DNA of 64,000 bases. It comes from Planctomycetota bacterium. GTDB lineage: Bacteria; Planctomycetota; SZUA-567; H5-PLA8. The stretch spans positions 96,001-160,000 of the forward strand of contig JBBRPR010000006.1 of assembly GCA_038227875.1 (NCBI GenBank), in the 5' to 3' direction. The position numbers and the translations under genes are program-made. The notes under the pieces are model-generated. The model saw only the letters and a program-made list of their open reading frames with translations. It had not been told where the DNA came from and made no database searches. Positions 1 to 64,000 of this stretch are shown here, piece by piece (the first letter of the stretch is position 1; every line of letters starts with the position of its first letter).

Positions 1-946
1 AAGCGTTCAGCGCGCGGTCGATTTTCGCGGCCGCCGCGTCGGACAACTGTACACCAGACGCGGTGACGTTGTCATTCAATTGTTCCGGACGGCTGCAGCC
101 GACAATCGCCGCTGCGACGTTCTTATTTCTCAGCACCCAGGCCAGCGCCAGTTGGACCATCGTCAATCCGCATTCGGCCGCGATGGGCTGCAACTCCTGC
201 ACCGCCGCCAGCAGCTTCGGGTTGGTCAGGTCGATGCCCTGGTTGGTCAGGTACGCGTTGACGTCCTTGTTGGCCGCGCGCGAATCAGCCGGCGGCGGCG
301 TGCCTGGCTTGTACTTTCCCGTCAGCACGCCCTGTGCAAGCGGCGACCAGACGATCTGGCTGATCCCATGTTCCACGCAAAACGGAATCACTTCCGCTTC
401 AGGCTTGCGCCAGAGCATCGAATACTGCGGCTGACTGGAGACAAACTTGGCCGTGCCGGGAACTTTCAGCGCCTTGCTTGCCTGCGTCGCCGTCCATTCG
501 CTGAATCCGACGTAGCGCGCCTTCCCGGATTTCACCGCGTCGGTCAGCGCCGTCATCGTCTCTTCGATCGGCGTCTCGTTGTCATAACGGTGGCATTGAT
601 AGAGATCGACGTAGTCGGTCTTCAATCTCTTCAACGATGCGTCGAGCTGCTTCTTGATCTGCACCGCCGAGCACCCGCGGTCGGTTTCCGTCATCGCAAA
701 ATAGAGCTTGGTGGCCAGCACGTACGACGAACGCTTGTACGGCGAAAGCACTTCGCCGAGCATCGATTCCGCCGCGCCTTTGCCGTAGATATTCGCCGTG
801 TCGAAAAAGTTGATGCCGAGATCGAACGCCCGCTTAAAAATCGCGTCCGACTTCGCCCGCTCCACTTCAACGCCAAACGTGAGCCACGATCCCAATGCGA
901 TTTCCGAGACATTCAGATCACTGTTGCCTAGACGGCGGTAGTGCAT
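1..946 (-). CDS. Aldo/keto reductase (Kv-beta/Tas-like), 3' end runs off window
   Basis: Not in ORF track; manual translation from ATG 946 (AGGAG upstream): MHYRRLGNSDLNVSEIALGSW...GINFFDTANIYG...LATK...SLKRLKTDYVDLYQCH...WSPLAQGVLTGKY. Confidence 0.93.
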   Translation of the reverse strand, partial: MHYRRLGNSDLNVSEIALGSWLTFGVEVERAKSDAIFKRAFDLGINFFDTANIYGKGAAESMLGEVLSPYKRSSYVLATKLYFAMTETDRGCSAVQIKKQLDASLKRLKTDYVDLYQCHRYDNETPIEETMTALTDAVKSGKARYVGFSEWTATQASKALKVPGTAKFVSSQPQYSMLWRKPEAEVIPFCVEHGISQIVWSPLAQGVLTGKYKPGTPPPADSRAANKDVNAYLTNQGIDLTNPKLLAAVQELQPIAAECGLTMVQLALAWVLRNKNVAAAIVGCSRPEQLNDNVTASGVQLSDAAAAKIDRALNA

Positions 947-967
947 TTACATCCTCTCCTAAAAAAC

Positions 968-1043
968 GGGAGTCGGGATTCGGCATTCGATAACGCGGAT
1001 GCGCGACGAATCCCGAATCCCGATTCCCGATTCCCGATTCTCG
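968..1043. repeat. Inverted arrays of heptamer tandem repeats (GGGATTC / GAATCCC)
   Basis: Related arrays at 47109-47180 and 61333-61418; other heptamers at 25597-25652, 35410-35441, 49320-49410. Confidence 0.8.
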
Positions 1044-1044
1044 T

Positions 1045-1881
1045 TCATCCCCCCAACAACGCCTTCTGCCGCGGCGTCGCTTGCGCCACGACTTCCGGGT
1101 TGTACAGCGACGGGTACTTCATCGGCGGATAACCGGTCGCGAGCGTGCCGTAACCGTAAAAGATCTGCATCAGGTAGCGCCGGCGGTTGCTGCTGTTCAT
1201 CCCCGCGCCATGCCAGATTTCCGTGCGGAAGATCATCACGTCGCCGGCCTTGACCATCACGTACTGCGGCGCGATGCCATTCCACGTGGTCTCGTCGTTC
1301 GGCGGGCGGCCGGCGATGTGGCTCTTGGGGATCACCGTGGTGGGGCCGAGTTCCTCGACCATGTCGTCGAGATAATAATGCGCCGTCGACGAGAAAATCG
1401 GAATGCGGACGCGCGGGTCTTCAAGCATTTCCTGCGGCAGGCTCAGCGGAAGGTAATCGAGATGGATGCCCATCTCGCGGCCCTTGCCGGTGATCCACAG
1501 CGTGCCGCCGGTGGCTTTGCAGCCGGGACCGTGGATCGCGAGTTCCACATCGGCCACGCCAGGCCGGTCGACGTACTTCAGCCAGAACGGATCTTTTTCG
1601 AAAGGGATGGAGAGGTGTTTGTTGAAGCACCAATTCTTCATGTCGTACTGCGCGTCGTCGCCGCCGCTGCTGTCCATTTTCTGGCGGAGTTCGGCGACTT
1701 CAGCTTTGCTCAACACGCCCGGAACGATGCAGTAGCCCAGTGAATACATCTGCTCGATGGCCGTTTCGAGGTCAAAGTTTTCAGGATACGGAAGTGGTTC
1801 GACTTTGCCTTTGTAGACTGTTTTACCGTAGCCTTTTTCAACATGATGACCGTTGGGAGTACGCAGGGTTTGCTGAGTCAT
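1045..1881 (-). CDS. Phytanoyl-CoA dioxygenase (PhyH)-family Fe(II)/2OG dioxygenase
   Basis: GYCIVPGVLS, HLD (HxD), GPTTVIPKSH, AGDVMIF..IWHGA, distal R; start taken at MTQQ (ATG 1881). Confidence 0.85.
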   Translation of the reverse strand: MTQQTLRTPNGHHVEKGYGKTVYKGKVEPLPYPENFDLETAIEQMYSLGYCIVPGVLSKAEVAELRQKMDSSGGDDAQYDMKNWCFNKHLSIPFEKDPFWLKYVDRPGVADVELAIHGPGCKATGGTLWITGKGREMGIHLDYLPLSLPQEMLEDPRVRIPIFSSTAHYYLDDMVEELGPTTVIPKSHIAGRPPNDETTWNGIAPQYVMVKAGDVMIFRTEIWHGAGMNSSNRRRYLMQIFYGYGTLATGYPPMKYPSLYNPEVVAQATPRQKALLGG

Positions 1882-2041
1882 GAGAGGGTCTCCGCGGTGC
1901 GTGCTCATTTGCTTTATGGCTGCGGTTATGGGAACATTATCCCCCGTCCATAAGATGTGCGGAATAGCGCTTATGGCCAAACTCATGCGTTTTTTGCGTT
2001 GAGTACCGCGCCCCATTAAGTAACTCGGTACTGAGGAAAGC

Positions 2042-2905
2042 ATGGCTAACGGCTTCACCATCCCCGAGCGCGTGATCAAGGACGCGTGCACGCGCGTGCT
2101 GCGCGTCGACACCGTCTGGCGCTACATTATCGCCGGCGGAAAAAACCACGGCACCAAGCCCGACAAGCACGTCAACACCACCATGCCGTCGCTGGGCATC
2201 AACGTGGTGTTGCGAGGACGCGGCAAGTACATCGACGCCGCCGGCCGCGAGTACGATCTTTATCCCGGCATTCTCTTTCATCGCTTCCCGAACAAAATTC
2301 ACACCACGTGGTTCGATCCCGCCAGCGAGTACACGGAATTCTTCGTCTGCATCGACTCCAACACCGCCGCGCAGCTCGGGCAACTCGGGCTGGTCTCCAC
2401 CACCGCGCCGCTGGTCGATCTGGGCGTGAGCGAAGTGATCACCGACGAATACCTGCGCCTGCTCGACCGCATGAAACTGACCGAAAGCGAGCTGCCCACG
2501 TCAGTGATGCTGATGGACCTGCTGAATTTCGTCAACGGACTCTACGAACGCGCGCGCCGCAACCGGGCGCTGGGCTACTGGGACAAGATCATCGCTGACG
2601 CGCGCTTGCTGCTGGAACGCGACCTGGGTTCGCGCGTGAGCATGGAAGCCGTGGCCGACAAGCTCGGCGTGTCGTACACGGCCTTCCGCAAGAAGTTCCG
2701 CGAAACCGTCGGCATCTCACCGGGCGACTACCGCATTCACTGCCGCTTGGAATCCGCGCAGACCCTGCTGATGAACCGCTCGATCAAGCAAGTCGCAACG
2801 ACGCTGGGCTATTGCGATCAGTTCACGTTTTCGAATCAGTTCAAGAGCTACGTCGGCGTTTCGCCGAGGGCGTATCAGCAGCGGCTGAAAGTGACGGGAC
2901 GGTAA
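2042..2905 (+). CDS. AraC-family transcriptional regulator, divergent from PhyH gene
   Basis: C-terminal double HTH: VADKLGVSYTAFRKKF...GISP; IKQVATTLGYCDQFTFSNQFK..VGVSP. Confidence 0.92.
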   Translation: MANGFTIPERVIKDACTRVLRVDTVWRYIIAGGKNHGTKPDKHVNTTMPSLGINVVLRGRGKYIDAAGREYDLYPGILFHRFPNKIHTTWFDPASEYTEFFVCIDSNTAAQLGQLGLVSTTAPLVDLGVSEVITDEYLRLLDRMKLTESELPTSVMLMDLLNFVNGLYERARRNRALGYWDKIIADARLLLERDLGSRVSMEAVADKLGVSYTAFRKKFRETVGISPGDYRIHCRLESAQTLLMNRSIKQVATTLGYCDQFTFSNQFKSYVGVSPRAYQQRLKVTGR

Positions 2906-2947
2906 GATATTATTATATCATAGGAGCAATTGCTCCTATGCTGATCT

Positions 2948-3310
2948 TTATCCGCGTACAATCGTCACTCCGCCCATGAATTGCATTTCATGCAGAGTCA
3001 GCATCATTATCGCCAAGGCATGAACTTCTAGAATACCAGATGGCCCCGTACCGATTACCGGCATCGCCACCGACCAGAAACTTTCGCGCTCGACAACCGC
3101 AATAATGCTTCGAATGGATTCTTCGATACGCGCGGCGCTACACGTCCCATCTGTATTGAGATCCGCGACGCCAATCTTTCCGCCAAGATTGCCCGCCGCT
3201 TTGGATAAAAGCAGCGTCTGACCTGACTGCACAGATCCGTCGTTAATCCTGATCACGAACGCATCAGCAGACTGGTCCTGAATCGTTCCCGCGACGACTT
3301 CAACCCCCAT
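2948..3310 (-). CDS. Short macro-domain-like protein
   Basis: VEVVAGTIQDQSADAFV and SVAMPVIGTG resemble macro-domain ends; central NAAN/GGGV motif absent. Confidence 0.5.
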   Translation of the reverse strand: MGVEVVAGTIQDQSADAFVIRINDGSVQSGQTLLLSKAAGNLGGKIGVADLNTDGTCSAARIEESIRSIIAVVERESFWSVAMPVIGTGPSGILEVHALAIMMLTLHEMQFMGGVTIVRG

Positions 3311-3383
3311 CGCGGTCGCCTCCAGCCGGATCAGTGTCGCTCTCGCACCCCCAAGAGCCAAGAACTAACAGCCACGAGCCACG

Positions 3384-4103
3384 TCACGCCACCGTTCCCA
3401 GCTTGATCTTCAAATCCTTCCGCTCGACGATCTTCGCCACCGTGCCTTCGGAGATCCAGATCACGCGGTCGGACGCGGCCAGCATCTTGTGATCGTGCGT
3501 CGCGGTGATCACCGTCACGCCGTTTTCGCGCGAAAGCTTCGAGAGGATCGCGATGATGTCTTCGCCGGTCTTCAAATCCAGGTTGCCCGTCGGTTCGTCG
3601 GCCAGAATGATGCTCGGATCGTTGGCCAGAGCGCGGGCGATGGCCACGCGCTGCTGCTGTCCGCCGGAGAGTTCTCCGGGTTTGTGCGATGAACGTTCGC
3701 CCAATCCCACGGACGCTAGCAGTTTCTGCGCTTTGATTTCGGCCTGATCCTTGGGCACGCCGCTGAACATGATCGGCATCGAGACATTCTGCAATGCGGT
3801 GAGCGCCGGCATCAGGTTGAAGCTCTGGAAGACGTACCCGATCCACGCACAGCGCACGAACGCGCGCTTGCGGGAGGAGAGTTCGGGAATGTTGATGTTA
3901 TCGATTTCGACGCGTCCTTCCGACGGCGTGTCGAGCCCGCCGATCATGTTGAAGAGCGTCGACTTTCCCGAACCGGACGGCCCCATGATCGAAACGTACT
4001 CGCCGCGAAAGATCTCCAGGTCCACGCCCTTCAGCGCGTACACGGTTTCGCCGCGCATCTTGTAGGACTTCTTCAATCCGACGCAGCGAATCAATGTTTC
4101 CAT
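3384..4103 (-). CDS. LolD/MacB-type ABC ATP-binding protein
   Basis: [39 protein letters not shown]. Confidence 0.95.
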
Positions 4104-4169
4104 AACAACTACTCCGACCCGACTGTTGACTTTTAACCACGCCGCCAATTGGCGGCATGGTACCTCCGT

Positions 4170-6245
4170 TCAAAACGCGGTCTGCAACACCGCCTTGCTC
4201 AAGAACACCAATCCGACGGAGAAAATCGAAACTAACCCAGCCCCGCAAAAATATCCCGCGCACAGCACCGGCGCGATCTGGAACCATTTCGCGCCGAATC
4301 GCTTCTGGAAATAATACCGCCCCAGCAGCGCGCCGAAAATCTGCGGGATGATGTTGTGCGGCAGCGACTGATTCAAGCCCTGCACCACGCCGTACATCAG
4401 GAAAATCGGCGCGCCGAAATAGTTCAGCACCGAGTACACACCCACGGAAGCGACCGCGCCGATGGCGATCAGCGGCGGCTTCAGCGCTTCGTCGAACTGC
4501 GAGAACTCGCCCATCGTCGACGAGTAGACCACGCACTGATTTTTCGCCTGCAGTTCCCACATCTTCGACGCAAACGGATATGCCGCCGACGGGACGGGCG
4601 CCAGCGACCAGATCAGATTTGCGAAGAGGATCGAACTGACAATTACGATTGGGAACGTGATCACGTCGGCCTTCCAGATCGATTTGAACTTCGAACCGAC
4701 CAGTTCCGACTGCCGGTAGAAGACCGTCTGCAATCCGTAATTGCCCAATGGCAGTGGTACGAACCAGATGTTCAATCCGCGATAGCCGCTGAGAATGAAT
4801 CCAGCCTCGCGGATGTACGGAATATCGACGGCCTGGCCGACCATGCCTTCCAAACGCGCGGTGACGTAGCTGATCAGCGGCGTGTAGAGAAATCCGTAGA
4901 ACAACAGCACCACCATCACGCCCGTGTGCCACTTGATCAGCCAGCCGGAGACGCCGATGTAGATCAACGTCGTCACAATGTAGACGGCGATTACGATCCA
5001 GGCGGGGATGTGGCCGCGTTCGTTATAATAATCCTGATCCTTCTGCGGATCGCGCGCGCTCGCCGACTTGACTTGCGCTTTTCGGAAACTGCGCCAGATC
5101 GCGTAAAATCCGATCAACGCCAGGCCGATGGCGATGCCCGCTCCGAAAGAAAGGTAAAAGTCGATATTATTTTTAAACGAGGTGGCGATGGTATCGTCGC
5201 CGGCCTGCCACGAATGCAGCGTGCCGTTGTGCTGGAGAATTGGATTGAGAACAAACGTCATCACCATCCCAACGGCGGCGCCGACGACCGCAAAAAATGG
5301 CACCACCATGCCCACGATCACGTTGGCCAGATCGAATGATAATCCGGTCGCCACGGCGGGAAGGAACGTCTGCGTCTTGGTCGTCCAATCGACAAACGGA
5401 ATGGGAAATACCGCCAGGCTATCGTTCAGAAACGCCTGGCTGACGGCCGGGAGCGCAATGTAGATCAGCGCAAAGGCCATCCCCAGCGCGCCGCCGATGC
5501 TGAACGTCCGCCAGCGCCAGCGCGACGTGGTTTCCGTCGCCTCGTCGGCATCCTCCGCCAGCGCCACCACGCCCTGAGCGCCGATCGGCGCCATGGGAAA
5601 CGGCAGCTGTTCGATGTCGCTGGCGACGCGGAAAAGTCCGTAGCAGAGAATCGTGTTGTTCAAACGGCCGATCACGTTCTGAAAGATGATCATGCCGATC
5701 ACCGGCATCCATTCCCACATGAAAAACGAACGATGGCGCAGCACCGCCGGATCGTGCGGCGCGACCCAGGACGGAATCAAATCCGTGTACCCCAGGTTAT
5801 TCACCGCTTCGCTCTGCACGAAAAACTGATTCCAGATCAAGCCACCAAACGGCGTCGCGAGCAATCCGCCGGCGATGTAGAAGAAGACGAAAATCTCCGC
5901 CTTGCCCAGCGCCTTGTGCGCGCGCTTGGCAATTTCGATGAAGAGAATCACCGTCACCCACTGCGCCGCCGGGCCGATGCCGCTGCCGGCCAGCAGATTC
6001 ATGTACATCGCGCCCGGCACCATCAGCAGCGCCACGAACGCCGACCCGGCCAGCGAAATCCACGAGAACCCATCGACGAACGTCGACGGCGGCGTCATCA
6101 ACGAGCGGTAGCGTTCCAGTTCCGGATCGAGATTCGACGATGCCTTCGGCGCTTCGACGACCACCGCCGCGACGGTATCGTTCGGCGAGGCCGGTGGCGC
6201 GTCCGGCTTCTCGAAGTCGGGTCCTGGGGGAGGAGTGTCAGACAC
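4170..6245 (-). CDS. OPT/YSL-like polytopic membrane transporter
   Basis: 691 aa, many TM helices, DIEQLPFPMA motif resembling the OPT 'L.FP' motif. Confidence 0.65.
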   Translation of the reverse strand: MSDTPPPGPDFEKPDAPPASPNDTVAAVVVEAPKASSNLDPELERYRSLMTPPSTFVDGFSWISLAGSAFVALLMVPGAMYMNLLAGSGIGPAAQWVTVILFIEIAKRAHKALGKAEIFVFFYIAGGLLATPFGGLIWNQFFVQSEAVNNLGYTDLIPSWVAPHDPAVLRHRSFFMWEWMPVIGMIIFQNVIGRLNNTILCYGLFRVASDIEQLPFPMAPIGAQGVVALAEDADEATETTSRWRWRTFSIGGALGMAFALIYIALPAVSQAFLNDSLAVFPIPFVDWTTKTQTFLPAVATGLSFDLANVIVGMVVPFFAVVGAAVGMVMTFVLNPILQHNGTLHSWQAGDDTIATSFKNNIDFYLSFGAGIAIGLALIGFYAIWRSFRKAQVKSASARDPQKDQDYYNERGHIPAWIVIAVYIVTTLIYIGVSGWLIKWHTGVMVVLLFYGFLYTPLISYVTARLEGMVGQAVDIPYIREAGFILSGYRGLNIWFVPLPLGNYGLQTVFYRQSELVGSKFKSIWKADVITFPIVIVSSILFANLIWSLAPVPSAAYPFASKMWELQAKNQCVVYSSTMGEFSQFDEALKPPLIAIGAVASVGVYSVLNYFGAPIFLMYGVVQGLNQSLPHNIIPQIFGALLGRYYFQKRFGAKWFQIAPVLCAGYFCGAGLVSIFSVGLVFLSKAVLQTAF

Positions 6246-9200
6246 GTTGCGCGTCTCCTGCCGTCACCGGCGCTTTTCGCGTGCTGATTTGCGATTTGAT
6301 GGCCTCGTCGGTCTTCGCGCGGTAATTTTCCATCGCGTCATGATTCAGCGCGCGCCAGATCAGGAACTGCTTACGCAGATCGTTGATGAAAATGCGATTG
6401 AAGCGCTCCCAGTTCGCCGGACGGCCGGACAGGCGGTGGAATTCGATATTCACTTCCTGAATGCCCGGAATCGACGAGGGCACCGTGGAGAGCTTGAACG
6501 TCTGGCTCACGCCCAGGTCGAACGGCGCCAGCCACACTTTCGCGTGCAGGCCCAGCGTGCGCGAATCGCCAATCTTCAGGATCTCCGCATCCTGCGCCGA
6601 GAAGTGGCCGAGCGAAATGTCGTTGTGGCTGTCGAGATGTTCCTTCAGGAAGCTCACGATGCCCTTCATGTCGTAGCTCGACACCGTGAACGGGAAGACG
6701 ATGCTGTGAATATCCCCCTGCGGCTTGGGCAATTTCCACGAGCGGTTGACGCCGGGGTTCGCTGAACGCGAGGCCTTGATCGCTGGATAGATCGTCGAGA
6801 GCAGCACGGTGGCCATCACAATCAGAATCGTGATGATTGCCGTCGATGAGGAGTAATTCACGTTCGGCACCCGCACGATGCCATAGTGCGTGCTCAAGAA
6901 TGTCAGCACCGTCACCAAGGATTGCCCGAGCAGGTAACCTCCCAGCCCGCCCAGCACCGCGTAGATGAAGACTTCAGCGAAGAACAACGTTGCGACATGC
7001 GGCGGCGCCAGGCCCAGCGCGCTGAACGTAAAGATTTCCTTCTCACGTTCGACCACCGAACCCAGCATCGTGCTGAAGACAATGAGCCCGCCCAGCAGCA
7101 GCGGCACAATCAAATCGCCGATGCCCGTGAAACTCACGCGGTCGGTGAACTGGAAGCGGTGGACGCCGTCCGGCAATCCCGCGTAGACGTAATTGTCACT
7201 CAGCCGCGCGACTTTGCGTGCGATCGCTTCGGCGGCTTCGGGCTTTTTGGGCATGACGATGATCGCGCGCGGCCACGCTTTCATTTTTTCCATGTTCTTG
7301 TCGGAGACAAACGCGACCTGCGCAGGACTGATCGACGTCAGCGAACCCGGATCGATGTTCTGCAGGATGGCGCGCAGCACGTCTTCGCTCATGTTCTGAT
7401 CGTTGCTCTGCGACATCTCCATCGCCGCCTGAAAATCCAGCGGCAGGTATGGTGATCCGTCGAGTTGCCGGATTTTCTCGACCTTCAGATTGTCGAACGT
7501 GCCCGCAACTGTGTAGGGATAGCCCCAGAGCGTCACTGAATCGCCACGCTTGAGTTTCAGTTTCTCCAGCATGTCTTCGCTCAGGAAAATGCCATCGCCT
7601 TCGAGCATCTTCTTGGTATCGCCTTCCAGCGCGTCGAAGATCTCCGGCGTCACACGGTGATCGAACTCCGAGACGGCCATGACGCCATTAAGCATCATCG
7701 GCGAACGGCTGGTGCGCGTCATCACCGGCGCCTGCATGGGCTGAAACGGCCCGCCGGACATCGAGACGCGCGCGTAAACGTCGGCCTCTTCGGATAGCAA
7801 CGACTTCAGCGCGCTGACCTGATCTCGGTCGATCGGCGACCACGTGACGTTGTGGATCAGCATGTAGTTCTTGTTGTTCTGCTGACCCAGGTACGAATGG
7901 ATTACGTCCGACGTCGAACTGAAACTGGCGAAGCAGAGAATCGTGAACGTCAGCAGCACTACCGTGACGGCCGTCAGCGTCGTGCGCAGCGGCCGGCGGC
8001 GCATCGTCGAGATGCCCATCTGCACCGCCGCCAGCATCGTGCTCATGCGGCTGACTTCCGACGTGTGCACCGATCCCGCGAGTCCCTGCATCGTGCGGAT
8101 TTCGCTCTGGAACTTCTGCATCACGATCATGATCACAAAACCGCTCATCACGATGATCGTAAACGCCAGGAAAATGATCATCGGCGTCGCCGCGAGCTGG
8201 AAGGCGGGATGCACGGCGTAGAGCGCCAGGAACGTGATCAGAAAGAAGCCCGCAAAGCCGGCGATCTGGCGGTAGATGTTCGGCGAGCCGATCAGCAGGC
8301 GTTCCAGGCTGAAGGCGAAGGGGATCGTCAGAATCAGCAGGAAGATCACGGCGTGGATCACGTCGTCCATCGTCGCGATGATGGGATTGTAGATGCGATT
8401 GCCCGCAATCGCCGACGCTTCGGCGTGCGCGTATGCGCTGCCCCATTTGCCTGCGGCAGCCGCGTCCTTGGATTCGGCCAGTTGGTCTTCGCCAAAGCCG
8501 TGCATGCGTTCGATGGAATTGTCGTACAGCCCCGCGCGCCGCAGCCGCTTCAGGCGGCTTTCGTTCAGATTCCACAAATCGCCGGACGCCGTGAGCGCCG
8601 TCGATAGCAGCAGCGGCCGCACCAGACTACCGTACGCGGGATCGGCGTCGGGATCCTCCGGCGTCCACGAAACGCCCGTGCCCATCGGGTTGTCCGGCGA
8701 GCCTTTGATCAGCGGCAGCAGCGTCTTGCCGAACAGTTTGACGCTCTTGCCAAACGGCACGTAAAACGCCATCGTCGTGTCCACGGCGCGGATGTAATAA
8801 TGGGGGAAATCCGCATCGGTCTCCGCGTTCAGCAGCTTCCAGTCGCTCTCCTTGATGACGTTGCCCGTCAGCGTATCGCGGCAGAGCGTCAGCGCGGCGC
8901 CCTGGGCATGGAAGAGCTTCAGTTTGACCGGCGCATTGGCGAAATTGGCGAAGCAGACGCGGTTACCGCCCTCGTTGTGATTGACGATGTATGTGACGCG
9001 CCCCCGCGCATCGAATTTCGCCGCGTCGAAGGCCCATTCGTTGGGCACCACCGACGGCATGTCGAAGAAACCCAGTGAATCGGTGAACATGTACAGCGTC
9101 CGGTCGAAGCCGGGGATGTAATTGTATTCCGAAAAGTTCATCGCGCTCTTGCGCGCCGGCAGCGCCGCGACAATCACGCCCGCCGCCGGTTCGTCGGTGA

Positions 9201-11187
9201 TCGACGCGCCTTCCGTGCACATCACCACGTTGTTGCCGCTCAGCACGGAATCCTTGAGCGTGAACAGGTACTGCTTCGCGTTGATTGTCGCGCTGTTGCG
9301 CAATCCGAATTCTGGATCGCTGGCCAGCACGCGCAGCAGCGCCGCACCTTCACCGGCTTGCGCGCGCAGCACATCGATTTTCAAATTCGCGATCGTGTCG
9401 CTGGGGAGGCCTTCACGGCTGTAACCGTCGCCCATCGTCATCAGCGTGAAGCCAAAGTAGCCGTAGGCTTCCGCCACTTCACCGGCGTGCGTGAACGTCG
9501 TCGGCACCCAGAGGCGCGTGCTGTACAAACCGGAAACCGTGTGATCGAAGAACGTGTCGTGGGGCCAATCCGCGTTGGCGCGCAGTTTGGAAATGGCGTT
9601 GCGGATCGCGCCGAAGGCTTTGGCGTACGTGCCCGACGTCGATCCGTAATTGGCGGTGTCCAACGGGCAGTCACCGCCGACAATCAAACCCCAGTACGGC
9701 ATCGCGTCGCTGAAATCGAAGTTGAAATGCGCGACGATGCGCACGTACACCGGATCGGTCTTTCCCGGCACGGGCGGCTTCACCAGCAGATTGCCGAGCG
9801 CAATGTACTCGTCGTTGCGCGTTTCCTGCAGATCCAGCTCCGCGCGGCGGCGCGCCAGGCGTTCTTCCGTCAGCTGCCGCGTGGCCTTGTATGCGGTCAT
9901 GTCTTCGGCCGCCACGATCCGGGATTTCAGCGCGTAGCGAAGTTTATTCCAGGCGGACTTCTCATTGCGAAATTTATCCACACGCTCGGAGAGCGCCTTG
10001 AAAGGCTTGTTCTCCAGCTGATTCTTGGCGATCAATTTATTGAGCCGCCCCGTGGGTTCCACCAGGCGATCGGCCTGCCAGCTGGCGGTCAGATCCAACT
10101 CCCGGATCGCAGCGTCGTTCATGAACGCCAGCGGAAACGTCGCGGCATCGGCGGGCGGTTCCTGCCGGATCATGCCGAGCTTTTCGTCGAGCAGCGTTTT
10201 CTCGTCGGCGTACATCTTGCGACGTACAGTTTGAAGCGGCGCATCGTTGGCGCTTTCAATTCGCACCTTTTGAATCGCATAGTAGAGCCAGCGCGATCCG
10301 AGATGGTACTGACATTCGTCATCCAGAAATGCAAACAAGACCGTGCGCGTGGGTTTGGCGGCCTTAAAGATCCGCGCCGTTTCCAGCAGCGCCGCGCAGT
10401 TGGCCGCCGCGCGTGCTCCCTGGGCCAGCGCCGCCACGCTGCCGAGCGTGTCGAAATGGCAGGACAACACCAGCGCCTCTTCTTCCGCGCCGGCCGGCGT
10501 GGAGCCCGGAAGAACGGCGATCACGTTTGCCCCTTCGCCTTTCGTCCAGCGCGCCGACGACAGGATGGTGGCGCTCACGGTTCCGCGCGTCAGCAGTCCG
10601 GCCTTTTGCGCCACCTCGCGGCGTATAAAAAAGCGCGGCAGATCGGCGGTGATGTTCACCTGCTTGTCGCAGGCTTCCATGGCGAACGTGTGTTCGTCTT
10701 CAACATAAACCACGGCCGCCGCGCCCAGCGCGAACGCCTGCGAACCGCCCTCCAGCTGCGAGAAGTCGAGCAGCACGATCGCGCCGCGCGGATCCACGCC
10801 ATCGAATTCCGTCGCCGTGCCCGAGCCCGCGTAGATCACTTTTCCCGTCAGTCCAGCCGCGCTGGTGACCGCAGGCTGGAGCAGATTGGGATGCATCGGA
10901 AACAATTCGTAGTCAGCGCCGCCAACGGACAGCTTGCACTCCACCGATTCGCACTGCGGCACCGTGAAGTGCTGCAACTGGACGTCGTAACCCATCGACT
11001 TCAGTTCGTTCTGAATGTACTCGCGTGCCGCCGCGCCTTCCGTCGTGCCCGAAAGACGGTGTAGCGCCTTGCAGAGCGCCGCGACGTGGCGCTCGAAGCG
11101 TTCCTTGTCGAACACCTCGTCCTGCCCGGCAAACGCCAGTGCGGACGCGAACAGTGCGGTAAGCAGAACTGCACGGCGCAGCATCAT
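6238..11187 (-). CDS. Large fusion: signal peptide + PA domain + M28-like domain + MacB/FtsX permease
   Basis: ATG 11187 overlaps upstream stop (ATGA); PA-like GKVIYAGSG..RGAIVLL..GAAAVVY; M28-like NVIAVLPG..LSCHFD; MRRRPLRTTLT TM; FtsX motif VEREKEIFTFSALG..YPAIKASR. Confidence 0.85.
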   Translation of the reverse strand: MMLRRAVLLTALFASALAFAGQDEVFDKERFERHVAALCKALHRLSGTTEGAAAREYIQNELKSMGYDVQLQHFTVPQCESVECKLSVGGADYELFPMHPNLLQPAVTSAAGLTGKVIYAGSGTATEFDGVDPRGAIVLLDFSQLEGGSQAFALGAAAVVYVEDEHTFAMEACDKQVNITADLPRFFIRREVAQKAGLLTRGTVSATILSSARWTKGEGANVIAVLPGSTPAGAEEEALVLSCHFDTLGSVAALAQGARAAANCAALLETARIFKAAKPTRTVLFAFLDDECQYHLGSRWLYYAIQKVRIESANDAPLQTVRRKMYADEKTLLDEKLGMIRQEPPADAATFPLAFMNDAAIRELDLTASWQADRLVEPTGRLNKLIAKNQLENKPFKALSERVDKFRNEKSAWNKLRYALKSRIVAAEDMTAYKATRQLTEERLARRRAELDLQETRNDEYIALGNLLVKPPVPGKTDPVYVRIVAHFNFDFSDAMPYWGLIVGGDCPLDTANYGSTSGTYAKAFGAIRNAISKLRANADWPHDTFFDHTVSGLYSTRLWVPTTFTHAGEVAEAYGYFGFTLMTMGDGYSREGLPSDTIANLKIDVLRAQAGEGAALLRVLASDPEFGLRNSATINAKQYLFTLKDSVLSGNNVVMCTEGASITDEPAAGVIVAALPARKSAMNFSEYNYIPGFDRTLYMFTDSLGFFDMPSVVPNEWAFDAAKFDARGRVTYIVNHNEGGNRVCFANFANAPVKLKLFHAQGAALTLCRDTLTGNVIKESDWKLLNAETDADFPHYYIRAVDTTMAFYVPFGKSVKLFGKTLLPLIKGSPDNPMGTGVSWTPEDPDADPAYGSLVRPLLLSTALTASGDLWNLNESRLKRLRRAGLYDNSIERMHGFGEDQLAESKDAAAAGKWGSAYAHAEASAIAGNRIYNPIIATMDDVIHAVIFLLILTIPFAFSLERLLIGSPNIYRQIAGFAGFFLITFLALYAVHPAFQLAATPMIIFLAFTIIVMSGFVIMIVMQKFQSEIRTMQGLAGSVHTSEVSRMSTMLAAVQMGISTMRRRPLRTTLTAVTVVLLTFTILCFASFSSTSDVIHSYLGQQNNKNYMLIHNVTWSPIDRDQVSALKSLLSEEADVYARVSMSGGPFQPMQAPVMTRTSRSPMMLNGVMAVSEFDHRVTPEIFDALEGDTKKMLEGDGIFLSEDMLEKLKLKRGDSVTLWGYPYTVAGTFDNLKVEKIRQLDGSPYLPLDFQAAMEMSQSNDQNMSEDVLRAILQNIDPGSLTSISPAQVAFVSDKNMEKMKAWPRAIIVMPKKPEAAEAIARKVARLSDNYVYAGLPDGVHRFQFTDRVSFTGIGDLIVPLLLGGLIVFSTMLGSVVEREKEIFTFSALGLAPPHVATLFFAEVFIYAVLGGLGGYLLGQSLVTVLTFLSTHYGIVRVPNVNYSSSTAIITILIVMATVLLSTIYPAIKASRSANPGVNRSWKLPKPQGDIHSIVFPFTVSSYDMKGIVSFLKEHLDSHNDISLGHFSAQDAEILKIGDSRTLGLHAKVWLAPFDLGVSQTFKLSTVPSSIPGIQEVNIEFHRLSGRPANWERFNRIFINDLRKQFLIWRALNHDAMENYRAKTDEAIKSQISTRKAPVTAGDAQRV

Positions 11188-11999
11188 CCCCCCACCCCGC
11201 TCAGGTCGCCCAGTTCGCTCAGGCCGCCGACTTCCGCTTCGTGAATTTCGATCTCCGAACGCATCGCCGAGCGTTCGATCTTGCCGTCGCGGATCCAGAC
11301 CATGCGGTCGCACGCGGAGAGAAACTTGTGGTCGTGCGTGACGCAGATCACGCTCACGCGCTGTTCGTCGCGCAGCTTGCGCAGGATGCCCAGGATTTCC
11401 TTGCCCGTTTTCAGGTCGAGATTCGCTGTGGGCTCGTCGCACAGCAGCAGCGACGGCTGGTTGGCCATCGAGCGCGCGATTGCCACGCGCTGCTGCTGGC
11501 CGCCCGACATTTCCAGCGGCCGATGCGCCCAGCGCTCTTTCAAGCCGACCAGGTCGAGCAGCTTCATCCCGCGTTCGCGCCGCGCATCGGCGTCCAGTCC
11601 GGCGAAGGCCATCGGCGTGGTCACGTTTTCCAGCGCCGTCATCTGGCCGATCAGGTTGTACGTCTGAAAGATGTAGCCGATTTTGCGGCAGCGCAGGTAC
11701 GCCAGTTCGTGCGCGTCCAGCTGCGCCACGTCGACTTCGTCGATGAACACACGCCCGGACGTCGGCGAATCCAACCCGCCGATGATGTTAAAGAACGTCG
11801 ACTTTCCGGAGCCCGAGGGCCCCATGATGCAAATGAAGTCGCCACGGTGAATCACATAGTCAATACCCTGCAGCGCGTGCGTTTCGGTGTTGCCACGATA
11901 ATAGGTCTTGCGCAATTCGACCGTGCGCACGATCACCGGACGCTCGTTGGGATCGTCTTCGAGCTCCGCGTCTGCAGTTGTCGTCACGGCTGGATTCAT
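11184..11999 (-). CDS. Second LolD/MacB-type ABC ATP-binding protein
   Basis: [38 protein letters not shown]. Confidence 0.95.
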   Translation of the reverse strand: MNPAVTTTADAELEDDPNERPVIVRTVELRKTYYRGNTETHALQGIDYVIHRGDFICIMGPSGSGKSTFFNIIGGLDSPTSGRVFIDEVDVAQLDAHELAYLRCRKIGYIFQTYNLIGQMTALENVTTPMAFAGLDADARRERGMKLLDLVGLKERWAHRPLEMSGGQQQRVAIARSMANQPSLLLCDEPTANLDLKTGKEILGILRKLRDEQRVSVICVTHDHKFLSACDRMVWIRDGKIERSAMRSEIEIHEAEVGGLSELGDLSGVGG

Positions 12000-12026
12000 C
12001 GCACTCGTTTCCCGATTACCACTTCG

Positions 12027-14150
12027 CTACTCGACCCGCATCGCTTCCATCGGCGCCATGCGCGAGGCCACCCACGCCGGATACACGGCCGCGAGCATCG
12101 CCAGCAGCATTCCCGCCGCCGTCGACACGCCTGAATTCTTCAACACATCCACAAACGGAAAGTAACTCGAGGTATAAAACCCGTATGCCGCGCCGCAGCG
12201 CATCACGGCCAGGATCAATCCCAGGATCACGCCGAAGACCGCGCCGATCAGCCCCTGCAATCCCGATTCGATCAGGAAGATGGTCATGATGAACTCGTCG
12301 AGCGCGCCCAGGCACTTCATCGTCGCGATTTCGCGGAACCGTTCCGTTACGGCCATCAGCATCGCATTGGCGATACCCACGACGCAGACCAGAAACGAAA
12401 CGGCGATCAGCCAGAATGTTCGTTCACTGATGCCTTCCGTCTTTGTGCCGCGCGATTCCAACTGCGCTTGCATTTCGCGCACGCTCGTGCGCGCCTCTTC
12501 CATTTTTCCGACTTCCATGATCTCGTCTTCGGTCACCGGCAGCGGCGCCTTCACGCGGCTGGCGATGTGGCGCGCGTTGCTCTCGACGTAGCCGATCACC
12601 TGCGGGCTCTTCTCATCGGCGCTGCAGTAGAGCATGATCGCCGCCGGACTGTAGTCGGTGCTGATCCCCAGTTCGTCCCAGTGGGCCTTGTACTCTGGAT
12701 CTTTCAAGTAGGCGGCCAGTGCTTCGAATTTCGGATTGCCGGCGGCCGCCGGTTCCAGTGGGACTTTCTGCAGGCCGCGCTTCTGCACCCAGCGCAGATA
12801 ACTTTCCGCCAGCGATTTCACATCGTCTTCACTGCACGGCAGCGGGTTGGGAAGCGAAGCGGCCGTATCCAGCAGCCAGCGCCGCACCGCGCGGTTGTCG
12901 TTGAAGTACCAGAGCAGATTTTCGTTGCTGAACTCCTCGGGCAGGCCCAGCGTCTTCCATTTCTCCGTGAACACGGGATTGTCGATGTAGTTGATGAACT
13001 TTTTCTGTCGTTCCGATTTGTAAACTTCGCCGTCGGAAAGATGCGCGATCGAGCGCCCCGCATTCTGCACCAGCACGCGGTACGCGTTGGAAAAGGTCAG
13101 CAGTTCGTCGCGCGTCACGGGCAGCGGCGTGGTCGTGCGGGTCGCAACGACCTCCGCGTGGTCACGCACCCACTTCCGCACTTTTTCTTCCGTGATGTAG
13201 TGCTTGAGCAGTTCTTCGGGTTTGTAATCGCCGGGAATTTTCAGATCCGACCAATGGCTGCGAAATTCCGCGTCCGGCACGTAATCGCGGAACAACCGCA
13301 ACGCCGCGAGCTTGTGGCGGTCGGCGCAGACAGCCGTCAGTTCATCGGCCGTCACTTCAAATCCCGCCGACGTCAGCGCCGTCAGCAACTCCGCGCGCCT
13401 GGCCTGCGCGGCGGCCGGATCCTTCAGATTCGCCGCGGCATCCAAAGCCTTTTCCACGGGCATTCCGAGCCTGGCATCCACGGTATCCAGCGCCGCGATA
13501 ATGCTTTTTTCCAGCGCGGCCAACTGCGCGCGGTAGGCCGGCCAGTCGTTCTCAAATTTCCAGAGCGCCGGCAGTTCATGAGGAATGGTAACCGCCGCCA
13601 TTTCCGGCGATTTCAAATCCTGCGCAAACTCCCGCTGCGGAGTGGGATCGACGAGGTACTCGAAAATCGCGTCGCCATCGTTGCGCTTCACCAGCCGCCG
13701 CTTGCGCCCGAAGTCCAGCGCATCGAAAAATGCCGTGAATTCAATCTCGAGTTTCGCCGACTGGATCAGCTGCTCGAATTCCGCGGCGGAACCCGACCAG
13801 CGCGACAGTTCCTTCCAGCGCGGCTGCTCCGGCTTGAGCTTCGCCAATTCCTTGACCAGCGTCGAGCGCGGCGTGTTCCGCGCCAGGCGCTGCGCGAAAA
13901 TGTCCGCGACATAGAGGCGTTCGAATTCGCGCTGCACACCGCGCGCCACGGAATTCGAGATGATAGTCTCGGTCAGGATGTTCATCAAGAACGCCACGGC
14001 CAGCACGATCACCGAGAGCGTCACCGCCGAACGGAAGAAGCGGTGGCGGATGCTGCTGACGCAGAATTCGAAGCTGCGCCGAAACGACAGCTTCTCCTGG
14101 TCGCGCACGGCCTTCTTCACCGCGATTCCTTTTTCGGCCACCTGTTCCAC
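12027..14150 (-). CDS. FtsX/MacB-like permease with large helical extracytoplasmic domain
   Basis: N-terminal RHRFFRSAVT+TM; C-terminal GIANAMLMAVTERFREIATMKCLGA...YPAWVASRMAPMEAMR; start uncertain (GTG 14150/14141/14120). Confidence 0.88.
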   Translation of the reverse strand: MEQVAEKGIAVKKAVRDQEKLSFRRSFEFCVSSIRHRFFRSAVTLSVIVLAVAFLMNILTETIISNSVARGVQREFERLYVADIFAQRLARNTPRSTLVKELAKLKPEQPRWKELSRWSGSAAEFEQLIQSAKLEIEFTAFFDALDFGRKRRLVKRNDGDAIFEYLVDPTPQREFAQDLKSPEMAAVTIPHELPALWKFENDWPAYRAQLAALEKSIIAALDTVDARLGMPVEKALDAAANLKDPAAAQARRAELLTALTSAGFEVTADELTAVCADRHKLAALRLFRDYVPDAEFRSHWSDLKIPGDYKPEELLKHYITEEKVRKWVRDHAEVVATRTTTPLPVTRDELLTFSNAYRVLVQNAGRSIAHLSDGEVYKSERQKKFINYIDNPVFTEKWKTLGLPEEFSNENLLWYFNDNRAVRRWLLDTAASLPNPLPCSEDDVKSLAESYLRWVQKRGLQKVPLEPAAAGNPKFEALAAYLKDPEYKAHWDELGISTDYSPAAIMLYCSADEKSPQVIGYVESNARHIASRVKAPLPVTEDEIMEVGKMEEARTSVREMQAQLESRGTKTEGISERTFWLIAVSFLVCVVGIANAMLMAVTERFREIATMKCLGALDEFIMTIFLIESGLQGLIGAVFGVILGLILAVMRCGAAYGFYTSSYFPFVDVLKNSGVSTAAGMLLAMLAAVYPAWVASRMAPMEAMRVE

Positions 14151-14500
14151 TATTTCTTCCCCGGCAACACGGCGATGATTCCACGTTCGCTCAGCATCCG
14201 CATGAATTGCAACACCGCCGCACGCGATTCTTGAAAGCTGAGCTTGTGCTTTTCCATCATCTGCCGCACCACGTCTTCGACGCGGTGCCGCCCGTCGCAT
14301 TGCGACAACACCCACGCGCCCATTGCATCCAACTGCACGCGCCGCGCGCTGGAAAGCGGAAATACCCACGTCAGCGGCGCGCGCGCCCACCAGCGCTTCT
14401 TCATGGGAATCGTCACCAGCACGCCGCGCGAATTCTCTTCCAGCATCGCGGCGCGATTCTGGTGCGGAATCGCCTTCAGCATCTCGTCTTTGGCGCTCAT
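14150..14500 (-). CDS. PqqD-family protein (RiPP recognition element fold)
   Basis: 116 aa; VQLDAMGAWVLSQCDGRHRVEDVVRQM..HKL...VLQFMRMLSERGII fits the PqqD L-D/N-x-x-G..DG..V..F...L...G pattern; ATGA overlap with upstream gene. Confidence 0.85.
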   Translation of the reverse strand: MSAKDEMLKAIPHQNRAAMLEENSRGVLVTIPMKKRWWARAPLTWVFPLSSARRVQLDAMGAWVLSQCDGRHRVEDVVRQMMEKHKLSFQESRAAVLQFMRMLSERGIIAVLPGKK

Positions 14501-15381
14501 CGCGAATCCTTCCCGCAACACGAGACCACGTCTTCCAGTTGCGGCGCGCCGTCCACTGCGCCTTCCCACTCCGCCGCGTACAACCGCTCTTCGCTGTCGC
14601 AAACCCACACCGCCGCGCGGCTGGATCGCTTCACCCGTGTGAGCAACTGCAGCGGCGTCGGCCGCCCGGGCTTCAACCGCACGCTGACGCCCGTATGCCG
14701 GCCGATCTTCGTGCCGTCGCTGCCGAGCACCCGTTTGGGTTCATCCAGCGTGCTGGCAAACCAGTCTTTCAAACTCCGCCCCTTTAATTGCGCCTCCGGC
14801 AGTGCGAAGCGTTCGATGCGCACGCGCTGCTGCTTGCGCCCGCGCGTCGCGAACGACAGTGCCGCGCGGCCGGGAAACACATCGCACGATTGTACGTCGT
14901 ATTCACTGGGCAGCCGCACCGCGCAGCCAAACGCCCGCCAGCGCCACGCCGTGCCGGGTTTCTGGCAGTGGAAGCTTTCCAGGATTCGCCGCTGCAGCGC
15001 CAGGTCGCACTTCCGGTCGGTGGTGAACTGCGCCTGCAAAAGGTGGCCGGAGTCCGCAAAATAACCCACTGCGACAGTCAGGTCCTCTTCCGCGCCGCGC
15101 CATTCAATGCCCGACCAGCCCGCCGCACTTTTCAGCGTCTGCCATTTGCGCTGAAGCAGCGCGCCTTTCGGATCGCTCTTGCCCAGCTGCGCCGCGGCTT
15201 CCTCAAGAATCATCGTCGCGTTCACCGTCTTCGCCTCGACCCTGCCCCACAGCAGGCTCAAACGCCGCCCGCGCGGATCGGCCAGCGCGCATTCGCCGCG
15301 CTGGCGCTTCTTGCTGAAGCGCACGCACTCCCAGTCGTCGGGATGCTCAAACTGTATTCCCTGCCAGGCAAACGTCTGCAT
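14497..15381 (-). CDS. Hypothetical soluble protein, possibly two PsbP/DcrB-like repeats
   Basis: FAWQGIQFEHPDDWE and WRAFGCAVRLPSEYD; translationally coupled within operon. Confidence 0.7.
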   Translation of the reverse strand: MQTFAWQGIQFEHPDDWECVRFSKKRQRGECALADPRGRRLSLLWGRVEAKTVNATMILEEAAAQLGKSDPKGALLQRKWQTLKSAAGWSGIEWRGAEEDLTVAVGYFADSGHLLQAQFTTDRKCDLALQRRILESFHCQKPGTAWRWRAFGCAVRLPSEYDVQSCDVFPGRAALSFATRGRKQQRVRIERFALPEAQLKGRSLKDWFASTLDEPKRVLGSDGTKIGRHTGVSVRLKPGRPTPLQLLTRVKRSSRAAVWVCDSEERLYAAEWEGAVDGAPQLEDVVSCCGKDSR

Positions 15382-15394
15382 CGTGGACGAGCCT

Positions 15395-17695
15395 CTAGAA
15401 GGGGAAAATGCCATAGTAGCGGGGCTCCTGCCCCGTCCAGAAATACCACATCGGTCCGACCGCGATCCAGAACATCCCGCCGCACAAATCGCCGATGATC
15501 AGCCCGATGAACAGCGGCTTGAGATTCTGATACGTCCGCCCGCCCCCGATCCTCACCACCAGCATCTTGATCAGCCAGCCGAGCATGAATGACCAGAGAA
15601 AATTATTCGTCGCCCAGACGTTCCAGAACAAAAACGCGACCGGGTGCAGCGGCCACCACGTGTAGCGCAAGCGCAGCATCGACGTCAACGCCACCAGGCC
15701 AATGCCGATGATGAAGAATGTGACCAGGCTTGGGTTGGTGTCGCGCACGTCGCTCGACAATCGCCCCAGCCCCTCGACCGTCTTGGAGACCTCCAGATTT
15801 CCGGTGCGCTTGAGCTTCTGAATTTCACGCGAGACGTCTGACGCAAAACTCGTCGGCACCCAGCGGCCCATGTGCCCGTCGTTGGCCGCGCCGCGGCTGT
15901 AAATCACCCACAGCATCGCAATCCCCGCCACGAACAGCGCCGGCACCAGCATCGTCATCATCGCGCGGCTCAGCGGCGCGGGCGCCACCTGGTTACGCCC
16001 TCCCAGGCGCAGGCAGTTGATCACGTACGGCGCAAGGCACTCGCGATTGTCCTGCATCGTCGCCACGGTCACCAATTGCAGCAGGTACAGGCTGGCCGGG
16101 CCAATCGCCGCCGGACCCAGCGCCGCGACGATCAGGGCGCGTGCGAAAAATGGCGTACCCATGAAGGGAATGCCCGTCTCCGCCGACGCGCGCGCCAGCA
16201 CCAGGAACATTACGCCGATAATGAAGACCATCGCCGTCGCCAGCAGCCAGTCCAGCCCGAGATTGATCAGGAGCAGGATGAACAGGATGGTCGCCGCGAT
16301 AAACCAGCGGCACGCCGCGACGGCTGTGTCGTTGGGATCGGCGTCCGAACGCCAGAAAAGCGCGCGCTTCAAAATTGCCAGATAATAGTAGCGCCCCGTG
16401 TAGCAGATCACCGCCGCCATCGCGACGTATGAACCGAAGAGCGTGAAGTTCAGCTCGTCGCCGTTGATCGGCCGGCCGAACTGGTACATCGTCGCCGTCA
16501 GCACCGCCAGCAGCGGCAGCGACATCCCCAGGCTGAACGAAATCTCTTCGGGGAGAAAATACGCGAAAGCCACGATCGTCAGGTAGACCACGCCCGCGTA
16601 CATCATGTACGTGTTGCCTGCGGCGTGGTGGAAGTACTGAAACTTGCTCCACCAGATCCCGCTCAAGTTCCAACTCATCGGAATCTTGATCATGCGTTCG
16701 TCGTACACATGCCAGCCGTTGATTAAATGCAACATCAGCGTGCAGCCGAATGCGATCCAGAAAAGCCGGTTGTAGAACACATCGCTGAACGTCCGGCCGC
16801 GCTCATTTTTCATCAGCGAGTACGCGAACTCGGCAATCGGATACGACAACTGCTCGTTCTCCGACCACTGCCGGTGAACAATGCGGCACATGCTGATGAT
16901 AAAGATCATCATCACGATCAGAATTGGAAACCAGACCTTGGCCGGTCCCAGCCACGCCCACAGCGGCAGATCGGCCAGATGGTTGAGCACTCCATGCACG
17001 CCCTGCTTGAGCCACTCGGCAAACGGCGTATCGCGCAGCGGCGGCAGATCCTTGCCCTTGGTGAGTCCTTGCGCGTAGCCGTCGTAAACGCGGCCGTCGT
17101 CGTCGCGTTTGGGAAAGACATTCGGATTGATTTCCGAGACGTAGCGGTCCGGCTCGGCTTTCTGCCAATCGGCGACCGCCTTGCCATAATGTTGGGGCAT
17201 CACCAGCATCTGCGGCAAGTTGCGCATCAACCCCGAGGTCGGCAGCGAACCGGCGACCAGCGTCATCGACAGAATCACGACCAGCTCGCCGCGCGTGAAC
17301 ACCCGCAGCGGATTGACGCGCAACAGCGCCGAACACGCCGCGACCAGCGCGCAGATGGGAATGAAAATTTTGAGCGGTAAGGCGCTCTGCACCAGCCACG
17401 AAAATCCGCTGACCAGCGCGAGCGACGCTACCATCACCACGGGAATGAACCCGCTGCGCTGCGCGAATTTGCTCAAGAGTGGATTCACCACGACGAGCAT
17501 CACAAAGAACGCCGTGTAGACCGTCAACGGCAGATGGTTGCCGACGAAGAGATTCTGCTTGATGCCGTAATCGTTGTAGTAGGAAAATCCCGCGATGAAC
17601 AACCCCGCGCCCAACCCCAGCAGCATCGACCGCAGGGTGAACGAACGCGTATCTTCAGGGGTCTTAGTGGGGGGACCTGCCAGCACTCGAAGCAC
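15395..17695 (-). CDS. Polytopic membrane protein, DUF6785/DUF6784-like
   Basis: 766 aa multi-TM; NHLP, RQWSENEQLSYPIA, ARASAETG, WWPLHPVAF, KPLFIGLIIGD; start uncertain. Confidence 0.7.
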   Translation of the reverse strand: MLRVLAGPPTKTPEDTRSFTLRSMLLGLGAGLFIAGFSYYNDYGIKQNLFVGNHLPLTVYTAFFVMLVVVNPLLSKFAQRSGFIPVVMVASLALVSGFSWLVQSALPLKIFIPICALVAACSALLRVNPLRVFTRGELVVILSMTLVAGSLPTSGLMRNLPQMLVMPQHYGKAVADWQKAEPDRYVSEINPNVFPKRDDDGRVYDGYAQGLTKGKDLPPLRDTPFAEWLKQGVHGVLNHLADLPLWAWLGPAKVWFPILIVMMIFIISMCRIVHRQWSENEQLSYPIAEFAYSLMKNERGRTFSDVFYNRLFWIAFGCTLMLHLINGWHVYDERMIKIPMSWNLSGIWWSKFQYFHHAAGNTYMMYAGVVYLTIVAFAYFLPEEISFSLGMSLPLLAVLTATMYQFGRPINGDELNFTLFGSYVAMAAVICYTGRYYYLAILKRALFWRSDADPNDTAVAACRWFIAATILFILLLINLGLDWLLATAMVFIIGVMFLVLARASAETGIPFMGTPFFARALIVAALGPAAIGPASLYLLQLVTVATMQDNRECLAPYVINCLRLGGRNQVAPAPLSRAMMTMLVPALFVAGIAMLWVIYSRGAANDGHMGRWVPTSFASDVSREIQKLKRTGNLEVSKTVEGLGRLSSDVRDTNPSLVTFFIIGIGLVALTSMLRLRYTWWPLHPVAFLFWNVWATNNFLWSFMLGWLIKMLVVRIGGGRTYQNLKPLFIGLIIGDLCGGMFWIAVGPMWYFWTGQEPRYYGIFPF

Positions 17696-18038
17696 CTGTT
17701 ATGCGGCTATTTGAAAACGGTTCGCCACCGCGGAGTGGAGACGCTCTCACGCCCACCGCGACCACACATCGTTCACTGAGCCCCGCGCTACACAAGATGG
17801 AGGAAATTTATCCCGCCATCTTACGTACTTAAGGCAGATGTACCTATGTCCGTTTGTCTCTTCCGGGCTCCTAGAACAGTAGTAGCGGCACGTGTATATA
17901 CAAGTCGAACCACGTGCAAGTTGGGAGATTCCTTTTTATTATCAGTTAATTCTCATTAGCGGAACAGCTGATTCATTGTCAATTCACTTCGCTACATCAC
18001 CGTGTAACGTTGTCGCTTTACATCATGATTTTCCCAAT

Positions 18039-18869
18039 TCAGTATCGAGGAGCCGTCTTGCGGTACGTCGCCGGCGGCGTCCCCATCCGCGCTTTGAACA
18101 TCCGCGAAAAATGAAAGCGGTCCAGAAAGCCATGCCGATCCGCGATCTGCTCGATGCTGTCGGTCGAGAAAATCAGTTGCTGCGCCGCCTTGCTCACCCG
18201 CCGCTCCAGGATGAATTGCGCCGGCGTCTGCCCGATCTGCTGCCGAAAGAGCCGGATCAAGTGATCGCGGCTGACGTGACAGACGCGCCCCAACACCGTG
18301 TTGTCGATCGGCTCGGCCAGATGCGCTTCGATGTACTCCAGTGCCGCGGTCATCGTCTGCCTCCCGATCAAATGTTGAGCACAGCGCTCGCGCGCGTCTG
18401 AAGACAATTCGCGCAACACGCCGGCCAAAGCCACATAAATCATTGCCTTCGTGCGCAGCAGCACATCCAGCGTCACCGGTTCATCGGCGATCATGCGCGG
18501 CATCCACGCGGCCACGAGTTCATCCAACTGAGGATCGCGCCTGAGCTGGTACATCTGATTGAAGACCGCGCGAATCACCGTGGCCGGGAGGCTCATCAAC
18601 TCAAAATGAGCGTAGCAATGATCGATCGTCGGCACGCCGCGTCCTTCAAACTGCACCCACGCCGGGATGATGTAGACCCGGCCGGGCAGCATGTTCAGTT
18701 TCACCTCGCGCGTCCAGATCTGCGCGCCGCCACGGGAATTCACATACAGCCGCCAGAAGTTGTTGTTGAACGGGCCTTTCCAGCCCGGACCCAGTCGGAT
18801 GCAATGGGTCGTGAACAGCCGGATATGCAGACTTTCGAGCACCGTCACTTCCGAAAATGCTTGTGGCAT
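18039..18869 (-). CDS. AraC-family transcriptional regulator
   Basis: Cupin-like N-terminus; VSRDHLIRLFRQQIGQTP; IEQIADRHGFLDRFHFSRMFK..GTPP. Confidence 0.92.
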   Translation of the reverse strand: MPQAFSEVTVLESLHIRLFTTHCIRLGPGWKGPFNNNFWRLYVNSRGGAQIWTREVKLNMLPGRVYIIPAWVQFEGRGVPTIDHCYAHFELMSLPATVIRAVFNQMYQLRRDPQLDELVAAWMPRMIADEPVTLDVLLRTKAMIYVALAGVLRELSSDARERCAQHLIGRQTMTAALEYIEAHLAEPIDNTVLGRVCHVSRDHLIRLFRQQIGQTPAQFILERRVSKAAQQLIFSTDSIEQIADRHGFLDRFHFSRMFKARMGTPPATYRKTAPRY

Positions 18870-19012
18870 GCAGTCTACCCCCTCCTAATCATGTCGTAAA
18901 AGTACATAGTTTCGCCATTCTTAGCCATAGACGATCTGTGCACAGATGTTGTATTGGTACATACGTCGAACAAACGTTGCGTTTACCTCTCGCCCACTTC
19001 AAGGAGTCACCC

Positions 19013-20053
19013 ATGGCCGCATCGAAAGTCCGCCTCGCTGTCGTCGGCGCTGGAGGTCAGTGCACCCACGCGCTGATGCCCGGCATCCCCTACATTCCCG
19101 AACTGGATCTCGTCGCCGTCTGCGATCTCAAGCGCGACCTGGCCGAACGCAACGCGCGGAATTTCGGCGCCAAGGGCGTCTACACCGATGTCCACGCCAT
19201 GATCCGCCAGGAAAAGCCCGACGCCGTGATCGTCGTCGGCCCGCCGCAAATCCACGAAGACATCGGCCTGCAGGTGCTCGAATCCGGCTGCCATCTGTTC
19301 ATCGAAAAACCCGCCGCCCCGACGATCGCCGGAGCCAAGCGGCTGGCCGATTGCGCGCGCAGTTACAAGAAGATTGGGCAGGTCGGCCACATGATGCGCC
19401 ACGCCGATCCGGTCAAAGTCGCATGGGACATTTCGCACGCGCCGGACTTCGGCAACATTCTCTCTGTCGAAAGCAAGTACGTCACCTGGCCCACCGGCGC
19501 CGCCGGGAAGAACTCCGGCTGGGGCGATGCCGATGAAGACTGGCAGTACATGCTCGTCCAGGGCGGCCATCCCATCGACCTGCTGCGCCATTTTGTCGGA
19601 CAGGTCACACGCGTCGCCGCCTTCCGTTCACACGGCAAGGGCAACACCAAGTGCTACCAGGTTTCGATCGAAGGCGCCGACGGCCGCGTGGGCTTCCTCA
19701 ATCTGCAGGACAGTTTCAACGGCTGGTACACCGGATTGGAAATCGTCGGCGAAAATCAGGGCATCGTCCGCGTCGATGACCTCGGCACCGTCACCTACCG
19801 CAAAGGCGAGAAGCGCACCGAAAGCGAAAACGGAACGTGGGGCAACACCGCCTACACCTGGGAACCGCACCACACGCTCACCGCGTGGAAGCGCTCCGGC
19901 TATGGCAACCAGTTCCGCCACTTCGCCGACTGCATCCTGAACAACAAGGAACCCTACCCCAGCCTCCACGACGGCTACATGAACCTTGTCGTCGGCCAGG
20001 CGATCCTCGACGCCTGCAAGAGCCGCAAAGTCGTCGAAGTTCCGCAGTCGTAA
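19013..20053 (+). CDS. Gfo/Idh/MocA NAD-dependent oxidoreductase
   Basis: VVGAGG, LVAVCD, HLFIEKP, GHPIDLL; AAGGAG upstream of ATG 19013. Confidence 0.92.
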   Translation: MAASKVRLAVVGAGGQCTHALMPGIPYIPELDLVAVCDLKRDLAERNARNFGAKGVYTDVHAMIRQEKPDAVIVVGPPQIHEDIGLQVLESGCHLFIEKPAAPTIAGAKRLADCARSYKKIGQVGHMMRHADPVKVAWDISHAPDFGNILSVESKYVTWPTGAAGKNSGWGDADEDWQYMLVQGGHPIDLLRHFVGQVTRVAAFRSHGKGNTKCYQVSIEGADGRVGFLNLQDSFNGWYTGLEIVGENQGIVRVDDLGTVTYRKGEKRTESENGTWGNTAYTWEPHHTLTAWKRSGYGNQFRHFADCILNNKEPYPSLHDGYMNLVVGQAILDACKSRKVVEVPQS

Positions 20054-20089
20054 GAACAATTCTTAACAACAAGCGAGCGCCCGGGCTCT

Positions 20090-20269
20090 TTGTAGTCCGG
20101 GCGTCTCGCCCGGTCTAACCTCGGAAGAAACACCCAGAATAGATTTGTTCGATTGACGTGCTCTACCGCGAAGCAAAACTCGTTGCTTCGCGGTAGAGCA
20201 CATCCAATCGGATGAATCGCCCGTCTAGAATTGGCAGTACCCAGACCGGGCGGGACGCCCGGACTACAA
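20090..20269. repeat. REPIN/MITE-like element copy A
   Basis: 27-bp inverted arms TTGTAGTCCGGGCGTCTCGCCCGGTCT / AGACCGGGCGGGACGCCCGGACTACAA; central perfect 19-bp stem 20158-20201. Confidence 0.85.
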
Positions 20270-20270
20270 C

Positions 20271-23200
20271 CTACTTCAACACACCCTTCAAATAAGCCGC
20301 CACATTCTCCGCAACGCCAGCCTGATCCACCCGAACCGCCGCCGGCGCTCCCGCCAGGTAGTACGCATTAAACAGCCGCGGAAATCCCGCCGCCGCTTCC
20401 TCGGCCTTATCCAAGCGCTGATTCCACGCGTTGACGCTTCCCGCCAGCAGCAACGGGCGCGGCGCCGCGGCCGCGCAGATGTCCGCCACGTCGCAGACTT
20501 TCAGAATTCCCGGCACGAACATCCCCCACGGATGCATGAAATAAAGCTGCGGACAGATCATCGCGTATGATCCCAACCCGCCGTGGACCGCGCAACACGA
20601 CAGCTTCTCATCGAGCGCGAAGGCCAGCAGCGCCACTGCCGGGCCCAGCGACTGCGCCTGCTCCAGCGCTTCCAGCCCTGCGTCGGTCGCCAGCCGCGGC
20701 TGGCGGATCTGCGTGGGGTTGACTCCGGACTCCGAATCCCCCGCGATGCCCACCCGCGCCGCGTCGACGTCCTCCCGACCGCGCAACCAGGTCGCGCAAC
20801 TCAGCGCGTCGCGCACGCGCATGCCGATCAACGGATGCGCAACGCGGAACGAGTACCCGTTGAGCTCCGACTCGCCGCCCAGAAAGGTTTCGTCGTCGTC
20901 GACGCGCGTCTCGCCCGTGGCGCGAAGATCCGGTAGCAGCACACTCACGCCAGACTCCAGCAATCCGCGCAGCACCGGCCAGCGCGTGGACAGCGCGCTA
21001 CGCTTGCCGCGTTGATCCAGCCAGATCACCGCCGGCGATTTTCCCGCGCGCCCCGACTTCACCCAGACCGCCGGCACGAGCACGCCGGGTTCGGTTTCCA
21101 GCATCCACTTCTCGACCGCGAATCCGCCGAAGTTCTCTGACCCGCGCAGCGTCGCCTTCGGCGCCGCCACCGGCCCCGGCTCCAGCGCCAGCAGTTCGCG
21201 CAGCCGCTGAGTGATCTCTGCCGAGCGTGCCGTTGCACTCGCTGCGTCTGCCACGCCGTTGCTGTACGAAAGCGGCAGCGCGATCGCGCGCGTGTTCAAC
21301 GAATGAACCGTCTCGGCCCCGGCCAGTTCGCGGCTGTAAAACACGTTGCCCGCTTTGCTGGCGAAAAACGTGTCCTGTGGAACTTTGCTCTTCTTCTTCG
21401 AGTAGGGCGGCGTCTCCGGATTCGGCGGCAGCGTCCGTGCCAGCCAAGACTTGAACGGATTGAAGTGCGACGGCCCATAGCCGTGCGGACCGCTCGTCGG
21501 TACATACTCCAGTTTCGCGCCCGCGCCCTTGAGATTGTAAATCCGGCGCGCGATTTCGTAGCTGGCCAGATTCTGCTGCCTGGCTTCGTCGCCGCTGACT
21601 TCGCAGATCACAATCGCCGGCCGCGGTGCCATCAGCGAGAGAAACCCTTCGGCGTCCAGCGCCCATGGATAGCTGCCGAAGAGCACCTGCTCCGCGTCGT
21701 AATTGCCGCCGCCACCACGCGAATTCCCCAGCGCCGAAACCGGTGCCGACGCGGCCACGCGGTCGTCCAGCGCCGCCACGTAACCGGTCAGCGTGCCGCC
21801 GCCCGACGCGCCGGTCAACGCCACGCGCGCCATGTCGACCTCGCTTCGCGTCTCCAGAAAATCCAGACCGCGCATCACGTCATAGACCATGTACCCCGCC
21901 AGATTGGTCCCGGTGAGCACGCAGCCCGCGCCTTCTTCGTAATGGTTGCTGGTCGGCGTGCGCGAGCCGAACCCATTGTTAACGTCGATGCGTTCGCCCT
22001 GCCCCAGCAGATCCAGCGCCAGCACGGCGTAGCCGCTGCGCGCCAGTTCTTCGGATTGCGCCAGGCTGGAGAATCGTCCGCGCGTCGAATGTCCCGTCAG
22101 GAACACAATCGTCGGGGCCTTCTGCCCTTTCTGGCTCAGCGGCAGAAACAAATTCGCGCTGACGAAAAAGCGCGGCCGGCTTTCGTACAGCACCCGCTCG
22201 CAGCGGATCTCGTCGTCCTCAAACACCAGCGAGACACGCGGGTTGAGCGGGAATTTTTTCTCCGGCGCCGCGCCGATCGATTTCCAGAAATTCGCGCGTA
22301 CCTGCTTTTTGACGACTTCCCACGCGTCCCAATCCTTGACCGCCTCCCACTGCTTGTCGCGCTGCGCGAACGCCTCGCGGACATAACGCCGCTGATGCTC
22401 GTTGACCATGTCCGTGAGCTTCAGCTCGGTCCGCTCCTTTTCAGACACGAGGTCCCAGTTGAAAACCGCCTCCGGTGGCAGCGCCTTGGGCGTGGTCGCC
22501 AGACGCCATGCCGATCCCTCCGCCGACCAGTGGTTGAGTTCCTCGCGCTCGCCCAGTTCAGGGAGCAACGTCGCCGACTCCAGCCAGACGCTGCCGAACC
22601 GCGCCGGATCGTGCAGAGTCCACGCGCCCGGCCGCGACCAGACGCTCGTCTCCTCCACCGCGCCGTTCCGTCCAGGCCGGTTGCGTACGATGTTCATCCC
22701 CCACAGCGCCGGAATCCGTCCATCGACGAAAGCGAACGCTGCGAAGGGCACGACGACGTCGACCGTCCAGCCGTCCTTTGATTTGCTTACATGCGTCTCC
22801 GTACCCGGCAGCGGTTCGGGCTTCTTGCCCTTGTTGATCTGCGCCGCTCCGGCCGCATTGACGATGATCTGCCGGTAGTCGCTGCCTTCCCGCCGCCCCG
22901 GCGCGAGAAAGATTTCGACGCTGTCGTCGTCCCAGATGTTCTTCGCGTCCTTGGGCTCCGCGGCCTTGATCGAACTCATGTCGCGTTCCGAACACGCCAC
23001 GTGAATATGCAGCGCGTCCTTATCGCGATGAACCTGCGCCACGGCAGCCTGCGTCGCTCCCGCCGCCCGGTCGTACAGCGGCAGGAGCGCCAACGTCGCC
23101 GCGCGATCGCCGCTTAACGACGCGTCCTGCAGCAACGGCACGAGGGCCGCCGGCGCCTGGTATTTTCCGCTCAGAATATCCAGCGCCGCCGCGGAACTTC

Positions 23201-24050
23201 CCGCGAGTTTCAGCAGATCCTGTCCTGCCGGAATGAATGTCTCGAGCGCCGGAAGCGCCAGCTTTTTCTCGACCGCTTCGAAATACAGCGTCCCCAGTTT
23301 GTCCGGCACAAACGTGCGCAACTCTCCGGTCGAACGCCACGCCGTCTCTTCCGCGTTCGCCCCGTCCCGTCCCTTGCGCGAGCGCGAAAAATTCCCGCTC
23401 CACGCCAGCGGCAGTTCGCCCTCCGCCTGCAATGCGCGCAGCGGCACGCACAGTTCCACGCGCCAGCCGGATTGAAGAATCCGCGCGCGCGTACGAATCG
23501 TCGGCCGCGCTTTCTCGCTGACACCAAAAACGCTCACCGCGCCCGCCGGGTTGGCAATGAGATGAAACGGCTCTGGCCCCTTCTCCGCACCGTCCACCCT
23601 TGACCGGAGAAAAATTTCGATGCAGTCGTCGCGCCACAGATCCTGCGAATCTTCGCCGATCGACGCATACACCAGATGCTGAGCATCGCCGTCCGCGCAG
23701 TCGAACCAGAAGTACAGCGCGCCGCCGCGCGTCAGCACTTTCGCCGCCGTCGCCGCCTGCCGCGCATCGCCGCTGCCATCGAGAAACACAAACTCCTGCG
23801 CCGCCACGCCGCGCCAGACCGATTCGGAAATCCACTCGCCCGGCGCCGCTGCCGCGTCAACGTCCGGCACAAACCAGAGCGTGTTTCCCTGCGCCGCCGT
23901 GGCATCGCGCTCCGGAATTTTCAGCCCCGCCGCCCACGCCTGAAACGACTGCGACGTCGCGCTCAGCGCCGCCGCCCCTTCCTGCGTCGCCGCCGCGAAC
24001 ATCACGCCCATGAGCGAGACCACAGAAATCCATGCAAAGCCACGCGGCAT
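20271..24050 (-). CDS. Secreted protein: two CBM9/DOMON-like sugar-binding domains + acetylxylan-esterase-like alpha/beta hydrolase region
   Basis: Repeated WRDDCIEIF / WDDDSVEIF and GWRVELCVP / GWTVDVVVP; ESRPRFFVSANLF, DLLGQGER, TGASGGG. Confidence 0.8.
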   Translation of the reverse strand: MPRGFAWISVVSLMGVMFAAATQEGAAALSATSQSFQAWAAGLKIPERDATAAQGNTLWFVPDVDAAAAPGEWISESVWRGVAAQEFVFLDGSGDARQAATAAKVLTRGGALYFWFDCADGDAQHLVYASIGEDSQDLWRDDCIEIFLRSRVDGAEKGPEPFHLIANPAGAVSVFGVSEKARPTIRTRARILQSGWRVELCVPLRALQAEGELPLAWSGNFSRSRKGRDGANAEETAWRSTGELRTFVPDKLGTLYFEAVEKKLALPALETFIPAGQDLLKLAGSSAAALDILSGKYQAPAALVPLLQDASLSGDRAATLALLPLYDRAAGATQAAVAQVHRDKDALHIHVACSERDMSSIKAAEPKDAKNIWDDDSVEIFLAPGRREGSDYRQIIVNAAGAAQINKGKKPEPLPGTETHVSKSKDGWTVDVVVPFAAFAFVDGRIPALWGMNIVRNRPGRNGAVEETSVWSRPGAWTLHDPARFGSVWLESATLLPELGEREELNHWSAEGSAWRLATTPKALPPEAVFNWDLVSEKERTELKLTDMVNEHQRRYVREAFAQRDKQWEAVKDWDAWEVVKKQVRANFWKSIGAAPEKKFPLNPRVSLVFEDDEIRCERVLYESRPRFFVSANLFLPLSQKGQKAPTIVFLTGHSTRGRFSSLAQSEELARSGYAVLALDLLGQGERIDVNNGFGSRTPTSNHYEEGAGCVLTGTNLAGYMVYDVMRGLDFLETRSEVDMARVALTGASGGGTLTGYVAALDDRVAASAPVSALGNSRGGGGNYDAEQVLFGSYPWALDAEGFLSLMAPRPAIVICEVSGDEARQQNLASYEIARRIYNLKGAGAKLEYVPTSGPHGYGPSHFNPFKSWLARTLPPNPETPPYSKKKSKVPQDTFFASKAGNVFYSRELAGAETVHSLNTRAIALPLSYSNGVADAASATARSAEITQRLRELLALEPGPVAAPKATLRGSENFGGFAVEKWMLETEPGVLVPAVWVKSGRAGKSPAVIWLDQRGKRSALSTRWPVLRGLLESGVSVLLPDLRATGETRVDDDETFLGGESELNGYSFRVAHPLIGMRVRDALSCATWLRGREDVDAARVGIAGDSESGVNPTQIRQPRLATDAGLEALEQAQSLGPAVALLAFALDEKLSCCAVHGGLGSYAMICPQLYFMHPWGMFVPGILKVCDVADICAAAAPRPLLLAGSVNAWNQRLDKAEEAAAGFPRLFNAYYLAGAPAAVRVDQAGVAENVAAYLKGVLK

Positions 24051-24132
24051 CACCGTTGTCCTCAATTGAAAACGCCATCAATCCCACCTTATATAGGTAG
24101 GACCCCGGTCAGAGTTATACTATATACAACGA

Positions 24133-25548
24133 TCAGGCGCGGATATTGTCAGACTTTTTAATTCCGGCTGTCATTTCGAGCGCCAAAACCACATTGGCCA
24201 CCACCAGCAGCGGCGCCAGAGGATAAACCATCCGCACCACCGTCGTCGCAAATCCGTAGACGCCAACATACCCCCCACAATACACCACCGCGATGACCAC
24301 GCCGGCGCGAAGCGCATCCGGCCACGCGCGCCAGGCGTCGCCGCTCGTCATCCGCTCTCTCCGCAATCGCCGAAAGTAAATCCACGTCGCCACCAGCGGA
24401 AAGAGATACAGCGCGAGATTGAACGCCTTCAGCAGCACGCTCATCGCGGATGAGTACAGCATCGCCGACAGCACCGGCACCTCGAGCGTCGCGAATCCCG
24501 TCACGCCGTGATGAAACACAAAGCGGCTCAGCTCAAACGGCGCGAAACCAAACTGCCGCACGGGCTCTTCCCGAATCGCCGCGAGGCCGCGCCGAAAGAG
24601 TTCCTCTTCCGGCACACCCGCGTCGATCTGTGCCTGTCCCAGCGCGTTCTCCGCCTGAAACGTATAGGCCGCCGGGTCGCGCTGATACATCCGCCGAAAC
24701 ACGGATTCCGAAAGCGCACACGTCACGTACGGCACACTGTCCGTCGCGAAATCAAAGCGCCGCGCGAATTCCGTCCGACCAAACAAGACCATCCCGCCGC
24801 GTTCGTAAATTTTAAGCGGCGTCGCGATGTTGTGCTGCTGAATCGCAAACCAGCCGCGCTGCGCCAACGCGCCGCCGCTGCCCAGCGCCAGCGCCACAAC
24901 CAGCGCCGCCTTGAGCGGCCAACGCCGCCCGTTGCGCAGCACCGCGCAGATGATCACCGTCGCGACGAGCAGCAGCGCCAGCACTTCGTGAATGATGACG
25001 AACGACCCCTTCGTCAATCCCAGCGCCGCGGAGAGCCCAAACACCGGCGCCGCCCACAGCATCGCCCGTCCGCTCTGCCCATTCCGCGCCGCGCGCCACG
25101 CCTGTCCCAAGGCGCAGTGCAGCAACAGCACCAGCGTGGCGAGAACACCTTCGGCGTAAACCGCGCCATTCATCAGCACGAAAAATGTCGGCACCGCCGT
25201 GATCGCCAGCGCACACAACCAGCGCCGCGCGCGCGAGTCAATCCGCGCCGCGCAGAATGTCGAGAGATACACGTACAGCGCGGCGCAGAACGCCACGTTC
25301 TGCAGCGGCGGAAGACAACGCTCCACCGGCAGACGCAGCGTCATCAACAGCGCCAAAAGCGCCGGAAAAATCGGTTCGCGAAAATACGGATGATCCGTCC
25401 CGTGCGCAACGAACCCCACCGCCGCATCGAGATAAAACGTCGCGTCATGCCCCGGGTTGACATCCGGTCGGATACAAAACGAGAGCGCCAGCATCAGCGC
25501 CCCCACACCCAGCGCGAGCCACACGTCAAGCCGCTTGGAAGAATTCAC
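24133..25548 (-). CDS. Multi-TM GT-C (PMT/ArnT-like) glycosyltransferase-like protein
   Basis: TM1 followed by HDATFY, FREPIFPALL, YAEG, multiple TMs. Confidence 0.55.
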   Translation of the reverse strand: MNSSKRLDVWLALGVGALMLALSFCIRPDVNPGHDATFYLDAAVGFVAHGTDHPYFREPIFPALLALLMTLRLPVERCLPPLQNVAFCAALYVYLSTFCAARIDSRARRWLCALAITAVPTFFVLMNGAVYAEGVLATLVLLLHCALGQAWRAARNGQSGRAMLWAAPVFGLSAALGLTKGSFVIIHEVLALLLVATVIICAVLRNGRRWPLKAALVVALALGSGGALAQRGWFAIQQHNIATPLKIYERGGMVLFGRTEFARRFDFATDSVPYVTCALSESVFRRMYQRDPAAYTFQAENALGQAQIDAGVPEEELFRRGLAAIREEPVRQFGFAPFELSRFVFHHGVTGFATLEVPVLSAMLYSSAMSVLLKAFNLALYLFPLVATWIYFRRLRRERMTSGDAWRAWPDALRAGVVIAVVYCGGYVGVYGFATTVVRMVYPLAPLLVVANVVLALEMTAGIKKSDNIRA

Positions 25549-25657
25549 ACGCGAAGCTTAGTAGAATCCCAAACCTCGATCAAAGCAGCTTCTACATTCG
25601 CAGTTCGCAGTTCGCAGTTTCGCTTTTCGACATCGACATTCGACATTCGACACTCCG

Positions 25658-26134
25658 TCACTTCGCAGGCGGTCGAATCGTCAACACCGCACACGGGCTG
25701 GTCCGCACGATCCGTTCGGCCGTCGAGCCCATCATCGCGTGTGTGAAGCCGGTGTAGCCGTGTGTCGAAATCACGATCATCGGATTCTTCTGATCTCCGG
25801 CGTAATGAGTGAGTTCCTTGACCGGATTTCCCTTCAGCATTTTCGTCGTCACTTCGATGCCCGGATATTCCTGCGCCAACTTCTGTCCGGCATTGATCAG
25901 CAGTTGATCGTTCTCGATGACTTTCGTATCGAGCCACCCCGCCGGCGACGCCGAGAGCACCGCGAACGCATCCACCGCTGTCGCTGAAAAATAAAGCGAT
26001 GCTTCAAACACATGCACCAGATGAATCTTCGCGCCAAACACCCGCGCCATATCCGTCGCGTACGGATAAACCGCCCGCGAGTTCTCTGAAAAATCCGTCG
26101 GCACAATCACCGTTTCAATCGTCAGCGTGCTCAT
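25658..26134 (-). CDS. Universal stress protein
   Basis: VIVPTDFSENS, LVHV, IVISTHG..G...MGSTAERIVRTSPCAVLTI. Confidence 0.95.
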   Translation of the reverse strand: MSTLTIETVIVPTDFSENSRAVYPYATDMARVFGAKIHLVHVFEASLYFSATAVDAFAVLSASPAGWLDTKVIENDQLLINAGQKLAQEYPGIEVTTKMLKGNPVKELTHYAGDQKNPMIVISTHGYTGFTHAMMGSTAERIVRTSPCAVLTIRPPAK

Positions 26135-26183
26135 ATATGTGTCCTCGAAAATGGCCTTACCCAGAATCTCTCAAAATGCCTAG

Positions 26184-26199
26184 TGCACATCACGTGCCA
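26184..26199 (-). promoter_or_regulatory. Sigma-54 (-24/-12) promoter match upstream of USP gene
   Basis: TGGCACGTGATGTGCA on minus strand (GG-N10-GC), 50 nt before ATG. Confidence 0.6.
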
Positions 26200-26347
26200 C
26201 ACGCGCACCCAAGGCACAGATCCCCTGCCCAACCCAGAACTGCAAACACCCACCCCAGTTTTGGGAATCCGCAGACTCAAGCCGTTCATTGGAAAATCGA
26301 AAAGGACCGGTGGAACATGAAAAATATCCGTTCAACGCACTCCCGCC

Positions 26348-27886
26348 TCACGGCGGTCCATCCGGCCCCGTCAGCGCATACACCGCCGCGTTTTCATCCG
26401 CATAGACCGGCACCCACGTCCGTTTTCCGGGCGGCTGAGTCGTGTGGGCTTTGCTCCAGTTCTGCATCACCATGAACCGCGCGTTGAACGCCTTCGCCAG
26501 CGTCTCGCCGTGCACCGCCATCTCGCCGGTCTTCATCTTCTCCAGCGCCAGCGCCAGTTGCGGGCTGAAGCGATAGGTGTACGTCGGATCCAAACCCCAG
26601 ACGTAATGTTCGCGGTAGCCAAAATAATACAGCTCCGGAAAGTCCGTCCACCACAGGTCCACCACCGTCTCGCCGGGTTCGGTGTGTTCGGAAAGCCACT
26701 TGCACGCCTCGCGAAAGCGCGGCGGCGTCGCCAGTTTCTCGTTGAGGATCCACTCGTACATGGACTGTATGTGCGCCGCCGCCAGCACCAGCGCCAGCGC
26801 CGTCACGATCCCCGCAAATTTCAGCCGCTGCTCGCTGATGAACTTCGCCACGTCGACGCCCGCCAGCAGATCGCGCACCGCCAGCCCCGCCGCCAGAGCC
26901 AACAGCGGCACGGAGTACTCGAAAAATCGCGCGAACATCATCGCCGCCGCGTGCCAGATCAGCGCCGCCAACAGCGTGCCCAGCAGTTCCGGCGACGCCT
27001 TCCTGGCGAAACGCCAGCCGCTCACGAGCAGCCCCGCGAGCACTAAATGGTAGAGCGGAAAGCGCTGCATGATTTCACGGCCGTTGAGCGGATACATCTC
27101 GTCGCCCTGGCGCAGCCCGCTGGCGTTGTCGGTGGCGAAGAGCACATCGCGGAGGACCACCCAGAGATTCAAAATCGTGTTGGGAAAATACGGATGCGCA
27201 ATCAACCCCAACACCACGCCCGCCAGCGCCGCGCAGGGCAGCCGCCAGTCCAATTTCTCTCCCGCCAGCCACTTCCCCGCCGCCAGCGCCACCGCCAGGA
27301 TCACCAGCACAAACGGAAACGCATACGCCCACGCGTAAACAAACCCGAGGATCGCGACCGCCTTCCAGCGCCCGCGGTAGAGCAGATGCATGCCGATCAG
27401 CGCGAGAATGATGCTCAACACATGCGAACGGATCATCCCCAGCCGGAACGGCAACTCCCCGCCCAGGCACAGCAGCAGCATCGCAAACAACTCCGGCGCC
27501 GGCACGCTTTGCCCACGCAGCACCAGGTAAAGCGCAATGAACACCGCCGCCGCGATCAGCACCGAAAAAAAGCGCACGCCCTTCAGCGGATCGTCGACGT
27601 TGATCGCAAACGGCACCATGATGACATGGAACAGAAATTCCTTATCGCAGAACTGCTCTTTCCACGTGCTCGCCTGAGTCCACGGAAACTGCCGCGAAAG
27701 CCCCCGCGCGGGCAGCATCTGCGCATACCGCGTATGAAAATACCCATCGTGTTCCGCCAGCCCTTCCGTCCCAAACCGGAACGAAGCGAACAGGTACACG
27801 ACATAAACCAAACAAAGAAAAGGCGAAGCACGACGAAGAACAGGCAGCCAGCTAGGCGCGGCAGGCGCGGCAGGTGAGTGATCCAT
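26348..27886 (-). CDS. GT-C fold membrane glycosyltransferase-like protein
   Basis: HDGYFH after TM1, many TMs, C-terminal soluble domain with DLWWTDF. Confidence 0.6.
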   Translation of the reverse strand: MDHSPAAPAAPSWLPVLRRASPFLCLVYVVYLFASFRFGTEGLAEHDGYFHTRYAQMLPARGLSRQFPWTQASTWKEQFCDKEFLFHVIMVPFAINVDDPLKGVRFFSVLIAAAVFIALYLVLRGQSVPAPELFAMLLLCLGGELPFRLGMIRSHVLSIILALIGMHLLYRGRWKAVAILGFVYAWAYAFPFVLVILAVALAAGKWLAGEKLDWRLPCAALAGVVLGLIAHPYFPNTILNLWVVLRDVLFATDNASGLRQGDEMYPLNGREIMQRFPLYHLVLAGLLVSGWRFARKASPELLGTLLAALIWHAAAMMFARFFEYSVPLLALAAGLAVRDLLAGVDVAKFISEQRLKFAGIVTALALVLAAAHIQSMYEWILNEKLATPPRFREACKWLSEHTEPGETVVDLWWTDFPELYYFGYREHYVWGLDPTYTYRFSPQLALALEKMKTGEMAVHGETLAKAFNARFMVMQNWSKAHTTQPPGKRTWVPVYADENAAVYALTGPDGPP

Positions 27887-28141
27887 CAATCCGTAAAACC
27901 CACAAGTTTCCCGTTTCTAGAAGCGTGGAGGTATGATATGCAAACGACGTCCGCTGAACAGGAGGTATTCGTTGGCGGCGCGATTTCAACGCATAGTGCT
28001 GTTCCGGCCATAGACGGCGTTCGGCAAACGGGCGGGGCCTTCGAGACGAGAAATGCGAATAAGCCGCCTGCATAGATTTGGCGCAGCCCAGCCTGGAGTT
28101 CGACACTGGGCAATTTGAAGCCCGAGCCATGGGGATATTCC

Positions 28142-28717
28142 GTGGATAGCATCGCACAATTCGATCGACTCGGTGGAATTCGCGGCATCGGGGGTGGCAA
28201 TATCCATCCGATGACAGAGGCCGAAATCTCCTCCATTGAGGCAGAATTAGCCTGTCGGTTCCCTGAGGATTATCGCATCTTTCTAATATATGGAGCGGTC
28301 GCATTTAATGGCACTTCCCCTGAAAACCCATTTATCGTGGTTCGCTCTTTGGAGCGACTGCCACCACATATATCTTCCGATGGTCAACATGCTCTATTTG
28401 ACGCTTTCTATGGTGGGGGAAAGGACTCGCATGATCCGTACAGTCTGAGCGTTCGGATTCGATTTTTCAAAGGACGGATGCCGACTACCCTGATCCCAAT
28501 TGGTGATGACAGCGGAGCTGGGCAATTCTGTATCGGTGTTTCAGGAGCCGAGTTTGGAAAGGTGTATTATTGGGACCAGCGGAATGAGCCGCAAGACGAA
28601 GAGGACTATTTCAACGACTACGGTAAGCCCAGGCCTCCGGCGGAAATGTATCAAAACGTCTATAAGGTAGCTGATTCTTTCCAAGGTTTCTTAGAGCAGC
28701 TAAACAAGCGTAAATAG
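28142..28717 (+). CDS. SMI1/KNR4 (SUKH) family immunity-type protein
   Basis: TEAEISSIEAELACRFPEDYRIFL, IPIGDDSGAGQFCI, GKVYYWD, VADSFQGFL; GTG start 28142 inferred. Confidence 0.88.
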   Translation: MDSIAQFDRLGGIRGIGGGNIHPMTEAEISSIEAELACRFPEDYRIFLIYGAVAFNGTSPENPFIVVRSLERLPPHISSDGQHALFDAFYGGGKDSHDPYSLSVRIRFFKGRMPTTLIPIGDDSGAGQFCIGVSGAEFGKVYYWDQRNEPQDEEDYFNDYGKPRPPAEMYQNVYKVADSFQGFLEQLNKRK

Positions 28718-29000
28718 GTACACTGACAACCTGACGTGTCACTCGGATCAGGCGAGTGGCATCGGTCCAACACCTCCGCTCTCGTCTTGCTCCGTGGAGT
28801 TGAGTGCCATGCGTCTGAGGCCCTTTTCAGACGCGTGCGTTGCCCGTCGCCTTTCAAGCCACCACGAATTACGCCGTACCGCGCATCTCCAGCTCTTCAT
28901 CACACCAAAGGTGTGAAATGTGAAAGCCCGGGGCAACGCCCCAGGAACAGAACGCCCATTACCGTACAAGGGCTGAAAGCCCGAACTATCAAACGGACCT

Positions 29001-29693
29001 TCATCGCACAGGTCGGGTGTGATCACGCGCGCATCCCGCCTCATCCAAGCTCTGCGTAAGACTCAAGAAAATAGAGCGCATCGTTTTTGCGACTATTGCG
29101 CAATCAGGCTTTTGATCTGCAATTGGATAGCAAAAAAATACGTTATTACGAATAAATGAGGTGCGCGAAGGACCTTGTGAGGTGTGCAGCCTGGTACAGA
29201 ACGACTCACCGTTTGCTCCCTCTATAAAATGAATCAAAAAAGTGATATACGTGTGGACTCTAGTCTCCATGTCCTCCGGCCACATCGCACTCTCTGCCTC
29301 GCAGGATTGCAATTTTTCGAAAATACCGAGAAGATATTTTTTATTACGAATTTTGGCGTCCGCAGTAAATTTGCGCAGCAGAACTTTCCAACATTTTCTT
29401 GAACCGCGAATCACTGCTTTTCGCGCCTTGTCCACAAAAACAATTGGAACTTCTTTCCACATTGGCAGGATCTTATTCGGATACGTTCCGCAAACGGTAA
29501 AGGGTTGAATGTCGGGTATACACTTACTTCGCCAAACCCTTTCCAAGCAATTGGGAGCCGGGTTGAATGTAGATTCCCACATGCCCATCATGGTATATAG
29601 ATATAACTCTAGGTGACGCGGATCGCCGTATAAGTGAGATTTTTCAAATGCGTATCCAATCCTGTATTCAAGCCATTTGCGAATTCTACTCAT
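29001..29693 (-). CDS. Hypothetical protein (AT-richer island)
   Basis: ~230-aa ORF, GGAG upstream, no recognised motif. Confidence 0.55.
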   Translation of the reverse strand: MSRIRKWLEYRIGYAFEKSHLYGDPRHLELYLYTMMGMWESTFNPAPNCLERVWRSKCIPDIQPFTVCGTYPNKILPMWKEVPIVFVDKARKAVIRGSRKCWKVLLRKFTADAKIRNKKYLLGIFEKLQSCEAESAMWPEDMETRVHTYITFLIHFIEGANGESFCTRLHTSQGPSRTSFIRNNVFFCYPIADQKPDCAIVAKTMRSIFLSLTQSLDEAGCARDHTRPVR

Positions 29694-29787
29694 TTCGCTC
29701 CCCCCAATCAATTGCTACGGGATCTGCTCAGAAAGCATTGACCATGGCGGCAACGGTTCCTTTCGGCATTCCATGACCGTCTTCCAT

Positions 29788-30414
29788 TCAACCAAATGGG
29801 CAATCGTCCCAGCTATGAACAATGGTTTTGTCCCTGCGCAAGAACGATGACCGTAGTAGCCCTTTGCTTTTCAACTCCTCGAATACTTCATGATACCGTT
29901 TCTCGAACGCGTTCCATTCTGAAAACTCTTCTTGATTCCAGTTCCATGGATAGTTGTTCTGCCATGAAAGTTTCCCTGCGCCTCCAAACCAATTAGCAAT
30001 CAGCGGCCTCTTCCATTTTTCCTTATGAACGGAGTTCAGAACCTGTTTTATTTCATCAGACGCGGGAGTTTCATCAGGGACAAACGATATCAAGTGTTGG
30101 CTGTCAATGGGCGAGTCGAGATGGATTCGTCCGCATTCAGAACATTGATACATGCTTCTTTGGGCTTTCCCAATTACGAAAGAGATCATGTCTCTTGGGA
30201 GTAGCGGTCGGATTTCTCCGAAATGCAATTTGATCCATTCCGAAACGACGATACGGAATTCCTCACCCTCTTTAGCTGCGATCAGGCGATCTACATAATG
30301 TTGAATTTCATTAACAACATCGTAGTAATCCATATCGGGTATAAAGTGGGCCTTGCCCGGAATAAAATCCGTAGTGTCCGAGATGGAATTTTCGCATTTG
30401 CATCCGAAATGCAT
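29788..30414 (-). CDS. Hypothetical protein with split Zn-ribbon (CxC...CxxC)
   Basis: MHFGCKCENSISDTTD...MYQCSECGRI; AAGGA upstream. Confidence 0.7.
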   Translation of the reverse strand: MHFGCKCENSISDTTDFIPGKAHFIPDMDYYDVVNEIQHYVDRLIAAKEGEEFRIVVSEWIKLHFGEIRPLLPRDMISFVIGKAQRSMYQCSECGRIHLDSPIDSQHLISFVPDETPASDEIKQVLNSVHKEKWKRPLIANWFGGAGKLSWQNNYPWNWNQEEFSEWNAFEKRYHEVFEELKSKGLLRSSFLRRDKTIVHSWDDCPFG

Positions 30415-30549
30415 CAGTTCAATCCTTTCAATTCGTCAGTTTGGTTGGAAGTGAAGCTCTTGAGCTTCCCATAAAATAGACGGGTAAAACCCGCCGTATT
30501 CGCAATGGCAATGGGATGACCAGCGCGAGATCCCGATTGACTTCAACCA

Positions 30550-31401
30550 TCAAGAGGAATCAATCGGAGACTTTTTGGCGAGGAAGTGCTTGAATCGTTC
30601 TGCGATCTCCTCGGCAAGATACCACGCCATCCAGTGCTCTCCGCCAGGTACGATCTGCAGACTTGAGCCCGGAACGAGACGATGCAACTTCTCTGCGTGC
30701 GACACAGGGAAGTGCTTGTCGTTCGCGCCCCACAAGACCAGAAGCGGAGTGGTAATTTCCGCATACATCTCCGGCAGTTTGGGCAGCGTGCCCTGGTATC
30801 CGGCGCACATGCGAATGATGAATTTCCGGACGGGCGCGGCGTTGAAGCTTGCCCACATATCCGCGCGAAGGTCGGCGGGCAGCTGTATCCCGACGGGGAC
30901 AAACGTTCGCTCCGCACGCCGAAAGATGGTGCCAGGAAAATGCCGCAAGGCGAAACGATTGAACCCGAACTTTCGCAGCAGCGCAATTTCCCAGGACGTC
31001 TGTTCGTTCCACATCACCAGTGAATTCATCACTACCGTTCGCAACACACGCGCGGGATTCCGCGCCGCAAAGGCCAGAGCGGGCTGGCCGCCCATGTCCA
31101 TTCCCGCAATATGAGCGCGTTCAAGTTTCCAGGCATCCATAAGCGCAAGCAATCTGTCAGCCATGTGCATGGGTGTCGTACCTCCGGGCCATTCGTCGCT
31201 GTAGCCCATTCCCGGCCAGTCGAAGGCGATGACGCGAAAGTTCTTCGCCAGCCGCATGGCCAGTTCGCACCAGATCTGCAGGTTGTCCGGATAGCCGTGC
31301 AGTAAAATCAGCGGCTCGCCAGCACCAAGCCTGGCCACCCGCACGCGTCGTCCGCCGCCTAATTCTTCCAGGGACGTCTCAAGCACGCGCGAAATCCTCA
31401 T
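30550..31401 (-). CDS. Alpha/beta hydrolase, epoxide hydrolase/dehalogenase-like
   Basis: LLHGYP, DWPGMGYS, nucleophile elbow GMDMGG (Asp), WGAND, GGEHW. Confidence 0.88.
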   Translation of the reverse strand: MRISRVLETSLEELGGGRRVRVARLGAGEPLILLHGYPDNLQIWCELAMRLAKNFRVIAFDWPGMGYSDEWPGGTTPMHMADRLLALMDAWKLERAHIAGMDMGGQPALAFAARNPARVLRTVVMNSLVMWNEQTSWEIALLRKFGFNRFALRHFPGTIFRRAERTFVPVGIQLPADLRADMWASFNAAPVRKFIIRMCAGYQGTLPKLPEMYAEITTPLLVLWGANDKHFPVSHAEKLHRLVPGSSLQIVPGGEHWMAWYLAEEIAERFKHFLAKKSPIDSS

Positions 31402-32794
31402 GAACCTGCGCCGCACAGAGCGCGCCCGACATCGCGCAGAAGCTCACCCATTGACCGGGGTGAGTCGAACTGCCGGCCAGATACAAACCCCGAAGGTGCG
31501 GACTGCGATGCGCGAACCTGCCCGCGCGCATGAAACTTGCAGTCATCACGGGATTCATGCTGTTGCGATACAGGTTGAACTCCGCGCCCCACTGCGCGGG
31601 AATGCGCGAGCCCAGCAGACGGTACTCAAGCCCATCATTGCGCCACCACTCTTCAGCGACGATACGCGCCAGAAATTCGCGCTGCCCATTTTCCCCGAGT
31701 GCTTCGGCTTCCGCGTGGCGCATGGGCGCCAACAATCGCGCCGGATGCCAGCCGTCTTGTTCCAGCTCCGGTGCCATTACAGATGGTAGAATCAGCAGGC
31801 GGCAGAGCTCCCCGTCGCCGGGAAGAGTAAAGCGCAAATACGGTTTCTGAATTGTTCCGCGTATCGCCAGATACGCGCACACGCCGGGCGACTGAAGGGG
31901 TAGTGCTTTGAGCCTTTCGAGACTTCTCGGCGGCAGATCCTTGACCAGGTCGAGGTAGGTTCCAATTCCGCTGTGATTGGAGATGATGGCGTCGGCTGTC
32001 AACGACTCACCGCTGGCCAATTCAACCCGGTTCGCGCGGCCGTCTTCGCAGCAAATGCTTTTCACGATCGCATTCAGGCGAATCTTGACGCCCGTCTTTG
32101 CGGCGATACCCGACAAAACCCGAGGTACTTGGGCGATGCCACCCGCCGGGTAGAACGCTCCCGCGGTATGAATCAGCGCGGGCACGAACGCCAGAGGGCT
32201 GGGAGCTTCGGCGATGCTCTGCCCGGCAACGTGAGTCCAGATTCCAATGGCATTCACCAGCGGGGCCGGAAGTCCCGTGGCCGCAAGTACGCTACTCAAG
32301 GATCGGAGCAAAAATGGCGCGGCGAACACTGCGCGGGCTTTGACCAATTCCGCCAGGCCCGGCCGGGAAACATGCAGCATCGGTTCGAGTTGTCGATAGA
32401 CGCGCGCGGTATGTTCGATGAAATCGAGGTAGCGTCTCGCGCTTCCGGGCCAGAGCGCCTCGAAGCCCGCAGCCGTCCGTTCCTTGTCTGCGAAAAACTG
32501 GATCAGCTTTCCGTCCGCCGTGGCGACTTGATAGACGTTATCGATGCGGCGCAGTTCGATGAGCTTGTCCAGCTCGAGTCCGAGCTGTGTAAACGCCCAC
32601 TCCAGGCCGGGCCGATCCAGAAGAATGTAAGGTCCCGCGTCGAATGCCATCCCATCGAAAATATGACCCGACGCCAGTCCGCCGGTATCGGCACGCGCTT
32701 CAAGCACCTCTACATCGTAGCCGGTTTGAGCGAGCTTGATGGCCGCAGTGAGGCCGCCCATGCCAGCGCCGACAATGAGGACTCGCTTCATCAT
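31379..32794 (-). CDS. FAD-dependent oxidoreductase, phytoene desaturase (CrtI)-like
   Basis: IVGAGMGGL, LEAR..TGG, FDAGP, YPAGG, LYLAGSSTHPG. Confidence 0.85.
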   Translation of the reverse strand: MMKRVLIVGAGMGGLTAAIKLAQTGYDVEVLEARADTGGLASGHIFDGMAFDAGPYILLDRPGLEWAFTQLGLELDKLIELRRIDNVYQVATADGKLIQFFADKERTAAGFEALWPGSARRYLDFIEHTARVYRQLEPMLHVSRPGLAELVKARAVFAAPFLLRSLSSVLAATGLPAPLVNAIGIWTHVAGQSIAEAPSPLAFVPALIHTAGAFYPAGGIAQVPRVLSGIAAKTGVKIRLNAIVKSICCEDGRANRVELASGESLTADAIISNHSGIGTYLDLVKDLPPRSLERLKALPLQSPGVCAYLAIRGTIQKPYLRFTLPGDGELCRLLILPSVMAPELEQDGWHPARLLAPMRHAEAEALGENGQREFLARIVAEEWWRNDGLEYRLLGSRIPAQWGAEFNLYRNSMNPVMTASFMRAGRFAHRSPHLRGLYLAGSSTHPGQWVSFCAMSGALCAAQVHEDFARA

Positions 32795-34650
32795 TTGCTA
32801 TGCCGCAGTCCCAGTAGAACCCGGATGCTCCAGCGGCTTATGCGCAGAGAAGCTTTTTCGCGTTGCAGCGGCGGGAACGCCTCTTCATCCATCTCCGGGA
32901 CGAAGAGTGCGCCGCGGCCGCTGCCCAGGACGTACACCGGAAATGCAAACAGGCTGAGTAACGTCGAAAGTTCGCTGTAATAGGGGCCGCGCCAGCCGGT
33001 GACGGGTTCGTCAATCCCAACGACGTTGACTTCCCGGCTGAAGTCGCCGAACCAGTGACACGCCGCACGCAGCACGCTGGAATCGCGCGGATCTTTAATG
33101 CCCATGTGGCGGGCAGCGACCTGGTCGACAGCCAGCGCGTCGGCTCCCGCATAAATTCGCAAGGGGTGTTTCGGCCGTGGGCAGCCCATCACGCCGATCA
33201 GTCCGTCGGGCGCATTCTCGTAGGCGTCCAGCAGCGCGAAATGGGGCTGGAACTCATCGATCAGCATCATCACTGCCGTTTCGCGATGCGCTTGCCGCTC
33301 GACAAAGATGAACTCATCGCAGCGTGCGCCAATCCATTCCAGATTTCCCACCGTCAGCAGCGCAATCTCGATGGGATGGCTGCGCATTTTACTGAACGAA
33401 ATCCGGAAGTCGGCATCCTTCCACGTGCGCGCGACCGTGTACTGCCCCATGCCGCGAAAATACGAGTGTTCGACCTGCTCTTCAGAAGCGTCGACGATGC
33501 GAAAGTGCGGCGATTGTATGCCCAGATACCGGGCCACATTTCCCACCGAACGATTCGCGTAAAACCGATCGTAAATATTCCGCCCTTCAATGACCGCGAC
33601 GTCCGCGCAGCCGCGCTCCGCCAGAAACGCACCCAGTTCGTCCAGCAGATCCGGATCGGTCATGGTCGAGCGGTCTTTGCGATGATAGCCGAGCATGAAC
33701 GTCGCCTTGATCGCTACCCGGAGCCCGTTGATTTCCTTTCCGGTTTCCCGAGCGCGTTCGCGCAACTGTTCTTCAAAACCACACTCCTCCAGCAGTCTGC
33801 GAAAGACCACGCGTTTTTCGGAAGCCGTCTTCCCCGCGGCGACGTGAACGTCCCCACCGCTCCCGAGTTTGTTCAGAGAAGAGCGCATCTTGCGCCGGCT
33901 GCGCGGCAGGAAGTATTCACCCACCTCGCCAATCCTGGCCGCAAGCGAATCGGCACTTTCTCCAGGCGCCAGGCGATCCTGCGCATCGAGCGCATCGGCC
34001 AGGATCTGAAAAATCCGGCAGTGCCGGTCCTCATCGCTCTTCACCCGCCGAAAGTCATCGACCAGATTTGGCGGAAGGTCTTTCTGTGTTCCGGCCATTT
34101 CGATGATGCGGCCCCAGCAAAGTTCAGCCGTCTTTTCCGCATCGACGTTGAAAAGGCAGAACTCGCGAAAGGGTCGGTAGCGCAGATGTTCACGCACATC
34201 CTTGGGAATCTGTCCCGAAATAATTCCGGCCCACGTCACCAGAGTTGCGATGAAGCGCGAAAACGGAGCCTGCCGCCAATGGACATGCTGGCGAACCGAA
34301 CTGGCCCAGCCGCCGATCGCGCCGGCCATTTGCCGGACAAAGGCGCGGAATGAAAGCAGCGAGTCTCCCATTTTCAAAATCGCGCCGCGGATGTAAATGG
34401 CGTGCATCTCTTCATCCTTCCACGCCCAGACCAGAGCATGATGGATGAGTTCACGTACGGGCGCGTCGATGGGCATCCTGTCGAGACGCTGCACCATCAT
34501 GTCCTCACGGTATCCGACGGATACAAGCTCTTCGCGTTCAAGCGCCATAAGGTAAAGACTAAGCAGTTCGCGACGCGGATTGTCGGCGCACTTCAAAGCC
34601 AGACTCTTTAATTCGCGTTGGAACTCTTCGTAGACGCCGCCCATTAGCAT
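32791..34650 (-). CDS. Ferritin-like diiron domain fused to DUF362 domain
   Basis: EREE..DEEMH..DAEKTA..DEDRH; then VAIK, TDP, DADFRISFSKMRSH, LLDAY, GADALAVD. Confidence 0.75.
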   Translation of the reverse strand: MLMGGVYEEFQRELKSLALKCADNPRRELLSLYLMALEREELVSVGYREDMMVQRLDRMPIDAPVRELIHHALVWAWKDEEMHAIYIRGAILKMGDSLLSFRAFVRQMAGAIGGWASSVRQHVHWRQAPFSRFIATLVTWAGIISGQIPKDVREHLRYRPFREFCLFNVDAEKTAELCWGRIIEMAGTQKDLPPNLVDDFRRVKSDEDRHCRIFQILADALDAQDRLAPGESADSLAARIGEVGEYFLPRSRRKMRSSLNKLGSGGDVHVAAGKTASEKRVVFRRLLEECGFEEQLRERARETGKEINGLRVAIKATFMLGYHRKDRSTMTDPDLLDELGAFLAERGCADVAVIEGRNIYDRFYANRSVGNVARYLGIQSPHFRIVDASEEQVEHSYFRGMGQYTVARTWKDADFRISFSKMRSHPIEIALLTVGNLEWIGARCDEFIFVERQAHRETAVMMLIDEFQPHFALLDAYENAPDGLIGVMGCPRPKHPLRIYAGADALAVDQVAARHMGIKDPRDSSVLRAACHWFGDFSREVNVVGIDEPVTGWRGPYYSELSTLLSLFAFPVYVLGSGRGALFVPEMDEEAFPPLQREKASLRISRWSIRVLLGLRHSK

Positions 34651-34842
34651 TCTCTATTGAGATAGATCGGCGATTGTGTCGGCAGCAGACGTATCCGTCA
34701 AAGCGATTGCAGGTTATTCCTCAACCGCATCAACTCCCCCGGCCGTTCTTTGCGTGCTTTGCGGCTTGGCGCCTTTGCGCGAGAAAACAAGAGTCCGCGC
34801 ACGCTCCACATTTCAAAACGCCCCACCATGTGCGCCCCATGC

Positions 34843-35254
34843 ACATCTTGTATTATAAAATCTTTTTTACTATTTTTACATAAAATACTTGACTTTTGCA
34901 TTTCTCAACCGCTTATATACTATAGAGAAATCCATATTCGCGGCTACCGTATCGATCGTCCCGAAACTCCAAGCGCACGACGCAGCCGCTTTCAGGCATG
35001 CCCCACATTCGCGTCCCAGCAGCCTATAAACGCCTCCAGGACCGCAAGCCGAGCAAAGACCCCGATGACAGCCCAGATCACCCACAGCCCCACAGAACGA
35101 AAATGCAGCGGCATGGACCCGCCCCCTGCAAATCCCTTGGGCCAGCCGCACCGAGTGCACTGCTGAACATCACGTGTTATAAAATCTTTTTTACTAAATT
35201 CGAAGAAAACACTTGACTTTTAGGTTCAACGACTGCTTAATACTATAGGAAATT
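34843..35254. repeat. Two ~90-bp AT-rich direct repeats (34843-34931, 35167-35254)
   Basis: Identical TTATAAAATCTTTTTTACTA at 34853 and 35177; ACTTGACTTTT at 34887 and 35211; TACTATAG at 34918 and 35241. Confidence 0.85.
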
Positions 35255-35707
35255 ATGCACCGCTCCGTTCGTTCAGTCCCAATCCTTCGTTCGCCCCACT
35301 CAAAGCTTAAACGCGTGACGTTCAATCCAGCCCATCCCCGTCATCTCGCAACCCGTGGAGACACACCCCCAATGAACCACTCCCGTCATCGCCTCAGCGC
35401 CCACCACTCCAATCCGCAATCCGAAATCCGCAATCCGCAATGCTGTTTGCAGTGCCGTTCCCCCGCGCATAGCAGGCCCCCATGAAGAAGCCCCCGCCCG
35501 TGTAACATTCTGTCGCATTCCGTAACATTCCACCTAAGGAGGACGATCCCCCGAATCCCGATTCCCCAATCCCGATCCCGCCGTACAATCCGCAACGCCG
35601 TACCATTACCGGGACACCCGCAAACACTCCCGCACTTGTCCGCCTTGAGACGTATACGTACTAATTGCACGGCCTGTCCAGTTCGATCTATACAAGGAGC
35701 CCACCCC

Positions 35708-37960
35708 ATGAACCGACTCATCCTGATCGCCACTCTGGCCACGTGTTTCGCTGCCGCCGGACAGGATGCCGCTCCACTCGGCTCGACGACGTACGCGCCT
35801 TCGCCGGAGCACCCCGTCGGCTGGCGCGGCGATGGCACGGGCCGCTACCCCGCAGCGACGCCGCCGCTCACCTGGAGCCGCCGCGTGCAGGGCTTCACCT
35901 CAGAGCTGAAATACCAGGCCGCCAAGCCCGCGGCCGGAGCGCCCGGGCCCGACGCGAAGCCGCTGGAGTACTTCACACTCAAGGACTGGCTCATCGCCGG
36001 TCCCTTCAACGCGCCCGATCCGGCCAAGGACATCGAGACGGATTTTCTCAAAGGCGAAGCCGCCATCGAACCCAACACCGGCGACAAGGCCGGCGACGCC
36101 GCTTGGAAGATGATTCACCTCGGCATGGACAACCAGAGCAACCATGCGCACAACGGCGGCATCTGCCGGAATCTCAATCTCGACTTCGTCTCCTTCTTCG
36201 CGACGATCTCGCGCGTTAAAGACGCCAAAGACCCGACCAACATCCACACCAAGTACGAAGGCGATCTCGCCAACAAATGCGCGTACGCACACACGTACGT
36301 CTATTCCCCAGCCGCCGGAGACGCGATGCTGACCGTCGGCTACGCCGGCGCCGCCGCGAGGGCCTGGCTGAATGGCAAACCGCTGACGTTCGAGAACAAC
36401 AAGAGCGTCAAAGTCGATCTGGCTCAGGGCTGGAACCGCCTGCTGCTCAAACTCTCCAACAGCACCGCGCTGGTCAGTTCCAGCGGTGCGTCCAACATGA
36501 GCACCTGGCGCCTCTTCGCCTACATCACGCCCTCCAAACCGGCGACGTACGAATCCAAAAACATCGCCTGGATGACCCGCGTCACCGGGCGGAGCATGTC
36601 CAATCCGATCGTCGTCGGCGACAGGATCTTCTTCGGCTCCGGCGTCTCCGATCTCACCTGCGTCAACAAGGCCGACGGCAAAGTCCGCTGGCTGCACGCC
36701 TCAACGCCGTGGGACGCGATGACCGCCGAAGAAAAAGCACAGAACAAGGACAAGCTCGAATCGCAGATCTCGCAGCTCGAACAATTCGACACGGAACTCG
36801 TGGCGATGATCAACGCGGGCGTCTCCCCGCAAGGCTTGTCCCTCGCGCAGCAGACGGAACTCGACAAGAAGCTGAAAGCCAAAGCCGACTTCGAACGCAC
36901 GCTTCATAAGACGACGTTCTGGAGCATCGATCCGAAGCGCTACCCGCCGATGACCGGCAACGAAGTCAGCTCCAGCAACGCCACGCCCTGCTCCGACGGC
37001 GCGCGCGTCTACTGGGCTTCCGGCGGCGGAATGAAAGGCCCCGGCGCCAGCGTGGTCTGCTGCTTCGATCTAGACGGCAAGCGGCTCTGGACCTACCACG
37101 AAGCCTTCGGCGCCGCGGAACACGGCCTGCATACGTCGCCGATCCTCGTTGACGGCAAACTGATCTACGCCGCGTACAAGACGCTGATCGCCTTCGACCC
37201 GCCGACCGGCAAGATCCTCTGGCGCACCCCGACTCCCGAATCCGGCGGCGCGTCGCCCCAGGTCGTGAAAGTGGGCAACGAATCGGCCGTCTACGTCGCG
37301 CACATCGGCCGGGTCGTGGGGCTCTACCGCGTCAGCGACGGCGTCCGCATCGCGGCCAACGACATGGGCCTGTTCGGCGACTCCACGCCGATCACCGAAG
37401 GCGGCGTGATCTACGTCGCCGATAAATTCAAGCGCTGGGCCGACAACAATGTCGCTTTCGCAGCGCTCCAGATCCCGACCGCGCCCGGCGAGAAACTGGA
37501 ACTCAAGCAAACCTTCGAGCTGGATTCCGACCAGGTCTACGTGCCGATGCGCGGCATCGCCTACTTCGTCGCCTCATCGCTGTACGTCGACGGACTGGTC
37601 TACTCGCTGGACATGAGCGGGGGCTTGAGCGTCATCGACGTCGCCGCCAAGGCCGGCGTCTACCACCGCTGGCTCGATTGGTACGCGCGCTACGACCGCT
37701 ACCTGTACGGCGCCGTCGCCTGCCCCACCCTCGCCGGGAAGAACATTTTCCTCGTCGACGACGCGGGCTCCACAATCATCATGACGCCCGGCAAGGAGTA
37801 CAAAGAAGTCGCCCGCAACATCATCGAAAACACCTTCCCTGCCAGCGAGTCCGGAAACCCGTGCAGGCAGGAAGCGTTTTACTCATCGCCGGTCTTCGAA
37901 GGCTCGAGCATCTATCTGAAAGGAGAAGAATACCTCTATTGCATCCGCGAAACGAAATGA
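35708..37960 (+). CDS. Secreted PQQ/BamB-like beta-propeller protein with inserted beta-sandwich domain
   Basis: Signal peptide, GWRGDGTG, SNPIVVGDRIF, DGKVRW, ATPCSDG, SPILVDGK, AFYSSPVF; insert DWLIAGPF..LAQGWNRLLLK. Confidence 0.85.
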   Translation: MNRLILIATLATCFAAAGQDAAPLGSTTYAPSPEHPVGWRGDGTGRYPAATPPLTWSRRVQGFTSELKYQAAKPAAGAPGPDAKPLEYFTLKDWLIAGPFNAPDPAKDIETDFLKGEAAIEPNTGDKAGDAAWKMIHLGMDNQSNHAHNGGICRNLNLDFVSFFATISRVKDAKDPTNIHTKYEGDLANKCAYAHTYVYSPAAGDAMLTVGYAGAAARAWLNGKPLTFENNKSVKVDLAQGWNRLLLKLSNSTALVSSSGASNMSTWRLFAYITPSKPATYESKNIAWMTRVTGRSMSNPIVVGDRIFFGSGVSDLTCVNKADGKVRWLHASTPWDAMTAEEKAQNKDKLESQISQLEQFDTELVAMINAGVSPQGLSLAQQTELDKKLKAKADFERTLHKTTFWSIDPKRYPPMTGNEVSSSNATPCSDGARVYWASGGGMKGPGASVVCCFDLDGKRLWTYHEAFGAAEHGLHTSPILVDGKLIYAAYKTLIAFDPPTGKILWRTPTPESGGASPQVVKVGNESAVYVAHIGRVVGLYRVSDGVRIAANDMGLFGDSTPITEGGVIYVADKFKRWADNNVAFAALQIPTAPGEKLELKQTFELDSDQVYVPMRGIAYFVASSLYVDGLVYSLDMSGGLSVIDVAAKAGVYHRWLDWYARYDRYLYGAVACPTLAGKNIFLVDDAGSTIIMTPGKEYKEVARNIIENTFPASESGNPCRQEAFYSSPVFEGSSIYLKGEEYLYCIRETK

Positions 37961-38025
37961 CGTACGCGGCATGCGCGAATCAAAGGCAGTTCTGGCGGCT
38001 TCGCGGCTTTGCGTGAGTATAAAAG

Positions 38026-38772
38026 CTACTTCACTTCTTCCTTAACAAGCGCCCCGCAGCAGCGGAACCCAATCTCGCGCCCAGTGACGGTGGTGGCAAA
38101 GCGCAGGCGGTACGTACAGCGCGAGGTCTTCTCCTCGGCATCCGTACTCATCCCACCGCGAACGATGCGCAGGCCCGACGTGTCCGGTCCGGTGGTTGTC
38201 GGAGGCGTGCTTGAAGTCCATTCGTAGACGCCGCCGCTCATGTCGTAAACGCCAAATCCCGAGACACAATTCGTGAACTGCCCCAAACCGTAGTCGTCGT
38301 TGGCGTTGGCACAGGCCTTGGCCGCAAAGCCGTCGCCGTAGGTGTAGTGCGTACCCGACGGACCGCGGCAGGCCTTCTCGAATTCGTATTCCGTGCAGAG
38401 ACGCTTGCCCTTGCTTGAACAGAGGGTGCTGGCTTCCAGCCATGAGACCAGCCGCGTCGGCGCCTCGCCGGGTTGATTCGGCCACTCGAATTTGTCGATG
38501 CAAAACGCCTTAACATTAATGCGCTGCGCTTCTTCCTTGGCGCCATGCTCGGCGTTCTTCTCGTCGGGCGGGCCGTAGAGCATTGGCCCGTTGGGCACCA
38601 GCACCATATTCGGAGGACAGTTGCTGAAGATCGACGACTGCTTCTCGTCATTCTCAGAGACGACAGCGCCACGGGAGCCGAGGTAATCGACTTTCCGCTT
38701 GGAATTCCCCGACGCCGCACAGCCAATCACGGCGCAAACAGACAGGATGGTCAGCACGCGAACTTTAATCAT
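38026..38772 (-). CDS. FGE/sulfatase-modifying-factor (SUMF1/PvdO) domain protein, probable lipoprotein
   Basis: VIGC lipobox-like; VSWLEA..C..GKRLCTEYEFEKACRG; GVYDMSG.VYEW; GFRCC. Confidence 0.88.
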   Translation of the reverse strand: MIKVRVLTILSVCAVIGCAASGNSKRKVDYLGSRGAVVSENDEKQSSIFSNCPPNMVLVPNGPMLYGPPDEKNAEHGAKEEAQRINVKAFCIDKFEWPNQPGEAPTRLVSWLEASTLCSSKGKRLCTEYEFEKACRGPSGTHYTYGDGFAAKACANANDDYGLGQFTNCVSGFGVYDMSGGVYEWTSSTPPTTTGPDTSGLRIVRGGMSTDAEEKTSRCTYRLRFATTVTGREIGFRCCGALVKEEVK

Positions 38773-38903
38773 GGAGAGAGATTGTAAGAAGGTCGAGGAA
38801 CACGGCAAGTGGAACGCCGTCCCCCTTATGAATGGGAGAAGGGAGGATTCCGAAAAACGCAATTTCCGATACCACTGGGCCCCCCGCTGGATATGCTTGG
38901 TCT

Positions 38904-38919
38904 TGGCACATGTGTTGCC
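38904..38919 (+). promoter_or_regulatory. Sigma-54 promoter match upstream of cytochrome c biogenesis operon
   Basis: TGGCACATGTGTTGCC (GG-N10-GC), ~100 nt before ATG 39022. Confidence 0.55.
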
Positions 38920-39021
38920 CAAATGGAACGGACCCCCAGCGGCTGCGTCGTTTCGTTACACATTTAAGAGTCCCCGCGCGGGCGGTGTCTCTTTTTAAGG
39001 CATTGAACTGAAAGCGGATAC

Positions 39022-41187
39022 ATGTTCCGAGAGATTCTAAAACCGTTGGCGTCGTTGAAGCTCGCCTTGATCCTCCTGGCGGTCATCATCATCGCCTCCA
39101 TCGCCGGCACGTGGTACGAATCCAAGGTGAGCGCCGAGGTCGCCAAGCGCCTGATTTATGGCAACATCTGGTTCGACATCTGGCTGACCTTCCTGGCCAT
39201 CAATCTCTTCAGTGTCGCGGCCATCCGCTACCCGTGGAAGCCGCATCAGACCGGCTTCGTGATCACCCATGCCGGCATCATTGTGCTCCTGATCGGCTCG
39301 ATGATCGATCGCCATTTCGGCGTCGAAGGCTTCGTCCAGTTGCACCGCGGAGTGGAAGCCACCGACGTGATGGAACTGCGCGAGCAGGAACTGGTCGCCA
39401 CGGTCGACGGAGTTCAAGAAGCCGCACACACCCAGTTTAACGTGAAGTCGATGGACAAGGCGTTCAAGGTCAAGTCGCCCGACCCGGCGGTGAAGATCGA
39501 AGTCATCGACACCAAGGAAGTGGAAGTCTACAAGGACGTCAGCGACGCGCAGACCGGCCCGGCCGCGGTCCATCTCCACATGGAAGGCCCGATGATGGGC
39601 CAGCAGGACCGCTGGTTGTTCCTCGGCGACAATTTTGAAGAAGGTCCGGCCGTGCTTGCATTCCAGCCCGGCATGCCGCCCCCGGCCAATCCGGCCGGCA
39701 CGGGCACGCAGATCCTGCGCCCGAGGCAGGAGCGCTACTACGTCTTCACCAAGAACGCCACCGAACCGATGATCTCCGAACGCGTCGGCGAACCCACCCG
39801 CGCGGTGGTCAATCTGGTGATCGATCCCAAGACTGCCGTGCCGACGCTGAAAATGCAGCTCCTGGGCAAGAGCTTCGACATCCCCGTCAAGGGCAACGAA
39901 AAAACCGACTACCCGCTGATGGGGCTTGATGAGTGGAAGGTGTACATCTACGGCTACTTCCCGAACTTCCGCATGGAAGGCGGCAAGCCCGTCAATTTCA
40001 ACGACAACCCGGACAATCCCGCGATCTTCTTCGATCTGCTCGGACCGAAAGTCATGGCCGACGTCGAAAAGCCGCTGGCCAAGCATGGCGGCGGCAACAT
40101 GGCGCCGGGCACCGGCATGGGCGGGGAAAAGACCAACGCGCTCCAGGTTTACCTCGGTGATGACGGCAAGCTGCGCTACTTTTTGAAATCGCGCAAAGAC
40201 GGCGACTTCGCCGGCGAAGTGGTGCTCTCCGACAAGAAGGAACTGCACTGGGCGCCGGGCGCGACGTTCACCATCGACGAGTACCATGCGCACTCGTCGA
40301 CGAAGATGGCGTGGCGTCCGCTCGAAAATGTCTCAAAGGATAACGAGAACCAGGCGCCGGGCCTCTTCTGCCGCATTACCGTCGGCAACGACAAGAAGGA
40401 AGTCTGGCTTGGCCAGCGCATGCTCAAGCCGCACACCGATGACCACACCGGCAAGACCACCGTCGAACTGCCGCGCGAAATCTTCGAAGTCGGCGGAAAA
40501 AAAGTCGGCCTCTCCTTCGCCAACCAGTTCCAGATGCTGCCGTTCAAGGTCAGCCTGCTGAAGTTCTCCGCGCCGGCCAACGAAGGCATGGAAAACGAAA
40601 TGAGCTTCGCGTCGTTCGAAAGCACGCTGAGCTTCGATGGCCATCTCGACTGGGTGCTGCTCAAGCCCGACGCCAAGATCCTGGCCGAAGCGCGCAATCC
40701 GCAAACCAAGAGCGACATCCCCGACATCCTCGAGGGCGGAAAATCGCGCGACATGTACGGCGCGATCATCGCCGAAGACGAGACGCAGATCACGATGGAA
40801 TTCCTCAACCGCCAGACGGTCACCGTGCCGAAGACCGATATCGCAGCGTCCGTCCAGAAGACGCGCAAGATCTATATGAATTCGCCGACGACCTACCCGG
40901 AAGTCTGGTACGGTCCGTGGCTGGGCACGACCTACAAATTTTCGCAGGCTGAACACCGCATGCCGGTCGATCCGGATTACTCCGGCGTCCAGATCCTGCG
41001 CGATCCGGGTTGGATGCCCAAGTGGGTCGGCTGCCTGATGATCTGCTTCGGCATCTTCACCATGTTCTACCTGAAACCGTACTTCAACCGGCGCCCGGAA
41101 CCCGTGGCCAATGCGGGCGGGAAGCAAAAAAAGGGAAGTGAGAAGGATAAAGGCAAGTTGCGCGTCGCTGATTCGGTCAAGAGCTGA
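39022..41187 (+). CDS. Cytochrome c biogenesis protein ResB/CcsB-like
   Basis: LASLKLAL..IAGT, three N-terminal TMs with ITHAGI His, large periplasmic domain, C-terminal DPG+TM; adjacent to ccsA. Confidence 0.82.
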   Translation: MFREILKPLASLKLALILLAVIIIASIAGTWYESKVSAEVAKRLIYGNIWFDIWLTFLAINLFSVAAIRYPWKPHQTGFVITHAGIIVLLIGSMIDRHFGVEGFVQLHRGVEATDVMELREQELVATVDGVQEAAHTQFNVKSMDKAFKVKSPDPAVKIEVIDTKEVEVYKDVSDAQTGPAAVHLHMEGPMMGQQDRWLFLGDNFEEGPAVLAFQPGMPPPANPAGTGTQILRPRQERYYVFTKNATEPMISERVGEPTRAVVNLVIDPKTAVPTLKMQLLGKSFDIPVKGNEKTDYPLMGLDEWKVYIYGYFPNFRMEGGKPVNFNDNPDNPAIFFDLLGPKVMADVEKPLAKHGGGNMAPGTGMGGEKTNALQVYLGDDGKLRYFLKSRKDGDFAGEVVLSDKKELHWAPGATFTIDEYHAHSSTKMAWRPLENVSKDNENQAPGLFCRITVGNDKKEVWLGQRMLKPHTDDHTGKTTVELPREIFEVGGKKVGLSFANQFQMLPFKVSLLKFSAPANEGMENEMSFASFESTLSFDGHLDWVLLKPDAKILAEARNPQTKSDIPDILEGGKSRDMYGAIIAEDETQITMEFLNRQTVTVPKTDIAASVQKTRKIYMNSPTTYPEVWYGPWLGTTYKFSQAEHRMPVDPDYSGVQILRDPGWMPKWVGCLMICFGIFTMFYLKPYFNRRPEPVANAGGKQKKGSEKDKGKLRVADSVKS

Positions 41188-41231
41188 CGAGATCCCTAAA
41201 ATTCATGCGGTACTTTTGAGGTAAGGTAACA

Positions 41232-43247
41232 ATGCGAATGCAACTCAATACGGTAGTGCGACTGGGAAGTGCGGCGCTTTTGGCGCTGCTGACGCTGGGT
41301 GTCCATGCCGCGGACGGCGGGATCGATACGCGCCCGGTGGATCCGCATGCTGCCCCCTCTGCGCCCGCTGCACCAGCCACCGATCCTCACGCGCTGGCCG
41401 CGGACCCGCACGCCCCGGCCGCACCGGCCGCTGCCGATCAGGGCAGCGACGAATCGGATCTGCCGCCGGCGATCTTGAAAGGGCCGATGGACTTTTCCGC
41501 CATCGAAATGCTCGCGATCCAGGAAGGCGGACGCAAGAAGCCGCTGCAGACATACGCCATCGAACACATTCAGCAGATCGTCGGCAAGCCGCTCTACCCG
41601 TTCGCCGGCATCACGCCGCACATCAAGGACAAGGAAACCGGCGAAACGCTTTACGCCATGGACATGTTCTGTTCGATGTGGTTTCAGACGCGCGATTGGA
41701 ACAAGTTTCCCTGCATCATGGTCTCCTACGGCCCGCTGCTCGACGAAATGAAACTGCCGCGAACGGAAAAATACGTCAGCCTGGAACAGCTGCAGGCCAG
41801 TGACGCGTTCCGGAAGATCTTCGAAAGCGCGCTCGATAAGCGCCACAAGAATCAGGAAAAGGCCGTCACCGCGCTGGAACAGGAAGCCGAACTGGTCAAG
41901 AAGCGCGCCGACTCCATGCTGGAAATCATCAACGGGTTTGCCGCGCTGAACATCATCCCGCATCCCTCCGACGCCCAGGGCACCTGGATCTCGATGGGCG
42001 CGTTGAAGGACAGTTTCGACGCCAGTTCGACCCGCCAATATTACACGGAAGCCCAGGCGCAGAAGGTGCTCTCCTCGCTCCGCTCCGTGGTCCTGGCCTA
42101 CCGCAAGCGCGAAGAAGGCGCGTTCAGCGCCGCATCGTCGGAGCTCCGCACCTCGCTGATCAATTTAAGCCCCGCGATCTACCCCAGCTACGACGCGCTC
42201 GATCGCGAAGTCAGCTACAACAAACTGCATCCCTTCGGCATCGCATGGCTCAGCTACCTGCTCGCGCTGACGCTGGGCACCGCCTTCTTCAAGTTCAAAG
42301 GCAAGCTCTCCTACCTTGCGCCCATGGGCATCTTCCTGATGGGGCTGACCTTTCACGTCTTCGGCTTTGTCTCGCGCTGTCTGATCGCCGGCCGGCCGCC
42401 GGTCTCTAATATGTACGAATCGGTGGTCTGGGTCGGCTTCGGCGCGGTTTTCTTCAGCATGGTCTTCGAACTGATCTACCGCAAACGCTACTTCATGATC
42501 TGCGGCGCGACGGCCGGATTCCTCTGCCTGGTGTTGATGGACATGCTGCCGGTCGTCACCGGCAACCCTGGCGAACCGGGTTTCAGCTCCGACATCAAGC
42601 CGCTCGTCCCGGTGCTGCGCAACAATTTCTGGCTGACGGTCCACGTGCTGACTATCACGCTCAGCTACGCCGCGTTCCTGCTCACCTGCGTGCTCGCGCA
42701 CGTCACACTCTACCGCCACTTCATGGACCCCGGCGCGAAGGACAACCAGCGCGAACTCCATCAGTACATCTACCGCGCGATGCAAGTCGGCGTGCTGCTG
42801 ATCGCCTGCGGCACGATCCTCGGCGGCGTCTGGGCCTACTATTCGTGGGGGCGCTTCTGGGGTTGGGACCCGAAGGAAACGTGGGCGTTCATCACGCTGA
42901 TGTGCTACCTCGTGGTGCTGCACGGACGCTTCAGCGGCCTGTGGAGCAACTTCGGCTTAAGCCTCGGCGCGGTCTTCTGCTTCAACTCCGTGGTGATGGC
43001 CTGGTACGGCGTGAACTTCGTCCTCGGCAGCGGTCTGCATGCCTACGGCGCGGGTGCCGGTGGGCAGGGCTGGGTGCTGAGCGCCGTGGTCCTCGACCTG
43101 ATCTTCGCAGTCTCCACGTGGATCCGCTACGCGTCCTACCACAGCGCGGTCAAGCAGACGGAAGAACTGAAACTCACAACCACCGATCCCATCGAGGAAG
43201 TCCGCTCGCTGGGTGACGACAGCGGCGAGTCCCTGGCCGCGAAGTAA
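41232..43247 (+). CDS. ccsA: Cytochrome c biogenesis protein CcsA/ResC (system II)
   Basis: WWD motif GGVWAYYSWGRFWGWDPKETW; PVSNMYES; LTVHV; GLHAY. Confidence 0.93.
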   Translation: MRMQLNTVVRLGSAALLALLTLGVHAADGGIDTRPVDPHAAPSAPAAPATDPHALAADPHAPAAPAAADQGSDESDLPPAILKGPMDFSAIEMLAIQEGGRKKPLQTYAIEHIQQIVGKPLYPFAGITPHIKDKETGETLYAMDMFCSMWFQTRDWNKFPCIMVSYGPLLDEMKLPRTEKYVSLEQLQASDAFRKIFESALDKRHKNQEKAVTALEQEAELVKKRADSMLEIINGFAALNIIPHPSDAQGTWISMGALKDSFDASSTRQYYTEAQAQKVLSSLRSVVLAYRKREEGAFSAASSELRTSLINLSPAIYPSYDALDREVSYNKLHPFGIAWLSYLLALTLGTAFFKFKGKLSYLAPMGIFLMGLTFHVFGFVSRCLIAGRPPVSNMYESVVWVGFGAVFFSMVFELIYRKRYFMICGATAGFLCLVLMDMLPVVTGNPGEPGFSSDIKPLVPVLRNNFWLTVHVLTITLSYAAFLLTCVLAHVTLYRHFMDPGAKDNQRELHQYIYRAMQVGVLLIACGTILGGVWAYYSWGRFWGWDPKETWAFITLMCYLVVLHGRFSGLWSNFGLSLGAVFCFNSVVMAWYGVNFVLGSGLHAYGAGAGGQGWVLSAVVLDLIFAVSTWIRYASYHSAVKQTEELKLTTTDPIEEVRSLGDDSGESLAAK

Positions 43248-43249
43248 TC

Positions 43250-43424
43250 GTAGTCCGGGCGTCCCGCCCGGTCTAACTGTCCACGATGGAGTGAACGTCG
43301 ATATCTCGGTTCGGCAAATCTACCGCGAAGCAATATTGCGTTGCTTCGCAATAGATAACGTCCATCGAACGACTGATCGGTTTCACTTATGCTGTGGTCA
43401 GACCGGGCGGGACGCCGGGACTAC
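43250..43424. repeat. REPIN/MITE-like element copy B
   Basis: GTAGTCCGGGCGTCCCGCCCGGTCT ... AGACCGGGCGGGACGCCGGGACTAC with central TCTACCGCGAAGCAA..TTGCTTCGC. Confidence 0.85.
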
Positions 43425-43889
43425 AAACAGCTCCGTGATCTTCGCCCGGCGGTAGTCAAAGATCTTCTCGACGTCGCGCCGCACGATCGGCAGCACGAAC
43501 CACCGGCCCAGAAATCCCAGCGGCACCACGTAGCGGACATGATCGATCACATTGGTGCCACCGCGGACGGATTCAAATAGATGCGTGTGGTGCCAGAGCG
43601 CGTAGGGACCGCGCACTTGCGTGTCGACGAAGCGTTCGTTGGGCCGCCACTCTTCAATCCGCGATTGCCAGCGCACCGGCACGCCGCGCAGGCGGAGTTT
43701 GTAGTCGATCAGCGTGCCTTCCGTAATCTCCGGCGTACTTTTGCCCAGCACGTGAAAATGCAGAAACGGCGGCGTGATGACTTCGAGGTTCTTCTCGTCG
43801 GCGAAGAACGGGAAAACCTTCTCAACGGGCAGTGGCAGCCACTGTTCGGTGTGCAGGACGCTGCCTGTTTCGGATTCAGATTTCGACAT
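43398..43889 (-). CDS. SRPBCC family protein
   Basis: VFPFF..NLEVITPP, FVDTQVRGPYALWHHTH, KIFDYR. Confidence 0.9.
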   Translation of the reverse strand: MSKSESETGSVLHTEQWLPLPVEKVFPFFADEKNLEVITPPFLHFHVLGKSTPEITEGTLIDYKLRLRGVPVRWQSRIEEWRPNERFVDTQVRGPYALWHHTHLFESVRGGTNVIDHVRYVVPLGFLGRWFVLPIVRRDVEKIFDYRRAKITELFVVPASRPV

Positions 43890-43957
43890 GAGTGTTTCTA
43901 GGCTGCTGGACTCCCGTTGCGGCTGTAAGTAGCATAGCGTTCAAGGGAGCGGATTGC

Positions 43958-44794
43958 ATGCTGACATTGACGCGCAAAGTCACGTTCACTGCCGGGCACA
44001 TCTACCGTGGCGGCGGACTTTCCACGGCGGAGCTGCAACAGGTCTTCGGCGTCGCTGCCGAGCCCAGCGGACACGGGCACAACTACGTGCTGGAAGTCAG
44101 CGTCGAAGGCCCGGTCAATCCGATCGACGGCATGGTCATCAACATCAAGGATGTCGACGCGAACTTAAAGCGGATTCTCTCCGACATCGACCACCGCCTG
44201 CTCAACACCGCGCTCCCCGAATTCGCCGACGCCGTGCCGACCACCGAAGTCCTCGCGCAGGTCCTCTGGAAACGCCTGCCGGCCGTGATGGGTTCGGCAC
44301 GCTGCACCTCCCTGCGCCTGGAAGAACATCCGGGCTTTCACATCGAACTATTCGGAGCCGAACCGAACATGGTCCACCTCACGCGCTCGATCGAATTCGC
44401 CGCCTCGCATCGGCTCCATTCCGAAAAACTCTCGGCGGAAGAGAACATCCGCATCTACGGCAAATGCAACAACCTCCACGGCCACGGCCACAACTACGTC
44501 GCGGAGATCACCGTCAAAGGCGAACCGGATGCGCGCACGGGCATCGTCATCGACGTCGGCAAGTTCGAGACGCTGCTTGAACAGGAAATCGAAACGCGCT
44601 TCGACCACAAGCATCTGAACTTCGACACGTCATTCTTCAAGGACCAGGTCGCCACCGCCGAGAACATCGCGATCGTGATCTGGAAGCTCCTCGACGGCAA
44701 AATCCAGTCCTGCCGCGACGGCGGCACCGTGAAGCTGCACCGCGTCCGCCTGATCGAAACGGCGCGGAGCTGGTTCGATTACTTCGGCTCTTAG
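43958..44794 (+). CDS. Tandem two-domain 6-pyruvoyl/6-carboxy-tetrahydropterin synthase (PTPS/QueD family)
   Basis: Two units: FTAGH..GHGHNY..DHRLLN..TTE and FAASHRL..CNNLHGHGHNY..DHKHLN..TAENIA. Confidence 0.9.
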   Translation: MLTLTRKVTFTAGHIYRGGGLSTAELQQVFGVAAEPSGHGHNYVLEVSVEGPVNPIDGMVINIKDVDANLKRILSDIDHRLLNTALPEFADAVPTTEVLAQVLWKRLPAVMGSARCTSLRLEEHPGFHIELFGAEPNMVHLTRSIEFAASHRLHSEKLSAEENIRIYGKCNNLHGHGHNYVAEITVKGEPDARTGIVIDVGKFETLLEQEIETRFDHKHLNFDTSFFKDQVATAENIAIVIWKLLDGKIQSCRDGGTVKLHRVRLIETARSWFDYFGS

Positions 44795-44866
44795 ACAATT
44801 GCAGGTGGATGCAAACCGGAATTTTGCATTCGAAAAAGCGGGAAAACGGGTCAAACTAGGTGTTCT

Positions 44867-45298
44867 ATGGCTATCGAACTGCCCGATGACAAACCGCTGG
44901 TCGCACCCGGCGAGGCCGCCAAACCGGAAGACTCCATGCGCCTGATCGCGCAGGGCGGCACGGCCGTGACCAATGCCGTGAAGGTCACCGGCAAAGAGAA
45001 GTTTGAGTTCATGGTGCTCTACTGCCTGCGCCTGCTGAACCAGGCGCCCAAGGGCGAAATCTGCGGCTTCTACCAGACGGATTTCGACGACTGCGACGAG
45101 CACACGATGCGGGTGATCCAGAAGCTGATCGGCCGCAGCGGTTTCATCTGCAGCGACTTCATCGACCCCAACACAAAGAAGTACAACGGCTTCTGGGCCT
45201 GGCGCAAGAAGGACCCCGCCGCCGCTGCCCCCGCCCCCGCCGCGGGAAATCCTCCGCCTCAATCACCTCCGCAGCCTCCGAAGATTCGTGAGTTCTAA
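44867..45298 (+). CDS. Hypothetical protein
   Basis: 143-aa ORF with host-like codon usage, Pro-rich tail. Confidence 0.7.
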   Translation: MAIELPDDKPLVAPGEAAKPEDSMRLIAQGGTAVTNAVKVTGKEKFEFMVLYCLRLLNQAPKGEICGFYQTDFDDCDEHTMRVIQKLIGRSGFICSDFIDPNTKKYNGFWAWRKKDPAAAAPAPAAGNPPPQSPPQPPKIREF

Positions 45299-45460
45299 GC
45301 GCATCGTTGCGCGTCACAATAAGGTGCGATTGTGTGTCCAGGAGCAAGCGCTGTATGCTTGCTCCTTGACGCACAGCCGCCCGCCTTGCCATTGACGTTC
45401 AATATTCTTCGAATACCGTCAAGACATTCCCAATTACAAATTCAACCACGGAGTCTTTTC

Positions 45461-46507
45461 ATGAAAAAGCTCGGAGCTGTGCTGGCGCTGGTTCTAGTGA
45501 GTGCGGTTGCACTGTTGGCCGGATGCGGCGCACCGAGTACGCCGACGACACCAACCACGGGCGGCGGAGACACCAAGCCGGTCGAGAAGGCCGGCGACTT
45601 TAAAGTCGCGCTGGTCACGCCGGGAGAAGTCACCGACGGCGGGTGGAGTCAGAGCGCTTACGACGGTCTCCAGAAAATTCACACCGAACTGAATGTGCCG
45701 GTCAATAACGCCGTCGCCGACGCGCCGGCCAAAGCCTTCGCGGCGTTCCGCGACTTTGCCGGGCAGGACTACAGCCTCGTCATCGGCCACGCCAGCGAAT
45801 GGTACGCGCCGGAAACCTTGAAGATCGCCGAGCAGCATCCCAAGACCACGTTCCTGATTTCCGGCGGCGAGAACGCGCAGGGCAACGTCGCCTGCATGCG
45901 CTTCCAGCTCGAAGACGCCTGCTACGTGCTCGGCCAGATCGCCGCGTCGATGAGCAAGTCCAACAAGATCGGCGTCGTCGGACCGGAGAAGGTCGCTGTG
46001 ATCGAAAGCACCTTCTTTGCGTTCGAACAGGGCGCGAAGTCGGTGAAGAAGGACATCGAAGTCACCATCGTCTGGACGCAGGACGGCAAGGACATCGCCC
46101 GCGCCAAGGAACGGACGCTGATCCTGATCGACCAGGGCTGCGACTTTATTTTTCACAACGCCAACAATGGCGCGGCCGGCGTCTTCCAGGCGGTGCAGGA
46201 GAAGAAGGACAAGGGCGTGCTCGCCTTTGGCGCCAACGCCGACCAGTCGTCGATGGCTCCCGATGTGATCCTGGCTTCGGCGGCAATCGATATCTCTGGC
46301 GCATTTGTCAGCCTCGCCAAGAGCGTCAAGGACGGCTCGTTCAAAAGCGAAGTGCAGTTCATCGGCATGAAACAGAACGGCGTCTCCGTGGTCTACAATC
46401 CCAAAATTGAGAGCAAGATTCCCGCGGACGTAAAAAAGCTGGCCGAAGAGACGATAAAGAAGATCAAGGCTGGCGACTTCAAGGTTCCCCGGCAGAATAT
46501 GAAGTAG
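45461..46507 (+). CDS. BMP/PnrA-family (nucleoside-type) substrate-binding lipoprotein
   Basis: LAGC lipobox; DGGWSQSAYDGL; SKSNKIG; GCDFIFH; DQS. Confidence 0.9.
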   Translation: MKKLGAVLALVLVSAVALLAGCGAPSTPTTPTTGGGDTKPVEKAGDFKVALVTPGEVTDGGWSQSAYDGLQKIHTELNVPVNNAVADAPAKAFAAFRDFAGQDYSLVIGHASEWYAPETLKIAEQHPKTTFLISGGENAQGNVACMRFQLEDACYVLGQIAASMSKSNKIGVVGPEKVAVIESTFFAFEQGAKSVKKDIEVTIVWTQDGKDIARAKERTLILIDQGCDFIFHNANNGAAGVFQAVQEKKDKGVLAFGANADQSSMAPDVILASAAIDISGAFVSLAKSVKDGSFKSEVQFIGMKQNGVSVVYNPKIESKIPADVKKLAEETIKKIKAGDFKVPRQNMK

Positions 46508-46519
46508 CTGCCGATTTCG

Positions 46520-46535
46520 TGGCACGAAAATTGCA
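46520..46535 (+). promoter_or_regulatory. Consensus sigma-54 promoter
   Basis: TGGCACGAAAATTGCA = TGGCAC-N5-TTGCA, 58 nt before ATG 46594. Confidence 0.75.
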
Positions 46536-46593
46536 CCTTGAATCAGCAACGAATAGCTCTGTCTCAATTTGACACGTACGCAGGATCCCACCC

Positions 46594-47091
46594 ATGTCAC
46601 GCATCCCGATTTTCATCGAAGTTCCCGAAGCCACGAAGGACGCCAATATCTGCGTCAAGGCCGTGCAGGTGTTATTGGAGCAGAAAATCGAACCGGTGGG
46701 ATTGGCGACACATCTACCTGAACTCACGGATGTCCTGAAGCAGCTGCGCGAACACGGCCTGGAAGCCGCGGTCTTCATCATCAATACTTTCAAGGCCAAA
46801 GAGATCATCGCCCAGCTAGACCCGATGATGGGCGAAGTGCCCGCCGTCTTCCTCCGCCGCGCCATGTTCGCCGGCCAGAGCGGACTCATGGATCACATGC
46901 CCGACCCGAGCCGCCCTCTCGGCAGCACCATGACGACCTTAAAAAACATGACGCCGCGCCTCACGTCCATCTGGACCTACGGCGCGAAGAACGTCGACCA
47001 GGTCTCCCAGCGCATCGTTCGCTGCACGCAGAAATTCGTCGCCGACGGAAATTTCAAGCATTACGAGATTGAGAATAAGGCGGGCGGCTAG
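46594..47091 (+). CDS. Hypothetical protein, possibly degenerate receiver (CheY-like) fold
   Basis: Alternating beta/alpha pattern IPIFIE..EPVGLA..AAVFIIN..VPAVFL; host-like codons. Confidence 0.6.
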   Translation: MSRIPIFIEVPEATKDANICVKAVQVLLEQKIEPVGLATHLPELTDVLKQLREHGLEAAVFIINTFKAKEIIAQLDPMMGEVPAVFLRRAMFAGQSGLMDHMPDPSRPLGSTMTTLKNMTPRLTSIWTYGAKNVDQVSQRIVRCTQKFVADGNFKHYEIENKAGG

Positions 47092-47183
47092 AACGGCGAA
47101 CGGCGGAAATCGGGATTAGGGAATCGGAATTCGCCGCGCATTGCGTTCGGCGAATTCCCATTCCCGAATTCAGATTCCGCGTA

Positions 47184-49265
47184 TTACGGCTTCACTTCCC
47201 GCTCAACCTTGCCGTCCTGAACATGCACCGACGTCGTCCGGTTGATGCGGCGCTTGTCTTCGGAGACGAAGCGGGCTTCCAGCGAGTCGCGTTGCGGATG
47301 GAGGAGGAACGGGACGTTCTCTTCCTTCAGCACGAAGTCACCCTGCCCCATGCCCTTGCCGTATTGCCAGTTGCCCTTCAATTTCACGTCCCACAGCTGC
47401 GGCACGCCGGCGGTGACTTCGATCTGGGACTCAAACGGGTGCTGCGAATTCTGCGAGTGCGAGGCGTCGAGCTGCAGGCCGATGGCGCCCACGTCAGTGG
47501 TGCGGTTGGCGTGCTCGAGCGTGCCGGATTCGAGTTTGAAATTCTTCAGGCGCGTCGTCTTCCAGTGCAGCTTCGGTGAGAGCTCGAACTGCACGTCAGC
47601 TTCGCCGTGAAGTGAAAGATCGTGGAACTGCCAGGGCGTATCGGTGCCGAACATCGCCACCAGCGCGTCCCAGAACGGTCCGAAGTTCGAATGCGTGGCC
47701 GACACCGCGGGCTGCGACTTGGGATTGCCGTAGATTAGCCCGGCGCCGTCGTCGAGGTTCACGGTATCAAAATGGAGCAGCAAGTCGCGGCCGAAGCGGC
47801 CTTTCGCGTACATGTGACCGGAGACGTTCTGCATGCCGACGGGAAGCAGATCGGGCTTGGGGAAATGGCGTGCGTCAGCTTCGACTTCAAATTCCGCCCA
47901 GGGCAGCTTGCGGGCGGCGACGGTTGCATTGTCGACGACGAGATAATCTTTGACGATCGACTTGAAGCGCCAGAGCGACTGGCGGAACTCGAGCTTCGCG
48001 GAATCGCCGCCGCGCGGCTCGATCAGCATTTCATACGAGCGCATGCCGTCCTTTTCGCGCGCGGTACGGGTTTCGAAGCTGAGCTGATCGCCAAGGAATC
48101 CGCGGACCACGATCCGGCATGGGCGGCCCTGGGTATCGGTCTCGACGGCGCCTTTCAACGATTCCAGCGGCGGAAACTGCGCATCGCCGCGGCTGCCGGT
48201 GAACGCGCTGCCGGCGCCTTCGTCGCAGGCAAATTCCAGCTTGCCGTCGATCATGTGAAAGTGGACGCGGCCGTTGTGCCCGGTTTTGATGCGGTCGACC
48301 TGCATCCAGCGCGGCCAGATGCTTTCGTCTTTCTCCGCGCCCAGCAGCTGGTCGAGGAAATACGGCAGCGCCTGGCCTTCCACCTTTTCGGGAGACGGCA
48401 GGCGGAATTCCAGATCGCGGTATCCGACTTCGCCGTCGCATGCGAACGCTTTCGTCGCCGTCGCCGGCTGAATGGCGATGCGCAGCGAAGTTACGATGCC
48501 TTCCGCGCCCATCTCGCCGGAGAAGAGCGAACGGACGAGCAGGCCCACGGGATCGAGCTTGTCGCCGAAGGGCTTCTTGTCCATCGCGACGACATCGCGC
48601 GTGTTGAGCTGGATGTTTTCGCCGGTCAGCTGCCACTGCCCGTCTTCCAGCGTTTCGAGCTTCAAATTGAACGGCTTGCCGTTGAGTTCCCGCAAGCTGA
48701 ATGCGACGCGGACATCTTCCAGCGCACCGCTGCGGATTTCGCCGCTGCAGCCGGTCAGCTGCACGGGCGTGATGTCGCCGATGTTCAGTTTCAAATTGCA
48801 GTTCTGAAATTCGATCGGAAACGGCGGCCCCTTGGGCTGCCAGAGCTTGCCGTTCTGGAGAAAACCCTGCGAGACGGTCACTTCCGTATCCTTCATTCCA
48901 TCCACGGTCAGCTTGCGGACGTTTGGCGGCCACGGAAAAAGATCGACCTTCAGCGTGACATGATCGGCCGAGAGGCCTGAGATCTTGTCGTTGGGGTTGG
49001 CCGAATCGAGCGGGTAGATGTTCTCGCGGTGCAGATCGGAGACCACCAGCGCGCCTTCATGCCAGTCGAAGACGACGGATTTGAAGGTGTGCTGTCCCTG
49101 GCTGTCGAGATTGGAGAGCGCGCCGCGCAGCAGTTCTTCCTTGCCGCCGGCCTTCATGTACCCGGCAAACGCCGCCAGCACGCTGACCAGTCCTGCCAGA
49201 AACATCAGCAGTCCCTGCCAGGCGTGAACATAATACGCAACGCGAAGTCGAGGAGTCCATTCCAT
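47184..49265 (-). CDS. Membrane-anchored beta-rich hypothetical protein (AsmA-like?)
   Basis: Single N-terminal TM then beta-strand-rich 693-aa sequence. Confidence 0.55.
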   Translation of the reverse strand: MEWTPRLRVAYYVHAWQGLLMFLAGLVSVLAAFAGYMKAGGKEELLRGALSNLDSQGQHTFKSVVFDWHEGALVVSDLHRENIYPLDSANPNDKISGLSADHVTLKVDLFPWPPNVRKLTVDGMKDTEVTVSQGFLQNGKLWQPKGPPFPIEFQNCNLKLNIGDITPVQLTGCSGEIRSGALEDVRVAFSLRELNGKPFNLKLETLEDGQWQLTGENIQLNTRDVVAMDKKPFGDKLDPVGLLVRSLFSGEMGAEGIVTSLRIAIQPATATKAFACDGEVGYRDLEFRLPSPEKVEGQALPYFLDQLLGAEKDESIWPRWMQVDRIKTGHNGRVHFHMIDGKLEFACDEGAGSAFTGSRGDAQFPPLESLKGAVETDTQGRPCRIVVRGFLGDQLSFETRTAREKDGMRSYEMLIEPRGGDSAKLEFRQSLWRFKSIVKDYLVVDNATVAARKLPWAEFEVEADARHFPKPDLLPVGMQNVSGHMYAKGRFGRDLLLHFDTVNLDDGAGLIYGNPKSQPAVSATHSNFGPFWDALVAMFGTDTPWQFHDLSLHGEADVQFELSPKLHWKTTRLKNFKLESGTLEHANRTTDVGAIGLQLDASHSQNSQHPFESQIEVTAGVPQLWDVKLKGNWQYGKGMGQGDFVLKEENVPFLLHPQRDSLEARFVSEDKRRINRTTSVHVQDGKVEREVKP

Positions 49266-49442
49266 TCGCGCGAGTATAAGCGGGGATGAAGTAACGGCAA
49301 GCTTCGTGGAGGAAGTGGATCATTTTCCATTTTCCATTCGGTCATTTTTCATTTTCCAATAACGGGAGCGTGGGACGCGCGCTTTCGTAATGGGAAAATG
49401 GAAAATGATTCCCCTCTCCCTCTCCGTTACTCTCGTTCCGCA

Positions 49443-50171
49443 ATGGACGCGACTTCACTCTACTGGTTCGGGGCGCTCGGCTTCGTCGTGGCTTCGATTG
49501 TCATTGGCATGGCCACGGGAATCCTGCGCCGCCGCTCGCGGATGAAAACAATTCCAAGCAATGCGTCGGATGGGTGGCAACTCCTTCAAATTCAATCGCG
49601 TCGGCAAAGATATTTGGCCGGGCTTTACATATTCTGTACGACTGGCCTGCCTCTGATCGGGTTGTCGGCACATTGGTATTCGCGACAGGAGTTAAATGGC
49701 GGTGGTCGCGCTTTCGTAATACTCTCCGCCGTCCTTGCTTCGGCAGAAGTAATCTGGCTCATTCGATCTTTTCTCGACTACAGATATACCGGCGACGCGC
49801 GCGTTCAACTGAGTTGCGCGACGCCGCTCAAGCGCGACGACGACTTCACACTTCGCATCAACATCCCAGCTCGCGACGCCGCACCCGCGGAAATCGTCGG
49901 GCGCATCGTCTGCATCGAACACGCGGTCGTCCACTTTGGCCGCTTCACGCACATGAAACACACCACCGTCCGCGAGATTCCGCTGAATCTCGCCGCCGCG
50001 CGCTCGGCCGACGGGCGTCTCGCTGGAGAAATCCGCGTGCGCATCCCCGCCGAAAATTGCCCGCCGTCCGGACGCGGCAAATCGTTCAACCACACCTACG
50101 AGTGGCAGCTCCGCGTCGACCTCGCCGGCGGCAAGAACGCGCAGAGCGTCTTTCCGCTCGACGTTATGTAG
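49443..50171 (+). CDS. Hypothetical membrane protein (3 TM + beta-sandwich)
   Basis: Three hydrophobic segments then soluble domain ending YEWQLRV..FPLDV. Confidence 0.6.
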   Translation: MDATSLYWFGALGFVVASIVIGMATGILRRRSRMKTIPSNASDGWQLLQIQSRRQRYLAGLYIFCTTGLPLIGLSAHWYSRQELNGGGRAFVILSAVLASAEVIWLIRSFLDYRYTGDARVQLSCATPLKRDDDFTLRINIPARDAAPAEIVGRIVCIEHAVVHFGRFTHMKHTTVREIPLNLAAARSADGRLAGEIRVRIPAENCPPSGRGKSFNHTYEWQLRVDLAGGKNAQSVFPLDVM

Positions 50172-50246
50172 GGTTGTTTACGCGTGATGAGTTTTAACCA
50201 CATGGACAATTGTCCATATGGTACAGACCTAGTACGCGATTTTTAC

Positions 50247-51233
50247 TCAGTCCTCCGCGAGCAATCTCCCCGGCACAAACACCTGCATCTCCTGCTGCCG
50301 CGGACGCATCAGAATGTGCTGCGCGGTGATCTCCTGAATCACGCCCGGGTCCGAGAGCATGCTCAAGAGTTCCTCGTCGTCGGCTTCCCGCGTGGCGTCG
50401 TACGAATTCAAGAATTCACAGAGCCGGTTAAAGCGCGTGCAGCCTTCCGGCTTGCTCTCTTCCGGCGCGTAAAGTTGGCGGTAGTGATTGGTCGTCATCA
50501 ACGGCCGGCCGGGTTCGCCCCAGCGCAACGCGTGGCGCGTCGGGGTGCGCTCGATCACCACCCGCTCATCGTTCTGCGTGCCGACCAGCGTGATCAGCGC
50601 GGACATCGCCAGCGTCTCGAGACTCAGCAGGTCCAGCGCGGCGCGGAAATTCGCGGCGTCCTCCAGAACTTTGCGCAGGAACAGCAATACCGGGTAGCCG
50701 CCGAGATTCACGCCCTCCGGCGATCGCACGGCGTTGACCACGACCGCGAATCCGCGCGCCGACATTCCCGTCACCGTGCCGATCGACGCCGGCCAGGCCG
50801 CGTGAGCAAAGGCGGGTTTGCCGCTGCGGTGATACCGGATCAGGTAACTGGCGCGAGCCAGCAGCGATTCGGGAAACCAATCCATGTTGCGCGCCACGAC
50901 CGGGCCCGACGGCGTCGGCAGCGCCAGCGTCGAACAACCCAGCGATGCGAGGAACAGATCGTACGAGACATTGGCCAGCATCATGTCGCGCCAGTCGCGC
51001 CCGTGCCGCGCGCCCAGCGCCAGCGCGGCGTCGTGAAAGCGGCCGCCGGTCTTCGCGCGGACGGCATCGGCCAGCGGCGCCGACGTCGGCGGAATCTGCG
51101 CCATGATCGCCGCCAGTAGCGTGTTGCAATGTCCAATCGCCTCCGGCGACAGCGCGGCGTAGCGCGCTTCGGCGGGGAGGTCGGCATCGAGATCAAATGA
51201 GGGGCGTTCTCGCCAGGATTTTTTCTTCAACAT
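50247..51233 (-). CDS. Ntn-hydrolase, C45 peptidase/acid ceramidase-like
   Basis: GCSTLA nucleophile site, ARNMDW, TGMS..GFAVVVN, TTNHY. Confidence 0.88.
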   Translation of the reverse strand: MLKKKSWRERPSFDLDADLPAEARYAALSPEAIGHCNTLLAAIMAQIPPTSAPLADAVRAKTGGRFHDAALALGARHGRDWRDMMLANVSYDLFLASLGCSTLALPTPSGPVVARNMDWFPESLLARASYLIRYHRSGKPAFAHAAWPASIGTVTGMSARGFAVVVNAVRSPEGVNLGGYPVLLFLRKVLEDAANFRAALDLLSLETLAMSALITLVGTQNDERVVIERTPTRHALRWGEPGRPLMTTNHYRQLYAPEESKPEGCTRFNRLCEFLNSYDATREADDEELLSMLSDPGVIQEITAQHILMRPRQQEMQVFVPGRLLAED

Positions 51234-51300
51234 AGTGCGTTTTAGTCTACTCCAAAATCACGCAATTGCACTCATCGCTGTCCGCGTTATCCTTTTATAG

Positions 51301-51687
51301 ATGTGGCCTCGAATTTCCACTGCTGCGCTGGTCTTCGCCGGGATCATGAGTCTCGTGCCATGCTGCTGCATCGGCGCGTTTTTCATCCCAGGTGGAAAGG
51401 TGGCGTCCGGCGGGTGCTGTGCCTGCGCCACATCCTCTACCTCTACCAAGACCAGCTCAGCTTCAAAAACGATCCGTCACGCCGATCGTGGCTGTGCCTG
51501 TTCCAACCAAGCCATGACGCGTGAACTTCCAGCCGTCACCTCCTTGCAAAACTTCGACGCCGCGCCGGCCGATTCCTTCTCGCCCGAACCGCTCTGGCGC
51601 GCCACAACTCTGCTGACCGGCCCGATCAACTATGCTCACGCACCGCCAGACCCGCTGCGCGTCGCCCGCACACCACTGCTGATTTGA
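51301..51687 (+). CDS. Cys-rich small exported protein, DUF2946/CutF-like leader
   Basis: Hydrophobic N-terminus, PCCC, GCCAC, GCAC, C-terminal HAPP...LLI; directly upstream of copper oxidase. Confidence 0.6.
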   Translation: MWPRISTAALVFAGIMSLVPCCCIGAFFIPGGKVASGGCCACATSSTSTKTSSASKTIRHADRGCACSNQAMTRELPAVTSLQNFDAAPADSFSPEPLWRATTLLTGPINYAHAPPDPLRVARTPLLI

Positions 51688-51772
51688 ATTCCTTCGGGAG
51701 CGCTTTATAGGCGTTCCACTCCAAGCGTTTTTGAATTTCTTCGTACTCCGTCGAACCTTTTTGAGGTGAACT

Positions 51773-52999
51773 ATGCGCGTTGCTAAATCCATGCTGTTGT
51801 CACTGCTGCTCGTCGCCGTCGCCGCATTTTCCGTCCGCGCCGAAGACGACCCGAAGCCGCCCTACCTGCCCGTGATCACGCCCAACGGCTCGACGCTGCC
51901 GTACAAACTCGTCGACGGCGTGAAGGTGTTTCACCTCATCGCCGAACCGGTCAAACGCGAGTTTGCGCCGGGGCTGGTGGTCGAATGCTGGGGCTACAAC
52001 GGCCAGACGCCCGGGCCGACGATCGAAGTCGTCGAAGGCGACCGCATTCGCATTTATGTCACGAACAAACTCGAAGCGCCGACCAGCGTCCACTGGCACG
52101 GCATCCATCTGCCCAACGGCATGGACGGCGTGAGCGGCCTGACGCAGCGCCCGATCAAGCCGGGCGAAACGTTTAAATACGAATACACGCTGATCCAGAA
52201 CGGCACCTTCATGTACCACTCGCACTTCGACGAAATGGTGCAGATGGGCCTGGGCATGGTCGGCTTCCTCGTCGTTCACCCTAAAGGTCCTGAAGCGAAG
52301 CCCGTCGACCGGGATTTCGCCATCATGCTCGGCGAATGGTTCATCCCTGCCGGCGGCACACGGCCCGATCCGGCCGTGATGACCGACTTCAATTATTTCA
52401 CCTTTAATAGCCGCGTCTTCCCCGGCACGATGCCGCTGGTCGTGCGCAAAGGCCAGCGCGTCCGCATCCGGATTGGAAACTTAAGCATGGATAATCACCC
52501 GATCCATCTCCATGAATTTCCCTTCCGCGTCACGGGCATCGACGGGTCCAGCGTGCCGGAAGAAAAGCAACTCGCCAGCGGCGTCACCATCGACGTCCCG
52601 CCCGGCAGCACGCGCGACATTCAATTCACCGCCGACGAAGTCGGCGATTGGGCGCTGCACTGCCACAAGACGCATCACACCATGAGCGGCATGGCGCACG
52701 GCATGCCCAATCTCATCGCCGTCGATCAGGGCAAGGTGGAAGACAAAATCGCCAAGCTCGTCCCCGGCTACATGGCCATGGGCAAGACCGGCATGGGCGA
52801 CATGATGGATATGGGCCAGCCGAAAAATATTCTGCCGATGAACTACCCCGGTCCCTTCAGCGCCATCGAAATGGGCGGCATGTTCACCATCGTCAAAGTC
52901 CGCGAGAACATCACGACCTACGACGATCCGGGTTGGTACAAGCATCCAGAAGGCACCGTCGCCGGACCGGTTCCGGAATCGGAAGTGCCGAAGGAGTGA
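51773..52999 (+). CDS. Two-domain multicopper oxidase
   Basis: HWHG, YHSH, HPIHLH, HCHKTHHTM; Met-rich tail; signal peptide. Confidence 0.93.
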   Translation: MRVAKSMLLSLLLVAVAAFSVRAEDDPKPPYLPVITPNGSTLPYKLVDGVKVFHLIAEPVKREFAPGLVVECWGYNGQTPGPTIEVVEGDRIRIYVTNKLEAPTSVHWHGIHLPNGMDGVSGLTQRPIKPGETFKYEYTLIQNGTFMYHSHFDEMVQMGLGMVGFLVVHPKGPEAKPVDRDFAIMLGEWFIPAGGTRPDPAVMTDFNYFTFNSRVFPGTMPLVVRKGQRVRIRIGNLSMDNHPIHLHEFPFRVTGIDGSSVPEEKQLASGVTIDVPPGSTRDIQFTADEVGDWALHCHKTHHTMSGMAHGMPNLIAVDQGKVEDKIAKLVPGYMAMGKTGMGDMMDMGQPKNILPMNYPGPFSAIEMGGMFTIVKVRENITTYDDPGWYKHPEGTVAGPVPESEVPKE

Positions 53000-53004
53000 C
53001 CTTT

Positions 53005-53180
53005 GTAGTCCGGGCGTCTCGCCCGGTCTAACAAAACCCAATTCATGTTTCGTATGAATACTCGGCAATGAAAATCTACCGCGAGAGCAAAGATGTGTTG
53101 CTCCGCAATCGACAAGTGAAACGAACGAATCAGTCACTGATGCAACGACGAAGTTAGACCGGGCGGGACGCCCGGACTAC
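53005..53180. repeat. REPIN/MITE-like element copy C
   Basis: GTAGTCCGGGCGTCTCGCCCGGTCTAAC ... GTTAGACCGGGCGGGACGCCCGGACTAC, central TCTACCGCGAGAGCAA..TTGCTCCGC. Confidence 0.85.
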
Positions 53181-53203
53181 AAATAAAGTGAGGGGAAAAA
53201 CCA

Positions 53204-54628
53204 ATGTCACGCCGTCGTTTGTTGCTCTACGCGCTCCCGGCCACGCTGCTGCTTTCCGGCTGCAGCAATCCGCCGGAACACCGCGGCTTCGAATCGGTGC
53301 AGGCGAAAGTCTCGACGCTGATCGACAAGGACGTCGAGTGGCGCGATCCGGACGACTCCACCACGTTGGCCAGCTTCGATGCGCGCACGCAGGAACTGCT
53401 GAAAACCGAACTAACTCCCGATGCGGCTGTGCAGATCGCGCTCTTGAACAACCGCACGCTCCAGGCCACGTATGAAGACCTCGGTATCGCCAGCGCGGAC
53501 TTGATGGAAGCGGGCATCATCAAAAATCCCGGCTTCAGCATGTACGCGCGCATCCCCGATGCCGCCAGCTCGACGCTGAACACCCAATTCTCCATCGCCA
53601 TGAATTTCATCGACATCCTCCTGCTGCCGCTGCGCAAAAAAGTGGAAGGCATGCGCTTCGAAGCGGCCAAGGCTCGCGTCACCATGGCCGTGCTGGAACT
53701 CGTCAGCGATGTACGCATGAATTACTACAAACTGCAGGGCGAAACCGCGCGCCTGAAACTTCGCAAGACCGCGTTGGAAGCCGCGCAGGCCGGCTCCGAA
53801 TTCGCGGAGAAGCTCGGCAAGGCCGGCAATATGTCCGAACTCACCGTGATTCCCCGCGTCGCGCTCTTCCACCAGGCCACGCTCGACGTCGCCAAGACCG
53901 AACTCGAACTGATCAGCCTTCGCGAAAAAATGAACCGCCTGATGGGCCTCTCCGCCGACCGAAAATGGACGATCGCCGCCGAACTACCCGCGCTGCCCGA
54001 AAAAGAAACGCTGCCAGCCGCCGACACGCTCGAAGCCATCGCCGTCGCGCAGCGCGTCGACCTGGACGTGCAGCGCCAGGACGTCGCGATTATCGACAAG
54101 GCCCGCGCCATGCACCACTGGGGCGTCTACACCGCCGTCGAACCCGGCGCCAACACCGAGAAGGAACCCGACCGCGTCCGCGTCACCGGCCCGCAGTTGA
54201 ATCTCGACATCCCCATTTTCAATCGCGGCCAGGCCGACCGCGCGCGCTTCCGGGCGCAACTGCGGCAGGCGCAGGACAAGCTCGAAGCACTGGAACAAAC
54301 CGTGCGCTCCGAAGTCCGCGAGGAATACGCGCACATCCTCGCCGCGCGCAACGCCGTCGAATACTACCGCGACAGCATTTTGCCGCTGCGCCTGCGCGCG
54401 CTCTCGCTGACGTCCGAGCATTACAATGCGATGACCGTCGGGCCGCTCGACCTGCTCTCGGCCAAGCAGGACCAGATTTCGTCGCAGCTCGAACAGACCG
54501 AAGCGCTCCGCGACTATTGGATCCATCGCACGGAGCTGGAACACGCGCTGGGCGGGAAGTTACCCGGGGCGGCTCCGGCGCCAATTTTCACGCCGCCACC
54601 GGCGCCAGCGGCATCTGTAAAGGAGTAG
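53204..54628 (+). CDS. TolC-family outer membrane lipoprotein (copper-resistance type)
   Basis: LSGC lipobox, AVQIALLNN..LQA, NP, IPIFNRGQ, coiled helices. Confidence 0.9.
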   Translation: MSRRRLLLYALPATLLLSGCSNPPEHRGFESVQAKVSTLIDKDVEWRDPDDSTTLASFDARTQELLKTELTPDAAVQIALLNNRTLQATYEDLGIASADLMEAGIIKNPGFSMYARIPDAASSTLNTQFSIAMNFIDILLLPLRKKVEGMRFEAAKARVTMAVLELVSDVRMNYYKLQGETARLKLRKTALEAAQAGSEFAEKLGKAGNMSELTVIPRVALFHQATLDVAKTELELISLREKMNRLMGLSADRKWTIAAELPALPEKETLPAADTLEAIAVAQRVDLDVQRQDVAIIDKARAMHHWGVYTAVEPGANTEKEPDRVRVTGPQLNLDIPIFNRGQADRARFRAQLRQAQDKLEALEQTVRSEVREEYAHILAARNAVEYYRDSILPLRLRALSLTSEHYNAMTVGPLDLLSAKQDQISSQLEQTEALRDYWIHRTELEHALGGKLPGAAPAPIFTPPPAPAASVKE

Positions 54629-54715
54629 CCAAAAAAACTCCACAACGCTCGCCACGCTTCGTTTCGTGGGGTATTATGCCCTGCACACGATTTTTACGGA
54701 GAGCGGCGCCGCGGT

Positions 54716-55744
54716 ATGAAACTGAGTTCGTTGGTATGGGTGTTGCCACTGGCACTGCTGGGGCTGGTGCTTTACGTCGGCATCTCCGCCTTGCGCGCCG
54801 CTCCCCAGGGGCCGGAGAAACCGCCTGCCGTTCAGACAAACACCAGCGAAAATGCATTCCCGCGTACGGTCGTCGAAAGCAACGGTCACGAAGTCGTCAT
54901 CAAATCCCGCCCGATGCGCATCGTCCCCAGCGATTGCGGCCCGGCCGACATGCTCGCCGCGGTCGTCGATCCCAAGCAGATCGCCGCGCTTCCTGACACC
55001 GTCGACACCTTCGGCGGAGCCACCGAATTCTACAAAGCCAACCCGCAGATTCCGCGCTTTCAAAAATTCGATACGGAAACCATCCTCTCGTTCAAACCCG
55101 ACATGGTGATCTTCACCACCTACCGCGACCCGTCCATCGCCAGCTATTTCGAAAGCCGCGGCATTACCGTCGTCCGCTTCGAGAACTTCCGCACGTTCGA
55201 AGGCATCCGCGGAGGGCTTGCCGCCGTCGGCCGCGCAGCGGGCGAAGACGCGAAGACCAAGATCGCTCTCGACGATTTCGACCGCCGCCTGAAGGCCATC
55301 GAGACCGCGTACTCCGGACGCCCGAAACCGCGCGTGATCAGCTACTCCAATTATGGCAGCGGCTTTGCCGTCGGCACCGGCGAGAGCGAGGACGAAGTGA
55401 TCCGCCGCGCCGGCGCGACCAACATCGCCGCGGAATTGAATCTCGCCGGACACGTCAACTTTTCCTTCGAACAGCTGCTCAAGGCCAATCCCGATTGGAT
55501 CATCACGTTCGGCGATCAGGAGCTCGACAGCCCGCAGGCCCGCTTTCTGCTCACCGAACCGACGCTTGCCAATCTCGCTGCGATCAAGAACCGCCACATT
55601 GCGGTGATTCCCGACCGCTATTACTCGTCGATCTCGCCCTCCATTCTCGATGCCGTTGAAATTCTCGCGCATCAGCTCCATGCCGACGCGTTTCCGAAAA
55701 AGGACACTGGCACGGGCGCAGTAGCCCCCGAGCCCAAGCCATGA
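54716..55744 (+). CDS. Cobalamin/Fe-siderophore ABC substrate-binding protein
   Basis: PMRIV, ETILSFKPDMV, AGATN, EQLLKANPDWII, AIKN. Confidence 0.88.
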   Translation: MKLSSLVWVLPLALLGLVLYVGISALRAAPQGPEKPPAVQTNTSENAFPRTVVESNGHEVVIKSRPMRIVPSDCGPADMLAAVVDPKQIAALPDTVDTFGGATEFYKANPQIPRFQKFDTETILSFKPDMVIFTTYRDPSIASYFESRGITVVRFENFRTFEGIRGGLAAVGRAAGEDAKTKIALDDFDRRLKAIETAYSGRPKPRVISYSNYGSGFAVGTGESEDEVIRRAGATNIAAELNLAGHVNFSFEQLLKANPDWIITFGDQELDSPQARFLLTEPTLANLAAIKNRHIAVIPDRYYSSISPSILDAVEILAHQLHADAFPKKDTGTGAVAPEPKP

Positions 55745-56895
55745 ACAGCTCCGAACGCGCGCGCTTCCTCACCATACTTTTGCTGCTGGCCACTCCGGTG
55801 CTGGTCCTGTGCGCGACCGCCTACAGCGAAACCGCGTCGGGCACCCTGGTTGATGCGGCGCGCCTGATCGGCGCCAAGCTGCACCTGCTCTCCGTCACCG
55901 ACAACCTCGACAACGAGTTGCTCAAGCTCCGCCTTTTCCGCGCGCTCTGCGCCGCGGGCGTCGGCGGATCGCTGGCGCTGGCCGGGGCGATGGCGCAGGG
56001 ACTGTTCCGCAACCCAATGGCCGAGCCCGGTCTCCTCGGCATCGGCAGCGGCGCGACGCTCGGCGCGGTGCTCGGCATTGCTCTGCTCGGTGGTTACGGC
56101 GCGGCACTGGGACGTTTCGTCGGCGGAGCCGATACCGACAGTGTCACTCCGCCCGCGGGTTTCACGCTGGGCCTCGTGCCGATTCTCTCGCTCTTCGGCG
56201 CGCTCTCGATTGCGCTCACCGTCTACCGCCTCTCCACGCGCGGCGGACGGCTGTCGGTCTCGCTTCTGCTGCTGACAGGTCTGGCGATCAACGCCATCGC
56301 CAGTTCGCTCATGGCAATGATCCAGATGTTCCTGCTCAGCGACTGGCAGGTCTCGCAAGCGATCATGAGCTGGGGCTTCGGCACGCTGGATGACCGCAAC
56401 GCGTTTCAGCTGACGATCATCTGGAGCGGCGCGCTGCTGGCGCTCGCGGCGATTCCCTTCGTCGGCTTGGAACTCGATCTGCTCGCCGGCGGAGAACTCG
56501 ACGCCGCGGCGCTCGGTGCCGACCCCGCGCGCGTCAAGACCATCGTCCTCTCCTGCATCGCCATCGCGACGGCGGCGTCGGTCGCCTTCTGTGGCCAGAT
56601 TGCTTTCGTGGGACTGCTCGTGCCGCACATCGTCCGCATGCTCATTGGCCCCAAGCACCGCGTGCTGCTGCCGCTTTCGTTCCTCGCGGGTGCGACGCTG
56701 CTATTGAGCATGGTGGTGTTTCAGCACGGCGTTTGCCCGTGGTTTGCAGCGAGTTTCCGTGCCGCCAGCCACCCGAGCTGGGGCACCGCGTTCGATCGCA
56801 TCGGGGCGCTGCAGCCGGGAATTCTGACCTCGCTGATCGGCTCGCCGTTCTTCCTCTTCCTTTTATTGCGGCAAGGAAAGCGGGGCGAACTGTGA
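55741..56895 (+). CDS. BtuC/FecCD permease
   Basis: LRLFR, QGLFRNPMAEPGLLGIGSGA, IAFVGLLVPH, GSPFF. Confidence 0.93.
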   Translation: MNSSERARFLTILLLLATPVLVLCATAYSETASGTLVDAARLIGAKLHLLSVTDNLDNELLKLRLFRALCAAGVGGSLALAGAMAQGLFRNPMAEPGLLGIGSGATLGAVLGIALLGGYGAALGRFVGGADTDSVTPPAGFTLGLVPILSLFGALSIALTVYRLSTRGGRLSVSLLLLTGLAINAIASSLMAMIQMFLLSDWQVSQAIMSWGFGTLDDRNAFQLTIIWSGALLALAAIPFVGLELDLLAGGELDAAALGADPARVKTIVLSCIAIATAASVAFCGQIAFVGLLVPHIVRMLIGPKHRVLLPLSFLAGATLLLSMVVFQHGVCPWFAASFRAASHPSWGTAFDRIGALQPGILTSLIGSPFFLFLLLRQGKRGEL

Positions 56896-57749
56896 GCGGC
56901 GGCGAATCCAAGCGCCTCCTGCCGCCCGCGATCTCCGCGCAGAATGTGCGGCTGACGTACGCCAACGGCGTCCGCGCGATCGACGGACTTTCAATGAAGG
57001 TCGCGCACGGCGAATTCCTCGCGATCATCGGCCCCAACGGTTCGGGCAAGAGCAGCCTGTTGCGCGTGCTGACCGGACTGCAGCCGGCCGATTCGGGAGA
57101 AATTCTGATCGAAGGCGAACTGCTCGCGAATCTCGATACCCGCGAGCGTGCGCTGCGCGTGGCGCTGGTGCCGCAGAGCCTTGAGGTGCTTCCGGGCTAC
57201 AGCGTCGAGGATTTTGTGCTGATGGGCCGTTACGCGCACCTCACCGGCTGGCGCTTGTTCACGCCGCGCGACAAGGAAGTCGCGCGCGATTGCCTCGGCC
57301 GCGTCAATGCGTCGAGTTTCGCACACCGCGGCATGAATGAGATGTCCGGCGGCGAACGCCAGCGCGTGATGATCGCCCGCGCGCTCGCCCAGGAAGCGCG
57401 CACGGTACTCCTCGACGAGCCGACCAGCGCGCTGGACCTCGCGCACCAATTAATGGTCTACAAGCTGATTCACACCATGCACCGCGAGGCCGAGCGAACC
57501 ATCGTGGTGGTGACTCACGATCTGAATCTCGCTAGCCAATTCGCCGAGCGCCTGGTCCTGATGCAAAACGGCCGCATCGCCGCCGACGGTTCGCCGAACG
57601 AAGTGCTGAAACGCGAGATTCTCGAAGACGTCTACGGCCGCGACCTGGCCTACGGCATGTTCGACGAAACGATCAGCGGCAAGCCGCGCCCGTGGGTGCT
57701 GCCGCTGGCGAAAGCGCGCGGGAAAGAGACGAGCGAAGGGCTGTCGTGA
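56892..57749 (+). CDS. BtuD/FecE ABC ATPase
   Basis: GTGA overlap; GPNGSGKS, MSGGERQR, LLDEPT, HDLNLA. Confidence 0.93.
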   Translation: MSGGESKRLLPPAISAQNVRLTYANGVRAIDGLSMKVAHGEFLAIIGPNGSGKSSLLRVLTGLQPADSGEILIEGELLANLDTRERALRVALVPQSLEVLPGYSVEDFVLMGRYAHLTGWRLFTPRDKEVARDCLGRVNASSFAHRGMNEMSGGERQRVMIARALAQEARTVLLDEPTSALDLAHQLMVYKLIHTMHREAERTIVVVTHDLNLASQFAERLVLMQNGRIAADGSPNEVLKREILEDVYGRDLAYGMFDETISGKPRPWVLPLAKARGKETSEGLS

Positions 57750-57759
57750 ACGGAGTTCC

Positions 57760-57873
57760 GTGGTCCGGGCATCTTGCCCGGTCCATCTTGAAATTGGGCT
57801 CAACTTCGATCGACACAGCATCTCTTGCAAGAGTACCGCGTCCGTCGCGGACCGGGCGGGACGCCCGGACCAC
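57760..57873. repeat. Shorter variant REP doublet (copy D, GTGG ends)
   Basis: GTGGTCCGGGCATCTTGCCCGGTCC ... GGACCGGGCGGGACGCCCGGACCAC. Confidence 0.75.
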
Positions 57874-57903
57874 GTTTGTTGAACGAACCGCGAATTGCCC
57901 GGG

Positions 57904-58299
57904 CTATTTCTTCACAAACTTTAACGCCACGGAATTAATGCAATACCGCACATGCGTCGGCGCCGGTCCGTCGGGGAAGACGTGGCCGAGGTGCCCGCCG
58001 CAGCGGCTGCAGAGCACTTCCGTTCGCTGCACGCCCAGCGATCCGTCCGTTTCCGTATCGACGTTGTCGTCCTTGACGGGCGCAAAGAAACTCGGCCAGC
58101 CGGTGCCGGAATCGAACTTGGTCTCCGACGAAAACAATTCGTTGCCGCACCCGGCGCAGAGATACGTACCCGCGTCGTGATTTTTCCAGTACGCGCCGGC
58201 GAACGATCGCTCCGTGCCCTTGCGGCGCAGAACGGTGTACTGTTCGGGCGTCAGTTCCTTGCGCCATTCGTCGTCGGTCTTTTCGATTTTTTCGCTCAT
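57904..58299 (-). CDS. msrB: Peptide-methionine (R)-S-oxide reductase
   Basis: [35 protein letters not shown]; two CxxC. Confidence 0.97.
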
Positions 58300-58317
58300 G
58301 GACTACTCCTCACTGTC

Positions 58318-58998
58318 TTAATCACAGCGTTGAATCCAAATCATGTACCCATGTGAGGCAACCAGTTGATCTGGAGGTCCTCGCTTAAAGTCGCCTTTTC
58401 GCACACGCAGTAATTCTACGGGTTCGTCGCCTGTTCCTTTCCAGATGAGCCCGGGCACCCAATTTCCCGAACTCATTGGGCTGTCGAATACCGTGAGATC
58501 ATAGCCGGTCTTTGAGACTTGAGTCAGCACTCTTCCGTTGGAATCCAACGCTTCAATTTTCAGCATGCCAGAACCGTCAGCAGTATTTTCCTTGACGCTT
58601 ATATGAATCAGAAACTCGCCTGGCGGGAGAGCAAGCTGATCGTTCGACACAGGAGACTTAGCATTCTGCCCGGCCCCTAAAATCCCCTCATTAGAAAAAA
58701 GGACTTCCGGATGGGAATAGCAGATACAAAACCGACGCTCCTTTGGTACGAAAACACGCCATTCGCCCGGCGTACGGAAACTGAATCTGGGAGAAGGTTC
58801 ATCGTGATTGTTATCTCGCACATATAGTAATGTCGAATCCGCGATCTCTAATTCCATCCCAAGTTTGATTCGATACTGATGGTTTTCTTCTTCTAGTCGC
58901 GAAACCTTGGTCTGCATTCCAATCAACATAATTGCCGCTCCTGCAAGCAGCGTGAGAACAATGAGCAACGAGAGTGAGAATCGCAATCGCGACGGCAT
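58318..58998 (-). CDS. Hypothetical membrane-anchored protein
   Basis: RLRFSLSLLIVLTLL N-terminal anchor; AT-richer than flanks. Confidence 0.6.
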   Translation of the reverse strand: MPSRLRFSLSLLIVLTLLAGAAIMLIGMQTKVSRLEEENHQYRIKLGMELEIADSTLLYVRDNNHDEPSPRFSFRTPGEWRVFVPKERRFCICYSHPEVLFSNEGILGAGQNAKSPVSNDQLALPPGEFLIHISVKENTADGSGMLKIEALDSNGRVLTQVSKTGYDLTVFDSPMSSGNWVPGLIWKGTGDEPVELLRVRKGDFKRGPPDQLVASHGYMIWIQRCD

Positions 58999-59043
58999 AG
59001 TGACAAGAAGTGTGACGAAGTTCGACCGAATTACAATCCGGGA

Positions 59044-60141
59044 TCACAGCCGCGCGTAGAACTCCGCCAACGCGTCCCCGCGAACTTTCAGGGCGTGGCT
59101 CTTTTCCGCGCGGGCGCGTGCGGCGGCGCGCATCTGGGTCAGGCGGTCAGGGGTTTTGAGCAGCGATTCGATCTGGCGCGCCCAGCCGCGCGGATCGTCG
59201 GGGAGCAGACGCGTCACGCAGGCGGGATCGTCGGCGAATTCGCGCAGGCCGGGAAGATCGGCGACCAACAGTGGCACGCCGCAGGCCAGCATCTCGGCGG
59301 CGGCGCGGGAGGTTCCGTCGCCGCCCGTGCGGAAGACCAACCCCAGTGCCAACGACGAGAGCACCGCCGCGAAATCGCGCGGCGATTGCACGGGGACGTG
59401 CTGAATCGTCACGCGCGACTCGGAAAGTTTGCGCTGCTCGTACGCTTCTTTGCGGAGCTCGTCGCCCAGTTCCCCGCGACCGATCAGCGCGCCTTCCCAA
59501 TTCAAGCCGCGATCCAGTTCAGAAAACACCGCCAGCGCCGCGTGCTGGCCGCGGTCGCGGCCGTCGCGGTCGCGCTTCCAGCGGCCGACCAGGCCAATGC
59601 GCGGCGCGGCGTTCGAGCCGGCGGCATTCGGCGAGAAAATCTCCGTGTCGACGCCCACAGGAATGAAGACGCTCTGCTTCGCGCCGTTTTTCGTCAGCGC
59701 GTCGGACGCTTCGCGGCTGACGCTGACACAGCCGTCTACTTGCCGCGCGATGCGGCGGAGCAGCAAACCCGGCACGCCCAGCGGATCGCGGTGCCACGTG
59801 CGGACCAGCCGCGCACTGATCGTTTTTCCGATCGCCACGGACGCCAGAAATTGATCGTCGCTGCGATGAACATGGACGGTGTCGATCGCCAATTCCCGCA
59901 GCAGCGCGCGCAGCACCCGCGTGTCGTGCGGCAGCCGCAGCAGGCGCATCGGACCCTTGCCGAGTTTCAAGCCGCCGGCGGCCGCAACGCCTTCCGCGAC
60001 GCACGCGTCCATCAGCCCCGTCGCGCTGCGCGTGGCGATGGTCGCGCGGTGGCCGGCGGCGCAGAGCGCCTTGACGTCGGCCATGGCGGCGGCGGCCGGA
60101 CCGGTCGGTCCGCGCCCGGAAATCAGATGGAGCACGTTCAT
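59044..60141 (-). CDS. Glycosyltransferase family 4
   Basis: DTVHVH, GVDTEIF, AEMLACGVP. Confidence 0.85.
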   Translation of the reverse strand: MNVLHLISGRGPTGPAAAAMADVKALCAAGHRATIATRSATGLMDACVAEGVAAAGGLKLGKGPMRLLRLPHDTRVLRALLRELAIDTVHVHRSDDQFLASVAIGKTISARLVRTWHRDPLGVPGLLLRRIARQVDGCVSVSREASDALTKNGAKQSVFIPVGVDTEIFSPNAAGSNAAPRIGLVGRWKRDRDGRDRGQHAALAVFSELDRGLNWEGALIGRGELGDELRKEAYEQRKLSESRVTIQHVPVQSPRDFAAVLSSLALGLVFRTGGDGTSRAAAEMLACGVPLLVADLPGLREFADDPACVTRLLPDDPRGWARQIESLLKTPDRLTQMRAAARARAEKSHALKVRGDALAEFYARL

Positions 60142-61298
60142 GCCGGTGGCGATACCTCGATGCCTGCGTTTTTCAGCGCCGTGCTGTAAACCGATTCGAG
60201 TTTCTCGATCATCTGCCGCTCGTCGTAAACTTCTTCCGCGCGGCGGCGCGCCGCCAGGCCCATTTCTCTCGCGCGCGGCCGGTCGTTGAGCAGCTTTGCC
60301 AGCGCATTCGCGAGCGCCACCGGATCTCCCGGCGGCACGATCGCTCCGGTTTTGCCGTCTTGAATCACTTCGGGAAGGCAGCCGACCGAACTGCCCACGA
60401 TCGGCCGACCCGCGGCCGCGCCTTCCAGACCCACGCGACTGGAACCTTCCGAACCCAGCGACGGCAGCGCGATGACATCGGCTGCCGCGTAGAATTTTTC
60501 GACGTCGTTGCGCATGCCCGTGAACTGAATCAGCGGCGCGGAAATTCCCAGCTCTTTCGCGCGCGCCACCGTGGCGTCAAACGCGCCGGGCGTGCGTTCG
60601 TCGCAGGCGCAGAGCGCCCGCAGGCCCGGGACGCTGCCGTCTTTCACCAGCTTGGCAATGGCACCGAAAAAGACCTCGTGGCCTTTCACTTTTTCCAGGC
60701 GCGCGACCATCAGCGCCAGCGGAGCCTCGGCCGGAATTCCAAACTCCTCGCGAATCGCCGCGCCATCGAGGTTCGGCGAAAAGCGCTGCACATCGACGCC
60801 ATCGGGAATGCAGATCACTTTTTCCGGATCGAATCCCGGCAGCGCGCAAAGGCGTTCGTAGATCACCTGCGAGGGCGTCACCACTTTCGCCGTGAGCTTG
60901 TTGTGCAGGTAGCGGTTGAAGGCGTGCGGCTTGATCGGCACCACGACGCCGCGGCTGCGGATCACGACCGGCTTGCGTTTGGCCAGGCGCGCGCCGAGGC
61001 ACGCGACCCAGGATTCCTGCGAGACATGCGCGTGGACGACGTCGACCTGATGTTCATTGCAGCGCCGCGCCAGTTTGCGGCAATCGGAGGCGTAGTCCAT
61101 CAGCCGGAAACCGCGCCGGAATTTGAAGTCCGGAAAGACCGTCAGGTTCAGCTCGCGCGCCCGCCGTTCGGCCCACGTATCCGGCAGGCAGCCGATCAGT
61201 ACGCGATGTCCCCGCGCCGCCAGCAGCCGCGCCTGACGCACCGCCGTGGCCGCGCGCCCGCCCATGCCGCGAAGCGAGATGAGGTGGAAAAGAGTCAT
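60138..61298 (-). CDS. Glycosyltransferase family 4
   Basis: DVVHAH, ARLEKVKGH, PSLGSEG..LEGAAAGRPIV. Confidence 0.92.
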   Translation of the reverse strand: MTLFHLISLRGMGGRAATAVRQARLLAARGHRVLIGCLPDTWAERRARELNLTVFPDFKFRRGFRLMDYASDCRKLARRCNEHQVDVVHAHVSQESWVACLGARLAKRKPVVIRSRGVVVPIKPHAFNRYLHNKLTAKVVTPSQVIYERLCALPGFDPEKVICIPDGVDVQRFSPNLDGAAIREEFGIPAEAPLALMVARLEKVKGHEVFFGAIAKLVKDGSVPGLRALCACDERTPGAFDATVARAKELGISAPLIQFTGMRNDVEKFYAAADVIALPSLGSEGSSRVGLEGAAAGRPIVGSSVGCLPEVIQDGKTGAIVPPGDPVALANALAKLLNDRPRAREMGLAARRRAEEVYDERQMIEKLESVYSTALKNAGIEVSPPA

Positions 61299-61450
61299 GC
61301 GCTCTTTTATCTCAGGCAAGGATGAAAAGAAGCGGGATTCGGGATTCGGGACTCGGGATTCGCCGAATGCGGACTGGCGACGATTCCCGATTCCCTAATC
61401 CCGAATCCCGAATCCCGTGGGCAATCCGTCTGCGCGAGATCAATCGCCGC

Positions 61451-62545
61451 TTACTTGAAATTCTGCAGACTCTTTGCCGCTTCGTTCGCGTACTGCGAAC
61501 CGCGGTAGCGGGAGTCGTTGGCCAGCTTGGTGTAGAGCGTCATGGCGCGGATCTTGTCGGGGCCGTGGTCGGGGAAGCCCTTGGCGATCGCTTCCAGGCA
61601 CTGCGCGGCGCGGAAGATCGACTCCGGTTCCGTGCGCATGTCGCCGGTGTACTGGACTTCGTTGCGCAGGTATTCCAGCAGCGCGTCCATCAGCTTGTCC
61701 AGTTTCTTCTGGCCGGAGAGCGCTTCGGCTTCGACCATGTTGACGTTGCCGGCGATCAGGTGCGCGAAGCCGGCGATGTTCGCCGAGGAGCTCTTGTCCA
61801 CGGCCTGCAGCGCCAGTTCCTTGGCCTTGGTCGGGTTCTTCAGTTCCAGCGCGCACTTGGCCTGGCCCATCAGGCAGACGGCCTTGGTTTCGGCCAGGTT
61901 GCTGGCGGAGGCGGCGGAGCTGTACTTGCGCTCGGCTTCAGCCGGCTTCTTCTGTGCCAGCAGCATCTGGCCTTCGTAGTAATCGGCCGTCGCTTTCTGT
62001 TCGGCGCCCTGCGAGCGGAGCTGCTCGAGCAGCTTGCCGACCTTGTTGTACTGGCCGAGCTGGATCACGGCGTCCACCATGCTCGCGATCGAGAGCGGCA
62101 CGTAATAGGACTTGGGCGACGTGGTGATGAACTTTTCGAACGAGGTCACGGCGTCGTCGAGCTTGCCGGTGCGGTACAGGCTCTCGGCCAGCGCGTACGT
62201 GATGAAGGTTTTCACTTCGTTGCGGAGCGGATCGAAGAATTCCGGGTTGCCCGCGATCGACTTAAAGGTACGCGCCGCGGAGGCATACTTGCCGGCCTTG
62301 AAATCCGCCGCGCCGCTGCGGAATTCCGAATCGCCGTCGTATTCGATGTCGGCGATTTCGTTGGCGCTGAAGGACGTCTGACCGTCCTTGCTCGTCACCG
62401 CGACATTGTCCCAATCGCATTGAGTGACGCGGCCACTGACGACCTGGCCCTTTTTAGTCGTGACTTTGTCATCCGCGGCGTGCGAAAGTTGAGCGACGCA
62501 CAACAAAAGAAGCACACCTGCACCGCGAGCAATTCGTCCCGTCAT
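61451..62545 (-). CDS. Exported tetratricopeptide-repeat protein
   Basis: Signal peptide and repeated TPR-like helices (LAESLY..GKLDDAVTSFEKFI..P). Confidence 0.75.
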   Translation of the reverse strand: MTGRIARGAGVLLLLCVAQLSHAADDKVTTKKGQVVSGRVTQCDWDNVAVTSKDGQTSFSANEIADIEYDGDSEFRSGAADFKAGKYASAARTFKSIAGNPEFFDPLRNEVKTFITYALAESLYRTGKLDDAVTSFEKFITTSPKSYYVPLSIASMVDAVIQLGQYNKVGKLLEQLRSQGAEQKATADYYEGQMLLAQKKPAEAERKYSSAASASNLAETKAVCLMGQAKCALELKNPTKAKELALQAVDKSSSANIAGFAHLIAGNVNMVEAEALSGQKKLDKLMDALLEYLRNEVQYTGDMRTEPESIFRAAQCLEAIAKGFPDHGPDKIRAMTLYTKLANDSRYRGSQYANEAAKSLQNFK

Positions 62546-62878
62546 TCGCACAACCTCCCGAAAGCACACGACTTCGTGGAAACTCAAACTTACCGCAGAA
62601 TCTTGCCAAACCTAGTTAGGGGACGTGAGTCTATGCCCTGCCCGCTTTTCCCGCAAGCTCAGCCGACGCGGAATCGACAGACTTACCCATGTGGTGTAAC
62701 GGGCAACCGTGCCAGAACTTGCGGGCGAAACGATGAATTATGATTGTTGAATGATGAATCCGGGCCTAGCGCAAATTTGCGCTATGATAAATTATATCGT
62801 TTTGTTGTAGCGTGGAACCCTGTGGCAAATTTACCACAGGGTCGGTTCGGATAGGGGAATGGCGGCAGACGGGAGAAG

Positions 62879-62904
62879 ACCTTTGTGCGTTTGGACACAA
62901 AGGT
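62879..62904. terminator. Hairpin downstream of amidase gene
   Basis: ACCTTTGTG-N8-CACAAAGGT; no clear U-tract. Confidence 0.35.
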
Positions 62905-62926
62905 ATCCCTGATCCCTGGCCCCTGC

Positions 62927-63973
62927 TTAACGTACGAGTATCGCGCGCGCTCCCTTCACCAGCTGCTCCCACTGAATCGCCGGCCCCGGATCGATCTTGT
63001 TGGTCTGGATATGGTAATGGCCGAGGATGCCGTGGTAGGCATTGAGTTCGGCGTCGGGAAGTTTGTGGTCGATCAGGTTTCCGGCGGCGTCGTGCGGGTA
63101 GTCGCAGGCCATTTTGGGAAAAACTTTGCAGAGCGCCGCGGTCAGCTTAATCAGTGAATCGTACTGCTGCGGCGTTAAATCGTATTGAAACAGATCCTGA
63201 CCCTGAATGTGGCCGGGAACCAGCTCGTCGCGGCTGGGTCGCGCGATGAAGTTCGGCGTGCGTTCGCCGGTGCCGCCCGCGTCGCCGGGAATTTTGATGC
63301 GCAGCCGTCCGTCGGCATCCTTCTCGTACCACTCGTTGAACGCGGCTTTCTGATCTTCCGGGAAGGCGCCGATATTTGAAATCTCGATGCCGACCGAGCG
63401 CGTGTTGGAGGTCGTGGCGTGCCACGCGCGCTCTTTCAGGTCGAGCGTCTGGTAGATCGTGCCGTCCAGGTCGAGCATGAAATGGACGCTGAGGCACCGG
63501 CCGTCGTGGAGCGTGCGGAAGCAGCGCCGGCTGGTGCCGCTGTGATCGTAATGGAGCACGAACTGATCGACGACCTGCTGCAGCAGCGGCAGATCCCACC
63601 CGCCGCCACGCACTTTTTCGATTTGCTCGGGTGTCAGCGCGTCCTTGCGCAGGCCGAAACGGTTGGGCGTTTTCAATTCCGCGTTCTCGTGAGACGCCTC
63701 CGCCCACGACGATTTCTCAAACGGAACGAAGCGCGATTCGACGCGGTAGGCATCGTAGCCGCCGGGGTCCATCCAGGTGACGACCGGCGCGCCGGTGTGA
63801 AAAAACTGTCCGCAGACGACGATCTCGTCGCCGCTGCGCACCAACCTTTCGCCGGGGAGCTGCGCGGCCGGATCCGGCGAGACAAGCGCCGGAGGTTCCA
63901 CGCGGATGCGATTGCCCGCGAATGCCGCGATCAGCAGACAGGCCGAACCGAGAATCAAAACGCGTTCTTTCAT
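62927..63973 (-). CDS. N-acetylmuramoyl-L-alanine amidase (Amidase_2)
   Basis: FVLHYD, SVHF..DGTIYQ, AWHA, NTRSVGIEI, GHYH..KIDPG. Confidence 0.92.
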   Translation of the reverse strand: MKERVLILGSACLLIAAFAGNRIRVEPPALVSPDPAAQLPGERLVRSGDEIVVCGQFFHTGAPVVTWMDPGGYDAYRVESRFVPFEKSSWAEASHENAELKTPNRFGLRKDALTPEQIEKVRGGGWDLPLLQQVVDQFVLHYDHSGTSRRCFRTLHDGRCLSVHFMLDLDGTIYQTLDLKERAWHATTSNTRSVGIEISNIGAFPEDQKAAFNEWYEKDADGRLRIKIPGDAGGTGERTPNFIARPSRDELVPGHIQGQDLFQYDLTPQQYDSLIKLTAALCKVFPKMACDYPHDAAGNLIDHKLPDAELNAYHGILGHYHIQTNKIDPGPAIQWEQLVKGARAILVR

Positions 63974-64000
63974 TTCAAAACCTGAGTGGGCACTGCCGGC

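What the first reader, a model, noticed from the sequence alone, without database searches (positions are those of the whole stretch)
6238..11187. 1649-aa permease carrying a PA domain and an apparently inactive (nicastrin/nicalin-like) M28 domain
Seen: HFD is kept, but the usual GAxDNxSG is GARAAANC (the bridging Zn-ligand Asp is lost) and the EE motif reads LDDECQ. The domain is followed by helical and beta inserts, a multi-TM bundle, a MacB-like periplasmic domain, FtsX helices and a cytoplasmic tail. Known: nicastrin and nicalin use non-catalytic M28 folds as subunits of membrane complexes. Inference: a fused substrate receptor or gate rather than a peptidase.
Basis: partly seen in the sequence, partly recalled or inferred. 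Interest (0 to 1): 0.75.

Follow-up and report, generated by a model that had tools for sequence, protein, structure and literature searches.

The report
Dead-peptidase head on MacB-type permease
This is a real 1649-residue membrane protein that joins an aminopeptidase-shaped outer domain lacking the usual zinc site to a MacB/FtsX-type ABC module, and it sits in a widespread gene cassette on which my searches found no paper.

Summary
Window 6238-11187 (-) encodes a 1649-aa protein with these parts in order:
- a signal peptide;
- a beta-rich domain and a helical stalk;
- three extra TM helices;
- a conserved cytoplasmic tail.

The zinc site is incomplete. The bridging Asp is Ala260 and the ligand Glu is Cys292. 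None of 224 relatives has all five ligands, and the nearest relative (60% identity) differs at two more ligand positions.

The closest relatives are bacterial PA-M28 aminopeptidases. Nicastrin is only a remote profile match (E 4e-9).

The gene lies in a seven-gene cassette: two MacB-type ATPases, a second FtsX protein, an OPT-family permease, a DUF6785/6784 protein and a 305-aa protein. The cassette recurs in PVC-group and other phyla, and a reordered second copy lies in this genome.

Best reading: a non-catalytic binding or gating head moved by ATP. The cargo is unknown.

The scan found this family before on other DNA (at least 11 notes).

The parts
11125..11187 (-). Start codon and signal-peptide-like N-terminus (residues 1-21, MMLRRAVLLTALFASALAFAG). 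The ATG overlaps the stop of the ATPase gene as ATGA.
10849..11124 (-). N-terminal part of the M28 fold (residues 22-113)
   Evidence: Model m1bb8c7a35cc9. Structural alignments start at model residue 1-2.
10588..10848 (-). PA (protease-associated) domain inserted in the M28 fold (residues about 114-200)
   Evidence: Pfam PA at residues 114-194, 20.1 bits, below its cut-off. 382-384 residues align to the PA-bearing BSAP.
10258..10587 (-). Middle part of the M28 fold, with the degenerate motifs: H244-F-D246, G257-ARAAANC-264 (A260 in place of the bridging Asp), E291-C292 in place of EE
9751..10257 (-). Helical insertion of about 170 residues inside the M28 fold (residues about 311-479), with long helices up to 42 residues. 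It is the least conserved part (mean top-residue frequency 0.30).
9298..9750 (-). C-terminal part of the M28 fold (residues about 480-630), with D491 and H567 at the places expected for the last two ligands. This assignment is inferred from strand and helix positions, not from a residue-level alignment to a solved enzyme.
   Evidence: no sequence match to PDB chains
8608..9297 (-). Beta-rich periplasmic domain (residues about 631-860); fold not identified
   Evidence: barely tested in the fold searches
8368..8607 (-). Helical stalk (residues about 861-940) that runs on into the first TM helix
8119..8367 (-). Three family-specific extra TM helices (943-961, 971-989, 1004-1022), strongly conserved (0.73)
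7984..8118 (-). Conserved cytoplasmic loop before the MacB-type TM1 (residues 1024-1068)
6763..7983 (-). MacB/FtsX-type module: TM1 (1071-1089), periplasmic core domain (about 1091-1358), TM2-TM4 (1360-1461)
6241..6762 (-). Conserved cytoplasmic C-terminal domain (residues 1476-1649, alpha+beta); fold not assigned
11184..11999 (-). ABC1, a LolD/MacB-type ATPase (271 aa), translationally coupled to the big gene
12027..14390 (-). Second FtsX-type permease (up to 787 aa) with a periplasmic domain of about 520 aa that holds three repeats of about 90 aa
14497..15414 (-). 305-aa protein of no known family and no TM segment; a cassette member
15395..17695 (-). DUF6785 + DUF6784 polytopic membrane protein (766 aa), first gene of the cassette
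4170..6245 (-). 691-aa polytopic membrane protein of the OPT superfamily. Its GTG start overlaps the stop of the big gene.
3384..4148 (-). ABC2, the second LolD/MacB-type ATPase (254 aa), last conserved gene of the cassette

Best explanation
**What it is.** The protein is the large permease subunit of a type VII (MacB/FtsX-type) ABC mechanotransducer. Its dedicated ATPase is ABC1, encoded just upstream.

**Topology.** A signal peptide puts a head of about 920 residues in the periplasm. The head sits on a helical stalk that continues into three extra TM helices, which are joined to a canonical four-helix MacB module.

**The head.** It is a PA + M28 aminopeptidase fold that has lost the co-catalytic zinc site. 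I read it as a pseudo-enzyme: a non-catalytic binding or gating module whose position is changed by ATP binding and hydrolysis in the cytoplasm, as in other type VII systems.

**Partners.** It works together with the OPT-family permease encoded directly downstream, and with a second ATPase/FtsX pair. The cargo is unknown.

**Shown:** fold, topology, loss of the ligands, cassette conservation.

**Inferred:** lack of catalysis, ATP-driven movement, any physical contact with the OPT-family protein, and the nature of the cargo.
For: **Fold of the head.**
- Model pLDDT 86.6, pTM 0.88.

**Ligands in this protein.** A260 replaces the bridging Asp and C292 replaces the ligand Glu.

**Ligands in the family.**
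- Of 84 relatives: His at position 244 in 3, Asp at 260 in 26, Glu at 292 in 0, Asp at 491 in 21, His at 567 in 30.
- Over 224 sequences, none has all five. Canonical ligands kept: 0 in 48 sequences, 1 in 148, 2 in 25 and 3 in 3.
- The nearest relative (60% identity) has Asn at 244 and 491. The positions this protein keeps are therefore not held by selection.

**MacB module.**
- Pfam FtsX at 41.3 bits.

**Coupling to ABC1.**
- ATGA overlap between the two genes.
- The ATPases directly upstream of the big gene form one clade (support 100/99). In the reordered second cassette of this genome, the ATPase next to the big paralog joins that clade (95/82).

**Cassette.** In 80 related loci the OPT-like gene was found in 77, the second FtsX gene in 54, the 305-aa gene in 41 and DUF6785 in 29; many loci are cut by contig ends. 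No other gene family recurs in more than 3 loci.

**OPT identity of the neighbour.** 31 of 43 orthologs match Pfam OPT (best E 3e-11).

**No free-standing head.** None was found among shorter proteins.

**Conservation pattern.** The TM helices, cytoplasmic loop and tail score 0.68-0.82 against 0.42-0.56 for the PA and M28 segments of the head (0.30-0.36 for its helical insert and beta domain). This fits a conserved motor with a more variable working end.
Against: - No ligand, partner or phenotype is known.
- This protein keeps more metal-capable residues at the old ligand positions than any other of the 84 (H244, C292, D491, H567), plus the general-base Glu E291 and D246. Binding of one metal by this member cannot be excluded.
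- A polar set next to the old ligand positions is strongly conserved in two subgroups: D246, R259, N263, C264, D289, H295, H487, D494, each in 22-27 of 25-27 sequences. That could be a new catalytic or metal site rather than a binding site. I could not measure distances because no coordinates are given.
- D491 and H567 are equated with M28 ligands from the model's strand and helix positions only; the C-terminal half has no sequence match in the PDB.
- The cassette is patchy in the window's phylum: 27 of 151 sampled genomes. It is therefore accessory, which says little about its role.
- I did not find fused big-protein/OPT forms with my queries.
Confidence: 0.6

Rival explanations
1. **Cryptic enzyme.** The head is still catalytic, using a rebuilt site (for example D246, C264, D289, H295, H487, D494, with or without a metal). 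It would act on an envelope or imported substrate, with the ABC module only regulating access.
For: - D246 is invariant in 84 of 84 relatives.
- R259, N263, C264, D289, H295, H487 and D494 are kept in 22-27 of 25-27 sequences in two subgroups, where only 14-29% of core columns reach that level of conservation.
- This member keeps H244, E291, C292, D491 and H567.
Against: - No set of canonical ligands is conserved.
- The glutaminyl-cyclase-type trio would be positions 260, 292 and 567. Here these are A, C and H, and Glu at 292 is found in 0 of 84.
- The subgroups were defined partly by ligand-position residues. Only the other columns count as evidence.
- The spatial clustering of the conserved set is untested.
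Confidence: 0.15
2. **EnvC-like adaptor.** The dead peptidase head and its coiled-coil-like insertion hold and release a separate periplasmic enzyme in response to ATP, as FtsEX does with EnvC and the amidases. On this reading the head would be a regulator and not part of a transport path.
For: - Type VII systems commonly drive periplasmic partners: FtsEX-EnvC, and YbbAP-TesA (search listing and abstracts of PMC7668044 and PMC12646458).
- The head combines a degenerate peptidase fold with long helices.
- That EnvC's LytM domain is itself a degenerate metallopeptidase is recalled, not checked here.
Against: - No hydrolase or other soluble periplasmic gene recurs next to the cassette: no extra gene family in more than 3 of 80 loci.
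- The constant neighbours are polytopic OPT-family proteins, which points to a membrane path rather than a soluble client.
Confidence: 0.15
3. **Passive scaffold.** The head is only a structural spacer or anchor, for example reaching the cell wall or outer membrane, with no specific ligand pocket.
For: - The head is less conserved than the membrane part (0.30-0.56 against 0.68-0.82).
- Heads vary in length. Relatives range from 1533 to 2101 aa, and versions of about 2600 aa exist.
- A PADLOC model shares the membrane module without this head.
Against: - The PA and M28 cores keep many nearly invariant positions: 14 of 87 and 14 of 110 columns at 90% or more.
- The conserved polar set lies next to the former active site, which a mere spacer would not need.
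Confidence: 0.1

Closest known systems
Bacterial PA-domain M28 aminopeptidases (B. subtilis BSAP/YwaD 6hc6/6hc7, Aneurinibacillus AM-1 aminopeptidase 2ek8, P. aeruginosa PaAP)
   Different: - They are soluble secreted enzymes with all five zinc ligands.
- Here two ligands are replaced, and the family as a whole has no conserved set.
- A helical insertion of about 170 residues splits the fold.
- The domain is tethered to a membrane module.
Non-catalytic M28-fold proteins of eukaryotes: nicastrin, nicalin, transferrin receptor
   Same: - An M28 fold kept without the zinc site, in a membrane protein or complex.
- The family profile finds nicastrin at E 4.2e-9 and transferrin receptor 1 at E 1.6e-6.
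   Different: - The relation is remote. Pfam's Nicastrin model is not reached and nicalin is marginal (E 0.047).
- Different partners: no presenilin-type protease or translocon is in view.
- Here the fold is fused to an ABC-type module.
Type VII ABC systems (MacAB-TolC, LolCDE, FtsEX-EnvC, YtrEF, HrtBA, YbbAP-TesA, BceAB)
   Same: - Four-helix MacB topology with a periplasmic core domain between TM1 and TM2.
- A separate LolD/MacB-type ATPase.
- The expected mode of action is mechanotransmission (review PMC5985334, passages read).
   Different: - An N-terminal periplasmic head of about 920 residues on three extra TM helices.
- A conserved cytoplasmic tail.
- No membrane-fusion or outer-membrane partner gene.
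- Constant pairing with OPT-family permeases.
- The passages I read of that review list no such layout.
PADLOC models PDLC01991 / PDLC01990 ('CARF_m8--CARF_LolE_TM' and '...Beta-galactosidase_LolE_TM')
   Same: The stalk, the three extra TM helices, the MacB module and about 40 residues after TM4 match PDLC01991 at E 2.9e-59 (positions 8-597 of 810). All 10 further relatives tested match it too.
   Different: - Profile positions about 625-810 are never matched: 11 proteins, this genome and 201 genomes of the phylum.
- The M28 head is not in these models.
- The names suggest a CARF sensor domain there, but I could not read the source paper.

Membership tests
Peptidase M28 (Pfam PF04389), as a fold | Pfam score above the gathering cut-off, and the alpha/beta aminopeptidase fold | tested here: met
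   - 47.1 bits against a cut-off of 21.3, but only profile positions 1-77 of 193.
- 18 of 28 family members pass the cut-off.
Peptidase M28, as an active co-catalytic zinc enzyme | Five metal ligands (His, bridging Asp, Glu, Asp/Glu, His) | tested here: not met
   A260 and C292 replace the bridging Asp and the ligand Glu. 0 of 224 relatives have all five.
Peptidase M28, as an active co-catalytic zinc enzyme | General-base Glu (first Glu of EE) | tested here: met
   E291 is present in this protein, but Glu stands there in only 18 of 84 relatives; Gln is found in 48.
PA domain (Pfam PF02225) | Pfam score above the cut-off, or a PA fold inserted in the peptidase domain | tested here: inconclusive
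   20.1 bits against a cut-off of 23.9. 382-384 residues align to the PA-bearing BSAP, against about 259 for PA-less M28 enzymes, which supports a PA insert.
Nicastrin (Pfam PF05450) | Pfam score of 25 bits or more | tested here: not met
   No match for this protein at E up to 0.01. 8 of 28 relatives match below the cut-off (best 24.7 bits).
Nicastrin (Pfam PF05450) | Detectable homology to solved nicastrin | tested here: met
   The family profile matches nicastrin chains at E 4.2e-9, profile positions 203-363 to chain residues 240-404. This is a remote relation only.
Nicastrin (Pfam PF05450) | Structural match to nicastrin's large lobe | tested here: inconclusive
   Not among the 50 rows shown by either fold search. 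The lists are filled by closer M28 chains.
Type VII ABC permease (MacB/FtsX) | FtsX domain above the Pfam cut-off, and four TM helices with a periplasmic domain between TM1 and TM2 | tested here: met
   - 41.3 bits against a cut-off of 25.5.
- TM segments at 1071-1089, 1360-1378, 1398-1416 and 1443-1461.
Type VII ABC permease (MacB/FtsX) | MacB-type periplasmic core domain | tested here: met
Type VII ABC permease (MacB/FtsX) | Cognate LolD/MacB-type ATPase | tested here: met
   ABC1 scores 222.7 bits on LolD and 209.9 on MacB, both below the equivalog cut-offs. There is a 4-base overlap with the big gene and a conserved pairing in the tree.
Type VII ABC permease (MacB/FtsX) | ATP-driven mechanotransmission | not testable with these tools
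   Needs biochemistry or structures in different nucleotide states.
PADLOC CARF_m8--CARF_LolE_TM (PDLC01991) | Match over the whole model, including its last 200 or so positions | tested here: not met
   Only positions 8-597 of 810 match. No match goes beyond position 624 in 10 further relatives, in this genome or in 201 genomes of the phylum.
OPT superfamily (Pfam PF03169), for the downstream 691-aa neighbour | Match to the Pfam OPT model | tested here: inconclusive
   - The window's copy has no match.
- 31 of 43 orthologs match at E up to 1, best 3e-11.
- The nearest Atlas clusters carry OPT in 15-33% of their members.
- The ortholog profile finds no PDB chain.

The most novel reading that the evidence does not exclude
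The cassette encodes a new kind of hybrid transport machine. A MacB-type ATP motor uses a pseudo-aminopeptidase head to capture a periplasmic cargo, perhaps through a free amino terminus or another polar group held by the conserved D246/R259/N263/H295/H487/D494 pocket. It then hands the cargo to an OPT-fold secondary permease. This would couple an ABC mechanotransducer to a proton-driven transporter. The cytoplasmic tail would occupy a slot that related proteins fill with a sensor domain.
Probability: 0.2. Interest if true: 0.85.

Novelty: new variant of a known kind. Interest (0 to 1): 0.62.

Why it matters
Type VII ABC systems are known from a handful of studied cases: drug efflux, lipoprotein release, cell division, haem and bacitracin handling, and lipid hydrolysis.

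This family adds a layout I did not find in print. It has seven TM helices, a tethered pseudo-peptidase head and a conserved cytoplasmic tail, and it is constantly paired with OPT-family permeases. My literature searches and the passages read of the MacB review found no description of it.

It is not rare:
- 1570 cluster representatives at E up to 0.001;
- several phyla, mostly uncultured.

Working out its cargo would assign a role to a large block of 'FtsX-like permease' and DUF6785 annotations. It would also give a bacterial example of a peptidase fold reused as a non-catalytic part of a membrane machine.

Tried and rejected
I used align_proteins instead.
- **First structure job** was too large. 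I repeated it with 43 rows.
- **C-terminal half of the M28 fold against PDB sequences:** no match.
- **Stand-alone heads among shorter proteins:** none at E up to 0.001 among 8000 scored candidates. The shorter proteins among the 150 best representatives may be contig-end fragments; I did not check.
- **Fusions of the big protein with the OPT-like protein:**
  - none among longer proteins when searching with the 691-aa query (weak evidence, as the tool says);
  - none of 177 sequences has more than 63 residues after the C-terminal motif;
  - the 2101-aa relative P0063 has no OPT part;
  - the open frames of about 2600-2780 aa in two genomes of the phylum carry N-terminal extensions, with the OPT-like gene separate.
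- **Complex prediction** of the big protein's seven TM helices (two pieces) with the 691-aa protein returned no verdict: scores 0.19 and 0.10 against a mark of 0.32.
- **Expression:** no RNA holder listed. I did not lay reads.
- **Direct BLASTP of the 691-aa protein against the DUF6785 protein:** no significant match.
- **Profile of the 691-aa orthologs against PDB sequences:** no match.
- **Nicastrin in the fold searches:** not among the 50 rows shown.
- **Source paper of the PADLOC CARF models:** not held. That these models come from a published CARF census is recalled only.
- **Defence-system reading:** apart from those two models, only generic ATPase matches in PADLOC.
Full report
**The gene.** On the minus strand an open frame runs from 11442 to 6238. 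The ATG overlaps the stop codon of the upstream ATPase gene as ATGA. Relatives align from this methionine. The next 20 residues look like a Sec signal peptide. The stop of the gene is in turn overlapped by a GTG that can start the next gene.

All are present: HFD at 244-246, GARAAANC at 257-264 and LDDECQ at 288-293. HMMER's alignments to the solved aminopeptidases YwaD (6hc6) and 2ek8 place these residues as follows:
- H244 on the first ligand His;
- D246 on the Asp two residues later;
- A260 on the bridging Asp;
- E291 on the general-base Glu;
- C292 on the ligand Glu.

So in this protein the EE pair reads EC, not a full loss.

**Pfam.**
- Peptidase_M28 above its cut-off (47.1 bits), but only on the first 77 of 193 profile positions.
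- FtsX above its cut-off (41.3 bits).
- PA below its cut-off (20.1 bits).
- MacB_PCD below its cut-off (19.7 bits).

**Structure of the head.** I folded residues 22-980 with 42 relatives. The model has pLDDT 86.6 and pTM 0.88.
- Foldseek's best hits are PA-bearing bacterial aminopeptidases (2ek8 at E 6e-19, BSAP, PaAP), then transferrin receptor and glutamate carboxypeptidase II.
- The alignments span model residues 1 to about 610. The model shows long helices between the strand that ends near the EC pair and the strand that ends at D491.
- The helical stretch (about 311-479) is therefore an insertion within the M28 fold, not a domain after it. This also explains the half-length Pfam match.
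- After the fold come a beta-rich domain (about 631-860) and helices that run into the membrane.
- H244, A260, E291/C292 and D491 sit at strand ends or helix starts as the M28 ligands do, and H567 lies just before a helix. For D491 and H567 this placement is my only evidence of equivalence, because that half has no sequence match in the PDB.

**Is the zinc site lost by chance in one sequence, or in the family?** A word-indexed search found 84 proteins of 1533-2101 aa with the same M28 + FtsX make-up. Named examples come from Kiritimatiellae, Lentisphaerae, Planctomycetaceae, Tepidisphaeraceae and Desulfovibrio mangrovi. In their alignment:

| Position | Canonical ligand | Count in 84 relatives |
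|---|---|---|
| 244 | His | His in 3 (Pro in 43) |
| 260 | bridging Asp | Asp in 26 |
| 291 | general-base Glu | Glu in 18 (Gln in 48) |
| 292 | ligand Glu | Glu in 0 |
| 491 | Asp | Asp in 21 |
| 567 | His | His in 30 |

- Only D246 is invariant.
- No sequence has the full set.
- I added 140 representatives from an exhaustive HMMER search (1570 hits at E up to 0.001, 163 at 1e-30). None of the resulting 224 has all five ligands. Three, this protein among them, have three.
- The nearest relative (60% identity) has Asn at 244 and 491, and the next nearest differs again. The extra ligand-like residues of this protein are therefore not under visible selection.
- This supports a non-catalytic head, at least for the classical chemistry.

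**A caveat I cannot resolve.** The residues next to the former ligands are very well kept: D246, R259, N263, C264, D289, H295, H487 and D494. Each is found in 22-27 of 25-27 sequences in two subgroups, where only 14-29% of core columns are that conserved. The subgroups were defined partly by ligand-position residues, so only these other columns count. They could line a ligand pocket, a rebuilt metal site, or simply hold the fold. Telling these apart needs coordinates, which the tools do not give.

**Nicastrin.**
- The family profile finds 2ek8 (E 1.6e-21) and YwaD (6.6e-21) first, then PaAP, then nicastrin (E 4.2e-9, profile positions 203-363). Transferrin receptor 1 follows (1.6e-6), and nicalin only marginally (0.047).
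- Among 28 family members, Pfam's M28 model matches 19 (18 above its cut-off). Pfam's Nicastrin model matches 8, all below its cut-off, and not this protein.
- The family is thus a bacterial offshoot of PA-M28 aminopeptidases that has gone the same way as nicastrin. It is not a member of that family.

**The membrane part.** I folded residues 600-1649. The model has pLDDT 80.0 and pTM 0.69.
- Foldseek finds MacB, the pneumococcal 5xu1 transporter, LolCDE, HrtBA, YbbAP, YtrEF and BceAB.
- Hydropathy gives three extra TM segments (943-961, 971-989, 1004-1022) before the four MacB-type ones. An odd number fits a periplasmic head and a cytoplasmic loop before TM1.
- By conservation, the TM helices, the loop and the tail (0.68-0.82) stand well above the PA and M28 segments of the head (0.42-0.56) and the helical insert (0.30).

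**Surroundings.** The gene is fifth of seven close-packed genes on the minus strand:

| Order | Gene product | Size |
|---|---|---|
| 1 | DUF6785/DUF6784 membrane protein | 766 aa |
| 2 | protein of no family | 305 aa |
| 3 | second FtsX-type protein | up to 787 aa |
| 4 | ATPase ABC1 | 271 aa |
| 5 | the big protein | 1649 aa |
| 6 | polytopic protein | 691 aa |
| 7 | ATPase ABC2 | 254 aa |

I kept the best 80 loci, from Planctomycetota, Verrucomicrobiota, Kiritimatiellia, Lentisphaeria/Victivallales, Armatimonadota, Omnitrophota and Fibrobacterota.
- In these 80 loci, tblastn found the 691-aa gene in 77, the second FtsX gene in 54, the 305-aa gene in 41 and DUF6785 in 29. Many loci end within the cassette.
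- An ATPase lies directly upstream of the big gene in 47 loci, one lies after the 691-aa gene in 59, and both are present in 39.
- De novo clustering of all ORFs of at least 70 aa found no further family in more than 3 loci. The cassette is self-contained and its flanks vary. Here the flanks are AraC-type regulators and carbohydrate-related genes.

**The 691-aa neighbour is an OPT-superfamily protein.** The window's copy misses Pfam OPT, but 31 of 43 orthologs hit it (best E 3e-11). The nearest Atlas clusters carry OPT in 15-33% of their members, and a DUF6785 cluster follows at 0.86.

**A second copy in the same genome.** The genome (9.3 Mb, 88% complete) has a paralog of 1678 aa on another contig (27% identity by tblastn; 29% in the genome search). 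It has a fully degenerate site (PLD, GAQAGAN, NAH). Its gene order differs: ATPase, big protein, OPT-like, DUF6785-like, short FtsX, ATPase, 302-aa protein.
- That the same seven kinds of genes travel together in another order is good evidence that they work together.
- In a tree of 52 ATPases, the ones upstream of the big gene and the ones after the OPT-like gene form two clades (support 100/99 and 97/85). The paralog's ATPase next to its big gene joins the first clade, and the one next to its short FtsX gene joins the second (each 95/82).
- I take this as a sign that ABC1 serves the big protein and ABC2 the second FtsX protein. It rests on one rearranged cassette with long branches.

**Distribution.** In a sample of the window's phylum, 27 of 151 genomes have a match at E up to 1e-30 (23 of 140 good-quality ones), often several copies. 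The cassette is accessory, not a core envelope function.

**A lead from PADLOC.** The model 'CARF_m8--CARF_LolE_TM' (PDLC01991) matches the stalk, the extra helices, the MacB module and about 40 residues beyond TM4 at E 2.9e-59, covering positions 8-597 of 810. A second model with a different ectodomain of about 960 positions also matches.
- All 10 further relatives tested behave alike.
- In this genome and in 201 genomes of the phylum (24 with a match at E up to 1e-30), no match passes position 624. At that threshold none of 14 control genomes rings.
- So the same membrane chassis exists with other heads, and with another C-terminal domain where this family has its tail. By the models' names that domain may be a nucleotide sensor, but I could not read the source.

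**Literature.** Searches for DUF6785/DUF6784, FtsX with M28 or PA domain, type VII ABC and mechanotransmission and CARF with LolE gave no paper on this protein family. The MacB review PMC5985334 (passages read) lists the known layouts of the MacB fold and holds no occurrence of 'M28' or 'aminopeptidase'. For FtsEX-EnvC (PMC7668044) and YbbAP-TesA (PMC12646458) I saw only the listing and abstracts. Many papers are outside the searched library.

**Reading.** The most economical account is a type VII ABC mechanotransducer whose working end is a tethered pseudo-aminopeptidase.
- ATP binding and hydrolysis by ABC1 would move the stalk and head.
- The head would bind, shield or pass on something in the periplasm.
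- The OPT-family neighbour is the obvious candidate for the membrane path.
- Fold, topology, ligand loss and gene linkage are shown. Everything about movement, contact and cargo is inference.

**Earlier notes of this scan.** They describe the same family in other genomes with the same reading. One reports a natural fusion with an OPT-fold protein, which I did not find with my own queries.

Noticed in passing
G000 contig C12, locus L081 about 3100-16950 (minus strand): A second, reordered copy of the whole cassette in the same genome: ATPase, 1678-aa big paralog (P0090), 665-aa OPT-like protein, 988-aa DUF6785-like protein, short FtsX ORF (227 aa), ATPase, 302-aa protein.
   Followed up: partly
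window 12027-14390 (-), protein residues about 376-643: The periplasmic domain of the second FtsX protein holds three repeats of about 90 residues (W..L.IP..Y ... PLPV motifs). Pairwise local alignment z-scores are 7.0-19.4 against shuffles. No Pfam family matches.
   Followed up: partly
window 6241-6762 (-), residues 1476-1649: The cytoplasmic tail is among the best conserved parts (42 of 155 columns at 90% or more). It stands where PADLOC's CARF_m8 LolE_TM model has about 200 other positions, so it is a possible regulatory slot.
   Followed up: partly
L083 6194-13975 (-), and L084: Two genomes of the same phylum carry versions of the big protein with open frames of about 2600-2780 aa. The extra length is N-terminal, and the OPT-like gene stays separate.
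   Followed up: partly
window 2042-2905 (+) and 18039-18869 (-): AraC-family regulator genes flank the cassette on both sides. Further out lie a 1264-aa CBM9/acetyl-xylan-esterase-like protein (20271-24065), a GFO/IDH/MocA oxidoreductase, a PhyH-type dioxygenase and an aldo/keto reductase. None of these recurs in related loci.
   Followed up: partly
window 9358-11064 (+) and similar: Long antisense ORFs lie inside the big gene (568 aa here; 61 such ORFs in 40 related loci). They look like shadow frames of a G+C-rich gene. There is no sign of a real gene.
   Followed up: no
window 2948-3361 (-): A 137-aa ORF just after ABC2 has a weak Macro-domain match (E 0.0018, below the cut-off). It was not found as a recurrent neighbour.
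   Followed up: no
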